Shown one piece after another: positions 1 to 53,750 of a stretch of 53,750 nucleotides of DNA (position 1 is the first letter of the stretch; the number at the start of each line of letters is the position of its first letter). The position numbers and the translations under genes are program-made. The stretch covers positions 1-53,750 of the forward strand of contig JBDOIG010000308.1 of NCBI GenBank assembly GCA_041082235.1, written 5' to 3'. The DNA comes from Thermodesulfovibrionales bacterium (GTDB lineage Bacteria; Nitrospirota; Thermodesulfovibrionia; Thermodesulfovibrionales; CALJEL01). Under the pieces are notes generated by a model, which saw only the letters and a list, made by a program, of their open reading frames with translations, did no database searches and was not told the origin of the DNA.

Positions 1-150
1 ATATTAATTTAAATTTAAACTTTAAAAATTTATTTCTGGGGTTTCAAAGGGGCGAAAAGCCCCTTTGAGCTCTGCCCCTTTGAGCTTTATAAAGGCCTTG
101 AGGCATACCCCGATAATCAGGAAATGTTTCTAATAGCAAATTTGGGATAA
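1..150 (+). repeat. Right part of the nested palindromic intergenic repeat (copy A, cut by the window edge)
   Basis: Bases 1-112 are nearly identical to 8392-8502; similarity continues more weakly to about 150 (versus 8503-8540). Confidence 0.9.
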
Positions 151-205
151 GTTACAATACTAAACAGGTCGGTGTATAATAATCTTAAAAGAAAGGAGGG
201 TCTCT

Positions 206-838
206 ATGAAGCCAGAGGATAAAATTAAAGAGATATTAAAAAGGCTTAAAAGACTTTATCCTGAACCAAAGACAGCTCTGAATTTCTCCACCCCTTTTGA
301 ACTTCTCGTTGCTACAATCCTTTCTGCACAGACAACTGATAATCATGTAAATAAGGTCACAGAGGATCTTTTTAAAAAATACAGGTCCATAAAGGATTAT
401 GCGGAGGTATCGCTTGCTACACTTCAAAAAGATATTAGTTCTATTAATTTTTATAAAAATAAAGCAAAATATATAAAAGAGGCAGCAAAAATAATCATGG
501 ATAAATTCAATGGTGAGGTGCCAGGGACAATGGATGAACTCATGACACTACCAGGAGTTGCAAGAAAGACAGCAAATATTCTTTTATCAAATGCCTTTGG
601 AATAAATGAAGGCATTGCCGTAGATACCCATGTAAAAAGACTTTCTCAGAGACTCGGCTTGACAAAGAATGAAGACACTCAGAAGATAGAAAAAGACCTT
701 ATGGAGCTCACCCCGAGGGAGGAATGGTCAAATCTTTCCCATCTGCTTATATTTCATGGAAGAAAGGTCTGTCAGGCAAAAAGGCCTAATCATAAAGAGT
801 GCATACTTTATGATATCTGTCCATCAAGAAACATATAA
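206..838 (+). CDS. nth: Endonuclease III (HhH-GPD DNA glycosylase/AP lyase)
   Basis: FELLVATILSAQTTD, LPGVARKTAN HhH motif, IAVDTHV, C-terminal Fe-S loop; SD AAGGAGG upstream. Confidence 0.95.
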   Translation: MKPEDKIKEILKRLKRLYPEPKTALNFSTPFELLVATILSAQTTDNHVNKVTEDLFKKYRSIKDYAEVSLATLQKDISSINFYKNKAKYIKEAAKIIMDKFNGEVPGTMDELMTLPGVARKTANILLSNAFGINEGIAVDTHVKRLSQRLGLTKNEDTQKIEKDLMELTPREEWSNLSHLLIFHGRKVCQAKRPNHKECILYDICPSRNI

Positions 839-841
839 AGG

Positions 842-1471
842 CTAAGACAGAAATTCCTCTGAAAAAGGATTCTCCTTAATCTCATTCTCCACAGTGCTTT
901 CAGGACCATGACCCGGAAGTATCTTTGTATGAGCAGGTAGGGATAAAATTTTTTTAAAGGAATTTTTAAGGTCATCCATGCTTCCGCCATAAAAATCCGT
1001 CCTTCCCACAGAACCTGCAAAGACTGTGTCACCTGTAAAGACAACTCCATTACCGTACAGGCACAATCCACCAGGACTATGCCCGGGTGTATGGAGCACC
1101 CTGAATTCCATATTACCAATCCTTATGCAATCATTGTCATTAAGAAGGATATCAGGCTCAGGAAGTTTATTTATATCATATCCAAAAAATAATGCCATAT
1201 CCCTTGCACCTTCATATATCTCTTTTTCAGCCTCGTGAATTGCCACCTGTGCACCTGTTTCCTGCTTTAATTCTGGTAATGCTCCTACATGGTCAAAATG
1301 TGCATGGGTGCAAAGGATGTATTTAACATTGAGTTTGTTTTCTTTTATAAAATTTATGATCCTGTCAGGCTCATCACCTGGGTCAATTACTAACGCCTCT
1401 GATGTTTCTTCATCCCAGACTATAAAGCAGTTTGCCTGAAGAGGGCCTACTGACATTATATTAATCTTCAT
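842..1471 (-). CDS. Metallo-beta-lactamase fold hydrolase (glyoxalase II-like)
   Basis: THAHFDHVG, HTPGHSPG, FTGDT and PGHG motifs. Confidence 0.9.
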   Translation of the reverse strand: MKINIMSVGPLQANCFIVWDEETSEALVIDPGDEPDRIINFIKENKLNVKYILCTHAHFDHVGALPELKQETGAQVAIHEAEKEIYEGARDMALFFGYDINKLPEPDILLNDNDCIRIGNMEFRVLHTPGHSPGGLCLYGNGVVFTGDTVFAGSVGRTDFYGGSMDDLKNSFKKILSLPAHTKILPGHGPESTVENEIKENPFSEEFLS

Positions 1472-3030
1472 CTCTCCCTCCTCTTTTTAAGCATATCTCT
1501 TAAAAATAAAAACTCCTCGCTTTTAAGAATATATGTAATTGTAATATAAAAAACAGGTCCTGTTACAATAGCCATTAACAGCGATATGATCTTTGAATCA
1601 CTGCCCCCATAGCTGATAGAATAAATAAATCTCACAAAAAATGCCATCAACAGAGAACTGAGGAGTGTCCTTGCTGCGGATAGGGCAATAGCTGATGTCC
1701 CGGGGCTTCCAAATTTTTTTCTCAGGAAGTAATAAAGGAGTATAAGATTTGTCCATGATGCAATAGTGTTTGCAAGGGCGAGTCCTCCATGTTCAAGAAA
1801 CTTCATAAGGATAATGCTTGCAATTATATTGATAACCATACCTGTAGCAGCGATCTTTACAGGTGTCTTTGTATCCTGGGCAGAATAAAAAAAAGCGGTC
1901 ATGATTCTTACACCAACTATTGACCATATCCCGAGACTGTAAAAAAATAGTGCATAGGCTGTCTGGAGTGTATCATTATGACTGAATCTTCCTCTCTCAA
2001 ATAAGACCTCTATTATCTCTATCCTCAGTACAATAAGCCCTACCATAGCAGGAATGGTTATATAGAATAAGAGTCTTATGGCAAAGGAAAAGTCTTTTTT
2101 AAGTAACTCATATTCACCCCTTGAGGCATGCTCGGAGAAGAAAGGCAGCACCGCCATACCCATTGCAACACCGAAGATACCTATGGGAAACTGTATAAGC
2201 CTCATGGAATAATAGAGATAGGTAATACTGCCCTCCTTTAAAAAAGAGGCAAGTATGGTGCTTGCAAATATATTTATCTGGCTTACAGCCATTGCCATTG
2301 TAGCTGGTACAAGTAAAAGGGCAATCTTTTTTAATGCCTCATGTTTAAATTCTCGGTCAGGCCTGAGGTCATAACCCTGCTTAAAAAATGATGGCACCTG
2401 AAATAAAAACTGGAAAAGACCTCCAATCGTGACCCCAATTGCTACTGAAACAATTGGAGTTGAAATGTGTCTACCAAAGAGCAAAAGGCATAATATAATG
2501 GACAGGTTTAACATAACAGGTGCAAATGCAGGGATAAAAAAAACCTTTTTTACATTCAATGCACCCATCACAAGGCTTGCAAGGCTGATGAATAGAAGAA
2601 AAGGAAACATTATCCTTGTGAGCAACACAGTGAGATGAAATTTTTCAGGAAGGGGAATAAAACCAGGAGCTATTAACTTCACAATCAGAGGGGCAAAGAC
2701 TACACCGCAGAGGCTGATGGTACCAACGACTATAATTATAAATGTGAATACGATTCTTACAATCCTCTTTGCCTCTTCTTCTCCCTTCAATGTCCTTTGT
2801 TCTGTAAGGACAGGTATAAAGGCAGAGGACATGGAGCCCTCTGCGAAGAGCTCCCTCAGAAGATTCGGTATCCTGAAGGCAACAAAAAAGGTATCAGCCA
2901 CAAGACTGGCACCAAAGAAACTTGCAAGCACCATGTCCTTTATATAGCCAGATATCCTGCTAATGAATGTAGCAAAGGACATCAAAAAGGCTGATACAGT
3001 AATCTTTCTCTTTATATCACTCATCTTCAA
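1468..3030 (-). CDS. murJ: Lipid II flippase MurJ (MviN)
   Basis: AFRIPNLLRELFAEG signature, many TM segments, DTKTP motif. Confidence 0.95.
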   Translation of the reverse strand: MKMSDIKRKITVSAFLMSFATFISRISGYIKDMVLASFFGASLVADTFFVAFRIPNLLRELFAEGSMSSAFIPVLTEQRTLKGEEEAKRIVRIVFTFIIIVVGTISLCGVVFAPLIVKLIAPGFIPLPEKFHLTVLLTRIMFPFLLFISLASLVMGALNVKKVFFIPAFAPVMLNLSIILCLLLFGRHISTPIVSVAIGVTIGGLFQFLFQVPSFFKQGYDLRPDREFKHEALKKIALLLVPATMAMAVSQINIFASTILASFLKEGSITYLYYSMRLIQFPIGIFGVAMGMAVLPFFSEHASRGEYELLKKDFSFAIRLLFYITIPAMVGLIVLRIEIIEVLFERGRFSHNDTLQTAYALFFYSLGIWSIVGVRIMTAFFYSAQDTKTPVKIAATGMVINIIASIILMKFLEHGGLALANTIASWTNLILLYYFLRKKFGSPGTSAIALSAARTLLSSLLMAFFVRFIYSISYGGSDSKIISLLMAIVTGPVFYITITYILKSEEFLFLRDMLKKRRER

Positions 3031-4396
3031 TCTTCAGGATAAGAAATCTCTTTGTATCTCCTTGAACCTTATATCTGTCATCCATCCTTAAACCCGCTAC
3101 CCAGACTATATTACCACCCTCCTCTACTACAGGTATGGCATATCTCTCATCTCTCGGGATTTTTAAATCAGTAAAAAAATCTTGAAGTTTCTTCCTCTTG
3201 CCAAATCCAAAGGGGTAGAAATAGTCTCCGGATTTCCACGATCTTACCAAGAGATTATCAGAGCCTATTTTGTCTCTATCAATAACAATCTTCCTTCTTC
3301 CATCACCCAAATCATCCGGTCTTGATTCCATGCAGACTGCTATAAGTTTATAACCCTTCTCTTTAATATCTATAGTCCCTGGTATTGAAAGGACATACTC
3401 CTTTAATCTTAATGGTGGCTCTGAGGTGATGGTAAATAAAGAATATCCCTTTATTGCCCTTATATTACCCTTAATATACACCCTGTCCCCTGTACTCTCT
3501 TTTTTTATTATTTCAATCATCTCCTCAATGTGCATAAAACTCAGACCCCTCAGGCCAAATACCTCATCCACCGCCCTTCTCAACAATCTTCTCAATATCC
3601 TTTTATCAATTGCCTCAAGAGGTTTCAGAAAGAGTTCAATCATTGAATCGGTCTTTCTTGATATGGATCTCATGAGTGCCTTTGTAACCTCTATTTCATA
3701 GATCCTCTCTTCCTCTGAAAATATCTCTGCCAATCTTCCAAGGGTTATGATAATTGACGGGTTTTTCTCTTTAAGGATTGGGATGACCTTTAATCTCACC
3801 CAGTTTCTCAGGTATTCTGCCTGAAGATTTGAAGAATCCACTACATAGTGAAGACCGTTCCTGAAAAGATAGTCTTCTATCTCCTTTCTTTCTATCTCTA
3901 TCAATGGCCTTATGATATTTCCTCTCACAGGTGGTATACCCTGAAGTCCCTGAGGCCCTGTACCTCTTATGAGCCTCATTATTATGGTCTCTGCCTGGTC
4001 ATCGGCATTATGACCAACAGCTATAGTTTGTGCCTTTTTCTCCAGAAGGACTTCATTTAATGCCTGGTATCTCAATCTTCTTGCAACCTCCTGCTTATTT
4101 TCTCCAGATAATTTTACATAGCCAGCCACATCTATTTCCCTTACTATGAGGTCATATCCAAGTTCTTTAACGAACTTTCTGCAGAAATCTATTTCTCCGG
4201 GGACCTCTTCAGGTCTTAGACCATGATTGATATAAACAGGGATAAGCTCAATATTAAGCCTTTCTTTAAGTTTGTGCAGGATATGGGTAAGGCAGACAGA
4301 ATCAGGGCCTCCAGAAAGCCCGATAATTACCCTGTCCTCAGGTCTAATCATCTCAAATCTTTTTATGGTCTTAAAAACCTTCTCTACTGTCTTCAA
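3017..4396 (-). CDS. tilS: tRNA(Ile)-lysidine synthetase
   Basis: SGGPDS PP-loop, GHNADDQAET, C-terminal KKLQDFF motif. Confidence 0.95.
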   Translation of the reverse strand: MKTVEKVFKTIKRFEMIRPEDRVIIGLSGGPDSVCLTHILHKLKERLNIELIPVYINHGLRPEEVPGEIDFCRKFVKELGYDLIVREIDVAGYVKLSGENKQEVARRLRYQALNEVLLEKKAQTIAVGHNADDQAETIIMRLIRGTGPQGLQGIPPVRGNIIRPLIEIERKEIEDYLFRNGLHYVVDSSNLQAEYLRNWVRLKVIPILKEKNPSIIITLGRLAEIFSEEERIYEIEVTKALMRSISRKTDSMIELFLKPLEAIDKRILRRLLRRAVDEVFGLRGLSFMHIEEMIEIIKKESTGDRVYIKGNIRAIKGYSLFTITSEPPLRLKEYVLSIPGTIDIKEKGYKLIAVCMESRPDDLGDGRRKIVIDRDKIGSDNLLVRSWKSGDYFYPFGFGKRKKLQDFFTDLKIPRDERYAIPVVEEGGNIVWVAGLRMDDRYKVQGDTKRFLILKIEDE

Positions 4397-5408
4397 GGTT
4401 TTCTTCCCCTATAGGCAAATAGGCCCTTGGGTTGAGATAAAGGTCAGAGAACCTTCCTGCCCTGAAGTGATAATAACCTGCCACGGCTATCATAACAGCA
4501 TTATCTGTGCAGTATCTCGGAGGAGGTATATGAACAGTAATGCCTAGTCTTTCAGAAAGAGCCCTGAACCTTTTCCTGAGCTCGCTGTTTGCAGCAACAC
4601 CACCTGATATAACAACCCTGCTCAGACTTTCCTTTTTCAGGGCCCACTCAACTTTTTTCTCAAGCACATCCATTACAGAGGCCTGAAAGGATGCACATAA
4701 GTCAGGAAGGAGCTTATTGAGTCTTTCAGGAGGAATAGACTTTACGAAATTGAGCACTGCGGTCTTAAGACCACTGAAACTGAAGTCCATGTCCTCAGGT
4801 AGATATGGTCTTGGGAAGGCAATGGCATCAGGTCTTCCATCCTGGGCAAGTTTATCTATCACAGGGCCACCCGGATAGCCAAGCCCCAGGAGTTTTGCAA
4901 CCTTATCAAAGGCCTCTCCTGCGGCATCATCACGGGTTTTCCCGATTTCTTTGTATCTTAAGGGAGCATCAACCCTTATCAAAGATGTATGGCCTCCGGA
5001 AACTATAAGCCCTAAAAATGGAAATTCTACATCCTCAAATGGCATAGATGAAAAGATATGTCCCTCAATGTGATTTATGGCAGTTAAGGGTAAGCCCTTA
5101 ACAAGGGATAATCCTTTTGCAAAGGAACAGCCAACAAGAAGGGAGCCTATCAATCCCGGGCCATAACAAACGGATATGAGGTCAATATCTCCAAGACCTG
5201 TGCCTGACCTCTCAAGGGACTCCTGAACCACAGGACCAATCATCTCTATATGCCTTCTTGATGCAAGCTCGGGTACTATACCCCCGTATTTTTTATGAAT
5301 CTCAGCCTGGCTGGATACAATATCAGAGAGGATAGTTATATCTCTCTCCACACTTATCACAGAGGCAGATGTATCATCACAGGATGTATCAATCCCAAGA
5401 ATGAGCAT
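4371..5408 (-). CDS. tsaD: tRNA N6-adenosine threonylcarbamoyltransferase
   Basis: LGIDTSCDDT, GGIVPELASRRH, NHIEGH, DDAAGEAFDK, CTDNAVMIA. Confidence 0.96.
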   Translation of the reverse strand: MLILGIDTSCDDTSASVISVERDITILSDIVSSQAEIHKKYGGIVPELASRRHIEMIGPVVQESLERSGTGLGDIDLISVCYGPGLIGSLLVGCSFAKGLSLVKGLPLTAINHIEGHIFSSMPFEDVEFPFLGLIVSGGHTSLIRVDAPLRYKEIGKTRDDAAGEAFDKVAKLLGLGYPGGPVIDKLAQDGRPDAIAFPRPYLPEDMDFSFSGLKTAVLNFVKSIPPERLNKLLPDLCASFQASVMDVLEKKVEWALKKESLSRVVISGGVAANSELRKRFRALSERLGITVHIPPPRYCTDNAVMIAVAGYYHFRAGRFSDLYLNPRAYLPIGEENLEDSREGF

Positions 5409-5411
5409 AGA

Positions 5412-6053
5412 TTACAGACCCTCTATAACCCTTACACCCTGAGGAGGCACAAACTCAAAGACTTTATCCTGAAGCCCTGAATTTATCACCACATCTTCAA
5501 GGTTTATCTCTATAAAATTCATAGCACTGTCTGTTATCTTTAATCTCTTGATGGGAAATTCTCCATCTCCTGAATAGATCTCAATAGACTTTACATTGCC
5601 CATCTGGGCTTTGGGTTTCAGGATAAGCCTATCCTTTTCTTCTTTTATCTCAAAATCTCTTTTTATATTTCCAAATCCTCCCAGGAGGGCGATAGGTGCC
5701 TGACCATATTTTGCAGGAAAAAATTTTCCTTTTAAGACCTGTTTTTCATTTTTCTGGTATATGATAAGCATATCTCCTGATATTATGACATCCTGAGGAG
5801 ACTTTCCTTTATAAGACCACTTAAACATGGATGGTATTTTTATAAAGAACTCTCCCTCATAACTCTCTCTTTTCTCGAGATCTTTAAGATAGCTAACCTG
5901 TTTAAACCTGCCCTTCAGGTCAGAAATATTTTTATAGGCATTCTCTATCCTGTCCACAAGTGTTAGAGGTTCATCTATTGCAAAGAGATGTGGTGGAATA
6001 ATACAGAGAATTAAGGAAGCCCAGAAAAAAACTAACCTTTGAATATAAGTCAC
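5412..6053 (-). CDS. lolA: Outer membrane lipoprotein carrier LolA family protein
   Basis: Signal-peptide-like N-terminus, FKWSY and FEFVPPQG LolA-like motifs, conserved ftsK-lolA synteny. Confidence 0.8.
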   Translation of the reverse strand: MTYIQRLVFFWASLILCIIPPHLFAIDEPLTLVDRIENAYKNISDLKGRFKQVSYLKDLEKRESYEGEFFIKIPSMFKWSYKGKSPQDVIISGDMLIIYQKNEKQVLKGKFFPAKYGQAPIALLGGFGNIKRDFEIKEEKDRLILKPKAQMGNVKSIEIYSGDGEFPIKRLKITDSAMNFIEINLEDVVINSGLQDKVFEFVPPQGVRVIEGL

Positions 6054-8095
6054 CTTTTCCTCCTTATAAAGTCCCTTGGTTTCCCTGCACCTTTTGGTGG
6101 ACCCACAAGGCCATCCCTCTCAAGAAGCTCCATGAGCCTGGCAGCCCGATTGAAACCTATCTTGAACCTCCTCTGTATAAGAGATATGGATATCTCTCCA
6201 AGTGTCTCACCAAGCTCTATAACCTTTTCATACAATTCATCTGAATCAGTACCCTCCTCACCTGCCTGTTCCTGAGAATCGGAAGGAAGTTCAATAGAAT
6301 CCATTATAGTATAATCAGGTTCTGCCTGTGGTTTTATGAAATCAACGATAGCCCTTATCTCATCCTCTGAGACATAGGAACCATGTATCCTCTTAAGCTT
6401 CACTCCTGGCATCATGAACAACATGTCACCCTGGCCAAGGAGCTGTTCAGCTCCTTGTGCATCAAGGATTGTCCTTGAGTCAATCCTTGATGTTACCTGA
6501 AAGGCAATCCTCGCAGGGAAATTTGCCTTTATAACGCCTGTTATCACATCTACAGATGGTCTCTGAGTTGCTATTATGAGGTGAATACCTGATGCCCTTG
6601 CCATATGGGCAAGCCTTGTTATGGCATCCTCTACCTCCTGAGCACCTGTTAGCATAAGGTCAGCAAGCTCATCTATAATCACAACTATGTAAGGAAGCCT
6701 CTCCTCATCAGGGACCTGCGAATTGAAGCCTTCAATATTCCTCACACCCCTTTCGGCAATTATCCGGTATCTCCTTTCCATCTCAAGGACAATCTTTTTC
6801 AGTGCATCCCTTGCATCCCTGGGTGTTGTAATCACAGGGCTCAATAGATGGGGTATATCATTGTAGGGGGATAATTCAAGAAATTTCGGGTCTATCATTA
6901 AGAGTTTAACCTCTCTTGGCGTGGCCTTGTAAAGTATGCTTATAATCATGCTGTTTAAAGAAACACTCTTCCCGGAACCGGTAGCACCTGCCACAAGAAG
7001 ATGGGGTGTCTTTGCAAGGTCTATTACAAAGGGATTCCCTGTAATATCCTTTCCAAGTGCAAGGGTGAGCTTTGAATTTGATCTCTGAAAGACTTCAGAA
7101 CCTATTATTTCTCTGAGGGATACTGTCTCTCTTTGCCTGTTGGGTACCTCGATGCCAATAGTAGATTTTCCGGGGACGGTATAGATTCTTACACTCTGGG
7201 CCTTGAGCGCAAGAGAAAGGTCATCAGCAAGAGAGATTATCTTATTTATCTTTATCCCGGGTGCTGGTTCAAATTCAAACATGGTTACAACAGGACCCGG
7301 ATGTACCTGAGTGACCTTTCCCTCCACATCAAAGTCAGCAAGTTTCTTCTCTATATTCTGGGAAAGGCTGAGTATCTCTTCTTTAGAGGGCTTCTGATTT
7401 GACTGATCATGTATAACAAGGAGATCAAGCGGTGGAAACTCATACTCACCCACCTTTCTTTCAGGGGTATACTGCACCTCTTCTTTAATACCCTCACTGG
7501 TGACTATGGCTGGTGAAAAGTCCTCTTCTTGAATTGTATCAGGCTCTTCTTCCTCTATCTCATCAGGCTCTGTTTCCTTATACCTTGATGTCTTTATTCC
7601 AATAGAAAAGACTGCTACAGGAGTCATCATAATAACAGAAGATATAAAAAGAAGAAACGAGAAGATATAAGCACCAAATGTAGAAAGCATTGTCTGCAAA
7701 GCACCTGACATTATAACACCAGTCATTCCTCCGAGTGACTTATCAGAATTTAATGAAATGCTCATCTCAATAAGGCCAGAAAGGATTGATAGAGAGAATA
7801 TAAATAATAAACTTCCTGCAAGATAGATTATATGACCTTTTCTATGAAGGAGTCTTCTCAGTCCCCAGATTATAAGTAAGGAAGGAATCGTAAATGATGG
7901 AAATCCAAAGAGTGAAAAAAGTATATCAGAAAGGTTTGCGCCTATTATACCTCCATAGTTATGAACAGGCTTTTCTGAATATGTAAAAATAGAGGGATCC
8001 TGAGGTGAATAGGTAATTAGTGAGACAAGGCAGAATATTCCCAGAAGAATGGAGAATATACCCTTCAGTTCATTTTTCAGCCTCCTGAATTCCAT
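6050..8095 (-). CDS. ftsK: DNA translocase FtsK
   Basis: N-terminal 4TM domain, AGATGSGKS Walker A, DELADLM, ATQRPSVD, C-terminal gamma domain (IGFNRAAR). Confidence 0.96.
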   Translation of the reverse strand: MEFRRLKNELKGIFSILLGIFCLVSLITYSPQDPSIFTYSEKPVHNYGGIIGANLSDILFSLFGFPSFTIPSLLIIWGLRRLLHRKGHIIYLAGSLLFIFSLSILSGLIEMSISLNSDKSLGGMTGVIMSGALQTMLSTFGAYIFSFLLFISSVIMMTPVAVFSIGIKTSRYKETEPDEIEEEEPDTIQEEDFSPAIVTSEGIKEEVQYTPERKVGEYEFPPLDLLVIHDQSNQKPSKEEILSLSQNIEKKLADFDVEGKVTQVHPGPVVTMFEFEPAPGIKINKIISLADDLSLALKAQSVRIYTVPGKSTIGIEVPNRQRETVSLREIIGSEVFQRSNSKLTLALGKDITGNPFVIDLAKTPHLLVAGATGSGKSVSLNSMIISILYKATPREVKLLMIDPKFLELSPYNDIPHLLSPVITTPRDARDALKKIVLEMERRYRIIAERGVRNIEGFNSQVPDEERLPYIVVIIDELADLMLTGAQEVEDAITRLAHMARASGIHLIIATQRPSVDVITGVIKANFPARIAFQVTSRIDSRTILDAQGAEQLLGQGDMLFMMPGVKLKRIHGSYVSEDEIRAIVDFIKPQAEPDYTIMDSIELPSDSQEQAGEEGTDSDELYEKVIELGETLGEISISLIQRRFKIGFNRAARLMELLERDGLVGPPKGAGKPRDFIRRKR

Positions 8096-8142
8096 CTTAG
8101 ATTATATTTTAGCCTATTTAGAAGATTAAGGCTACTGGTTAA

Positions 8143-8540
8143 GTCACCCGTGACTGCCGACAGAAATAGCGGGGTATGCTGAAAAGACTTTATTGCGACA
8201 CCTTAATGTAAACTTTTTTAATCAACATTGCCAAACATAAAAGGGGCTTCGCCCTTTTAAAACCCCAAAAATAGAATTAAAATTATCTAATAGGGAGTTT
8301 GAGGGACTTTGTCCCTCAATTACTTCACCAGTTTGGTGATAAACCTTTAGTTACAGAGCTTTGAGGGGCAACGCCCCTCAAGTTCCCCTTTATATTAATT
8401 TAAATTTAAACTTTAAAAATTTATTTCTGGGGTTTCAAAGGGGCGAAAAGCCCCTTTGAGTTCTGCCCCTTTGAGCTTTATAAAGGCTTTGAGCATACCC
8501 CGCTACTCAGGAGATATTTCTAATGGCAATTCGGGGTTAC
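8143..8540 (+). repeat. Long form of the nested palindromic intergenic element (copy B; MITE/REPIN-like)
   Basis: Inner IR TAGCGGGGTATGCT (8167-8180) / AGCATACCCCGCTA (8492-8505); imperfect outer IR 8143-8167 / 8516-8540; four GC-rich hairpins inside; homologous copies elsewhere in the window. Confidence 0.85.
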
Positions 8541-8589
8541 TAAAATTTTGGAGATAGAAATATACCAAAGATTAAAATTGCTACTTTGT

Positions 8590-9342
8590 TCATAAAAACA
8601 AAAGGATTAAGATACTTAGCCCGAAGCGATAATAGACAAAGAGGTCTATCCTGTGCCTCTGGAGATACTTAATCAAGAAACCTATGGCAATGAGTCCAGC
8701 GATAAATGATGCAATCATACCTGAAAGAAATACACTGTAATCTATCGCGGGTTCATGGATAAGTCGTTTTATACCCAGCAATGAAGCCCCTGCAATAACA
8801 GGCGTTGAAAGCAGAAATGAGAACCTTGCTGAGTCCTCTCTCCTCAAACCCATTAAAAAACCTGCTCCCATAGTAATACCTGACCTGGAGACCCCTGGTA
8901 TGAGGGCAATGGCCTGAAAGAGGCCTATAAATAAACATTCCCTGAGCCTAAGGTTATCAAGTCCCTTTTTACCTGATAACCTGTCTGATAGAAGCATGAA
9001 TATCCCGATTAATGAAAGGCTCATTGCAATCATATAGGGACTTCTGAGATAATCCTCTACCATTTCTTCAAAAAGCACTCCAGCCAGTCCAGCAGGTATG
9101 GTGGCAATAATAATAAATACCAGCAACCTCCTGTCATGAAGAATGATTCTAAGCCAGTCTTTGCTGAAGAATACCAGAACAGCAAGGAGTGTCCCTGCAT
9201 GAAGGGCGATATCAAAGGTAAGGCTATCTACAGCTCCCTTCCAGCCTAAAAATCTCGGTACAAGTATAAGATGGGCTGTGCTGCTGATGGGAAGGAATTC
9301 AGTAATTCCCTGTATTATTCCAAGGATTATTGCCTCAAACAT
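8590..9342 (-). CDS. uppP: Undecaprenyl-diphosphatase
   Basis: QGITEFLPISSTAH and PGVSRSG motifs. Confidence 0.95.
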   Translation of the reverse strand: MFEAIILGIIQGITEFLPISSTAHLILVPRFLGWKGAVDSLTFDIALHAGTLLAVLVFFSKDWLRIILHDRRLLVFIIIATIPAGLAGVLFEEMVEDYLRSPYMIAMSLSLIGIFMLLSDRLSGKKGLDNLRLRECLFIGLFQAIALIPGVSRSGITMGAGFLMGLRREDSARFSFLLSTPVIAGASLLGIKRLIHEPAIDYSVFLSGMIASFIAGLIAIGFLIKYLQRHRIDLFVYYRFGLSILILLFL

Positions 9343-9385
9343 GGAAGGTATTTTAGCACAGAAATAGATAATAGGTAAGTACTAT

Positions 9386-9399
9386 ATGATTCAAATCAT
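9386..9399. promoter_or_regulatory. Crp/Fnr-family-like palindrome ATGAT-TCAA-ATCAT
   Basis: 5-4-5 inverted repeat centred about 41 bp upstream of the ATG at 9433, with TATAAT at 9422-9427. Confidence 0.5.
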
Positions 9400-9432
9400 G
9401 TCAACTCCTATTGATTAAGGTTATAATAAATT

Positions 9433-9669
9433 ATGAAAGAAAGTTGTCCAGGAAGCAGAGAGATAAGGAATCCCTATCCTGAGTCCCTTATCTGTCCATT
9501 CTGCCTTAAGGAAAATGAGATATGGTCAGATGAGGTGGAGATTGAGTGCAAGGGATGCGGAAAAACGATATCAAGGGATATGAAGCCTAATTGTATCCTC
9601 TGGTGTCCTGCTGCGAGACAGTGTGTGGGTGCTGAAAAGTATGAGAGGCTTGTTAAGGCAATGAAGTAA
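9433..9669 (+). CDS. Small cysteine-rich metal-binding protein (8 Cys; Zn-ribbon or Fe-S)
   Basis: CPG...CPFC...EIWSDE...CKGCG...CILWCPAARQC pattern in 78 aa; followed by a terminator hairpin. Confidence 0.8.
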   Translation: MKESCPGSREIRNPYPESLICPFCLKENEIWSDEVEIECKGCGKTISRDMKPNCILWCPAARQCVGAEKYERLVKAMK

Positions 9670-9677
9670 TTAAGGAG

Positions 9678-9698
9678 AGGGAGGGCTTAGCCCTCCCT
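9678..9698. terminator. Hairpin between convergent genes, probable bidirectional terminator
   Basis: AGGGAGGGC-TTA-GCCCTCCCT perfect 9-bp stem; U-tracts are weak. Confidence 0.65.
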
Positions 9699-9709
9699 GT
9701 AAATCTTCC

Positions 9710-9871
9710 TTAGTGTTCTCCAGGGAAATATGTGTAACTGACCCACACAAGGATGCCCAGAAGTATCACACCAAGCACTATGCTCCATGCAACCAGTTTT
9801 TTTTCAACTGGCAGAAATTCCTCATATTCCATCTTTTTTAATTCTTCTGCCAGTTTTGTTTCTTCAGGCAT
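9710..9871 (-). CDS. 53-aa single-pass membrane protein downstream of the YeiH-like transporter (not in the ORF track)
   Basis: Hand translation MPEETKLAEELKKMEYEEFLPVEKKLVAWSIVLGVILLGILVWVSYTYFPGEH; strong SD AAGGAGGTG just upstream. Confidence 0.85.
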   Translation of the reverse strand: MPEETKLAEELKKMEYEEFLPVEKKLVAWSIVLGVILLGILVWVSYTYFPGEH

Positions 9872-9927
9872 ATGCACCTCCTTATTTCTGTTATAAGGTA
9901 AAAACTTATGTTCAAACTCTTACCACA

Positions 9928-11670
9928 CTACCCTCCAATCACAGGTGGTTTTACACCATGGAAGAATATCCATGAGATAAATAACCCTATCCAGATAATG
10001 AACCCGAAGAGACAGAGCAGATAAACTGCTGCCAGTTTCCCTATACCTTCTTCCCATAGTTTTTTGAAATTGGATACAACACCTATTGTGAAGAAGGTAA
10101 GCACAAAGAACAATACCCTGAAGATATTGCTTTCAGCTGTAGATGTGTTTGCCATTTCCTTGGTCTTCTTAGGTTCTTTAATCTGTGATTCAAGGTCTTT
10201 TATCCTGTTTTTCTTTGCATTTATCTGTTCATTTATCGCAGATTGCTGTGCTGGTACTTTAATCTCAGCTAATTGTTTTTCTAACATTGTAATCTCTTTC
10301 TTTATGCCTTTTATCTCCTTCTCAACTGGGTCAAGTGCCCTTGATGCAGGCAGTGCTACTGCAAGCATGATAAGGAATGTCAGGCCGTATCCGAGGACAA
10401 ATTTCGGGAACCTGTGCCATATCTCTGCTGCCCTGACCTTTTCTCCGGGCTTGCATTCTATCTTGGCACACCAGATAATTGCAAGGACAAATGCCCATAC
10501 CCCGATAAAGATATCTATAAATATCTTTGTGGTGGTAGCTGCCATTGTCATCCAGCCCTCTTCATACTGTATCCCCGCTGCTGTAAATGCCTTTGCCCTT
10601 ATAAGGGAATCTGTGATTCCACCACTTGCTACTGCTGCTCCATCTGTCTTAACAGCAAGGCCCATCCATGCACCAGCAACCATGGGTTCCTTCCATAAAG
10701 CTGTCTGGGCAAGGAATGGAAGGATAATCAGCTCAACAACAGCAAAGATAACCACAAGGGAAGATACCATTATAGGTACTATAGGTCTTGCCCTGATAGC
10801 TCCTCCAGTAGCTATTGCCGCTGAAACACCGCAGATGGATATACCTGATGCAAGAGGAGCAGCCCACTCCCTGCTGAACTTGAAGTATTTTCTGGCAATA
10901 AAGTATACAAGCGCCCAGTAGATCAGATATGCCTCTATGATGGCGCATAGACCTCTGAACATAACTGCAGTTGCAAGCCCAAGAGCGCCCGCTGCCTTTA
11001 CCCCTAAGGCTGCACCGAGGATCACGATAGCTGTCTTAATATATAGCTCAGGTCTCACCGCCTCTTTAAGGAAGTTCGCAAATCCAGGCATGAAATTACC
11101 GATAAAGAGCCCAGCAAGAAGTGCTATAATCAGACCAGCCTCACCTGAAAGCCTCAATGACCAGGGGATTCCTGCCTTTTCAGGCTGAAGCGCTGCAATA
11201 TAGGCATAATGGCCCAGGAGGAAACAGATATAACTTATCCAGAACACAATGGTGAATGACACGATAAATTTTCCTATATTCGCCCTCAACGCCGCTGCTC
11301 CGATAGTCATCAGCACGAGCAAAAATAGATAGGTGAGTATAATGGATGTTAAACCAGACATCCCCTTTTTCTCATACTTTCCACCAACAGTAAGCCCTGT
11401 GGTATCTTCAACAGTAATAGTCTCTTCTTTCCCATCGGCCTTCTTGATCGTGACCTTATTGCCCTCTATCTTTGTTATGTCACCCTGTAAGGTCTGATAT
11501 TTTTTGGCTATGGGAGCAATTGATTTTGAGATAGTCTTCCACTGCTTGGTATTTGCTGCCCAGCCAAGGATATCAACCCCTGCAAATATACCGAGCGACA
11601 GAAGGAAGACAATCAACCCGAGGATAAAGGATAGCCAGTCTTCACTTATACCCTGCTTCTTTTCCTCCAT
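9928..11670 (-). CDS. YeiH/UPF0324 family (putative sulfate exporter) membrane protein
   Basis: LASGISICGVSAAIAT signature, many TM helices, SD AAGGAGG. Confidence 0.85.
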   Translation of the reverse strand: MEEKKQGISEDWLSFILGLIVFLLSLGIFAGVDILGWAANTKQWKTISKSIAPIAKKYQTLQGDITKIEGNKVTIKKADGKEETITVEDTTGLTVGGKYEKKGMSGLTSIILTYLFLLVLMTIGAAALRANIGKFIVSFTIVFWISYICFLLGHYAYIAALQPEKAGIPWSLRLSGEAGLIIALLAGLFIGNFMPGFANFLKEAVRPELYIKTAIVILGAALGVKAAGALGLATAVMFRGLCAIIEAYLIYWALVYFIARKYFKFSREWAAPLASGISICGVSAAIATGGAIRARPIVPIMVSSLVVIFAVVELIILPFLAQTALWKEPMVAGAWMGLAVKTDGAAVASGGITDSLIRAKAFTAAGIQYEEGWMTMAATTTKIFIDIFIGVWAFVLAIIWCAKIECKPGEKVRAAEIWHRFPKFVLGYGLTFLIMLAVALPASRALDPVEKEIKGIKKEITMLEKQLAEIKVPAQQSAINEQINAKKNRIKDLESQIKEPKKTKEMANTSTAESNIFRVLFFVLTFFTIGVVSNFKKLWEEGIGKLAAVYLLCLFGFIIWIGLFISWIFFHGVKPPVIGG

Positions 11671-11841
11671 ACTTAACCTCCTTATAAATTTTTAACTTAA
11701 AAAAGGACTGCTTGAGTTTCAATTCTGCCTTATGTCATGACATCACCTCCTTTTTGAATATAGGCCTGTTCAGTAATTCTCTTGAGACTAATGGTTAACT
11801 TTCGCTTTCAACACAACTGCATAAAAATCTTTAAGAAAGAT

Positions 11842-11857
11842 AGCAACTTCAATGCCA
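11842..11857 (-). promoter_or_regulatory. Sigma-54 (-24/-12) promoter for the YeiH-like operon
   Basis: Minus strand reads TGGCATTGAAGTTGCT (GG-N10-GC); next to a sigma-54 activator gene. Confidence 0.85.
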
Positions 11858-11908
11858 TTTCATAAGTCTTGGAAAAATAAAGAATTAATTTTAGTGGGGG
11901 GTTATCTG

Positions 11909-11958
11909 TGTAGCAGAATCGGAACAAAAAAATTAGAGGCCGTTACCGGATGGGAACA
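11909..11958. promoter_or_regulatory. Two putative enhancer (UAS) sites for the sigma-54 activator
   Basis: TGTAGCAGAATCGGAACA (11909-11926) and CGTTACCGGATGGGAACA (11941-11958), offset by 32 bp, upstream of the -24/-12 box. Confidence 0.55.
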
Positions 11959-13320
11959 TTAAAGACTGTCTATCCCGTATTCCTTAAGCTTCTTCCACAA
12001 GACCTTTCTACTGATCCCAAGCCTTTTTGCAGCCTCAATACGTCTTCCCCCTGTCTCTCGTAACGTATTCATGATGAGTTTTTTTTCAAAGGAACTCAGG
12101 CATTGCTGGAGGGAAAGTTTAGTTGAAAGGCACTTATCTTCAATTTTTGAATCAGGGATAAATTCCTCAGGCAGATTCTTTATATCTATAAGTCCATTCA
12201 TAGAAAGCAGCACTGCCCTTTCAATAGCATGTTTGAGCTCCCTTACATTGCCTGGATATTGATATGAAAGAAGCGCCTCATAGGCTGCTGGAGAGACCTT
12301 AAGACCTGATTTTGAATATTTCTTCTGAAAATATTCAATAAAATGTTCTATCAGATGAGGGATATCCTCTTTTCGTTCCCTTAATGGAGGTATATAAATG
12401 GGAACCACATTGATCCTGTAATAGAGGTCCTCTCTGAACTTGCCCTCTTTGATGAGTTCCTTAAGATTCTTACCAGTCGCATAGATACATCTTACATCTA
12501 TCCTGATAGGTTCCCTTCCTCCAAGACGGGTAATCGTGCTATCCTCAAGCACCCTTAAAAGCTTTGCCTGAAGCTGAAGAGGCATATCACCAATCTCATC
12601 AAAGAAGATAGTACCACCGCTGGCCAGCTCAAACCTTCCTTTCTTTGTATCTGTGGCACCTGTAAAGGCTCCTCTTTCATGACCGAATAGCTCTGATTCA
12701 AAAAGAGTCTCAGGGATAGCAGCACAATTGATCTTTATATAAGGGCCACCTTTTCTATGGCTTCTGTTATGAATAGCATTTGCTACAAGTTCTTTCCCTG
12801 TACCACTCTCACCCTGAATAAGAACAGGCACATCAGTACAGGCTATTGCCTCTATCCTGTCAAATATCTCCTTCATAGCAGGGCTTACTCCGATAAGTCT
12901 CTCGTAGGTCGTCTCTTTAATAGATTCTCTGAGCCGTATCACCTCTTTTTCAAGTCTTCTGAAGTTCAGAAATCTCTCTATCACAAGAAGGAGTTCTTCA
13001 TTTGAAAAGGGCTTCGCAATGTAATCAAAGGCGCCGTCCTTTATTGCCTGAACAGCTGTCTTTACCTCAGCAAAGGCGGTTATTATTATTACACCTGTAT
13101 CAGGATATCTTGACTTTACCTCTTTTAATATTAATAAACCATCCTTGCCAGGGAGTTTAAGGTCCGTTATCACTATATCAAAATCATGTTCTTTAAGAAT
13201 CTCAATAGCCCTGTCTCCATTATCACATTCCTTTACAACAAAACCCGTGGAACTGAGGAAATGGCTCATTCCGAGCCTCATAGCAGGATCATCTTCTATG
13301 AGTAAAATCTTTTCCTTCAT
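11959..13320 (-). CDS. Sigma-54-dependent response regulator (NtrC/AtoC family)
   Basis: Receiver domain, GESGTGKE, GAFTGA, C-terminal Fis-type HTH. Confidence 0.95.
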   Translation of the reverse strand: MKEKILLIEDDPAMRLGMSHFLSSTGFVVKECDNGDRAIEILKEHDFDIVITDLKLPGKDGLLILKEVKSRYPDTGVIIITAFAEVKTAVQAIKDGAFDYIAKPFSNEELLLVIERFLNFRRLEKEVIRLRESIKETTYERLIGVSPAMKEIFDRIEAIACTDVPVLIQGESGTGKELVANAIHNRSHRKGGPYIKINCAAIPETLFESELFGHERGAFTGATDTKKGRFELASGGTIFFDEIGDMPLQLQAKLLRVLEDSTITRLGGREPIRIDVRCIYATGKNLKELIKEGKFREDLYYRINVVPIYIPPLRERKEDIPHLIEHFIEYFQKKYSKSGLKVSPAAYEALLSYQYPGNVRELKHAIERAVLLSMNGLIDIKNLPEEFIPDSKIEDKCLSTKLSLQQCLSSFEKKLIMNTLRETGGRRIEAAKRLGISRKVLWKKLKEYGIDSL

Positions 13321-15251
13321 TGTGACTCAGGTAATTCTACTATAAAGGTAGTACCTCTTTCTGAGGTTTTTACATGTATTGCTCCATTATGTTGCTCCAC
13401 AATGGACTTGCTTACAGAAAGGCCAAGACCAGTTCCTTCACCCACAGGCTTTGTGGTAAAAAATGGATCAAATATCTTTGGCAATATCTCATCAGGTATC
13501 CCGGGACCAGTATCACTAAAGGAGACCAGGCACTTTCCATTCTCAGAAGATGTCTTTATGACAAGTGTCCCCTTCTGGCCATCCATTGCCTGGACTGCAT
13601 TTAATATTATATTAAGAAATACCTGTTCCATCTTATTCCTGTCAACCCTGACTTCTGGAACATCCTTTGTAAATTCCTTTATAACCATTATGCCCCTTTT
13701 TGTGATAATGTATTCCATAAGTCTCAAGACATTTTCTATGAGTTCATTCACGGATGAATATGTCATAACAAGCTCTGTCTGCTTTGAAAAATCAAGAAGC
13801 TGTCTTATTATATCCTGTATCTTCTGCAGGCCTGTATTAATAACCTCTATATGTTTCTGACGAGTCTCTTCATCCATATCTGTTGAAATCAGATTATTAA
13901 AACAGAGCCGTATACCTCCAAGGGGATTGTTGATCTCATGGGCAAGCCCAGCGGAGAGCTGTCCTATTGCAGCAAGTTTCTCTGTTATCCTCATCTGCTC
14001 TTCCATCTGTTTCCTTTCTGTTATATCCTTAACATAATGAACTGCCTTTATAACCTCTCCTTTATCATTAAATATAGGATAGAGATGAATGTAATAATGT
14101 CTTCCTGTTTCATCTTCCCAGTATTCAGATAAAGGTCTTTTTTCTTCTTTTAGCCTCTTCAAGAAACAGACAGGACATATTGTGTCAGGGTCACAATTTT
14201 CAGGCTCGCATTTTTCCTTGAAAACAGCCCTGATGCCCTTTGTCATCCATTCTCTATAGGCGCTATTGGTAAGTTCAACAGTACAGTCAGGTGCAATTAA
14301 GGCAAGTGGATCTGATATGCCCTCAAAGATTGTTTTTAAGGTCTCTGCATGCTTTCTCATAGCCTCCTGTGCCTCATAAAGATACCGTGACATCTGATTA
14401 AATGAAGTTATCAGCTCTCCTATCTCATCCTTTGATTGAACAGGTATATTCTGATTCAGCGGTTCTGTACCATCTACTATATTTTTAAATATACCTGTCA
14501 GTCTTCCAAGGGGTCTGCTCACAAGACTCCAGAATGCGCCCTGAAGGGATAGGAACAGGAAAAAAAGTGATATTATCCCGAATACAAAAGTTGAGATGGC
14601 GATACCCTTTATCTCACCAAGGGTGGTTGCAAGTGGCACAGCTACTGATTCCACCCCCATTACATCTCCCTCATTCCAGTAAAAATCTTTTGTCCTATTG
14701 TATTTCTTTACAAGGGATTTAGGGGCATCCTTTAGTTTCCCATGACATACAAGACAACTCTTTTCAACAACAACTGGCTTTGCCCTGATAAGATACTCCT
14801 GACCACTGTCATTTATGATGCCATTCCATGTAGTTTTTTCCCTATTTTTATTGAAAAATTCTATAAGTCTTCTATGAAGTTCATCAGCCGTATTCTTTGG
14901 ATTTAACGGGTTTATTGAAACCCTTTTGTAGATGTAATCTCCAAGCTCATTGTTAAATCTTTTCATCACACTGAATCTTACATGAGTAGTTGACATTGCC
15001 TCAACTATAAAGTCATCCCTTCTGCTGCCATGAAGGATATTAAACATGGCAGGTCTTAGCTCTTCCTTAACATAATCACCAACTGCATCAATCTGGGCAA
15101 GGATTATCCTTGTCTTTTCGCTGGCATCCTCAAGAACCCTTTCTTTGAGATGATAATAGAGGATTACAGAGAAGATAATGCAAAAAACAATCAGTATAAG
15201 GGCTATAGCAAGTGTGAATTTTGTGCTTAGTGAAAGGTTTTTTAACCTCAT
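13317..15251 (-). CDS. Sensor histidine kinase with a periplasmic c-type heme domain (DUF3365-like), HAMP and PAS domains
   Basis: Two TM segments around a domain with CLVCH; HAMP (DEIGEL); AHEINNPL H-box; DPFFTTK and GTGLGL. Confidence 0.9.
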   Translation of the reverse strand: MRLKNLSLSTKFTLAIALILIVFCIIFSVILYYHLKERVLEDASEKTRIILAQIDAVGDYVKEELRPAMFNILHGSRRDDFIVEAMSTTHVRFSVMKRFNNELGDYIYKRVSINPLNPKNTADELHRRLIEFFNKNREKTTWNGIINDSGQEYLIRAKPVVVEKSCLVCHGKLKDAPKSLVKKYNRTKDFYWNEGDVMGVESVAVPLATTLGEIKGIAISTFVFGIISLFFLFLSLQGAFWSLVSRPLGRLTGIFKNIVDGTEPLNQNIPVQSKDEIGELITSFNQMSRYLYEAQEAMRKHAETLKTIFEGISDPLALIAPDCTVELTNSAYREWMTKGIRAVFKEKCEPENCDPDTICPVCFLKRLKEEKRPLSEYWEDETGRHYYIHLYPIFNDKGEVIKAVHYVKDITERKQMEEQMRITEKLAAIGQLSAGLAHEINNPLGGIRLCFNNLISTDMDEETRQKHIEVINTGLQKIQDIIRQLLDFSKQTELVMTYSSVNELIENVLRLMEYIITKRGIMVIKEFTKDVPEVRVDRNKMEQVFLNIILNAVQAMDGQKGTLVIKTSSENGKCLVSFSDTGPGIPDEILPKIFDPFFTTKPVGEGTGLGLSVSKSIVEQHNGAIHVKTSERGTTFIVELPESQ

Positions 15252-15438
15252 CTTTGTTTAATTTTAATAAATGTATATATATTTAAGCAAGAAAGAGGTT
15301 CCTTCCCGTAACCCGCTGAGATGACTTCCTTAATCAAAAGGTGAGCTGTTTCATGAACAGGGAATCTTGATCTAAAGGGACCTCTGGCAGAGGAGCTGCC
15401 AGAATCCATGATTTTCTGATATTGCTTCTTTTTGAATA

Positions 15439-15660
15439 CGGTGATTTGCCGATAGAAAATGGGCAGTCTGCCTCAAAGCCTTTACAAAGCGACGATTTTT
15501 ATTTATTATGTAACAAGAGGTTTTTCACCAGATGGTGAAGTTAGATATATATAGCAAGCTGATTAATAACCTTACATTAAGGTGTCGCAGGTAAAGTCCT
15601 TTCAGCATTCTGCCCATTTATTTAAAGCGGATTTGGTACATTCTATCGGCGATTTGAGGT
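15439..15660 (-). repeat. Short form of the nested palindromic element (copy E; core inverted relative to B/C/D)
   Basis: Inner IR AAATGGGCAG (15457-15466) / CTGCCCATTT (15610-15619); outer IR TTGCCGATAGAA / TTCTATCGGCGA; reverse complement contains GCGACACCTTAATGTAA as at 8195. Confidence 0.85.
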
Positions 15661-15733
15661 GAATACTATATGTAAGATTTTAATCTGCGATTTTTGTTAT
15701 AATATTTAAATTTATTACATATGGAGGTATGGT

Positions 15734-16021
15734 TTGAAGGTATCAGAACAGGCAATTGAGAGATTTAAAAAGATACTGAGAGAATCAAAGGCAGAGGATG
15801 CAGGGATTAGAATTTTTCTCTCAGGTGGTTGAAGGCCATCTCTGGCTATGGACATAGCCAAAGAACCTTATGCAACTGACAGCGCTATGGAATTTGATGG
15901 TCTTAAACTCTATCTTGATATGTGGGCACAGAATATACTTGCACAGGCAACCATTGATTATTCAGAAGGTTATGGATTTACCATAACAGGTGCCTCAGAA
16001 CCAGGCTCATGCTGTAGTTGA
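15734..16021 (+). CDS. HesB/IscA-like selenoprotein (in-frame UGA read as Sec at codon 33)
   Basis: SD GGAGGT, TTG start; [98 protein letters not shown] at 15830-15832 lies at the first conserved Cys of A-type carriers. Confidence 0.88.
15838..15864 (+). promoter_or_regulatory. Bacterial SECIS-like hairpin
   Basis: TGGCTAT-GGAC-ATAGCCA (15843-15860); the apical loop begins with G, 17 nt after the UGA. Confidence 0.75.
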
Positions 16022-16294
16022 TGAACTTTAAACATTATAACATTTAAGTCTTCGACTGCTTCAGGTTTATTATTCAACAATAAGTATCAGCATCAAGGAT
16101 AAAAGGCGGATATACCTCAAAACAGTTGGCATGGAAGTTTCATTGATAAGACTCCTCTTTTACTCTGTTTTTCTGCACTATAGTATTTAAGGTATAGCTC
16201 TAAAGGCTTTTTTGGCGTGCCATCCTTCCCTGAATAGTTTTTTTAGAGAAGAGGAAAGAAAAATTTAGCTTTATTTAATATGATAAAATAAAAC

Positions 16295-16738
16295 ATGGGC
16301 TTTGAGATTATTGATGTAGCCGGAGATGTTGGAATCAGGGCTGATGGTGGTAAGCTTGAAGAGGTCTTTATAAATGCTGCAAAGGGCTTATACAGTCTAA
16401 TTACTGACACGGATAGTATAAACCTTGAAAAAACCCTGAACATCGAGATCAGGGCTCATAATATAGCCGGGCTTCTGGTCAATTTTTTAAATGAGCTTAT
16501 ATTTCATTTTGATGCCTATGGATTTATTGGAAGGAGCATTGATATAGAAAGTAATATTAATATTAACATTATAAATGAAGAAAACAGGGATCTCTGGCTC
16601 AAAGCTATAATTAAAGGTGAGGACTTTGATCCTGAAAGGCATGAAAGAAGGCTTCTTGTAAAGGCTGCAACTTATCATAAACTCAGGTTTTATAAGGACA
16701 ATGACAGGTGGAAGGTGAACATAATCTTTGATATCTGA
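16295..16738 (+). CDS. Archease
   Basis: N-terminal DVAGDVGI, C-terminal VKAATYH and IFDI; directly upstream of rtcB. Confidence 0.92.
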   Translation: MGFEIIDVAGDVGIRADGGKLEEVFINAAKGLYSLITDTDSINLEKTLNIEIRAHNIAGLLVNFLNELIFHFDAYGFIGRSIDIESNININIINEENRDLWLKAIIKGEDFDPERHERRLLVKAATYHKLRFYKDNDRWKVNIIFDI

Positions 16739-16750
16739 GGAGGTGAGACC

Positions 16751-18196
16751 ATGGCAATAGAGGGTTTAAGAAGGATAGATGAAAACAGGCTTGAAGTCCC
16801 CAGGGATTATAAACCAGGTATGAGGACAAATGGGATAATCTTTGTTGACGAGGAACTTGAAAAAGAGCTTGAAAAAGAGTCCATTGACCAGGTTGCCAAT
16901 GTTGCGACCCTTCCAGGTATAGTTGGCTCATCCCTTGCAATGCCAGATATCCATACAGGTTATGGATTTGCGATCGGAGGTGTGGCAGCCTTTGATATAA
17001 AAGAGGGGGTCATCTCTCCAGGCGGTGTGGGTTATGATATAAACTGCGGGGTAAGGCTTTTAAGAAGCAATCTCACAAAGGAAGAGCTCCTTCCAAAGAT
17101 AAAGGAACTTGTCAATGCCCTCTATAATGAAATACCAACTGGTGTGGGCTCCAGGGGAAAGATAAAGCTTGATTCTTCATCTGAAAAAGAGCTCCTCAAA
17201 AAAGGGGCGAGATGGGCGGTTGAGAATGGCTATGGTGATAGCTCTGATCTTGAGAGGATTGAATCAGGCGGTTGTATTGAAGGAGCAGACCCATCAATAA
17301 TAAGTGACAAGGCCTATGAAAGAGGAAGGGCACAGCAGGGGACACTTGGCTCAGGAAATCACTTTCTTGAGGTGCAGTATGTGGATGAGATATACGATGA
17401 AAAGGCAGCCACAGAGCTGAGTCTTTTTAAAGATCAGATAACAGTGATGATTCATACTGGTTCAAGGGGATTTGGCCATCAGGTATGCACAGACTTTCTT
17501 GAGATAATGGAAAGGGCCGCTAAGAAATATGGTATAGAGCTTACTGATAAGGAGCTTGCCTGTGCCCCTGTGAACAGCCCTGAGGCGCAGGATTATCTTG
17601 CAGCAATGAGGTCTGCTGCCAATTATGCCTGGGCAAACAGGCAGTGTCTGATGCACTGGACAAAGGAATGTTTTATAAAGGTCTTCAACATATCTCCAAG
17701 TGAGCTCGGGCTCACTTTGATTTATGATGTTGCACATAACATTGCAAAGATAGAGGAGCATGTTGTTAATGGTAAGAGGCTGAAACTTGTTGTCCATAGA
17801 AAGGGTGCTACAAGGGCCTTTCCACCAGGGCATCCTGAGCTTCCAGATATATATAAAAGTCTTGGTCAGCCTGTAATAATACCTGGAGATATGGGCAGAT
17901 ATTCCTATCTTCTTCTTGGCACAGAAAAGGCAATGAAGGAGACCTTTGGCTCTACATGCCACGGAGCTGGAAGGCTTCTTTCAAGGCATCAGGCTATTAA
18001 AAAGGCTAAGGGAAGGTCAATATCAAGGGAGATGGAGGATAAAGGCATTATTGTTAGGTCTGCTGGAAGGGAGACCCTTGCTGAGGAGATGTCAGAAGCC
18101 TACAAGGATGTATCAAATGTGGTGGATGTTGTGAACAGGGCTGGTATCTCAAAAAAGATTGCAAGACTCCATCCTATTGGTGTGATAAAGGGATAG
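16751..18196 (+). CDS. rtcB: RNA 3'-phosphate/5'-OH ligase RtcB (archaeal-like type)
   Basis: MPDIHTGYGF, VGYDINCG, GSGNHF, HTGSRG, HRKGAT, HGAGR. Confidence 0.96.
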   Translation: MAIEGLRRIDENRLEVPRDYKPGMRTNGIIFVDEELEKELEKESIDQVANVATLPGIVGSSLAMPDIHTGYGFAIGGVAAFDIKEGVISPGGVGYDINCGVRLLRSNLTKEELLPKIKELVNALYNEIPTGVGSRGKIKLDSSSEKELLKKGARWAVENGYGDSSDLERIESGGCIEGADPSIISDKAYERGRAQQGTLGSGNHFLEVQYVDEIYDEKAATELSLFKDQITVMIHTGSRGFGHQVCTDFLEIMERAAKKYGIELTDKELACAPVNSPEAQDYLAAMRSAANYAWANRQCLMHWTKECFIKVFNISPSELGLTLIYDVAHNIAKIEEHVVNGKRLKLVVHRKGATRAFPPGHPELPDIYKSLGQPVIIPGDMGRYSYLLLGTEKAMKETFGSTCHGAGRLLSRHQAIKKAKGRSISREMEDKGIIVRSAGRETLAEEMSEAYKDVSNVVDVVNRAGISKKIARLHPIGVIKG

Positions 18197-18198
18197 AT

Positions 18199-19011
18199 TT
18201 GGAAAAGCTGAGGATTGGAAAGATTCCCTATCTTAATCTCTTTCCCTTTTTTTATTTTCTTGAAAAGCTCAAAGAGCCGGTCTTTGAATTTATAGAAGAT
18301 ATACCATCAAGATTGAATAAAAAATTAAGGGCTGGTGAAATAGATATAAGTCCCTCCTCTTCTATTGAATACCTGTTAAACCAGGACCTTTATGAGATTA
18401 TAGAGAACCATTCTATAAGCTCAAAAGGACCTGTAAAGAGCATAATCCTCTTCAGTAAAAGTCCTTTAAAGGAGCTCGCCAATAGGACACTCCTGGTAAC
18501 AGATCAGTCTGATACCTCAATAATACAGTTAGAGATAATAGCAAATATATTCCTCAGGCTTGATATAAAGACAGAGAGGAGTAATCTTTCTTTAGATGAA
18601 GGCCTGAGCGAATATCCTGCCTATTTACTTATCGGTGATGAGGCAATGAAAAATCTCTATCTCAATAAAAAGTTTTATATTTATGACCTTGGAGAACTGT
18701 GGAAAAGATATACAGGTCTTCCCTTTGTGTATGCACTATGGATAATAAGAAAAGATGCCATTAATAACAGAGGTCTCTTGATTAAAAAGCTTAAGGAAGA
18801 ACTTGATAATATAAAAAGAGAGTTTTTAAAAGCCCCTGCTCGGATCTCTCATCTACCAGAGATATCAAAGATTATAGGGCCTCAGGAGGTATTGTCTTAC
18901 TGGGAGACCCTGTCATTTGATTTAACCGAGGAGCATAAAAAGGGATTGGAACTTTTCAGATATTATGCAATGATGCTCAATCAGAAAAAAGATTCTTTAT
19001 CTTATCCATAA
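18199..19011 (+). CDS. mqnA: Chorismate dehydratase (futalosine menaquinone pathway)
   Basis: [35 protein letters not shown]. Confidence 0.88.
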
Positions 19012-20077
19012 ATGTCTTTTGAGGTTCCTCATTATTCAGCCTTGCAAGTTCCTCAATAAGCTCTTTTTGCCTTGGTGTAATCTTTTTTGGTACCTCTATG
19101 TAAACCCTTACAATTTGATTACCCCTCGTATGGCTATGAAGCCTCTGAATTCCCTTCCCTTTGAGAACAAACTCTGCGCCTGATGATGTCCCTGGCGGGA
19201 TTCTTAATTTAGCAGGGCCCTCAAGGGTGGGGACCTCTATGTCTGCACCAAGCACTGCCTGAGGAAATGTTATAGGTATCTCACATATTATATTATTACC
19301 ATCCCTTTTGAAAAGGGGATGTTCCTCCACAGTTATATACACATAAAGGTCTCCAGGAGGACCACCATTCTGACCCAGTTCACCCTCACCCCTTAATCTC
19401 AGCTTTGAGCCTGTCTCAACTCCAGCAGGTATCTTTATTGATAATGCCTTTGTCTTTGTGATGAGACCGCTGCCCTTGCATCTTTTGCAGGGATCTCCGA
19501 TTACATAACCCTTTCCATGACATTTCCCGCAGGTCTTTGATATGGTAAAGAATCCCTGCTGGTATCTTACCTGACCTGTACCCCTGCAATTTAGACAGGA
19601 GGAAGGTTTTCTACCCGCTGAACCTGTCCCGGCACAGTCAGCACAGGGCTCTGTCTTTGGTATCTCTATAATCTTTTCAGCACCAAAGGCTGCCTCATGG
19701 AGATTTATCGTGAGGTTGTAACGAAGGTCTTCGCCTCTCCGGGGTCTATGAGTCCTTCTGCCACTGAAGGCACCAAAGAAATCTTCAAAGATATCTTCAA
19801 AGATATCACCAAAGGTACCGGTGAAGGGCCCAAATCCAGGCCCTTCAGTATATGTTGATGTCCCGAACTGGTCATACTGCTGTCTTTTTACAGGATCACT
19901 CAAGCAGGCATAGGCTTCATTTATCTCCTTGAATTTTTCCTCTGCCTCTTTGTTACCAGGATTCCTGTCAGGATGATATTTAAGGGCAAGTTTTCTAAAG
20001 GCCTTCTTTATCTCCTCAGGACTGGCATCCCTTGATACACCGAGGATTTCATAGTAATCCTTCATCTCTCTCATCAA
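18977..20077 (-). CDS. dnaJ: Chaperone DnaJ (start may be the ATG at 20065)
   Basis: J-domain HPD and four CxxCxGxG repeats. Confidence 0.97.
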
Positions 20078-20120
20078 TTATTTTTAACCCCGATCTACAA
20101 CAACAGTACCCGTCTGAATT

Positions 20121-22040
20121 TCACTTTTTGTCCTTTTTATCAACATCCTCAAACTCTGCCTCCACCACATCCTCTTCTTTTTTCTTACCCTCTTCTGAAC
20201 CGGAGGCAGCAGCGCCAGCTCCTGCTCCTGATGCTGCTGCCTTATATATATGCTCAGCAATCTTGTAGGAAGCCCTTGTAAGCTCCTCTATTGCTTTTTT
20301 AATCTCATTTACATCATTAGAAGACTCCTTTACCTTCCTGCACCTGTCAAGCGCCTCCTCAATGGTCTTCTTTTCTGCTTCTGTTACCTTATCACCGTAT
20401 TCTCTCAGGGATTTTTCAACTGAATAAATAAGGTTGTCTGCCTCGTTCCTTACCTCTGCAATCTGCTTCTTTCTCCTGTCTTCCTCTGCGTGAGCCTCAG
20501 CCTCTCTCATCATCCTCTTGATCTCTTCTTCTGTTAATCCACTTGAGGCGGTTATCCTTATGGACTGCTCCTTGCCTGTACCAAGATCTTTTGCCGAGAC
20601 ATGAAGGATTCCATTTGCATCTATATCAAAGGTGACCTCTATCTGAGGCACCCCCCTCGGTGCAGGTGGTATCCCCACAAGCTCAAAGACCCCGAGGAGC
20701 TTATTATCTGCTGCCATGGGTCTCTCACCTTGATACACCTTTATGGTAACAGCGGGCTGATTATCAGTGGCAGTGGTGAATATCTGTGACTTCTTGGTTG
20801 GTATTGTTGTATTCCTTTCTATAATCTTTGTGAAAACACCTCCCAGTGTCTCAATACCAAGCGAAAGAGGTGTAACATCAAGGAGCAGGACCTCCTTTAC
20901 TTCACCCTTAAGTACTGCCGCCTGTATAGCTGCTCCTACTGCAACAACCTCATCAGGATTAACTGTCTTATTCGGGTCTTTGCCAAAATAAGCTTTTACA
21001 GTCTCCTGAACCTTTGGTGTCCTTGTCTGACCACCCACAAGAATCACCTCATCAATATCCTTCTGGGATAGATTTGCATCAGACAGGGCAAGCTTGCATG
21101 GACCCAGGGTCTTCTCTATAAGATCCCCAACGAGCTGTTCTAACTTTGCCCTTGTGAGTTTCATCACCAGGTGCTTTGGGCCTGTGGCATCTGCAGTTAT
21201 AAATGGAAGATTTATCTCTGTCTCCATTGCCTGAGAGAGTTCTATCTTTGCCTTTTCAGCAGCCTCCTTCAGCCTCTGCAGTGCCATCTTATCCTGTCTG
21301 AGGTCAATCCCCTGATCCCTTTTGAATTCCTCTATCATCCAGTCCATAATCCTGAGGTCAAAGTCATCGCCACCAAGATAGGTATCACCATTGGTAGCCC
21401 TGACCTCTATAACACCCTCTCCTATTTCCAGTATAGAAATATCAAAGGTTCCACCACCAAGGTCATAGACCGCTATCTTTTCTTCTTTCTTTTTGTCAAG
21501 ACCGTAGGCAAGGGCTGCTGCTGTTGGTTCATTTATTATCCTCAAGACATTCAAACCAGCAATCCTTCCAGCATCCTTGGTTGCCTGCCTCTGGCTGTCA
21601 TCAAAATATGCCGGGACTGTAATAACCGCCTCTGTAACAGGCTCTCCGAGATAATCCTCTGCAGCCTGTTTAAGCTTCTGAAGTATCATGGCTGATATCT
21701 CAGGAGGTGAATAAACCTTTCCCATAATCTCCACATGAGCATCACCATTTGGAGCCTGCACGATCTTGTAAGGAAGCCTCTTCATAGCCTCTTTAACTTC
21801 AGCAGAATCATATTTCCTTCCCATTAATCTCTTTATTGAAAAGATAGTATTTGTAGGATTGGTTATCGCCTGTCTTTTGGCAATCTGACCAACAAGTCTA
21901 TCGCCTTTCTCTGTAAAGGCTACAACAGAGGGGGTTGTCCTTGAACCCTCCTGATTTGGTATCACAACAGGTTCACCACCTATAACAACTGCAACAACAG
22001 AGTTTGTTGTTCCAAGGTCAATTCCAATTGCCTTTCCCAT
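20121..22040 (-). CDS. dnaK: Chaperone DnaK
   Basis: [17 protein letters not shown], full-length Hsp70. Confidence 0.98.
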
Positions 22041-22064
22041 ATTTTCTACCTCCTTTTTTTAAAT

Positions 22065-22661
22065 TTATCCTGTAATCTCTTTCTTTTCAGGTTTTTTTGA
22101 TACCGCTACTAAAGAGGGTCTCAAAACCTTATCCTTATACATATATCCCTTTCTCAACTCCTCTACTACAGTCATTTCATCTACATCATCCCTCTCCACC
22201 ATTGACATTGCCTCATGATACAGGGGATCAAAGGGTTTCATGTATGATTCTATCTGTGAAAGCCCTGCCCTCTCAAGGGCCTTCAGGATCTCTTTCAGGG
22301 TGAGTTTCACACCCTCAACAAGTCCTGAATAGGCATTCTCTGCATGTTTTATGGCCATCTCAAGATTGTCCAGAGAAGGGATAAGAGAATTTATTAATGC
22401 CTCATTAGAGTACTTTATGATATCTTCCTTTTCACGGGTTACCATCTTTTTGTAATTCTCAAATTCTGCATACAGCCTCATATATCTATCCTTTAAGTCC
22501 TCAATCTCCTTTTTGAGGCCATTTATGAATGCCTCTTCATTGAATGTAAGCTCTTGTCTTTCTTCTTTTGGAATCTCTTGTTTTTCCTCATGAACTATAC
22601 CTTGAGGGGTCTCGGAAACATCTTCCCGAAGACCCTCTTTTAGCTCCTTTTCATTATCCAT
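22065..22661 (-). CDS. grpE: Nucleotide exchange factor GrpE
   Basis: RLYAEFENYKK, FDPLYHEA, VLRPSLV; start placed at ATG 22661 behind SD GGAGGT. Confidence 0.94.
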   Translation of the reverse strand: MDNEKELKEGLREDVSETPQGIVHEEKQEIPKEERQELTFNEEAFINGLKKEIEDLKDRYMRLYAEFENYKKMVTREKEDIIKYSNEALINSLIPSLDNLEMAIKHAENAYSGLVEGVKLTLKEILKALERAGLSQIESYMKPFDPLYHEAMSMVERDDVDEMTVVEELRKGYMYKDKVLRPSLVAVSKKPEKKEITG

Positions 22662-23691
22662 GTCTGCACCTCCCTGAAAGGACATCTGTAATAAAATCAG
22701 ATACAGACCTTACCATTGAGATAGCCTTTGCATAATCCATCCTTTTGGGACCTATCAAACATATAGCCCCCGCTGGTCTATCCTTTTCATAATAAGTTGA
22801 TGCCACAATGCTGAAATCCTGCATCTCCTTTATCTGGTTCTCATTGCCTATTATAACCTTCATCCCGTTGCTTTTGTAAATAAGTTCATCAAGGAGATTC
22901 AGGATGAGGTGTTTATCCTCAATCGCCCTTACAAGTTCTCTAATTTTTGAAATATTAAAGAAATCAGGAAGTTCAAAGACCTGAGAAAAACCATGGATAA
23001 AAAGCATATCCTCTGTAAGGAGTGCCTCCCTGCAGAGCCTGATAGATTTTGAGATGAGGGCATCACACATAACCTTCTCCCTTGTCATCTCTTTAAAGAT
23101 TAATTCCCTTATCTCATTTATTGAATAACCAAAAAACCTTAAATTTATATACCTTGCTGCCTCATTCAGCTCGGATTGTGAAAGCGGAGTGCTTATATCA
23201 AGGATTCTTCTTTTAGTAATTCCCTCTGCTGTCTCAAAATTGAAAAGGATCTGTGAGGAACTTAATTTTTTAATCTCTATCTTCTTTATTATTGTGTTTC
23301 CTTCAAAGGGGTGTGAGGCCACACTCACATAATGAGTTAAGGTAGCGAGTGATTTTGTAGTTCTTTCAAGCATCAGTTCAATATTATCTCTAATATCCTC
23401 AAGTCTCCTTGTCAGTTCTCTTATAAGAAGAGTATTTATCTTCGGTTCATTGCTGAGGATATTGTTTACATAGAATCTAAATCCCCTGTCAGTTGGTATC
23501 CTTCCTGCTGAGGTATGAGGTTGAAAAAGATAACCAAGTTCCTCGAGATCAGCCATGACATTCCTTATGGTTGCTGAGGAAAGGTCAAAACCATACTTCT
23601 TTGCAATATGTCTTGATCCAACAGGATCAAGCCTCTGAATATAACTCTCTACCACAGCTATTAATATCTTCTTGGCCCTCTCGTCAAGCAT
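22654..23691 (-). CDS. hrcA: Heat-inducible transcription repressor HrcA
   Basis: SSATIRNVMADLE, QPHTSAGRIPT, GPKRMDY; CIRCE upstream. Confidence 0.95.
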   Translation of the reverse strand: MLDERAKKILIAVVESYIQRLDPVGSRHIAKKYGFDLSSATIRNVMADLEELGYLFQPHTSAGRIPTDRGFRFYVNNILSNEPKINTLLIRELTRRLEDIRDNIELMLERTTKSLATLTHYVSVASHPFEGNTIIKKIEIKKLSSSQILFNFETAEGITKRRILDISTPLSQSELNEAARYINLRFFGYSINEIRELIFKEMTREKVMCDALISKSIRLCREALLTEDMLFIHGFSQVFELPDFFNISKIRELVRAIEDKHLILNLLDELIYKSNGMKVIIGNENQIKEMQDFSIVASTYYEKDRPAGAICLIGPKRMDYAKAISMVRSVSDFITDVLSGRCRHG

Positions 23692-23705
23692 ATCAATCTA
23701 CCTCG

Positions 23706-23732
23706 TTAGCACTCTCAGTGCGAGAGTGCTAA
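23706..23732. promoter_or_regulatory. CIRCE element
   Basis: Exact TTAGCACTC-N9-GAGTGCTAA. Confidence 0.97.
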
Positions 23733-23757
23733 AATTAATATAGCAACTCCTGAGAAT

Positions 23758-24594
23758 CTATGTCAAGTAAAGGAGGCACTCCCTAATTATTCTTGCTGCC
23801 ATGATGGAAGTTATGCCTGATGGATCAAAAGGCGGTGAGACCTCTACTATATCAAGACCTGCAAGCCTTATCCCTCTCAAATTCCTTATAAATGAAAGGA
23901 CATCCCCAGGTCTCCATCCACAGGGTTCAGGGGTACCTGTACCAGGTGAATAGGCGGGATCAAGCACATCTATATCAATGGAGATATATACATCCTTACC
24001 TTTAAGAACTTTAAAAAACTCTTCGGAAGGAAGGTGAGGAGAATAATATATTCCCGAAGACCTGTAATATTCTGCCTCCTCCCTTGAGCCCGACCTGATA
24101 CCAAACTGGAAGATCCTCTCATGAGGGATTATCTCGCTTATCCTTCTCATTACTGTGGCATGGGATAATCTTAAACCGTTGTATTCATCTCTCATGTCAG
24201 CATGGGCATCAAGAGTCACAACATAAAGTTCTTTAAACTTATGTGAAAGGATATCTACAACTGGATAGGTAATAAGATGTTCTCCTCCAATAATAAAGGG
24301 CAGGCTATCTGAATCAAGAAGGTATTTTATAGCCTCCCTTATTTCATCAACTGCCTTTTCAATTGAGCCTGAGATGAGAAGGTCTCCTCTATCAGAGAAT
24401 CTTATATTATGGAGATCACCCCCTGCCAGAAGATCATATTCTTCCAGACCGTAGGAGGCTTCTCTTATAGCAACAGGAGCAAACCTCGTTCCGGGTCTAT
24501 AGGATGTACTGAGGTCCAGTGGTATCCCAACTATTGTAAAAGGACCTCCTTCAGAACTTGCCATAAAGGATCTGGTCTTTTCAAATACCGGCAT
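23758..24594 (-). CDS. speB: Agmatinase / aminopropylagmatine ureohydrolase
   Basis: GGEH, DAHAD and DIDVLDP ureohydrolase motifs; in a polyamine operon. Confidence 0.9.
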   Translation of the reverse strand: MPVFEKTRSFMASSEGGPFTIVGIPLDLSTSYRPGTRFAPVAIREASYGLEEYDLLAGGDLHNIRFSDRGDLLISGSIEKAVDEIREAIKYLLDSDSLPFIIGGEHLITYPVVDILSHKFKELYVVTLDAHADMRDEYNGLRLSHATVMRRISEIIPHERIFQFGIRSGSREEAEYYRSSGIYYSPHLPSEEFFKVLKGKDVYISIDIDVLDPAYSPGTGTPEPCGWRPGDVLSFIRNLRGIRLAGLDIVEVSPPFDPSGITSIMAARIIRECLLYLT

Positions 24595-25411
24595 CTTTTA
24601 AAAACTTTGGCAGCACAAAGGATGCCCTGTGAATGTCAGGGGTATAATATTTTGTTTCAAATTCTGAAGCCCTCTGGGGAATGGAAGGATCATACTTTTT
24701 AGACCCTGCTGTAAAACTCCAGTATCCTGATGGATAGGTTGGGACAGGCGAGGTATAAATCCTGCAGATAGGAAAGACTTTTTCCATAGATGTCTTTACC
24801 TTTTTTATGAGGGAAGTATGAAGAAAGGGCGATTCAGACTGGGTTACAAGAATCCCATCCTTTTTTAATGCCCTGTAGCAGTCTTTATAAAAGGATTCTG
24901 AAAAGAGACCTTCTGCAGGTCCAACAGGATCAGTTGAATCAACTATTATAATATCAAATCTGTTTTCCTGTTGCTGTACATACTTTATACCATCAGCTAT
25001 CTCAACGCTGAATCTGGGGTCTCCTTCAAAGGAGCTGTAAAAGGGAAGGAATTTTTTAGAAACCTCAACAACATCTCTATCTATCTCTACAAGGATCGCC
25101 TCTCTTGTAATCCTGTGTTTAAGGATCTCCCTCAGGGTACCACCATCTCCACCTCCTATAACAAGAACGCTCTCAGGTTCTGGATGACTCAAAAGTGGTA
25201 CATGCGTTATCATCTCATGATAAAAGAATTCATCCCTTTCAGTTGTTTGAAAGGTTCCCTCAAGAAATAACACCCTTCCAAACTGATAGGAGTCCACCAT
25301 AAGGATTTCCTGATATGGTGAGGTCTTTCTGTAAAGCGTCTCCTTTATCTTTATTCCGAGGGACAGGTCAGGGGTCTGTTTTTCTGCCAACCACAATTCT
25401 GTCTCTGGCAT
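24581..25411 (-). CDS. speE: Polyamine aminopropyltransferase
   Basis: YHEMITH, IGGGDGG, DSTDP, PTYPSG. Confidence 0.94.
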   Translation of the reverse strand: MPETELWLAEKQTPDLSLGIKIKETLYRKTSPYQEILMVDSYQFGRVLFLEGTFQTTERDEFFYHEMITHVPLLSHPEPESVLVIGGGDGGTLREILKHRITREAILVEIDRDVVEVSKKFLPFYSSFEGDPRFSVEIADGIKYVQQQENRFDIIIVDSTDPVGPAEGLFSESFYKDCYRALKKDGILVTQSESPFLHTSLIKKVKTSMEKVFPICRIYTSPVPTYPSGYWSFTAGSKKYDPSIPQRASEFETKYYTPDIHRASFVLPKFLKDAGI

Positions 25412-25419
25412 CTTTCACC

Positions 25420-25929
25420 TTAATACCATAGAGGAACTGCTGCAAAGACACAGCCTATCTTTTTTACTATATGCTCAACAGCCTTTACATAGATTTGATT
25501 TAAAGGAAGTCCCCTTACCTCAAAGGCCTCTCTGAGCATATCAACAACCTTTTCCTCCGCCACCTCCCTGGAGCAATAACCTGAAAACTCCATTATCACT
25601 CCATAGCTATCCTTTTTTGAAATACCAACAGCTACAGATGCTGATATGAGCCTACCTTCTTCAGAAGATATAAGGGAACCATAAGCTATAGGAAGAAGAA
25701 TCCCTGGCTGTATATTAACTGTGTCATGATATACCGCTCCCGGGGGAAGGATGCTGCTTACCTTCAGTAGATTTACATTACCTACTCCTGAAAGGAGTAA
25801 GGACCTGTCAAAGGCAGTAAGTTCTGTTTTTCCCTCAGAGGCAGCTCCAACAAGGGAAAATTTTGTGGGCATGGGAAGCCCGGGCATTAGAAATTCTCTT
25901 GTTAATGTCCTTTCTTCTGTCTCTGTCAA
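25420..25929 (-). CDS. pdaD: Pyruvoyl-dependent arginine decarboxylase
   Basis: NLLKVSSILPP self-cleavage motif, GVIMEFSG; TTG start with SD. Confidence 0.88.
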   Translation of the reverse strand: MTETEERTLTREFLMPGLPMPTKFSLVGAASEGKTELTAFDRSLLLSGVGNVNLLKVSSILPPGAVYHDTVNIQPGILLPIAYGSLISSEEGRLISASVAVGISKKDSYGVIMEFSGYCSREVAEEKVVDMLREAFEVRGLPLNQIYVKAVEHIVKKIGCVFAAVPLWY

Positions 25930-26024
25930 CTTTACCTCTCCTTTCCTGGATTTTTAATCCAGATATTATAGTTTTATTAGCAAAGTATTATAAACTAATC
26001 TGTCCCCTGAATCAATAAAAAAAT

Positions 26025-26720
26025 TCATCTTGGCTTTCTTATCTGAAGCAACCTCTTCGCAGCAGCCCTTACAGCCTCTGATACATTTCTGTTCTTTTCC
26101 AGAAGCTCAAGGTCCCTTGTTTTAAGATTTGTCACAAAACCAACCGCTATACCGGGTGGTGTCTTGGGATTTGTTACAAGTGCCTGAACTATAGAATAGT
26201 TTTTCATCCAGTCCCTGTTATTTGCTATTTGTCTCAGGACCTCTTCGGGGATAGACCTCTGTCTTGCTATCATCTCTATCTCTGATTCAGTTATCTTTGG
26301 ATTCTCTATTACACTCAATACCACATCCTTATTTGTATCCTTAATAAGGATTGACCTTATCTCCCGCCCACCTCTCATGGCAAGAAGCCTTCTTTTAGGG
26401 ACAGGGAGTCTCTGAATCTTCATTAAAAGGCTCTCTTTTTTTCTTTCCTCTTTTTCCTCTGTAATAACAGGCCTTGCCGGTGTTATCTGTGATGCCTTTT
26501 GTAAAACAGGAAGGTTAAGGAGGCTGGCTACTTCTGCCTTTATTTCCTCAGGAGTATTATGATGTTCGTAGAGGAGTTTAAGTATTTCAGGTCTCTGCTT
26601 ATTTGCATGAAGGATTTCATTGAATATATTGCTGTCTGAGGCGTCTTCAATAAGTATCTCAATGACATCAGCTGATGTCACTGAGAGGTCCAGACCTATA
26701 GCCCGCTGTTCTTCCATCAC
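26025..26720 (-). CDS. Conserved hypothetical helical-repeat protein
   Basis: Long ORF coupled to tlyA (4-nt overlap); repeated NPK(I/T) helical motifs. Confidence 0.8.
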   Translation of the reverse strand: MMEEQRAIGLDLSVTSADVIEILIEDASDSNIFNEILHANKQRPEILKLLYEHHNTPEEIKAEVASLLNLPVLQKASQITPARPVITEEKEERKKESLLMKIQRLPVPKRRLLAMRGGREIRSILIKDTNKDVVLSVIENPKITESEIEMIARQRSIPEEVLRQIANNRDWMKNYSIVQALVTNPKTPPGIAVGFVTNLKTRDLELLEKNRNVSEAVRAAAKRLLQIRKPR

Positions 26721-27451
26721 TCCTTTTTCAGATATAAAAAGTATTCCACATTTCCCTTCTGTCCTTCAAGGGGTGACCTGAAACTGCCTATAACAGAAAA
26801 ACCCATTCCCTTTGCTTCATTGGCAACCATCTCAACTGCCATAAGTCTCTTTGCCTCATCCCTTACTATCCCGCCCTTTCCCACATCCTTTCTACCGACC
26901 TCAAATTGCGGTTTTACAAGGCACAATGCCTCTCCCTCAGGTTTCAGAAATTCTATCACTCTTGGAAGGACTTTAGTAAGTGATATAAAGGAGACATCTA
27001 CTGTAGCTATATCAATAGCCTCAGGTATGGCATCCCGTTGAAGGTATCTGATATTTGTCTTTTCAAAAAGTATAATCCTTGGATCATTTCTTAAGCTCCA
27101 GGCAAGCTGTCCATACCCAACATCTATACAGTAGACCTTTCTGGCACCGTGCTTGAGAAGGCAATCAGTAAAACCACCTGTAGAACAGCCCACATCCATA
27201 GCAATCTTATGTGTTACATCAATCTTGAAATGTAAAAGGGCTGCTTCAAGTTTAAGCCCTCCCCTGCTTACATAAGGAAGCCCTGCGTCCTTAAGCTGTA
27301 TATCTCTATCAGGATTTATTAATGTCCCTGGTTTTGTGCAGGGATGACCATCAATAAAGACCTTACCCTCCATTACGAGGGATCTTGCCCTCTCACGGGT
27401 GCTCACAAGACCCCTCTCAACAAGCACCCGGTCAAGCCTCTCTTTTTTCAT
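26717..27451 (-). CDS. tlyA: TlyA family RNA methyltransferase
   Basis: S4 domain, YVSRGGLKL, DVGCSTGGFTD, DVSFIS, KPQFE. Confidence 0.95.
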   Translation of the reverse strand: MKKERLDRVLVERGLVSTRERARSLVMEGKVFIDGHPCTKPGTLINPDRDIQLKDAGLPYVSRGGLKLEAALLHFKIDVTHKIAMDVGCSTGGFTDCLLKHGARKVYCIDVGYGQLAWSLRNDPRIILFEKTNIRYLQRDAIPEAIDIATVDVSFISLTKVLPRVIEFLKPEGEALCLVKPQFEVGRKDVGKGGIVRDEAKRLMAVEMVANEAKGMGFSVIGSFRSPLEGQKGNVEYFLYLKKE

Positions 27452-27601
27452 CTTTAAAATAAGGTTTCAAACATTTCTCATAGATAAGCAGGACTATCCA
27501 TTGCCCAATTCAAAAAATGAATTCTCTCCCCGCTTCCACGAAGTGGAATGGATGTCCATAAAGTTACACACGGCATCTTCTTATGTCGCCACTCTTTATG
27601 C

Positions 27602-29482
27602 TCACAGTGTAACAGTAGTCCTTTCCATTAATAAAAGTGCTGAATTTATTATCCCTGTCTTATCAAGCCCGTGTCGCTGTCTCAGCTCCTGCTGGGTACC
27701 GTGTTCCACAAACTGATCAGGTATTCCGAGAGACCTTATATGGATATCCTGTAGCCCCACCCTCTGGAAAAATTCCATTACAGCACTTCCAAAACCTCCA
27801 ATCAGGGCGTTATCTTCAACAGTAATTATCCTCTTTATCCGTCTTGCGAGGGAATAGATAAGGGACTCATCAAGGGGTTTTACAAATCTTGCATTCACTA
27901 CTGTTACATCAATATCCATCTTTCTTAATTCCTCTGCAGCCTCTATTGCTGGAGCCACCATATTACCAATAGCGAGTATCATCAGATCATCTCCACTCAT
28001 GAGTACCTCTGCCTGTCCAACGTCAAAGGGATTCCTCTGGCCTTCTATGATAATAGCCTTCCCCCTGGGATACCTTATGGCTGAGGGACCATCAATCTTC
28101 ATGGAAAGGGCAAGCATTGCCTTCAATTCAATACCGTCTCTGGGAGACATTATAATCATATTTGGTATGAGCCTTAAATAGGAAAGGTCAAATTGCCCCT
28201 GATGAGTGGCTCCATCTTCACCAACTATGCCAGCCCTGTCAATACAGAATGTCACAGGAAGCCTCTGAATACAGACATCGTGTATAATCTGGTCAAAGGC
28301 CCTTTGAAGAAAAGTGGAATATATTGCCACATAGGGTCTCAGACCTTCTCTTGCAAGACCTGCAGCAAAGGTTACAGCGTGCTGTTCAGCGATACCCACA
28401 TCATAAAGTCTCTCAGGAAACCTTTCAGAAAAACAGTTAAGACCTGTCCCGTCCTTCATGGCAGCTGTAATCGCTATAATCCTTTTATCTTTTGAGGCGA
28501 GTTCTGTAAGGTATTGACCAAAAAGCTCACTGTAGGTCTGCTGGGTTGACTTTACAGGACTACCAGTCTCAAGGCTGAAAGGCCCTACGCCATGGAAGAC
28601 ACAGGGATCCTCCTCTGAGTACTTATATCCTTTGCCCTTCTTGGTTATTACATGCAGAAGCACGGGTCCTTTTATATCCTTTAATTTTTTGAGGGTTGAT
28701 ATCAGAAGTTCTATATTATGACCATCAATGGGTCCGAGATATTCAAAGCCAAGCTCCTCAAAGAGGAGGCCAGGTGGCAGGAATATTCCTTTCAGTGTCT
28801 CCTCTGCCTTTTCTGCAAGTCTTGCCACAGGTTCACTGAATTTCCTGGGGATATTTTTAAGTATCTGTTTTGTCTCATCCTTGAATTTTCTATAAAGATT
28901 TCCTGTTAATATCCTGTTCAGATATTCTGCAAGGGCTCCCACATTCTTTGATATGGACATCTCATTGTCATTAAGTATTACAATAAGGTCTTTTTTCCTC
29001 TGGCCTGCGTGATTCAGTGCCTCAAAGGCCATGCCTGCAGTAAGAGCCCCATCTCCAATGACCGCTATCACCCTCTTTTGCTCTCCTTTAATATCCCTTG
29101 CCTCTGCCATTCCAAGGGCTGCTGATATGGATGTGGAACTATGGCCTGTTCCAAAGGCATCATGAGGGCTTTCCTCTATTCTTGGAAATCCAGAGATACC
29201 TCCTGACTTTCTTAATGTATGAAATACACTGTATCTACCTGTGAGAAGTTTATGAGGATAGGACTGGTGGCCCACATCCCAAATTATCCTGTCATGAGGA
29301 GAGTTAAAGACATGGTGAAGGGCTATAGCGATTTCCACAACACCGAGGTTTGAGGCAAGATGACCTCCGTTCCTTGAGACGGTCTCAATTATAACCTGTC
29401 TTATCTCAGAGGCTAAATTCTTTAGTTCCTCAATGCTCAGTCCTTTTATATCTTCTGGTCCTCTTATAGATTCAAGCATCAT
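27602..29482 (-). CDS. dxs: 1-deoxy-D-xylulose-5-phosphate synthase
   Basis: GGHLASNLG, WDVGHQ, GDGALTAG, DVGIAEQHA. Confidence 0.97.
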   Translation of the reverse strand: MMLESIRGPEDIKGLSIEELKNLASEIRQVIIETVSRNGGHLASNLGVVEIAIALHHVFNSPHDRIIWDVGHQSYPHKLLTGRYSVFHTLRKSGGISGFPRIEESPHDAFGTGHSSTSISAALGMAEARDIKGEQKRVIAVIGDGALTAGMAFEALNHAGQRKKDLIVILNDNEMSISKNVGALAEYLNRILTGNLYRKFKDETKQILKNIPRKFSEPVARLAEKAEETLKGIFLPPGLLFEELGFEYLGPIDGHNIELLISTLKKLKDIKGPVLLHVITKKGKGYKYSEEDPCVFHGVGPFSLETGSPVKSTQQTYSELFGQYLTELASKDKRIIAITAAMKDGTGLNCFSERFPERLYDVGIAEQHAVTFAAGLAREGLRPYVAIYSTFLQRAFDQIIHDVCIQRLPVTFCIDRAGIVGEDGATHQGQFDLSYLRLIPNMIIMSPRDGIELKAMLALSMKIDGPSAIRYPRGKAIIIEGQRNPFDVGQAEVLMSGDDLMILAIGNMVAPAIEAAEELRKMDIDVTVVNARFVKPLDESLIYSLARRIKRIITVEDNALIGGFGSAVMEFFQRVGLQDIHIRSLGIPDQFVEHGTQQELRQRHGLDKTGIINSALLLMERTTVTL

Positions 29483-30360
29483 GAACTCCTCTTTAATAAA
29501 TAAAGGGCAATCTCCTTAAGAGGTTCAGCCCCTTTTCCAAGACCTGATATTAATTCAACTGCCTCTTCCACAAGTTCCTTTGCCCTCTTTCTTGACCTCT
29601 CAACTCCATAGAGTCTTGGATAGGTCAATTTCTTTTTCCTCTCATCAGAACCGGTGGGCTTCCCGGTCTTAGAGGGGTCACCTGTCAGGTCAAGGATGTC
29701 ATCTACTATCTGAAAGACCATGCCAATATTACTCCCATACCCTGTAAATAATGATAGGACATTGTCATCACTTTCAGCAAGTATGGGACCAAGCCTTACA
29801 GAGGCTGTTATAAGGGCAGCAGTCTTATGGCTGTGAATAAATTCAAGTGTATCCTTATCAGGCTTAGAATGCTCAGAAAGTATATCCTGTGCCTGGCCTG
29901 CAACCATTCCATAAAGGCCTGCCTTCTGGGCTATGTCCCTTACAGCCCTGAGGAGTGCCTTATCTGAAAGACCTCCTTCATTTGTTGTGAGCATATTAAA
30001 TGCCTCTGTAAGGAGTCCATCTCCAGCGAGTATTGCCATTGCCTCTCCATAGACCCTGTGATTCGTAGGCTTTCCCCTTCTCATGTCATCATTATCCATT
30101 GCTGGAAGGTCATCATGGATAAGGGAATAGGTATGAATCAATTCAAGACTGCTTGCCTGAGGAAGTATCCTTAAAGGATCTTCTCCCAGGGATTCATAGG
30201 ACATGAGGGAAAAGACAGGTCTGATCCTCTTTCCTCCAGCAAATAGACTGTATGTCATTGCTGAGTGAAGAATTTCAGGCATTATCTTTGAACTAAAATA
30301 TCTCTTAAGGTAGGAATCTACAAGCCCCTTTTTTTCTTCTAGGTATCTTTTTATATCCAT
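29479..30360 (-). CDS. ispA: Farnesyl/geranylgeranyl diphosphate synthase
   Basis: GGKRIRP, SLIHDDLPAMDNDDMRRG, FQIVDDILD; ATG 30360 preferred to TTG 30390. Confidence 0.93.
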   Translation of the reverse strand: MDIKRYLEEKKGLVDSYLKRYFSSKIMPEILHSAMTYSLFAGGKRIRPVFSLMSYESLGEDPLRILPQASSLELIHTYSLIHDDLPAMDNDDMRRGKPTNHRVYGEAMAILAGDGLLTEAFNMLTTNEGGLSDKALLRAVRDIAQKAGLYGMVAGQAQDILSEHSKPDKDTLEFIHSHKTAALITASVRLGPILAESDDNVLSLFTGYGSNIGMVFQIVDDILDLTGDPSKTGKPTGSDERKKKLTYPRLYGVERSRKRAKELVEEAVELISGLGKGAEPLKEIALYLLKRSS

Positions 30361-30403
30361 TTTACCTGACTGATAAGAATTTATGGGCAATCATACTCCT
30401 ATT

Positions 30404-30520
30404 CCCGTAAGTTGTCCATAGACAAAAGGGCAGTATGCCTCAAGGCCTTTATTTTTATTTATCCTGTAACAGTAGGTTTTATTTAAGCTTCGTTGTATAT
30501 ATTCTATCGGCATTTTTGAA
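30404..30520 (-). repeat. Internally deleted copy of the palindromic element (copy F)
   Basis: GGGCAGTATGCCTCAAGGCCTTTA and ATTCTATCGGC match both ends of copy E. Confidence 0.7.
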
Positions 30521-33522
<3,002 letters not shown>

Positions 33523-33577
33523 CTAAAACTCCTTTTTTGCTTTAAATTTTAACATGTAGAGGGTTGAGAAGGCAAAC

Positions 33578-34087
33578 TCAGTAGATAATAAACCCTGCTA
33601 TGCCTGCACCAAGGATTATAAAGGTTGGATCAATCTTTGTGAATGAAATAAGGATGAAGGAGATCATAGCAATCATAATGCTATAAAGGTCTATAAAAGA
33701 GGCCCTTCCAAGGGATATGGCTGTTGCCATGAGTAAACCTATAACAGCAGGTTTTATGCCCTTAAAGGCTGCATCCACAAAAGGAGATTTTCTGAAACCC
33801 TGATAATAATAGCTTATTAAGGTGACCACAATAAGGGATGGTAGATAGGAACTTATTGTGGCACCAACAGCGCCTGCAATTCCGAAGAGCTTATAGCCAA
33901 TAAAGGCATTCATAATTGTAAGAGGCCCTGGTGTCATCTGACCCACTGCAATCGCCTCTATGAATTCCTGATGACTGAGCCAGTGGAGTTTCTCAACAAG
34001 CTCTTTTTCAAGGAGGGGTATCATTACATAGCCACCTCCAATGGTAAAGAGATTTATATAAAACAGTATAAAAAAGAATTTAAACAT
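33578..34087 (-). CDS. chrA: Short-chain chromate transporter (CHR family), second subunit
   Basis: FTIGGG and GQMTPGP motifs; paired with the upstream paralog. Confidence 0.88.
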   Translation of the reverse strand: MFKFFFILFYINLFTIGGGYVMIPLLEKELVEKLHWLSHQEFIEAIAVGQMTPGPLTIMNAFIGYKLFGIAGAVGATISSYLPSLIVVTLISYYYQGFRKSPFVDAAFKGIKPAVIGLLMATAISLGRASFIDLYSIMIAMISFILISFTKIDPTFIILGAGIAGFIIY

Positions 34088-34619
34088 GTCTCCTTCCGTA
34101 GAGAATCAAACCAGTCAGTCCACTGAGGACTAACAGGGCAATTGGATTTATTTTTAAGATTGCTAAGATAAATATGGCAAGTCCAATGGCAACAGATGAG
34201 GAGCTATTCAGGATCTTTTTACCGAGTTTATAGATTACACTCAGGAGAAGTCCAATAACAGCTGCACCTATGCCTTTGAGAAAAGCCCTTACGACCTCTA
34301 TCTCACGATATTTAATATAAACATATCCAAGGGCGATTACTATAACTAAAGATGGAAGAACCTGTCCTATAATGGTTACCACTGCTCCTTTGAATTTCCT
34401 GAGGCGATATCCAATAAATATCCCTGTATTTATAATTGGTGCCCCTGGCGTAAGCTGACCTATAGCAACTGCCTCGCTGAATTCCTCTTCATTAAGCCAC
34501 TTATTTTTACGGACAAGTTCTCTTTCAAAAAAGGCAAGCATTGAATAGACACCACCAAATGCAAAGGCACCTATCTTTAAAAAAACAAGGAATATCTTTT
34601 TTAACGAAGGTTCTTTCAT
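34080..34619 (-). CDS. chrA: Short-chain chromate transporter (CHR family), first subunit
   Basis: GAFAFGG and GQLTPGA motifs. Confidence 0.88.
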   Translation of the reverse strand: MKEPSLKKIFLVFLKIGAFAFGGVYSMLAFFERELVRKNKWLNEEEFSEAVAIGQLTPGAPIINTGIFIGYRLRKFKGAVVTIIGQVLPSLVIVIALGYVYIKYREIEVVRAFLKGIGAAVIGLLLSVIYKLGKKILNSSSSVAIGLAIFILAILKINPIALLVLSGLTGLILYGRRHV

Positions 34620-35776
34620 TTCAATCTTTTTTTAAATCTTTCAAGCTCCCTCAGTCCATCCTCTCTTGTCCTTATCTTACCAGAAAATTGAAGTGCCCAT
34701 AGTTTTTTTAAAATAGACCCTATGTGTCTGGATTTTATATCACTGTTTTTTACAATATCAAGACCTCTTATAAGGGGTGTTTTCATCACCTCTTTAAATC
34801 TTTGAGCCTCCCTGAGCAATCTCCTGCTTGAGAGCAAAAATCCAGGACCCTCTGGAAAGTCCCTTATATCATAAAGGAGCTCAAATAGTCTCTCTTTGTT
34901 TTGAAGGATTCCAGGCTTATACACACTCATAACCTTATGAAGGGCCTCAAGAAGCCTCTGATTTTTTTTGCTGAGTTTTATAAGCCAGGCCTTTTTTTTA
35001 TAGCTCAGGCATACAAGCCTTAAAAATCCAAGGTCAGAAAGCCCCTGGGAAGAAATAAGGTGAGGCATATAATCTTGCTTTTTTTTATAAAAATTATTAA
35101 GTCTTTTATAAAATTTAAAGTTGTTTATAATATCTGTTTCGCTAACACCCAGAATTAACTGCAAAATTTTATCTTTAATGGCCATCCTTAAGTATTTATT
35201 AGGCTGTTCCAGATTCAGAAGCTTTATTAATTCTGCTGTGAGCCTTTCCTTTGCAGGAACCCTGAGCATAAATCTCAGTTCTGAGAGGACTTTTCTTGTA
35301 GAGGAATCAATAGAGCCATTAATCTGAGCAGCCAGCCTGTAAGCCCTGATAATCCTGATGGGGTCAGAACGAATATTATCCCTGGAAATAACTCTAATAA
35401 CCCTCCTTTTGATATCCCTTAATCCTCCGTACAGATCTATAATTCCCTCTTCAGGAGACCAGGCAAGACTGTTAATTATAAAATCTCTCCTGCTGAGGTC
35501 CCTCTCTAATGACTCATCTGTAAAGGTAATATCTACTTCATGATCTTTAAGAACAAATCTTGCCATATTTTTCAAAATAAAAAAACTTCCTCCAAGACTC
35601 TTTGACAGTCTTTTAATTTTTTCATAATCAGGTTTTCCTGTAACAACATAATCCCTGTCGTTTGAGCTCCTGCCAAGAATGAGATCTCTTATATACCCAC
35701 CAACAAGAAAGGCAGATGGAAATTCTTTTCTGACAAGATGTGTGATAGAATCTTTTTTGAGTATTGATGGCTGCAA
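34616..35776 (-). CDS. Class II tRNA nucleotidyltransferase, probably CC-adding
   Basis: LVGGYIRD, DRD, DLSRRDF, DPIRIIRAYR; the ORF-track start (35857) lies inside repeat copy C, so TTG 35776 is preferred. Confidence 0.85.
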   Translation of the reverse strand: MQPSILKKDSITHLVRKEFPSAFLVGGYIRDLILGRSSNDRDYVVTGKPDYEKIKRLSKSLGGSFFILKNMARFVLKDHEVDITFTDESLERDLSRRDFIINSLAWSPEEGIIDLYGGLRDIKRRVIRVISRDNIRSDPIRIIRAYRLAAQINGSIDSSTRKVLSELRFMLRVPAKERLTAELIKLLNLEQPNKYLRMAIKDKILQLILGVSETDIINNFKFYKRLNNFYKKKQDYMPHLISSQGLSDLGFLRLVCLSYKKKAWLIKLSKKNQRLLEALHKVMSVYKPGILQNKERLFELLYDIRDFPEGPGFLLSSRRLLREAQRFKEVMKTPLIRGLDIVKNSDIKSRHIGSILKKLWALQFSGKIRTREDGLRELERFKKRLK

Positions 35777-35975
35777 TCTGCCACAAGGAATAGGGGGATA
35801 TGATGAAAGGCCTTTATCGCGACACTTTAATATAGGCCTTTTAATTAATATCGTCAAATATAACCTCCTTCGCTATTTGGTGATAGACCTTTCGTTACAT
35901 AATAAATTTGGTCGCTTTATAAAGGCGTGGCATACCCCATATTCAAAGCCTGTTGCTAACGGTAACCTTAAGTGC
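35775..35975 (+). repeat. Short form of the nested palindromic element (copy C)
   Basis: Core 35788-35944: GAATAGGGG...CCTTTATCGCGAC...GTCGCTTTATAAAGG...CATACCCCATATTC; colinear with copy D. Confidence 0.85.
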
Positions 35976-36022
35976 TGTTATTTGTTTTGGCCTCCTTACA
36001 GGAAGTCCTAACATTTGAGGCT

Positions 36023-36466
36023 TCATAATGTGCTTGCCACTATCCTGGGTATCTCCTCTGCTACAAGATGACATTCAAAAAAGGCTGACCTGACCTTATC
36101 CTGAACCATGTTTTTTGCCATTACGCAGAGTTTTCTCAGTATCTTGAATCTCTTACTATAATAAAGCCAGTGAAAAAAGGTAAGGGGATCTCTGTCAGCC
36201 ACATCTTTTAATTCTTTCTCCTCAAGTCCTGCCCTAATAAGAATACTTTTAATCAGAGAACTGGAGGGATTTTCACTCCATAAGATTACATTAAACAGGC
36301 CTGACCAGTTTAGACATAGATGAATCTTTGTTGTGTCTGAGGCTGGGATATTAAGGATTTCTTTTATTATATCAGATGATACAATATAAGAATTATCAGG
36401 AAGCTTAAAGAGCTCCTTATGGGCTATCCTGGTTACTTCATTCTGGCAGAGGGCTATCTCCTGCAA
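36023..36466 (-). CDS. Hypothetical protein (possible remote similarity to the CbiD C-terminal half)
   Basis: 147-aa ORF starting 2 nt after the rlmD stop, TTG start with SD AGAGG. Confidence 0.7.
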   Translation of the reverse strand: MQEIALCQNEVTRIAHKELFKLPDNSYIVSSDIIKEILNIPASDTTKIHLCLNWSGLFNVILWSENPSSSLIKSILIRAGLEEKELKDVADRDPLTFFHWLYYSKRFKILRKLCVMAKNMVQDKVRSAFFECHLVAEEIPRIVASTL

Positions 36467-36468
36467 GT

Positions 36469-37671
36469 TTAACCTCTTTTTTTAATAATTGCCAGGGTCT
36501 CAATGTGATAGGTATTCGGGAAGAAGTCAAATATCTCTATGCCCTGAACCTCATATCTATCAGATAGTTTCTTTATATCTCTTGCAAGGGTTGCTGGATT
36601 GCATGATACATAAAAAATCCATTCAGGTTCTGCCTCAATTACCCTCTTAAGGGCCCTGTCTGTCATGCCTGGCCGTGGCGGATCAATGATAATGATATCA
36701 TTACGCCCTGATGGTCTAAATTTTTCTATGGGGGAGTTTATGGCCTTACAATTTTTAATTTCATTTAATTCAATATTTCTCTTAAGGTCATTAAAGGCAA
36801 AGGAATTTTCCTCAACAGCCGTTATCTCTTTAACCTTTTTTGAAAGAGGGATAGAAAAGTTCCCTGCACCTGCATAAAGATCCAGGAGCTTGATATTGCT
36901 GTCATATATTAATTCAGAAATTCTCTTAATCAGGATCTCATTAAGCTCCCAGTTTGTCTGGAAAAAACTCCTTGAAGACACAGTATAGGAAAGACCATCA
37001 AGACTGAGATTTATATACTCAGACCCAAAAACTTTATTTTCAAATGTGATACCTGAAATCTCCGGCGAAAGGAGTTTTATAATATCCTCATTATAATTAA
37101 TTCCCTTCAGATAAACAAGGGCCTCTCTTGCATTGCTTGATACATGAATCTCTTTTAAAGACCTGAAATGAGAAAGTCCCTGTAAAACAGGAAATAATGA
37201 ATTAATCCGGTCAATCATAAGTGGACAGGACTGAAGGGGTATAAGTTCCCTGCTTGCCTCTTTATAAAAGCCGATGCCTGTCCTGTCAATCTTAAACTGT
37301 GCCCTGTATCTATAATTGTAGGGTCTTAAGGCTCTCATCGGTATTATTTCAAACTCAAGCCTGGATATCCTCTTAAGGATGTCCTTCAGCACCTCTGCCT
37401 TAATATTAAGCTGGTAATCATAATCAGCGTGCTGGAGCTGGCAGCCACCGCAAAGACCATAAACATCACAGAGTGGTTTTATCCTCCACTGTGAGGACTC
37501 AACTACCTCCAAAACCCTTGCAATGGAATAATCCTTTTTCTTTTCCTCTATTTTTATATCAACGATTTCATCAGGAAGGGCACCCTTAACAAAGATAACA
37601 CCCTCCCCTTCCTGTCTTGTAAGGGTATAACCACCATAAACAGGAACACCTGCCTTTATTCTTATAAGCAT
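36469..37671 (-). CDS. rlmD: 23S rRNA (uracil-C5)-methyltransferase, RlmD/TrmA family
   Basis: TRAM domain, CxxxxxCGGC, SFFQ, DLYAGAG, DPPR, YVSCNP. Confidence 0.9.
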   Translation of the reverse strand: MLIRIKAGVPVYGGYTLTRQEGEGVIFVKGALPDEIVDIKIEEKKKDYSIARVLEVVESSQWRIKPLCDVYGLCGGCQLQHADYDYQLNIKAEVLKDILKRISRLEFEIIPMRALRPYNYRYRAQFKIDRTGIGFYKEASRELIPLQSCPLMIDRINSLFPVLQGLSHFRSLKEIHVSSNAREALVYLKGINYNEDIIKLLSPEISGITFENKVFGSEYINLSLDGLSYTVSSRSFFQTNWELNEILIKRISELIYDSNIKLLDLYAGAGNFSIPLSKKVKEITAVEENSFAFNDLKRNIELNEIKNCKAINSPIEKFRPSGRNDIIIIDPPRPGMTDRALKRVIEAEPEWIFYVSCNPATLARDIKKLSDRYEVQGIEIFDFFPNTYHIETLAIIKKRG

Positions 37672-37764
37672 GGATTATTTTAACATAGGAGAAGATTTAA
37701 GAATTAGGCTTACTGATCTACCAATAGAGATTGTGATAAACCTTAAAATGAGAGGATTTCAAGG

Positions 37765-39021
37765 TTAGACTCTTTCAATTATGACAGCAGAATTCTGACC
37801 ATAAGGGTCTGAAGAAAGGACAAGGACTCTATTGACCTTTAAGGCCCTCGCCTTGTGGGGAACATAATCAAGGTCACAGAGTGGGTCTTTTACCTGATAA
37901 TTTATGGTTGGCGGGATAAAATCCTCTGCAATAGCACCAACTGCCGCAAGAAGATTAAAGGAACCAGAGGCTGAAAAGGTCTCACCAAGCATTGATTTTA
38001 CAGAACTTATTGGAATCTTATAGGCATAGTCTTTAAAGACATTCTTTATTGCCTCTGTCTCCAACCTGTCAAGACCAGGTGTGGAATTAGCAGTGCCACA
38101 GATATAATCAATATCCTGTGGCTCAAGGGAGGCATCCCTCAGGGCCTCTCTTATTGCAAGCTCAAGTCCTCTGCTCATTTTATCAAACCCTATATCTCCT
38201 TCTGGCTCAAAGGCATTTCCATATCCAGCAATCCTTGCCAGTATATTGGCTCCTCTTTTCAGGGCATGGTCTCTTGATTCAAGCACAAGTACCGCAGCTC
38301 CCTCTGAAAATATAAAACCATCTCTCCGTTTATCATATGGACAGGAGAGGGGCTCTGAACCGTCATAACCAGAAAGATATTCAAGTGTATGAAAACATAA
38401 AAAGGTCTCCTCACAGAGCTCCTCCACACCTCCTGCAAGAACTATCTCGGCCCTGTTGAGCTTAATAAAATCAGAGGCATAGATGATTGAATCAAGACCT
38501 GCACAGAAACCCGTGGAGATTGTTGTATTAAATCCTTTAATCTTTAATAAGATGGAGACTCTGCTAGCAGGAGAATTAATAACAGTGTTGGGGAAATGAG
38601 AGGGGTTAACAAATCTCGGGCCCTCCCTCAGACCTGTCATATCAAACTGGGATATGCTGTGCAGGCTGCCAAAAGTTGATCCTATGCTTACACCGGTATC
38701 ATTTGTATTATCATCAGTAATAGTGATCCCTGCATCTTCAATAGCAAGCCTTGCAGCAGAACAGACAAGGAGTGTGCTTCTGTCAAGGTCTCTTATCTTC
38801 CTCTTTTCAAGATAATTCAATGGATTGAAATCCTTAATCTCTCCTGCTATATGGACATTAAATTTTGATGAATCAAAGAGGGTTATTTCAGAAAAACCCT
38901 CTCTCCCATCCTTTAGAGCATCCCAGAATATCTTCCTGCCTGCACCAAGAGGTGAGATAACACCTGCACCTGTTATTACCACATCTCTTAATTTATCCAA
39001 GAAGCCCGAGACCTCCATCAA
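37765..39021 (-). CDS. FabF-like ketosynthase homolog with a degenerate active site (chain-length-factor-like); start may be TTG 39000
   Basis: VVITGAGVISPLG, EGAAVLVLE and PPTINY give the fold; catalytic motifs read TGFCAG, CGTANST and LGETF. Confidence 0.85.
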   Translation of the reverse strand: MMEVSGFLDKLRDVVITGAGVISPLGAGRKIFWDALKDGREGFSEITLFDSSKFNVHIAGEIKDFNPLNYLEKRKIRDLDRSTLLVCSAARLAIEDAGITITDDNTNDTGVSIGSTFGSLHSISQFDMTGLREGPRFVNPSHFPNTVINSPASRVSILLKIKGFNTTISTGFCAGLDSIIYASDFIKLNRAEIVLAGGVEELCEETFLCFHTLEYLSGYDGSEPLSCPYDKRRDGFIFSEGAAVLVLESRDHALKRGANILARIAGYGNAFEPEGDIGFDKMSRGLELAIREALRDASLEPQDIDYICGTANSTPGLDRLETEAIKNVFKDYAYKIPISSVKSMLGETFSASGSFNLLAAVGAIAEDFIPPTINYQVKDPLCDLDYVPHKARALKVNRVLVLSSDPYGQNSAVIIERV

Positions 39022-39742
39022 TCTGTATCGTCTGACCGGTTATGTATTGTGACTCATCACTTACAAGAAATAAGACTATCCTTGCAACCTCTTCAGAGGT
39101 GCCAAATCTCCTGAAAGGAATCATTTCAATGAGTTTTTCTCGCATCCTGGCTTGTATCTTTTCTGTCATCTCGGTATCAATAAATCCAGGGGCAACAGCA
39201 TTTACCCTTATATTATAAGGACCAACTTCCCTTGCCAGGGCCTTTGTAAATCCTATAATCCCGGCCTTTGAAGAGGCATAATTGACCTGTCCCGGCATGG
39301 GATGTATCCCGCTTACTGAGGAAAGATTGACTATATTTCCGCTCTGTTGTTTTAAAAAAGAGATTATAGATGCACGTGTAATATTAAATACACCTGTCAG
39401 ATTTATCTCTATCACATCCCGCCATTCCTCAGGGCTCATGAACATAAAGGCCCTATCGCGTGTAATTCCAGCATTATTGATAAGGATATCATATCTTCCG
39501 ATCTCCTTTGCCTGTTCCACAAGGAGCCTGGCCTTCTCATAATCCCTGACATCAGCCATTACAGGGATTGCAAGACCACCTTCAGCCTTTATCTCATCAG
39601 AAAGTGCCTGTGCAGATGATACATTGGAAAGATAGGTAAATATGCATTGTGCGCCCTTGCGGCAAAGTTCCTTAACTATTGCACGACCAATACCCCTGCT
39701 GCCACCGGTAATGATAGCAACCCTACCTGAAAATATGCCCAT
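38993..39742 (-). CDS. fabG: 3-oxoacyl-ACP reductase (SDR)
   Basis: TGGSRGIG, NNAGITRD, YASSK, VAPGFIDT. Confidence 0.88.
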   Translation of the reverse strand: MGIFSGRVAIITGGSRGIGRAIVKELCRKGAQCIFTYLSNVSSAQALSDEIKAEGGLAIPVMADVRDYEKARLLVEQAKEIGRYDILINNAGITRDRAFMFMSPEEWRDVIEINLTGVFNITRASIISFLKQQSGNIVNLSSVSGIHPMPGQVNYASSKAGIIGFTKALAREVGPYNIRVNAVAPGFIDTEMTEKIQARMREKLIEMIPFRRFGTSEEVARIVLFLVSDESQYITGQTIQIDGGLGLLG

Positions 39743-39747
39743 GGGCT

Positions 39748-40797
39748 TTACTTATCTTTGTGGATCATATAAAAGACTACGATCCCGGTAGGCTCCCTTT
39801 TTTCAGTAATTGCTGAAGGAGAGATGCCTGCTGCTTGAAATATCCTGTAAAAATCTTTTGGATTTCTCTGTAGAAAGCCATCCCAGTCCACAATCCAGTG
39901 ATAAGGTCTGTGGTCATATCTGTCAGCATCCTTGAATGCTACAATCATCACTCCTCCAGGTTTCAGGATATTATAAAGGGACCTGAACATCCTCACCAGA
40001 AAGTCTGATGGAAGATAATCAAAAAATCCCACGCTGTAAATAATATCCTGCCCCTTAAATTCACTCATGCTGGAGTCCACATCAAACATCCGTACAGCAT
40101 TGTATTTGAAGAACTTCACATAATCATCAAGACCTAAGGTGGAGAGTCTTTTCATGGAAAATCGTAAGGCATCTTCATCATTGTCAATACAGGTTACATC
40201 AGCATTATAATCCATTATATCCACAGCCAGACCCATGAGTTCCCTGCAGGAACCACAGGCTATATTCAACATGGATGCACCCTTTCTATTTTTAAGCTCT
40301 TCCCTGAGCAGCTCCTCCAGCATCTTTATCCTGTTTCTTACAGCCCTTCCAAGGGGTGAATTCAGGATATAGACATCAAAATAAAAACCTATACCAATGG
40401 AGAGGGGCATATTTTTGTAGCAGTTTTCCATTGTTATGTAGTCACCCTGATAACCTTGAGGCCATGTCCTTGCCCTGTTAAAATAATAGGATTTTGAAAA
40501 TATGGGGGTCTTGTCCCTGAAGATAATCTGGGCACATTTTATAATCTTTCTGTCTCTAACACCATCCTCAAAGGCCTTAAAAAAGGGTATTACGCTCTCA
40601 ATGGTTTCTGAGATTTCTCTGAAGAGTCCTTCATGGTAGTGCTGGCCAACACAGTATCTCTCAAGCTCATAAAGTTTCTTGTTTAGCCCTGCGATGGTGT
40701 CAGATAATAAAGTAGCCCATCTGCTGTTTTCTTCTCCGGGAAAGATTAAACCCTTTGCGGTGAGATGACCGGAACCCTCAAATTCCCTGTAACTCAT
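39748..40797 (-). CDS. Class I SAM-dependent methyltransferase, PhcB-like
   Basis: LNIACGSCRE SAM motif, WPQGYQGDY, YSVGFFDYL, LKPGG; SD AGGAGG. Confidence 0.8.
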   Translation of the reverse strand: MSYREFEGSGHLTAKGLIFPGEENSRWATLLSDTIAGLNKKLYELERYCVGQHYHEGLFREISETIESVIPFFKAFEDGVRDRKIIKCAQIIFRDKTPIFSKSYYFNRARTWPQGYQGDYITMENCYKNMPLSIGIGFYFDVYILNSPLGRAVRNRIKMLEELLREELKNRKGASMLNIACGSCRELMGLAVDIMDYNADVTCIDNDEDALRFSMKRLSTLGLDDYVKFFKYNAVRMFDVDSSMSEFKGQDIIYSVGFFDYLPSDFLVRMFRSLYNILKPGGVMIVAFKDADRYDHRPYHWIVDWDGFLQRNPKDFYRIFQAAGISPSAITEKREPTGIVVFYMIHKDK

Positions 40798-40904
40798 GGT
40801 ACCCTCCTAAATTTTTTTATTTTAAACTTATGGCATAACGCCCCCTCTTATTTTCCCTGACTGTTTATGTAAAAACCTTTCTTTTCTAACCCCCTTTGAA
40901 ATAA

Positions 40905-40933
40905 ATTTTAAATAAAAAAAATTCTCTTGTCAA
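40905..40933 (-). promoter_or_regulatory. Sigma-70 promoter of the methyltransferase-fabG-fabF-like operon
   Basis: Minus strand TTGACA (40933-40928), 17-nt spacer, TAAAAT (40910-40905). Confidence 0.7.
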
Positions 40934-40950
40934 GAAAATTCTTCGTCCCC

Positions 40951-41165
40951 AATCTGCATAGGGACGGGGGTGCATGCCGAAAAGCCTTTATCGCGACACC
41001 TTAGTGTAAGATTTTTAATCAACATTACCAAACATAACCTCCTTCACCCTTTGGTGATAAACTCCTTGCTACATGATAAATAAAATTTTGTCGCATTATA
41101 AAGGCTTTGAGACATGCACTGCTATTCCTTATATATTTCTATCAGCGAGTTCAGGTTCGCCCTAA
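40951..41165 (+). repeat. Short form of the nested palindromic element (copy D)
   Basis: GTGCATG..AAAGCCTTTAT..GCGACA ... TGTCGC..ATAAAGGCTTT..CATGCAC; core matches 8185-8240. Confidence 0.87.
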
Positions 41166-41362
41166 ACAGGTTCAAACACTATGCCCTTTATCTTTCTCAT
41201 GTGAATTTAATCCCTCTATCATTAAAATAAAGACTTTACCCTATCTCCTTTGAACTCACTATGAAGTATTAAAAATTTTATCTAACTTTTATTGAAGGCT
41301 ATTTTATATAAAGCAGGAATAAGAGAAAAAGAGAGAAAGAAGTCATATACTCCTGATTGTGA

Positions 41363-42574
41363 TTATATAATCTCTTTTATGAAATAATCCATCAGTCTAA
41401 AAGACTCATCAATCCTGACAATCTCCTTTAGCTCAGCAATGGACTCATCAAATCTTATCTTATTACCCGTCTTCTTTCTACTGTCATAAATTATAAAAGG
41501 AACAGGTTCATCAGTATGAGTCCTTACAGATATGGGTGTGGCATGGTCAGGAAGTATAAGTATCCTGTATTCATTAAAGGATTTGAGCATCCTGAGGACA
41601 GTTCCAATGACAAGGGCATCTATATCTTCTATTGCCTTTATCTTCTTTTCAATGCTTCCCTCATGGGAGGCCTCATCAGGTGCCTCTATATGAATATAAA
41701 CAAAGTCATTGTCCTTGAGACTGTTGATCCCGTATTCAGCCTTTCCTGTGTAGTTTGTATCTATATATCCTGTTGCACCTGGCACATTTATGATCCTTAG
41801 GCCGGCATAGATTCCAATGCCTTTTGTAAGGTCCACTGCAGAGACCAGTGTTCCCCTTATGCCATATTTATCCATAAAGGTGGGCATATCAGGTCTTCTG
41901 CCCTGACCCCATAGCCAGATACTGTTTGCAGGCCTCAGGCCCTTCTGAAGCCTTGCCTTATTAACAGGATGTGCCTCAAGCAGAGATACTGACCTGAGCA
42001 TGAGAGACCTCAATGTCTCATCAGCCTTTCCAGAAGGTAGATAATCAGTGATCTCCTTACCAGTAATATCATGGGGAGGTGTACACTCGCAATCAGCTAT
42101 ACCTTTTTTCCATATCATCAAATGTCTGTAACTTACCCCGGGATAAAAGGATATGGACTCATTAGAGAGGGACTCACTGAGGGCCTTTATAAGCTCCCTT
42201 GCCTCTTCAGTAGTTATGTGACCTGCACTGTAGTCCTCCATTATTGCCTTTGTCCTGTCTTTATTAAACTGAAGTGTCACAAGATTACACCTATAGGCTA
42301 CATCATCCTCTGATAGATTTACTCCTATGCTTGCTGCCTCAAGTGGTGCCCTTCCAGTATAGTATTTGCGAGGGTCGTAACCCATGATACCGAGATTTGC
42401 AACATCAGAGCCTGGATAAAGACCCTCTGGTATAGTCCTTACTGTACCAACAACTCCCTGTGAGGCAAGCATATCCATATTCGGCTTGAAGGCCATCATG
42501 AGTGGAGTCTTTCCGCCAAGTTCCTTCAGTGGCCTGTCTGCCATTCCATCAGTTACAATAACAATATATTTCAC
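41363..42574 (-). CDS. apgM: Cofactor-independent phosphoglycerate mutase (ApgM family; proposed homoserine kinase subgroup)
   Basis: [26 protein letters not shown]; last gene of the hom-thrC operon. Confidence 0.88.
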
Positions 42575-43653
42575 AGTTGAGCCTCAATTATCCTTTCAAG
42601 TTCTGGAAGTTCAGCCTTCACCCTTAAGGGCTCTTTCATTGCCTTAAAGACTGTATCCGGATCTTTTAAACCATGTCCTGTAAGGGTGCATACAACAGAT
42701 GAACCTTTTTTAAGATATCCTTCCTTGTAAAGTTTTATTACCCCGGCAACTGAGGCTGCAGAGGCTGGCTCGCAGAAAATCCCCTCAGCTGAGGCAATCA
42801 GTCTATAGGCATTCAGTATCTCTTCATCAGTAACAGCCTCTATTCTTCCATCTGATTCATCTCTTGCCTGTATGGCACCCTGCCAGCTTGCTGGCTTGCC
42901 AATCCTTATTGCAGTAGCTATTGTGTCAGGATTCTCAACAGGTCTTCCAATAACAAGAGGGGCAGCACCTGCTGCCTGAAAACCAAGCATCCTTGGAAGA
43001 GAGTTTATAATACCCTTTTCTTTATAGGTTTTATATCCCCTCCAGTAGGCAGTGATGTTACCTGCATTACCAACTGGAAGGGCATGATAATCTGGTGCAA
43101 AACCAAGCTGGTCACAGACCTCAAAGGCCGCTGTCTTCTGTCCCTCAAGCCTGAAGGGATTGATGGAATTTACAAGGGTGATGGGAAACTTTTCTACAAG
43201 TGCCCTGACAAGACTTAGTGCCTTATCAAAATTCCCGTCTATCTGAAGCACAAGGGCATTATGAATAAGCGCCTGAGAGAGTTTTCCAAGGGCGATCTTT
43301 CCAGCAGGAATAATTACAATTGCCTTAATCCCTGCCCTTGCTGCATAGGCTGCTGCTGATGCAGAGGTATTTCCAGTGGAAGCACATATCACGGCCCTTG
43401 AGCCATCCTCAAGGGCCTTAGATATGGCAAGTGTCATACCCCTGTCTTTAAAGGAACCTGTAGGGTTTACACCATCAAACTTAAAGTAAAGCTCTAAGTT
43501 TATTCCAAGCCTTTTTATTAAATTATTGCTCTTTAATAATGGGGTATTCCCCTCATTCAGGGTTATAATGGGTGTAGAATCTGTTACAGGTAAAAAAGTC
43601 CTATAATGATTAATAATACCTTTCCATTGTCCAAACTCAGTACTTAATTGCAT
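42571..43653 (-). CDS. thrC: Threonine synthase
   Basis: [35 protein letters not shown]. Confidence 0.93.
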
Positions 43654-43655
43654 GA

Positions 43656-43892
43656 TTACTCCAGAAATTCTCCTTCAATAAGTTCTACCTCCACCCCTTG
43701 GTCTCTAAGGGATTGTATACCCTTTTCAAGGTTTTCTTCTGTGCCTTCAAGCTCAAGGACCATCTCTCCAACTGTTTCAGTAACCCTTGCCCTCCTGATG
43801 TTTGGCATTACATCGTATGTCTTTGCCATCCTGAAAAGAACAGGTTCTTTAATAAGATGTTGTGGAAATGTTAGTTTAACCCTCTTTTTCAC
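43656..43892 (-). CDS. Stand-alone NIL domain protein
   Basis: LTFP...EPV...PNIRRA...GEMVLELEG pattern; SD AAGGAGG. Confidence 0.85.
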
Positions 43893-43907
43893 ATTAACCT
43901 CCTTTTA

Positions 43908-44189
43908 TTACTTTAAAGAACCACCTGCAATGGCAGGAACTATAGAGACCTCATCTCCATCCTTTACAATGGTATTCTCCGCCTGGAGGAATCTTATATC
44001 CTCCTCATTAACATAGATATTTACAAATCTTCTGATCTTGCCACCCTCTGATATCCTTTCCATAAGCCCTGGATACTTATGGTCAAGGTCAGTTATCAGT
44101 TCTATTATTGTACCTGCCTTTCCTTCAACCTCATCCTTACCATTTGTGAGTCTCTGAAGTGGTGTAGGGATCTTTACCTTTACTGCCAT
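43908..44189 (-). CDS. MoaD/ThiS/CysO family ubiquitin-like sulfur carrier with a C-terminal extension
   Basis: VKIPTPL, RRFVNIYVNEEDIRFL, ends PAIAGG-SLK. Confidence 0.92.
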   Translation of the reverse strand: MAVKVKIPTPLQRLTNGKDEVEGKAGTIIELITDLDHKYPGLMERISEGGKIRRFVNIYVNEEDIRFLQAENTIVKDGDEVSIVPAIAGGSLK

Positions 44190-44202
44190 AGGTGTTACCT
44201 CC

Positions 44203-45441
44203 TTAGAGTAGTCCTTTATCTTTCATTACCTCTTCAAAAGAGGCAAGGGAAGGCTTTATATAATGAGGTGAAGGTACTTTTCCATTCAATGCCTCCTGCG
44301 TCTTAAGGCCATTCCCTGTGATGCATATTACAGTTATCTCATCGGGTTTTATATGTCCTTCCTTTACAAGTTTCTTTGTGGCAGCCACTGTGACTCCACC
44401 AGCAGTCTCGGCAAATATCCCCTCTGTTCTTGCTAGAAGCCTCATACCTTCAACAATCTCTTCATCACTTACATCGGCACCGTATCCGCCGCTTTCACGG
44501 ATTGCCTGCAATGCATAGAATCCATCTGCTGGATTTCCTATTGCAAGGGACTTTGCTATGGTATTTGGCTTTACAGGTCTTATAATATCCACACCCTGTT
44601 TCAGGGCAGTAACAATGGGACTGCATCCAGTCGCCTGAGCACCAAAGACCTTTGCCTCTATCTCTTTTATTATACCTATCTCTTTAAATTCCTTAAAGCT
44701 CTTCCATATCTTTGTAAGCAAGGAGCCACTTGCACAGGGGATAATAACATTGTCGGGCGTCTTCCAGCCCAGTTGTTCAACTATCTCAAAACCATGGGTC
44801 TTTGAGCCTTCCGCATAAAAGGGCCTGATATTTATGTTCACAAAGGCCCATCTGTATTTATTAGCAATCTCACTGCAGAGTCTGTTTACATCATCATAAT
44901 TTCCATCAACCGCTACCACATTGGGCTCATAGACCAGAGAGGCTATAATCTTGCTTGGCTCAAGACTTGCCGGTATAAATACAAACCTTCTGAAACCAGC
45001 CATTGCACCCTGGGCAGATACTGAATGGGCAAGGTTTCCAGTTGATGCACAGGCAACTGTATCAAAACCGAATTCCCTTGCCTTTGTCAGGGCAACAGAA
45101 ACTACCCTGTCCTTGAAGGAAAGGGTTGGATGGGCAACTGTATCATCTTTTATATACAACTCCTTTATTCCAAGAACCTCTCCCAGTCTTGCAGCCTTTA
45201 TCAGGGGAGTGAATCCAGCATTTATGCCTGCCACAGGGTCTCCTTCCACTGGAAGCAGCTCTTTATATCTCCAGAGATTCTTACCCCTCTGCTGTATCTT
45301 CTTTTTATTAAGGACTTTTGCAATCCTTTTATAGTCATAAACAACCTCAAGAGGACCGAAACAGAACTCGCAGACATAAATAGGTTCAATGGGATATTCC
45401 CTTCCACATTCCCTGCATTTTAAACCCTGAACATAACCCAT
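44203..45441 (-). CDS. Threonine synthase-like PLP enzyme (second paralog, next to the sulfur carrier)
   Basis: N-terminal CxxC...CxxC, PTLSFKDR, CASTGNLA, TGNGLKT. Confidence 0.9.
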   Translation of the reverse strand: MGYVQGLKCRECGREYPIEPIYVCEFCFGPLEVVYDYKRIAKVLNKKKIQQRGKNLWRYKELLPVEGDPVAGINAGFTPLIKAARLGEVLGIKELYIKDDTVAHPTLSFKDRVVSVALTKAREFGFDTVACASTGNLAHSVSAQGAMAGFRRFVFIPASLEPSKIIASLVYEPNVVAVDGNYDDVNRLCSEIANKYRWAFVNINIRPFYAEGSKTHGFEIVEQLGWKTPDNVIIPCASGSLLTKIWKSFKEFKEIGIIKEIEAKVFGAQATGCSPIVTALKQGVDIIRPVKPNTIAKSLAIGNPADGFYALQAIRESGGYGADVSDEEIVEGMRLLARTEGIFAETAGGVTVAATKKLVKEGHIKPDEITVICITGNGLKTQEALNGKVPSPHYIKPSLASFEEVMKDKGLL

Positions 45442-45489
45442 TGTTTACCTCCATGTTTTTTTATTTTAATAAATTGATCTGTCCTGTAG

Positions 45490-45900
45490 CTACCCGACTA
45501 TTAATTCAATCTCTTTTATTTCCTTCTGCTCTTTTATATTGAAGGCCCTTACAACAGGGACTTCTCTTGCAAGACTTACTATTACATAGACAACATCATC
45601 ATAAAAGGCAAGTTCCCTGTCTTTTGCTGAGGGATAGGCATCACTTGCTGTATGAGAATGATATATACCGAGCATCCTAAGACCCATCCTCCTCATCTCC
45701 TTCATTACATTAAACTGCTCTCTTGAATCCATAAGATAACTGACAGGAGAATGCTCCACATTGGTCATCTTAAATATGTAGCTGACCCTGTCATCATTAC
45801 CAGAGAGAATACCGCAGGCCTCTTCTGGATAGACCTCCTTTGAATGCCTTATCATCTCGTTAAATGCCCGGGGACTGATAAAGAGTCTATCTGATGGCAC
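45490..45900 (-). CDS. JAB/Mov34 (M67, Mec-like) metallopeptidase
   Basis: PEEACGIL and YHSHTASDAYPSAKD JAMM motif. Confidence 0.92.
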   Translation of the reverse strand: MPSDRLFISPRAFNEMIRHSKEVYPEEACGILSGNDDRVSYIFKMTNVEHSPVSYLMDSREQFNVMKEMRRMGLRMLGIYHSHTASDAYPSAKDRELAFYDDVVYVIVSLAREVPVVRAFNIKEQKEIKEIELIVG

Positions 45901-46693
45901 AATATCCTTCAGTATAATCTATGAGCTCTTTAATCCTTGGAAAGTGACCGCATACAGGGCAGTCAGGGTTTCTTTTGACCCTGACCTTTCTGAAACTGGT
46001 CTTAAGGGCATTATAAATGAGTAGCTCATTCTTTAGAATATCACCCTTACCAAGAATTAACTTTATAACCTCAGTAGCCTGCAGTGCTCCTATTACACCT
46101 GGAAGAATCCCAAGGACACCAGCCTCCTGACAGGATGGAACAAGTCCCGGTGGTGGAGGCTCTTCAAAAAGACATCTATAGCAATGACCTTCCTTGGGAA
46201 TAATTGTAGTTACCTGACCCTCAAACCTGAGAATCGCACCACTTATAAGAGGCTTTCCGAGCATCACACAGGCATCATTGACAAGATACCTGGTAGGGAA
46301 ATTATCACTTCCATCAACTACAATATCATAGTCCTTTATAAGGTCAAGTATATTATCCTTTGTAATCTTTTCTTTTATTGCAACGATCTTTACATCAGGA
46401 TTGAGTGCCTCAAAGGTCCTTTTTGCTGATTCAACCTTTGGCATGCCAAGGGTATTTACACTGTGGGCTATCTGCCTCTGAAGATTACTCAACTCCACAT
46501 TGTCATTGTCAATGATCGCAATGGTTCCAATACCAGCTGCTGTAAGATAGTATCCAACAGGACAGCCAAGCCCGCCAGCACCAACAATAAATACCCTTGC
46601 ATTGAGGAGTTTTTTCTGACCCTTTCCACCAACCTCTGGAAGTATGATGTGCCTTGAATATCTCTGAAGTTGTTCCTCTGTAAACTCCATCAA
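45887..46693 (-). CDS. moeB: MoeB/ThiF family sulfur-carrier adenylyltransferase
   Basis: RYSRHI, GAGGLG, SNLQRQ, CYRC and CPVC. Confidence 0.92.
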   Translation of the reverse strand: MMEFTEEQLQRYSRHIILPEVGGKGQKKLLNARVFIVGAGGLGCPVGYYLTAAGIGTIAIIDNDNVELSNLQRQIAHSVNTLGMPKVESAKRTFEALNPDVKIVAIKEKITKDNILDLIKDYDIVVDGSDNFPTRYLVNDACVMLGKPLISGAILRFEGQVTTIIPKEGHCYRCLFEEPPPPGLVPSCQEAGVLGILPGVIGALQATEVIKLILGKGDILKNELLIYNALKTSFRKVRVKRNPDCPVCGHFPRIKELIDYTEGYCAIR

Positions 46694-46926
46694 TCCTTCT
46701 CCTTTCTCACCTGGATAATCCAGTCAGTGTCATTAATCTTTTCCACCTTGAGCACCTTATGACCATGGTCTTCCATTGACTTAGGGATACTCCTTGATGC
46801 CTCCTCATAATCAAGGAGTATCTCCAGAACCTGGCCGATCTCCATATCCTCAATAGCAAGTTTTGCCTTTACAAAGGTATAGGGGCAAACAAGGCCTTTA
46901 ATATTTATCTTTTTATCTGGTTCCAT
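46690..46926 (-). CDS. TusA/SirA family sulfurtransferase
   Basis: GLVCPYTF CPx motif, 78 aa, SD GGAGG. Confidence 0.9.
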   Translation of the reverse strand: MEPDKKINIKGLVCPYTFVKAKLAIEDMEIGQVLEILLDYEEASRSIPKSMEDHGHKVLKVEKINDTDWIIQVRKEKD

Positions 46927-46945
46927 CCTCGTACCTCCGAAAAGT

Positions 46946-48244
46946 TTATTTTATAATATCTTCCTCTTTACCTTCAACCCTCAGTAGAAAGCTCCTGCCA
47001 GCAACCACTGGAAGCCTGTCAATCTCAGTAAGTGCCATCTTCACATCCCTTTCCTTTGCAGTATGGGTAAGGATTACCAGAGGCACAGCACCACCCATAC
47101 GCCTGCCTTTCTGTATAACAGAGGCGATACTTATATTATGCTCACCAAGAATACCCGATATCTTTGAAAGAACCCCTGGTCTATCAATTGCAGTGAATCT
47201 GAAATAATACATGCTCATTATCTCACCCATATCCTTAATTGCGATATCACTGTAAGGTCTCCCAATTAAATTCAACTCAGGAGATTTTATTTTTTTGGCA
47301 ATGTCCACTATATCACTGACAACAGCGCTACCCGTTGGCATATCACCTGCACCCCTTCCATAATAAAGGGTGGGACCAACAGCATCGCCCTCTACATAAA
47401 TGGCATTAAACACCCCATCTACCTTTGATATAAGGTATTCCTCAGGTATCATGGTGGGATGAACCCTCAGCTCAAGCTCTCTATTTAAGAGCTTGGCAAT
47501 GGCAAGGAGTTTTATCCTGTAACCAAGCTCCGAGGCAAACTCTATATCCAGAGGGGTAATATTTGTTATCCCTTCCCTGTATATCCTTTTATAAGAAAGA
47601 GGGATACCAAAGGCAAGTGATGCAAGGATTGTGAGCTTATGTGTAGCATCTATGCCCTCCACATCAAGACCTGGATCAGCCTCTGCATAGCCGAGCCTCT
47701 GTGCCTCCTTAAGGGCATCCTGAAAAGAGATCCTCTCATCTGTCATTTTTGTAAGTATGTAGTTGGAAGTACCATTTATTATTCCGTAAATGGATAAGAA
47801 CTTATTCCCCACAAGCCCTTCTTTTACAACCTTTATAATGGGGATACCTCCTGCCACAGATGCCTCAAACCCGATCATCACACCCCTATCCATTGCCTCT
47901 CTGAATATATCTTCTCCATCCTCTGCAAGCAGTGCCTTATTTGCGGTAACCACATGTTTTTTATTTCTGATTGCACGGATGATGAAGTCCTTTGCAGGTC
48001 TTAAGCCTCCAATAAGTTCAACAACAATATCAATGGAGGGGTTTTCCAGAACCTGAGAGACATCATCCGTGAGAATCCCTTCAGGAAGTCTCACACCCCT
48101 GTCCCTTTTTATGTCCAGGTCAGCAATCTTTATAAGTTTCAGATCAAGGCCTGTCCTTTTTTTAATTAATTCAGAATTCTCAAGCAAAACTTTTACCGTG
48201 CCTGTTCCAACAGTTCCAAAACCTATTATCCCTATTCCTGCCAT
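46946..48244 (-). CDS. hom: Homoserine dehydrogenase with a C-terminal ACT domain
   Basis: GFGTVG, VTANKA, FEASVAGGIP, GYAEADP, DRPGVL. Confidence 0.96.
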   Translation of the reverse strand: MAGIGIIGFGTVGTGTVKVLLENSELIKKRTGLDLKLIKIADLDIKRDRGVRLPEGILTDDVSQVLENPSIDIVVELIGGLRPAKDFIIRAIRNKKHVVTANKALLAEDGEDIFREAMDRGVMIGFEASVAGGIPIIKVVKEGLVGNKFLSIYGIINGTSNYILTKMTDERISFQDALKEAQRLGYAEADPGLDVEGIDATHKLTILASLAFGIPLSYKRIYREGITNITPLDIEFASELGYRIKLLAIAKLLNRELELRVHPTMIPEEYLISKVDGVFNAIYVEGDAVGPTLYYGRGAGDMPTGSAVVSDIVDIAKKIKSPELNLIGRPYSDIAIKDMGEIMSMYYFRFTAIDRPGVLSKISGILGEHNISIASVIQKGRRMGGAVPLVILTHTAKERDVKMALTEIDRLPVVAGRSFLLRVEGKEEDIIK

Positions 48245-48245
48245 A

Positions 48246-49442
48246 TCAGCTCCCCAGTGATAATGCCCTTTTTATTCCTCTTACAGCCTGCCTGATCCTG
48301 TGCTCATTCTCCACCAGGGCAAATCTTACATAATGATCTCCACCCTCTCCAAATCCTATCCCTGGTGAGACCGCTACCTTTGCCTCCTTAAGAAGGAATT
48401 TTGCAAATTCAAGTGAACCCATCTTCTTAAACTCATCAGGTATCTCAGCCCATACAAACATGGTTGCCTTTGGTGGCTCAACATACCAGCCTATTTTCTG
48501 AAGTCCTTTTACCAGTATATCCCTTCTTGATTCATAGATCTTTCTATATTGCTCCACACAATCCTGAGGACCTCTCAGGGCAACTATTGCAGCTATCTGT
48601 ATTGGCTGGAACATCCCATAATCAAGATAACTCTTTATCCTGGTAAGAATACCCACTATATCTTTATTGCCTACGCAGAATCCAACCCTCCAGCCTGCCA
48701 TGGAGTAACTCTTTGTCATTGAGAAGAACTCCACACCTACATCCTTAGCACCCGGAACCTGAAGAAAGCTTGGCGCCTTATAACCATCAAAGACAAGGTC
48801 AGCATAGGCAAAGTCATGTATGACCATAATATTGTTTTCTTTTGCAAAATCAACTATCTTTTTGAAAAAAGAAAGTCCCTCAACAACAGAGGTGGTTGGA
48901 TTATGAGGAAAATTTATTATAAGCAGCTTTGGCCTTGGCCAGGAGGTCTTGTAGGCCTTTTCAATCTCTGAAAAGAAATCTATTCCATACCCGATAGGAA
49001 CACTCCTTACCTCACCTCCAGCTATGATTACACTGTAAGGATGTATTGGATAGGCCGGTGTAGGTGTAAGGGCAACATTGCCTGGCTCTATAATGGCCAG
49101 AGCAAGATGTGACAGGCCCTCCTTTGAACCAATTGTTACAACTGCCTCTGTCTCCGGGTCAAGGTCAACATCAAATCGCCTTTTATACCATTCGCATATT
49201 GCGACCCTGAGCTGAGTGATACCCCTTGAGGCAGAATACCTGTGATTCTTTGGATTCCTGGCAGCCTCACAGAGTTTTTCAATAACATGAGCTGGAGCGG
49301 GCATATCAGGATTGCCCATTCCCAGGTCAATAATGTCCTCACCCTGTTTTCTTGCCTGCATCTTCAGATTATTCACAACAGCAAAGACATAGGGTGGTAG
49401 CCTGTCAATTCGGCTTGATATCCTGCATTCAACTTTTTTCAT
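48246..49442 (-). CDS. alaC: PLP-dependent class I/II aminotransferase (AlaC/YfdZ-like)
   Basis: [36 protein letters not shown]. Confidence 0.8.
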
Positions 49443-50298
49443 AAATACTCCCTACAAAATTTAATATATCCTCTGCATTCATAGAGCTTCTCACAAGAGG
49501 ACCCGAGGCTACATATTTAAAACCTATTTCCCTTGCCCTATCCTCAAGGGTCTTAAATACCTCAGGTCTGATATATTCTACAACAGGCAGGTTAGCTTTT
49601 GCAGGCCTCAGATACTGGCCTATTGTCAACATATCGCAATGAGCATTCCTCAACTTTTCAAGGACCTCTATTACCTCATCCATAGTTTCGCCAAAACCAA
49701 GCATAAGCCCTGATTTAGTCAAAATAGATGGCTTGATCTCTTTTGCCTTCTTTAAAATCATAATAGACCTCTCAAATGATGCACCTGGCCTCACCTTTTT
49801 ATAGAGAGAAGGAACTGTTTCAACATTATGATTAAAAACCACAGGGGCTGCTTCTACTACTAACCTCAAGGCCTCAAGATTTCCATTAAAATCAGGCACA
49901 AGTACCTCAATGGTTGCTTCAGGTAAGTGCTTTTTTAATTCATCTATGACCTTCACAAATTGAGAAGCACCTCCATCAGGAAGGTCATCCCTTGTAACAG
50001 ATGTAATCACTACATGCCTTAATCTCATCTCCTTTGCAGCAAGGGCTATCCTTCTTGGTTCATCAGGATCAACACCAAGAGGGCCTTTTGTCCTGTTTAC
50101 TGAACAGAAGCCACAACTGCGGGTGCATTCTGGGCCCAGGATAAGAAAGGTTGCGGTGGGTTTTGAAAAACATTTCTGCCTGTTAGGACATTTAGCCTCC
50201 TCACAGACAGTATGAATCTTCCATCTCTTTAATCTCCTTTGAGTCTCATGATTGAGGTTAAGTTTATTGCTTTTAATCCATAAGGGCAATCTTTTCAT
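49429..50298 (-). CDS. lipA: Lipoyl synthase
   Basis: [30 protein letters not shown]. Confidence 0.95.
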
Positions 50299-50548
50299 GG
50301 AGATTATTTTAACACATAAATAATTTTGTTTTTTGGAGAAAGGCTTGATGCTGAAAGTTATTGCCCTTGATTGCTGGAATCGTCATCACCTAACAAAGTC
50401 TTCAGGCCTGAAAGTATCCAAGAGTATTCTTAAACATACACACTTAAACATCCAGATAGCAGCTAATTTAAAAATAATACTGACATATTTGCCATGAGAA
50501 GGTGGCAGAAAATATGTAAAACCTTACAATTGTAAAAACCTTTAGAAT

Positions 50549-53500
50549 TTATGAATTCTCCTTGTGAGTACAGCTTTTACCACCTTTTGATTTTTTAGGA
50601 TTTTTACCCTTGACCACCCTATTCGTAATCTGCATATCGCAATGTGAAGAAGAGGTACTTAGCTCCTTGAGAAATCTAATTGTAGATAAATATGGCCTTA
50701 AAGTAACATATCCTGAAAAGAGAGAAAAATTTGAGATGTAATATCTGCCCTCCCAAATCTTAAGGAGTGAGTCAATCATCAGTCTGATATATGAGATATC
50801 TATACTTTTGACATAAAGAATTGAATCCACTGCCTTTAATACATCATGGATATTCTGCTCGGTATCTCTATCAAATGTTATAATCCGATTCCTTACTTTC
50901 TGGACAGAAGCAATTGCATGGTCCACCATTTTCTTTTCGTGACCTGATACTGTAAGGGTATTCAGTGCCATGATAATATTATCCGCCATTGACAATGCAT
51001 CCATATCAACAACTATATCTACACTGAGCCTCTGATAGAGATTATAAATCCCCTTTTCAATATAACCAATCTCTGTCTGAAGATTGTATGTGCCCATTTT
51101 ATCAGGTGCCAATGTATAATAAAGTATTGTCTTTGACTCATTGGGTTCAAGATGTGTGTCTATTATCCATGGGTTTTCTGTTATCCATTTTCCAGTGGAT
51201 GGATCATAAAGTATTATATCTGATGGATATCTCTCAGTTACTCTCAAATCAAAGGCACTCCCAAGACTCTTGAGCTTTATCTCTACAGGGATAAGCTGGT
51301 TCGGAAGGGCTGTGGTTGAGTCAGGTCGCCTGTGGATATATGCTATGGAATTTTTAATCAGGTTTGACACTTGGTCATAGTTTTCATCATTAAGCGTTAC
51401 CCCAATATCAAAGGCATAGAAGACTGTCTTTCCAAGACCATAGGTATTAAGGACTATGCCTGGGTATTCTTCTCTCCTGTGATGCCAGCTTTCTTTTTTA
51501 CTGATATGATGCCCTTGCTTAAAACTTTCAATCCATGCCACAACCCTGTCTGTATTATCCACCTCAATCCTCAATGCCTCACCTTTTGCTATCAATGTGC
51601 CTACCTCCGAAACTGGGCTATTGAGGATCTTGACCTGATGTTTATCACCCGAGAGGTGTCCTTTATACCTTAAACCGAATAATGAATCGTATTCTTCTTC
51701 GTCTTCTCCATGCTCTTCATGATGTTCTCCCTGTTTGAGATACAGTACTGATATAAGCCCTTTTCCTGAATAGACCTGTTCCCTTAGTTCATCCGAGTAG
51801 TGGTCTTCCAGCGGGTGGTGGTCTCCTAAGATGAGCATGTCTGTGTAATAGGGGTTTCTGAGTTCTCTCTCGAAATCCTTTTTGTCATAAACTATGAAGT
51901 AGCTCGTTACTGCTTCTTTAAGTATCTTCTCAAGAAGGTGAATCCTTATACATTTTCCCTTATTATCATCTTCATCATCATTCCCCTGCCTACCATCTAC
52001 TGTATGCTGTTTACATTCTTCTTCGCATTCATCATTCACCCATACAAGTAGGTTTGTGACATCAGGAATTGTCTTTGTTATCTCAATGGCTGGGTTTACC
52101 TCAAAGGTCGTGCTTACTAATGCTGTGGGCTCACAGATCATCTCTGAAAAGACCCAGAGAGTAACCAGATATCTCTTAGGTGAGAGATTTAATGTTGGTA
52201 AGTTAAAGTTGCCTCCTGCTATTGTGCTTGTTGGGATGTTAACTGTTGTCTCAAAGGTCTGTTTTATCTCCTGAGTATCCGGATCAGTAATGACAACCTT
52301 CACACCGAGATTGCTAATGTCTTCACTGCCATTGTTTTGTATCATATATGCGATAGACTCGTCCTTGCCCTGATAGACAGGATTTGGAGAGGTAAGGATT
52401 GTGCCAGAAAGCCATTTACTTATATCCAGATAGAGGGTATATATTGTTTGCTTGCTCACATTGCCAGCTATATCTTTTGTTATAAAGGCAAAGGTATTCG
52501 TGCAAGGAATGAGTTTAACCTCAGGGAACGCAAACTTACCGGTAATTGGATCTGCCTTCGTTGTATATGTATTCACAAAGGCCATCTCAACTACGGAACC
52601 TGGCTCTGTTTTGCCATTTATATCCACTACACTGGACATGACAGAAGAACCATCAGGAGGAGATATAATTACAGGTGGTTCAGGTGGTGTAAGGTCAATC
52701 GTGATAGTTGTTGAGACAGGCAGGCTTATATTACCGGCCTTATCAATTGCCCTGAGGCTGATTGTTCGGACTCCCTCATCTGCCTTCACAGGAGACCATG
52801 TTATTGAATACCTGCCATGGGATAGGTCTGAAACAGGCAGGAGTTTCCATGTACCATCATCAATATGATATTCAACCCTTTCTACACCAGAGGCATCGTC
52901 TGTAGCGATAGCCGATACATCAAACTCCGAGTTGTAATAGCCACCTGAAACAGGTGAAATGATATTAACCACTGGTGGTATGCCATCCTTCACTGTGAAA
53001 GATGTGCTTGCAATATTTTTTGTATTACCCAGATAAGAGTACTGTAATATAACTACGTAAGACTTCAGACCATAACCCTGTGTGGAGAATTTAAACTGCC
53101 CTGCATGAGAGCCATCTATGTGGAGGTCTATTATATTCTGTCCTGTATTCATCACATCCAGGCTCTCAGGGTCTGTAATAATAACCTTTAATGGAAGACC
53201 ATTAATACTGACATTGCCTGTGTTCTTAACCACATAGTCAATCTGTACATTATTTGCAAAGATGACAGCAGAGGGACTGGCTGTTATATCCCCTGTGATT
53301 ATAAAAACTGGATTGATGCTGACGGATGTTGCTTCGGTGGAAACGAGTGTATTGTTTATATAAATCTCGGTAGAGGCACTATAACTCCCGGGAGCTGTAA
53401 GCCCTGTATTCCAGATAGAGTTTATAGTAGTCAATGCACCTGGTATAAGATTTTTTAATTTCCTGTCTTCTGTAAATAAAATATTATTGTTGGTATCTGT

Positions 53501-53749
53501 AATCTTCACCCTTACTGTGAGCTCAGGAATGATATAGTTCTTTCCATCGTTTTTTACACCAATGCTTACAGATACATCCTCTCTGGGGCCATAGTTGATC
53601 TTGTCAGTAGTTACTGATGACTCTATTTTTATATCAGGTAGTATGTTAAATGGGGTGATATTTTCAGCAAGGACATCAGAGCTATCTCTTAATATTGTAT
53701 GTATCCTGTAGAGACCCGCATAAGTAGAGCCTGTATTCCACAGAAAATC
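50549..53749 (-). CDS. Large Ig-like/CARDB repeat protein, 5'-truncated by the window edge
   Basis: The frame stays open from 53749 (DFLWNTGSTYAG...) into the listed ORF; repeated WNTG / VIITDP beta-sandwich units and DKAGN / DIAGN Big-like motifs. Confidence 0.85.
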   Translation of the reverse strand, partial: DFLWNTGSTYAGLYRIHTILRDSSDVLAENITPFNILPDIKIESSVTTDKINYGPREDVSVSIGVKNDGKNYIIPELTVRVKITDTNNNILFTEDRKLKNLIPGALTTINSIWNTGLTAPGSYSASTEIYINNTLVSTEATSVSINPVFIITGDITASPSAVIFANNVQIDYVVKNTGNVSINGLPLKVIITDPESLDVMNTGQNIIDLHIDGSHAGQFKFSTQGYGLKSYVVILQYSYLGNTKNIASTSFTVKDGIPPVVNIISPVSGGYYNSEFDVSAIATDDASGVERVEYHIDDGTWKLLPVSDLSHGRYSITWSPVKADEGVRTISLRAIDKAGNISLPVSTTITIDLTPPEPPVIISPPDGSSVMSSVVDINGKTEPGSVVEMAFVNTYTTKADPITGKFAFPEVKLIPCTNTFAFITKDIAGNVSKQTIYTLYLDISKWLSGTILTSPNPVYQGKDESIAYMIQNNGSEDISNLGVKVVITDPDTQEIKQTFETTVNIPTSTIAGGNFNLPTLNLSPKRYLVTLWVFSEMICEPTALVSTTFEVNPAIEITKTIPDVTNLLVWVNDECEEECKQHTVDGRQGNDDEDDNKGKCIRIHLLEKILKEAVTSYFIVYDKKDFERELRNPYYTDMLILGDHHPLEDHYSDELREQVYSGKGLISVLYLKQGEHHEEHGEDEEEYDSLFGLRYKGHLSGDKHQVKILNSPVSEVGTLIAKGEALRIEVDNTDRVVAWIESFKQGHHISKKESWHHRREEYPGIVLNTYGLGKTVFYAFDIGVTLNDENYDQVSNLIKNSIAYIHRRPDSTTALPNQLIPVEIKLKSLGSAFDLRVTERYPSDIILYDPSTGKWITENPWIIDTHLEPNESKTILYYTLAPDKMGTYNLQTEIGYIEKGIYNLYQRLSVDIVVDMDALSMADNIIMALNTLTVSGHEKKMVDHAIASVQKVRNRIITFDRDTEQNIHDVLKAVDSILYVKSIDISYIRLMIDSLLKIWEGRYYISNFSLFSGYVTLRPYLSTIRFLKELSTSSSHCDMQITNRVVKGKNPKKSKGGKSCTHKENS

Positions 53750-53750
53750 A

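What the first reader, a model, noticed from the sequence alone, without database searches (positions are those of the whole stretch)
8143..8540. Dispersed family of nested palindromic elements with compensatory base changes
Seen: at least six intergenic copies in 54 kb (1-150, 8143-8540, 15439-15660, 30404-30520, 35775-35975, 40951-41165), plus possible scraps near 16197-16224 and 37716-37745. The ~150-bp core folds as nested stems (terminal IR, CTTTAT/ATAAAG, GCGAC/GTCGC, TGTAA/TTACA, TCACC/GGTGA). Paired arms co-vary between copies: GGGGTATG/CATACCCC (B), GTGCATG/CATGCAC (D), GGGCAG/CTGCCC with TTTAC/GTAAA (E). No transposase lies in the window. Inference: a non-autonomous mobile element or structured RNA selected for base pairing, which I cannot assign to a named family.
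Basis: partly seen in the sequence, partly recalled or inferred. Interest (0 to 1): 0.8.

Follow-up and report, generated by a model that had tools for sequence, protein, structure and literature searches.

The report
Folded mini-transposon that swaps its ends
This is a roughly 210-base gene-less DNA repeat, present at over a hundred places in this bacterium, whose ends match IS1380 jumping genes that likely copy it; relatives in other genera keep the same predicted one-strand fold under different jumping-gene ends, so the fold itself is likely under selection.

Summary
The repeat is real. [quoted passage not shown] Its 20-bp ends match broken IS1380-family elements in the same genome (18/20) and an intact one in a related genome. 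28 of 58 two-ended copies have target duplications of 5 bp or more (null mean 0.6), and two window copies are absent at orthologous sites.

The outer stem co-varies; two claimed inner stems do not. G·T wobbles outnumber A·C mismatches (32:10 and 47:9 origins) and a tandem G·A pair is kept, so pairing is selected on one strand. That strand lies against host transcription (36:6) and follows replication direction.

The core occurs in 16 of 401 phylum genomes and carries several IS1380 end types and IS4-family ends. Best reading: a selfish MITE whose fold likely acts in a single-stranded copying stage; an RNA role is the main rival. There is no Rfam match and no expression data. Verdict: new variant of a known kind.

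The parts
8147..8536 (+). Copy B: composite MITE (core plus two inserted ~85-bp repeats); no clear target duplication
   Evidence: site empty in G002, a shorter related element at the same site in G004
8147..8166 (+). Left terminal inverted repeat, IS1380 type
8168..8192 (+). Left arm of the outer stem, then the GA of the tandem G·A and the AAAG-N-CTTTA box
8239..8319 (-). Inserted second-family repeat (~85-bp REP-doublet-like double hairpin), copy 1
8359..8458 (+). Inserted second-family repeat, copy 2; replaces the segment that carried GTCGC
   Evidence: sequence
8481..8505 (+). Right box TAAAG-N-CTTT-GA and right arm of the outer stem
8517..8536 (+). Right terminal inverted repeat
1..146 (+). 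Copy A: right half of a composite copy cut by the contig start (partial ~85-bp insert at 14-67)
15439..15659 (-). Copy C: plain 221-bp copy with a 6-bp duplication (TGAATA) on both sides
30405..30520 (-). Copy E: 116-bp internally deleted copy, 6-bp duplication CTATTC; site empty in G004
35771..35972 (+). Copy F: old plain copy; absent at the orthologous site in G004 and G002; the extra DNA equals the element plus 6 bp
40947..41155 (+). Copy D: plain copy; a shorter related element sits at the same site in G002
16186..16237 (-). Possible decayed left-arm scrap (weak)
   Evidence: E 0.025

Best explanation
This is a gene-less ~210-bp MITE with IS1380-type ends and target duplications, likely copied in trans by an IS1380-family transposase, and its long stem is likely selected because one strand folds while single-stranded during the element's own copying. 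SHOWN: 20-bp ends that match IS1380 elements; duplications of mostly 5-7 bp; empty sites in relatives; an outer stem of up to ~18 bp that co-varies; a kept tandem G·A; wobble bias on one strand; biased orientation; the same core under several IS1380 end types and under IS4-family ends. INFERRED: that IS1380 transposase moves it (odds about 0.85); that the fold serves the element and not the host; and that it acts as single-stranded DNA in a replication-linked, copy-out-type step, protecting the strand or holding the two ends together (about 0.45). The core likely gained new ends by nesting with, or capture by, whichever IS was active.
For: Ends: MITE left consensus matches 18/20 to the right end of the IS1380 element on G000 C261 and 16-17/20 to the ends of the intact 427-aa IS1380 in G209:C60, against 10/20 for the genome's IS1634. 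TSD of 5 bp or more in 28 of 58 copies; null mean 0.6, max 4 in 2000. Empty sites for E and F. Pairing: independent origins of G·T vs A·C are 32:10 in 35 G000 copies and 47:9 in 43 of 50 copies from other genera. Copy-private stem changes are 24:9 while the loop control is symmetric (C>T 0.082 vs G>A 0.073), and there are 13 double changes, 9 Watson-Crick, against 2.2 expected. The true partner has the top corrected mutual information for 12 of 17 columns. GA/GA is kept in 56 of 65 copies. Not from host read-through: the folding strand is antisense to flanking genes 36:6 and 25:5, wobble bias is 24:5 where host genes read the other strand, and no conserved promoter-like site lies on the folding strand (5 of 35, 8 of 50, scattered). 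Replication link: 22:8 in complete genome G011, 13:2 in convergent or divergent gaps; 48:22 by a skew proxy in G000, while the second repeat family is unbiased at 31:28. End swapping. The IS1380 pathway is unknown and looks replicative for ISPme1 (PMC9330008, passages).
Against: No intact IS1380 was found in G000: hits on C261, C141, C238 and C282 are broken (draft of 316 contigs), and G002, with many copies, had no hit. Duplications are mostly 6 bp (11 of the 21 strict hits), while seven autonomous IS1380 relatives show 4-5 bp (read); the six closest show none. 29 of 58 copies have no duplication. No autonomous element carrying the core was found, and IS1380 end profiles barely match the interior. 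In the common orientation the folding strand is the leading-strand template, which is not the exposed strand at a fork. The interior is dispensable: composite copies of 360-390 bp and ~110-bp deletions lacking the G·A pair in G534 both multiplied. The folding strand is the more stable in 24 of 35 G000 copies but only 23 of 50 others. G·T and tandem G·A suit RNA as well as DNA (recalled). Copies were picked by motif and arm pairing, which inflates overall pairing, though not the G·T:A·C ratio. Transcription and replication direction are only partly separated.
Confidence: 0.55

Rival explanations
1. It is an IS-mobilised MITE, but the fold works as RNA: a ~200-nt antisense or processed transcript, for example an RNase III substrate or decoy as proposed for Neisseria NEMIS/Correia elements, and hosts select it.
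For: G·U-rich co-varying stem and tandem G·A. The genome encodes RNase III. Precedents: NEMIS and ERIC (PMC2229807, parts 1-2 of 3 read) and bcr1 (PMC3184786, passages).
Against: Host genes mostly read the other strand. No conserved promoter-like site on the folding strand. Insertion sites are species-specific. RNase III sites are over 90% paired beside the cut in B. subtilis (bioRxiv 10.1101/2023.03.12.532304, passages), so a tandem mismatch is not a canonical double-cut site. No Rfam match.
Confidence: 0.25
2. The stem has no function. Arms are matched by hairpin-driven repair or template switching, and orientation and wobble bias are a survival filter: copies persist when the weaker-folding strand is the exposed lagging-strand template or the mRNA.
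For: Orientation fits this, since the strand with pyrimidine loops and A·C mismatches is the lagging template and the mRNA strand. The interior is dispensable.
Against: The G·A pair, the central mismatch and the 11-22-nt bulge are inherited uncorrected between paired segments. Changes that weaken the exposed strand are not enriched over the loop rate (0.056 vs 0.082), while those that break the folding strand are depleted (0.017 vs 0.073). Pairing persists across 10 genera.
Confidence: 0.12
3. The orientation bias comes from a portable promoter on the non-folding strand that keeps downstream genes expressed, as with IS1380 outward promoters.
For: A TTTACA-17-TATTAT-type site lies at one position in 16 of 35 G000 copies. 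A gene starts at the left end in 61 of 78 scorable copies. ISEcp1 and ISPme1 have outward promoters (PMC9330008, passages).
Against: The site is present in 1 of 50 copies from other genera and is lost in composites, which are just as biased. One site per 240 bp is the shuffle expectation. It does not explain the stem.
Confidence: 0.05
4. Another enzyme moves it: the intact IS1634 transposase on C309, or a REP-associated HUH transposase.
For: The IS1634 element is intact, begins CCGTAA, and its family makes 5-6-bp duplications (recalled). Two RAYT-like genes exist.
Against: IS1634 ends match only 10/20, against 16-18/20 for IS1380. The RAYT-like genes are flanked by other palindromes. HUH enzymes make no duplications (recalled).
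Confidence: 0.03

Closest known systems
Bacterial MITEs matched to a cognate IS (RUP/IS630-Spn1, Nezha, Chunjie, NEMIS/Correia)
   Same: Short, non-coding, multicopy, mostly intergenic; TIRs shared with an IS; target duplications; filled and empty sites; long predicted stem (PMC2229807 parts 1-2; PMC3184786 passages).
   Different: Ends are IS1380-type, for which my searches found no described MITE. The conserved part is an internal stem with a tandem G·A, and it occurs under several IS end types.
IS1380-family insertion sequences (NF033539, PF13701; ISEcp1, ISPme1)
   Same: 17-20-bp CC-starting inverted repeats nearly identical to those of a local IS1380 clade.
   Different: No transposase; duplications mostly 6 bp, not 4-5; interior not traceable to IS1380 ends. 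IS1380 showed no orientation bias in a survey of other phyla (PMC3971601, passages).
bcr1 repeat of the Bacillus cereus group
   Same: ~155-bp dispersed mobile repeat with compensatory base changes and 5-bp direct repeats (PMC3184786, PMC6199540, passages).
   Different: bcr1 duplicates a fixed TTTAT, folds as two independent stems and has no identified mobiliser. Here the targets vary and the ends match known IS families.
REPINs/BIMEs (for the ~85-bp insert only)
   Same: Two inverted GC-rich hairpins around an AT-rich spacer, 155 full copies (PMC3116915 abstract).
   Different: No RAYT gene flanked by it was found; it has no orientation bias.

Membership tests
MITE | Short, no transposase, many dispersed copies | tested here: met
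   200-222 bp; 184 hits, 78 near-full; 10 of 100 overlap a long ORF by more than 60 nt
MITE | Terminal inverted repeats | tested here: met
   both ends scored in 58 copies; consensus
MITE | Target-site duplication | tested here: met
   28 of 58 with 5 bp or more; null mean 0.6
MITE | Filled and empty orthologous sites | tested here: met
   E, F and B empty in at least one congener
MITE | Ends shared with an autonomous IS | tested here: met
   C261 and G209:C60
MITE | Moved in trans by that transposase | not testable with these tools
   needs a transposition assay
IS1380 family | Encodes an IS1380 transposase | tested here: not met
   non-coding, so not filed as a member; it works like an IS1380 passenger
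IS1380 family | IS1380-type CC-starting inverted repeats | tested here: met
   16-18 of 20
IS1380 family | 4-5-bp target duplication (recalled; seen in seven relatives) | tested here: not met
   strict ends give 6 bp x11, 5 x4, 7 x3, 4 x2, 8 x1, none x37; the closest autonomous relatives show no duplication to compare
REP/REPIN (RAYT-moved) | Short REP doublet, no TIR/TSD, matching REPs beside a RAYT gene | tested here: not met
   the core has TIR and TSD; the RAYT-like genes have other flanks
IS200/IS605 PATE or TnpB guide RNA | TnpB/TnpA partner, no TSD | tested here: not met
   no PF07282 hit in G000; TSDs present
Any Rfam 15 RNA family | Covariance-model score over the threshold | tested here: not met
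Structured non-coding RNA | Covariation beyond shared descent | tested here: met
   outer stem only; R-scape not available
Structured non-coding RNA | Discrete transcript | tested here: inconclusive
   the organism was not in the four runs laid
Catalogued ISfinder MITE | Ends and sequence match an entry | not testable with these tools
   ISfinder is not held

The most novel reading that the evidence does not exclude
The real replicator is the folded core, not the ends: a conserved single-strand structure (~18-bp helix, tandem G·A, second helix, ~100-nt loop) that raises its own copy rate at a single-stranded step common to IS1380 and IS4-type transposition, and that moves between transposase families by picking up new terminal repeats. 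It would be a portable transposition enhancer and a handle on the unknown IS1380 pathway.
Probability: 0.2. Interest if true: 0.8.

Novelty: new variant of a known kind. Interest (0 to 1): 0.5.

Why it matters
MITE families are usually defined by their ends, and their stems are treated as by-products. Here the internal fold is the conserved part across at least ten genera, the ends change between IS1380 subgroups and an IS4-family element, and selection acts on one strand. That makes testable why bacterial MITEs keep folds, and it offers a natural substrate for the unresolved IS1380 pathway, the family that mobilises CTX-M genes. If the fold proves inert, this is an ordinary new MITE family in a little-studied order.

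Tried and rejected
Rfam: nothing at the gathering threshold or convincing by E-value. TnpB: none in G000. The IS110 element on C131 was found and printed and has no core hit. IS1634 ends match poorly. Search for an autonomous element carrying the core: no IS1380 transposase beside the 42 pattern loci; no box pair in the ends of 16 transposase loci or 26 IS1380 loci (two lone AAAG-N-CTTT words). The IS1380 right-end profile did no better than its control (3 vs 3 weak hits); the left-end profile gave 12 weak hits against 1, all on the TCACC/GGTGA hairpin, best E 0.016. Viral contigs: 10 pattern hits, all inside long ORFs and unfolded, judged chance. Seven of the 42 genome-collection hits were unrelated or partial. 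A looser pattern was too noisy to count genomes (191 of 251), but it exposed G363. RNA: no RNA holder listed; 0 reads on 14900-16700 and only a few partial, divergent matches on 19000-38900, so there is no test of expression. Earlier-finding look-ups by sequence and by words were empty. What moves the ~85-bp insert was not found. No covariance model, fold or complex job was run.

Full report
OBSERVATION. A profile iterated from three window copies gives 184 hits in the 2.54-Mb draft genome, 78 near-full, about 160 loci after joining halves, and 0 hits in the reversed genome. Plain copies are 200-222 bp and on average 73% alike. The focal copy, 8147-8536, is a composite: the core plus two inserts of a separate ~85-bp double-hairpin repeat (8239-8319, 8359-8458), of which the genome has 155 full copies. 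Its folding z-scores of about -10 therefore include those inserts. Of the 58 delimited copies, 22 hold such inserts and 15 hold two. Several composites have their own target duplications, so the composite likely spread as a unit. Window genes scanned are housekeeping or unassigned (20 of 60 ORFs). Record titles of relatives place the host among Thermodesulfovibrionales.

WHAT IT IS. G000 C261:490-2223 is an IS1380-family element whose transposase is broken by the ~85-bp repeat. Its ends match the repeat's left-end consensus at 16/20 and 18/20. An intact relative in G209:C60 (427 aa, over the NF033539 cut-off; 75% and 66% identical to the two C261 pieces) matches at 16/20 and 17/20. The genome's intact IS1634 matches at 10/20. 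Of 60 loci with both ends scored, two were dropped (one artefact, and the 116-bp copy E). 28 of the remaining 58 have duplications of 5 bp or more, allowing one base of slack, against a permutation mean of 0.6 and a maximum of 4. With strict ends 6 bp is commonest, and 37 have none. Copy F is absent in G004 and G002, and the extra DNA is the element plus 6 bp. E is absent in G004. B's site is empty in G002 but holds a shorter related element in G004, as does D's site in G002. It is a MITE with IS1380-type ends. No intact IS1380 was found in this draft.

THE FOLD. On one strand, copies form: terminal repeat, an 11-22-nt one-sided bulge, a helix of about 12-18 bp, GA opposite GA, AAAG/CTTT, a single mostly purine-purine mismatch, CTTTA/TAAAG, usually GCGAC/GTCGC, and a weakly structured ~100-nt loop. 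In 14 aligned copies the outer helix has 8 of 21 pairs changed on both sides; the claimed TGTAA/TTACA and TCACC/GGTGA stems have none. Arms of the same copy pair better than swapped arms: 0.805 vs 0.634 in G000 and 0.83 vs 0.41 elsewhere. With shared descent partly controlled by comparing partner and non-partner columns, the true partner ranks first for 5 of 10 and 12 of 17 columns. Mismatches are strand-biased. Raw G·T:A·C counts are 68:22 in 65 G000 copies and 68:9 in 43 others. Parsimony origins are 32:10 (27:10 without the CpG-like position next to the GA) and 47:9 (43 of 50 copies kept). Copy-private changes are 24:9 against a symmetric loop control, with 13 double changes (9 Watson-Crick) where 2.2 were expected (35 plain copies of the 65). 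GA/GA is kept in 56 of 65. Copies were chosen by motif and arm pairing, so overall pairing is inflated. Against a simple stability story, the G·A strand is predicted more stable in 24 of 35 G000 copies but only 23 of 50 others.

ORIENTATION. In gaps between co-directed genes the folding strand is antisense 36:6 in G000 (100 loci examined), 25:5 in other genera and 6:1 in G534. In complete genome G011 it has the sequence of the nascent lagging strand in 22 of 30 copies, and in 13 of 15 copies in convergent or divergent gaps. I used 32 of 39 motif hits, leaving out tandem neighbours, second motifs, in-gene hits and a CRISPR spacer, and the script rejected 2 more. A noisy skew proxy gives 48:22 in G000 with 30 unassigned, while the ~85-bp repeat gives 31:28. 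IS1380 itself was not biased in a survey of other phyla (PMC3971601, passages). The wobble bias holds where host genes read the other strand (24:5) and is 7:4 where they read the folding strand. A sigma-70-like site lies on the non-folding strand in 16 of 35 G000 copies but in 1 of 50 others.

DISTRIBUTION AND END SWAPPING. The exact two-box pattern occurs in 16 of 401 phylum genomes (10 genera, three families of one order, G000 included), with 0 in the reversed-pattern control. Interiors differ widely while the outer helix is rewritten yet complementary. The ends differ too. One type matches the left end of the IS1380 in G209:C6. One resembles an end beside an IS1380 fragment in G498. The G363 subfamily (214 loose-pattern hits, 13 regions inspected) resembles a fourth IS1380 end type. 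These last two are resemblances read by eye, and one further end type is unmatched. In G534 and G001 the core (GCGACACC...GTCGC, tandem G·A) sits between ends with 9-bp duplications. Those ends match an intact 1392-bp IS4-family element in G011 that also has a 9-bp duplication. One G046 element with such ends also keeps the G·A stem. No autonomous element carrying the core was found, so its origin is unknown.

MECHANISM. Most likely an IS1380 transposase acts in trans on the ends (inferred, about 0.85). The stem is under purifying selection on one strand (shown statistically). Host transcripts mostly carry the other strand, and the folding strand has no conserved promoter-like site, so I favour selection during the element's own copying, on a single-stranded DNA intermediate (inferred, about 0.45). 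The IS1380 pathway is unknown and appears replicative for ISPme1 (PMC9330008, passages). Weak points: duplications are longer than the 4-5 bp seen in seven IS1380 relatives; the folding strand is usually not the exposed fork template; and deleted or enlarged versions also multiplied. An RNA role (0.25) has precedent in NEMIS, ERIC and bcr1 (PMC2229807 parts 1-2; PMC3184786 passages; PMC6199540 passages). The host has RNase III, but canonical cut sites are paired (bioRxiv 10.1101/2023.03.12.532304 passages), and loops at the site allow only single cuts (PMC3867540 passages). Expression is untested.

NOVELTY. There is no Rfam match. Ten literature searches listed no description of this family or of an IS1380-ended MITE. 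I saw listings for most hits, passages of PMC2674063 and PMC5371410, and the abstract of PMC3116915. ISfinder, subscription journals and supplements were not seen and could hold such an entry. Family traits marked 'recalled' come from no call. Verdict: a new variant of a known kind, a MITE whose conserved unit is a strand-specific fold under exchangeable ends. Interest 0.5.

Noticed in passing
window 8239-8319, 8359-8458, 14-67; genome-wide: A second family of ~85-bp REP-doublet-like double hairpins, 155 full copies, 67 in or beside the core element. It also breaks IS1380 copies on C261, C141, C238 and C282. Its mobiliser was not found.
   Followed up: partly
G000 C12:23126-23312, C7:172-358, C232:7988-8174 and two more: 187-191-bp derivatives of the composite that lost the DNA between the two inserts and occur at five sites.
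   Followed up: no
L001, L007, L002, L005, L006: An intact IS1634 transposase (C309), an IS110 transposase (C131), an IS4-like one (C288) and two RAYT-like genes with their own flanking palindromes.
   Followed up: partly
L362, L363, L368, L379: Other 206-233-bp MITEs with IS4-type ends and long stems containing a G·A mismatch but a different sequence; possibly the same architecture arising twice.
   Followed up: no
L164-L190, L060-L062: Many IS1380 right ends in this order are about 220-230 bp long, with a shared GG-rich motif and a hairpin before the terminal repeat.
   Followed up: partly
G001; G363: Large expansions: 188 IS4-type end matches in G001 and 214 core-like matches in G363.
   Followed up: partly
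L117 (G011:C1 about 260800-261250): Head-to-tail copies of the core at 193-bp spacing.
   Followed up: no
L250 (G011:C1 near 1710280): A CRISPR-like array; one spacer region carries the 12-base right-box word, probably by chance.
   Followed up: no
L085: A copy interrupted by an IS1634 element of the C309 type.
   Followed up: no
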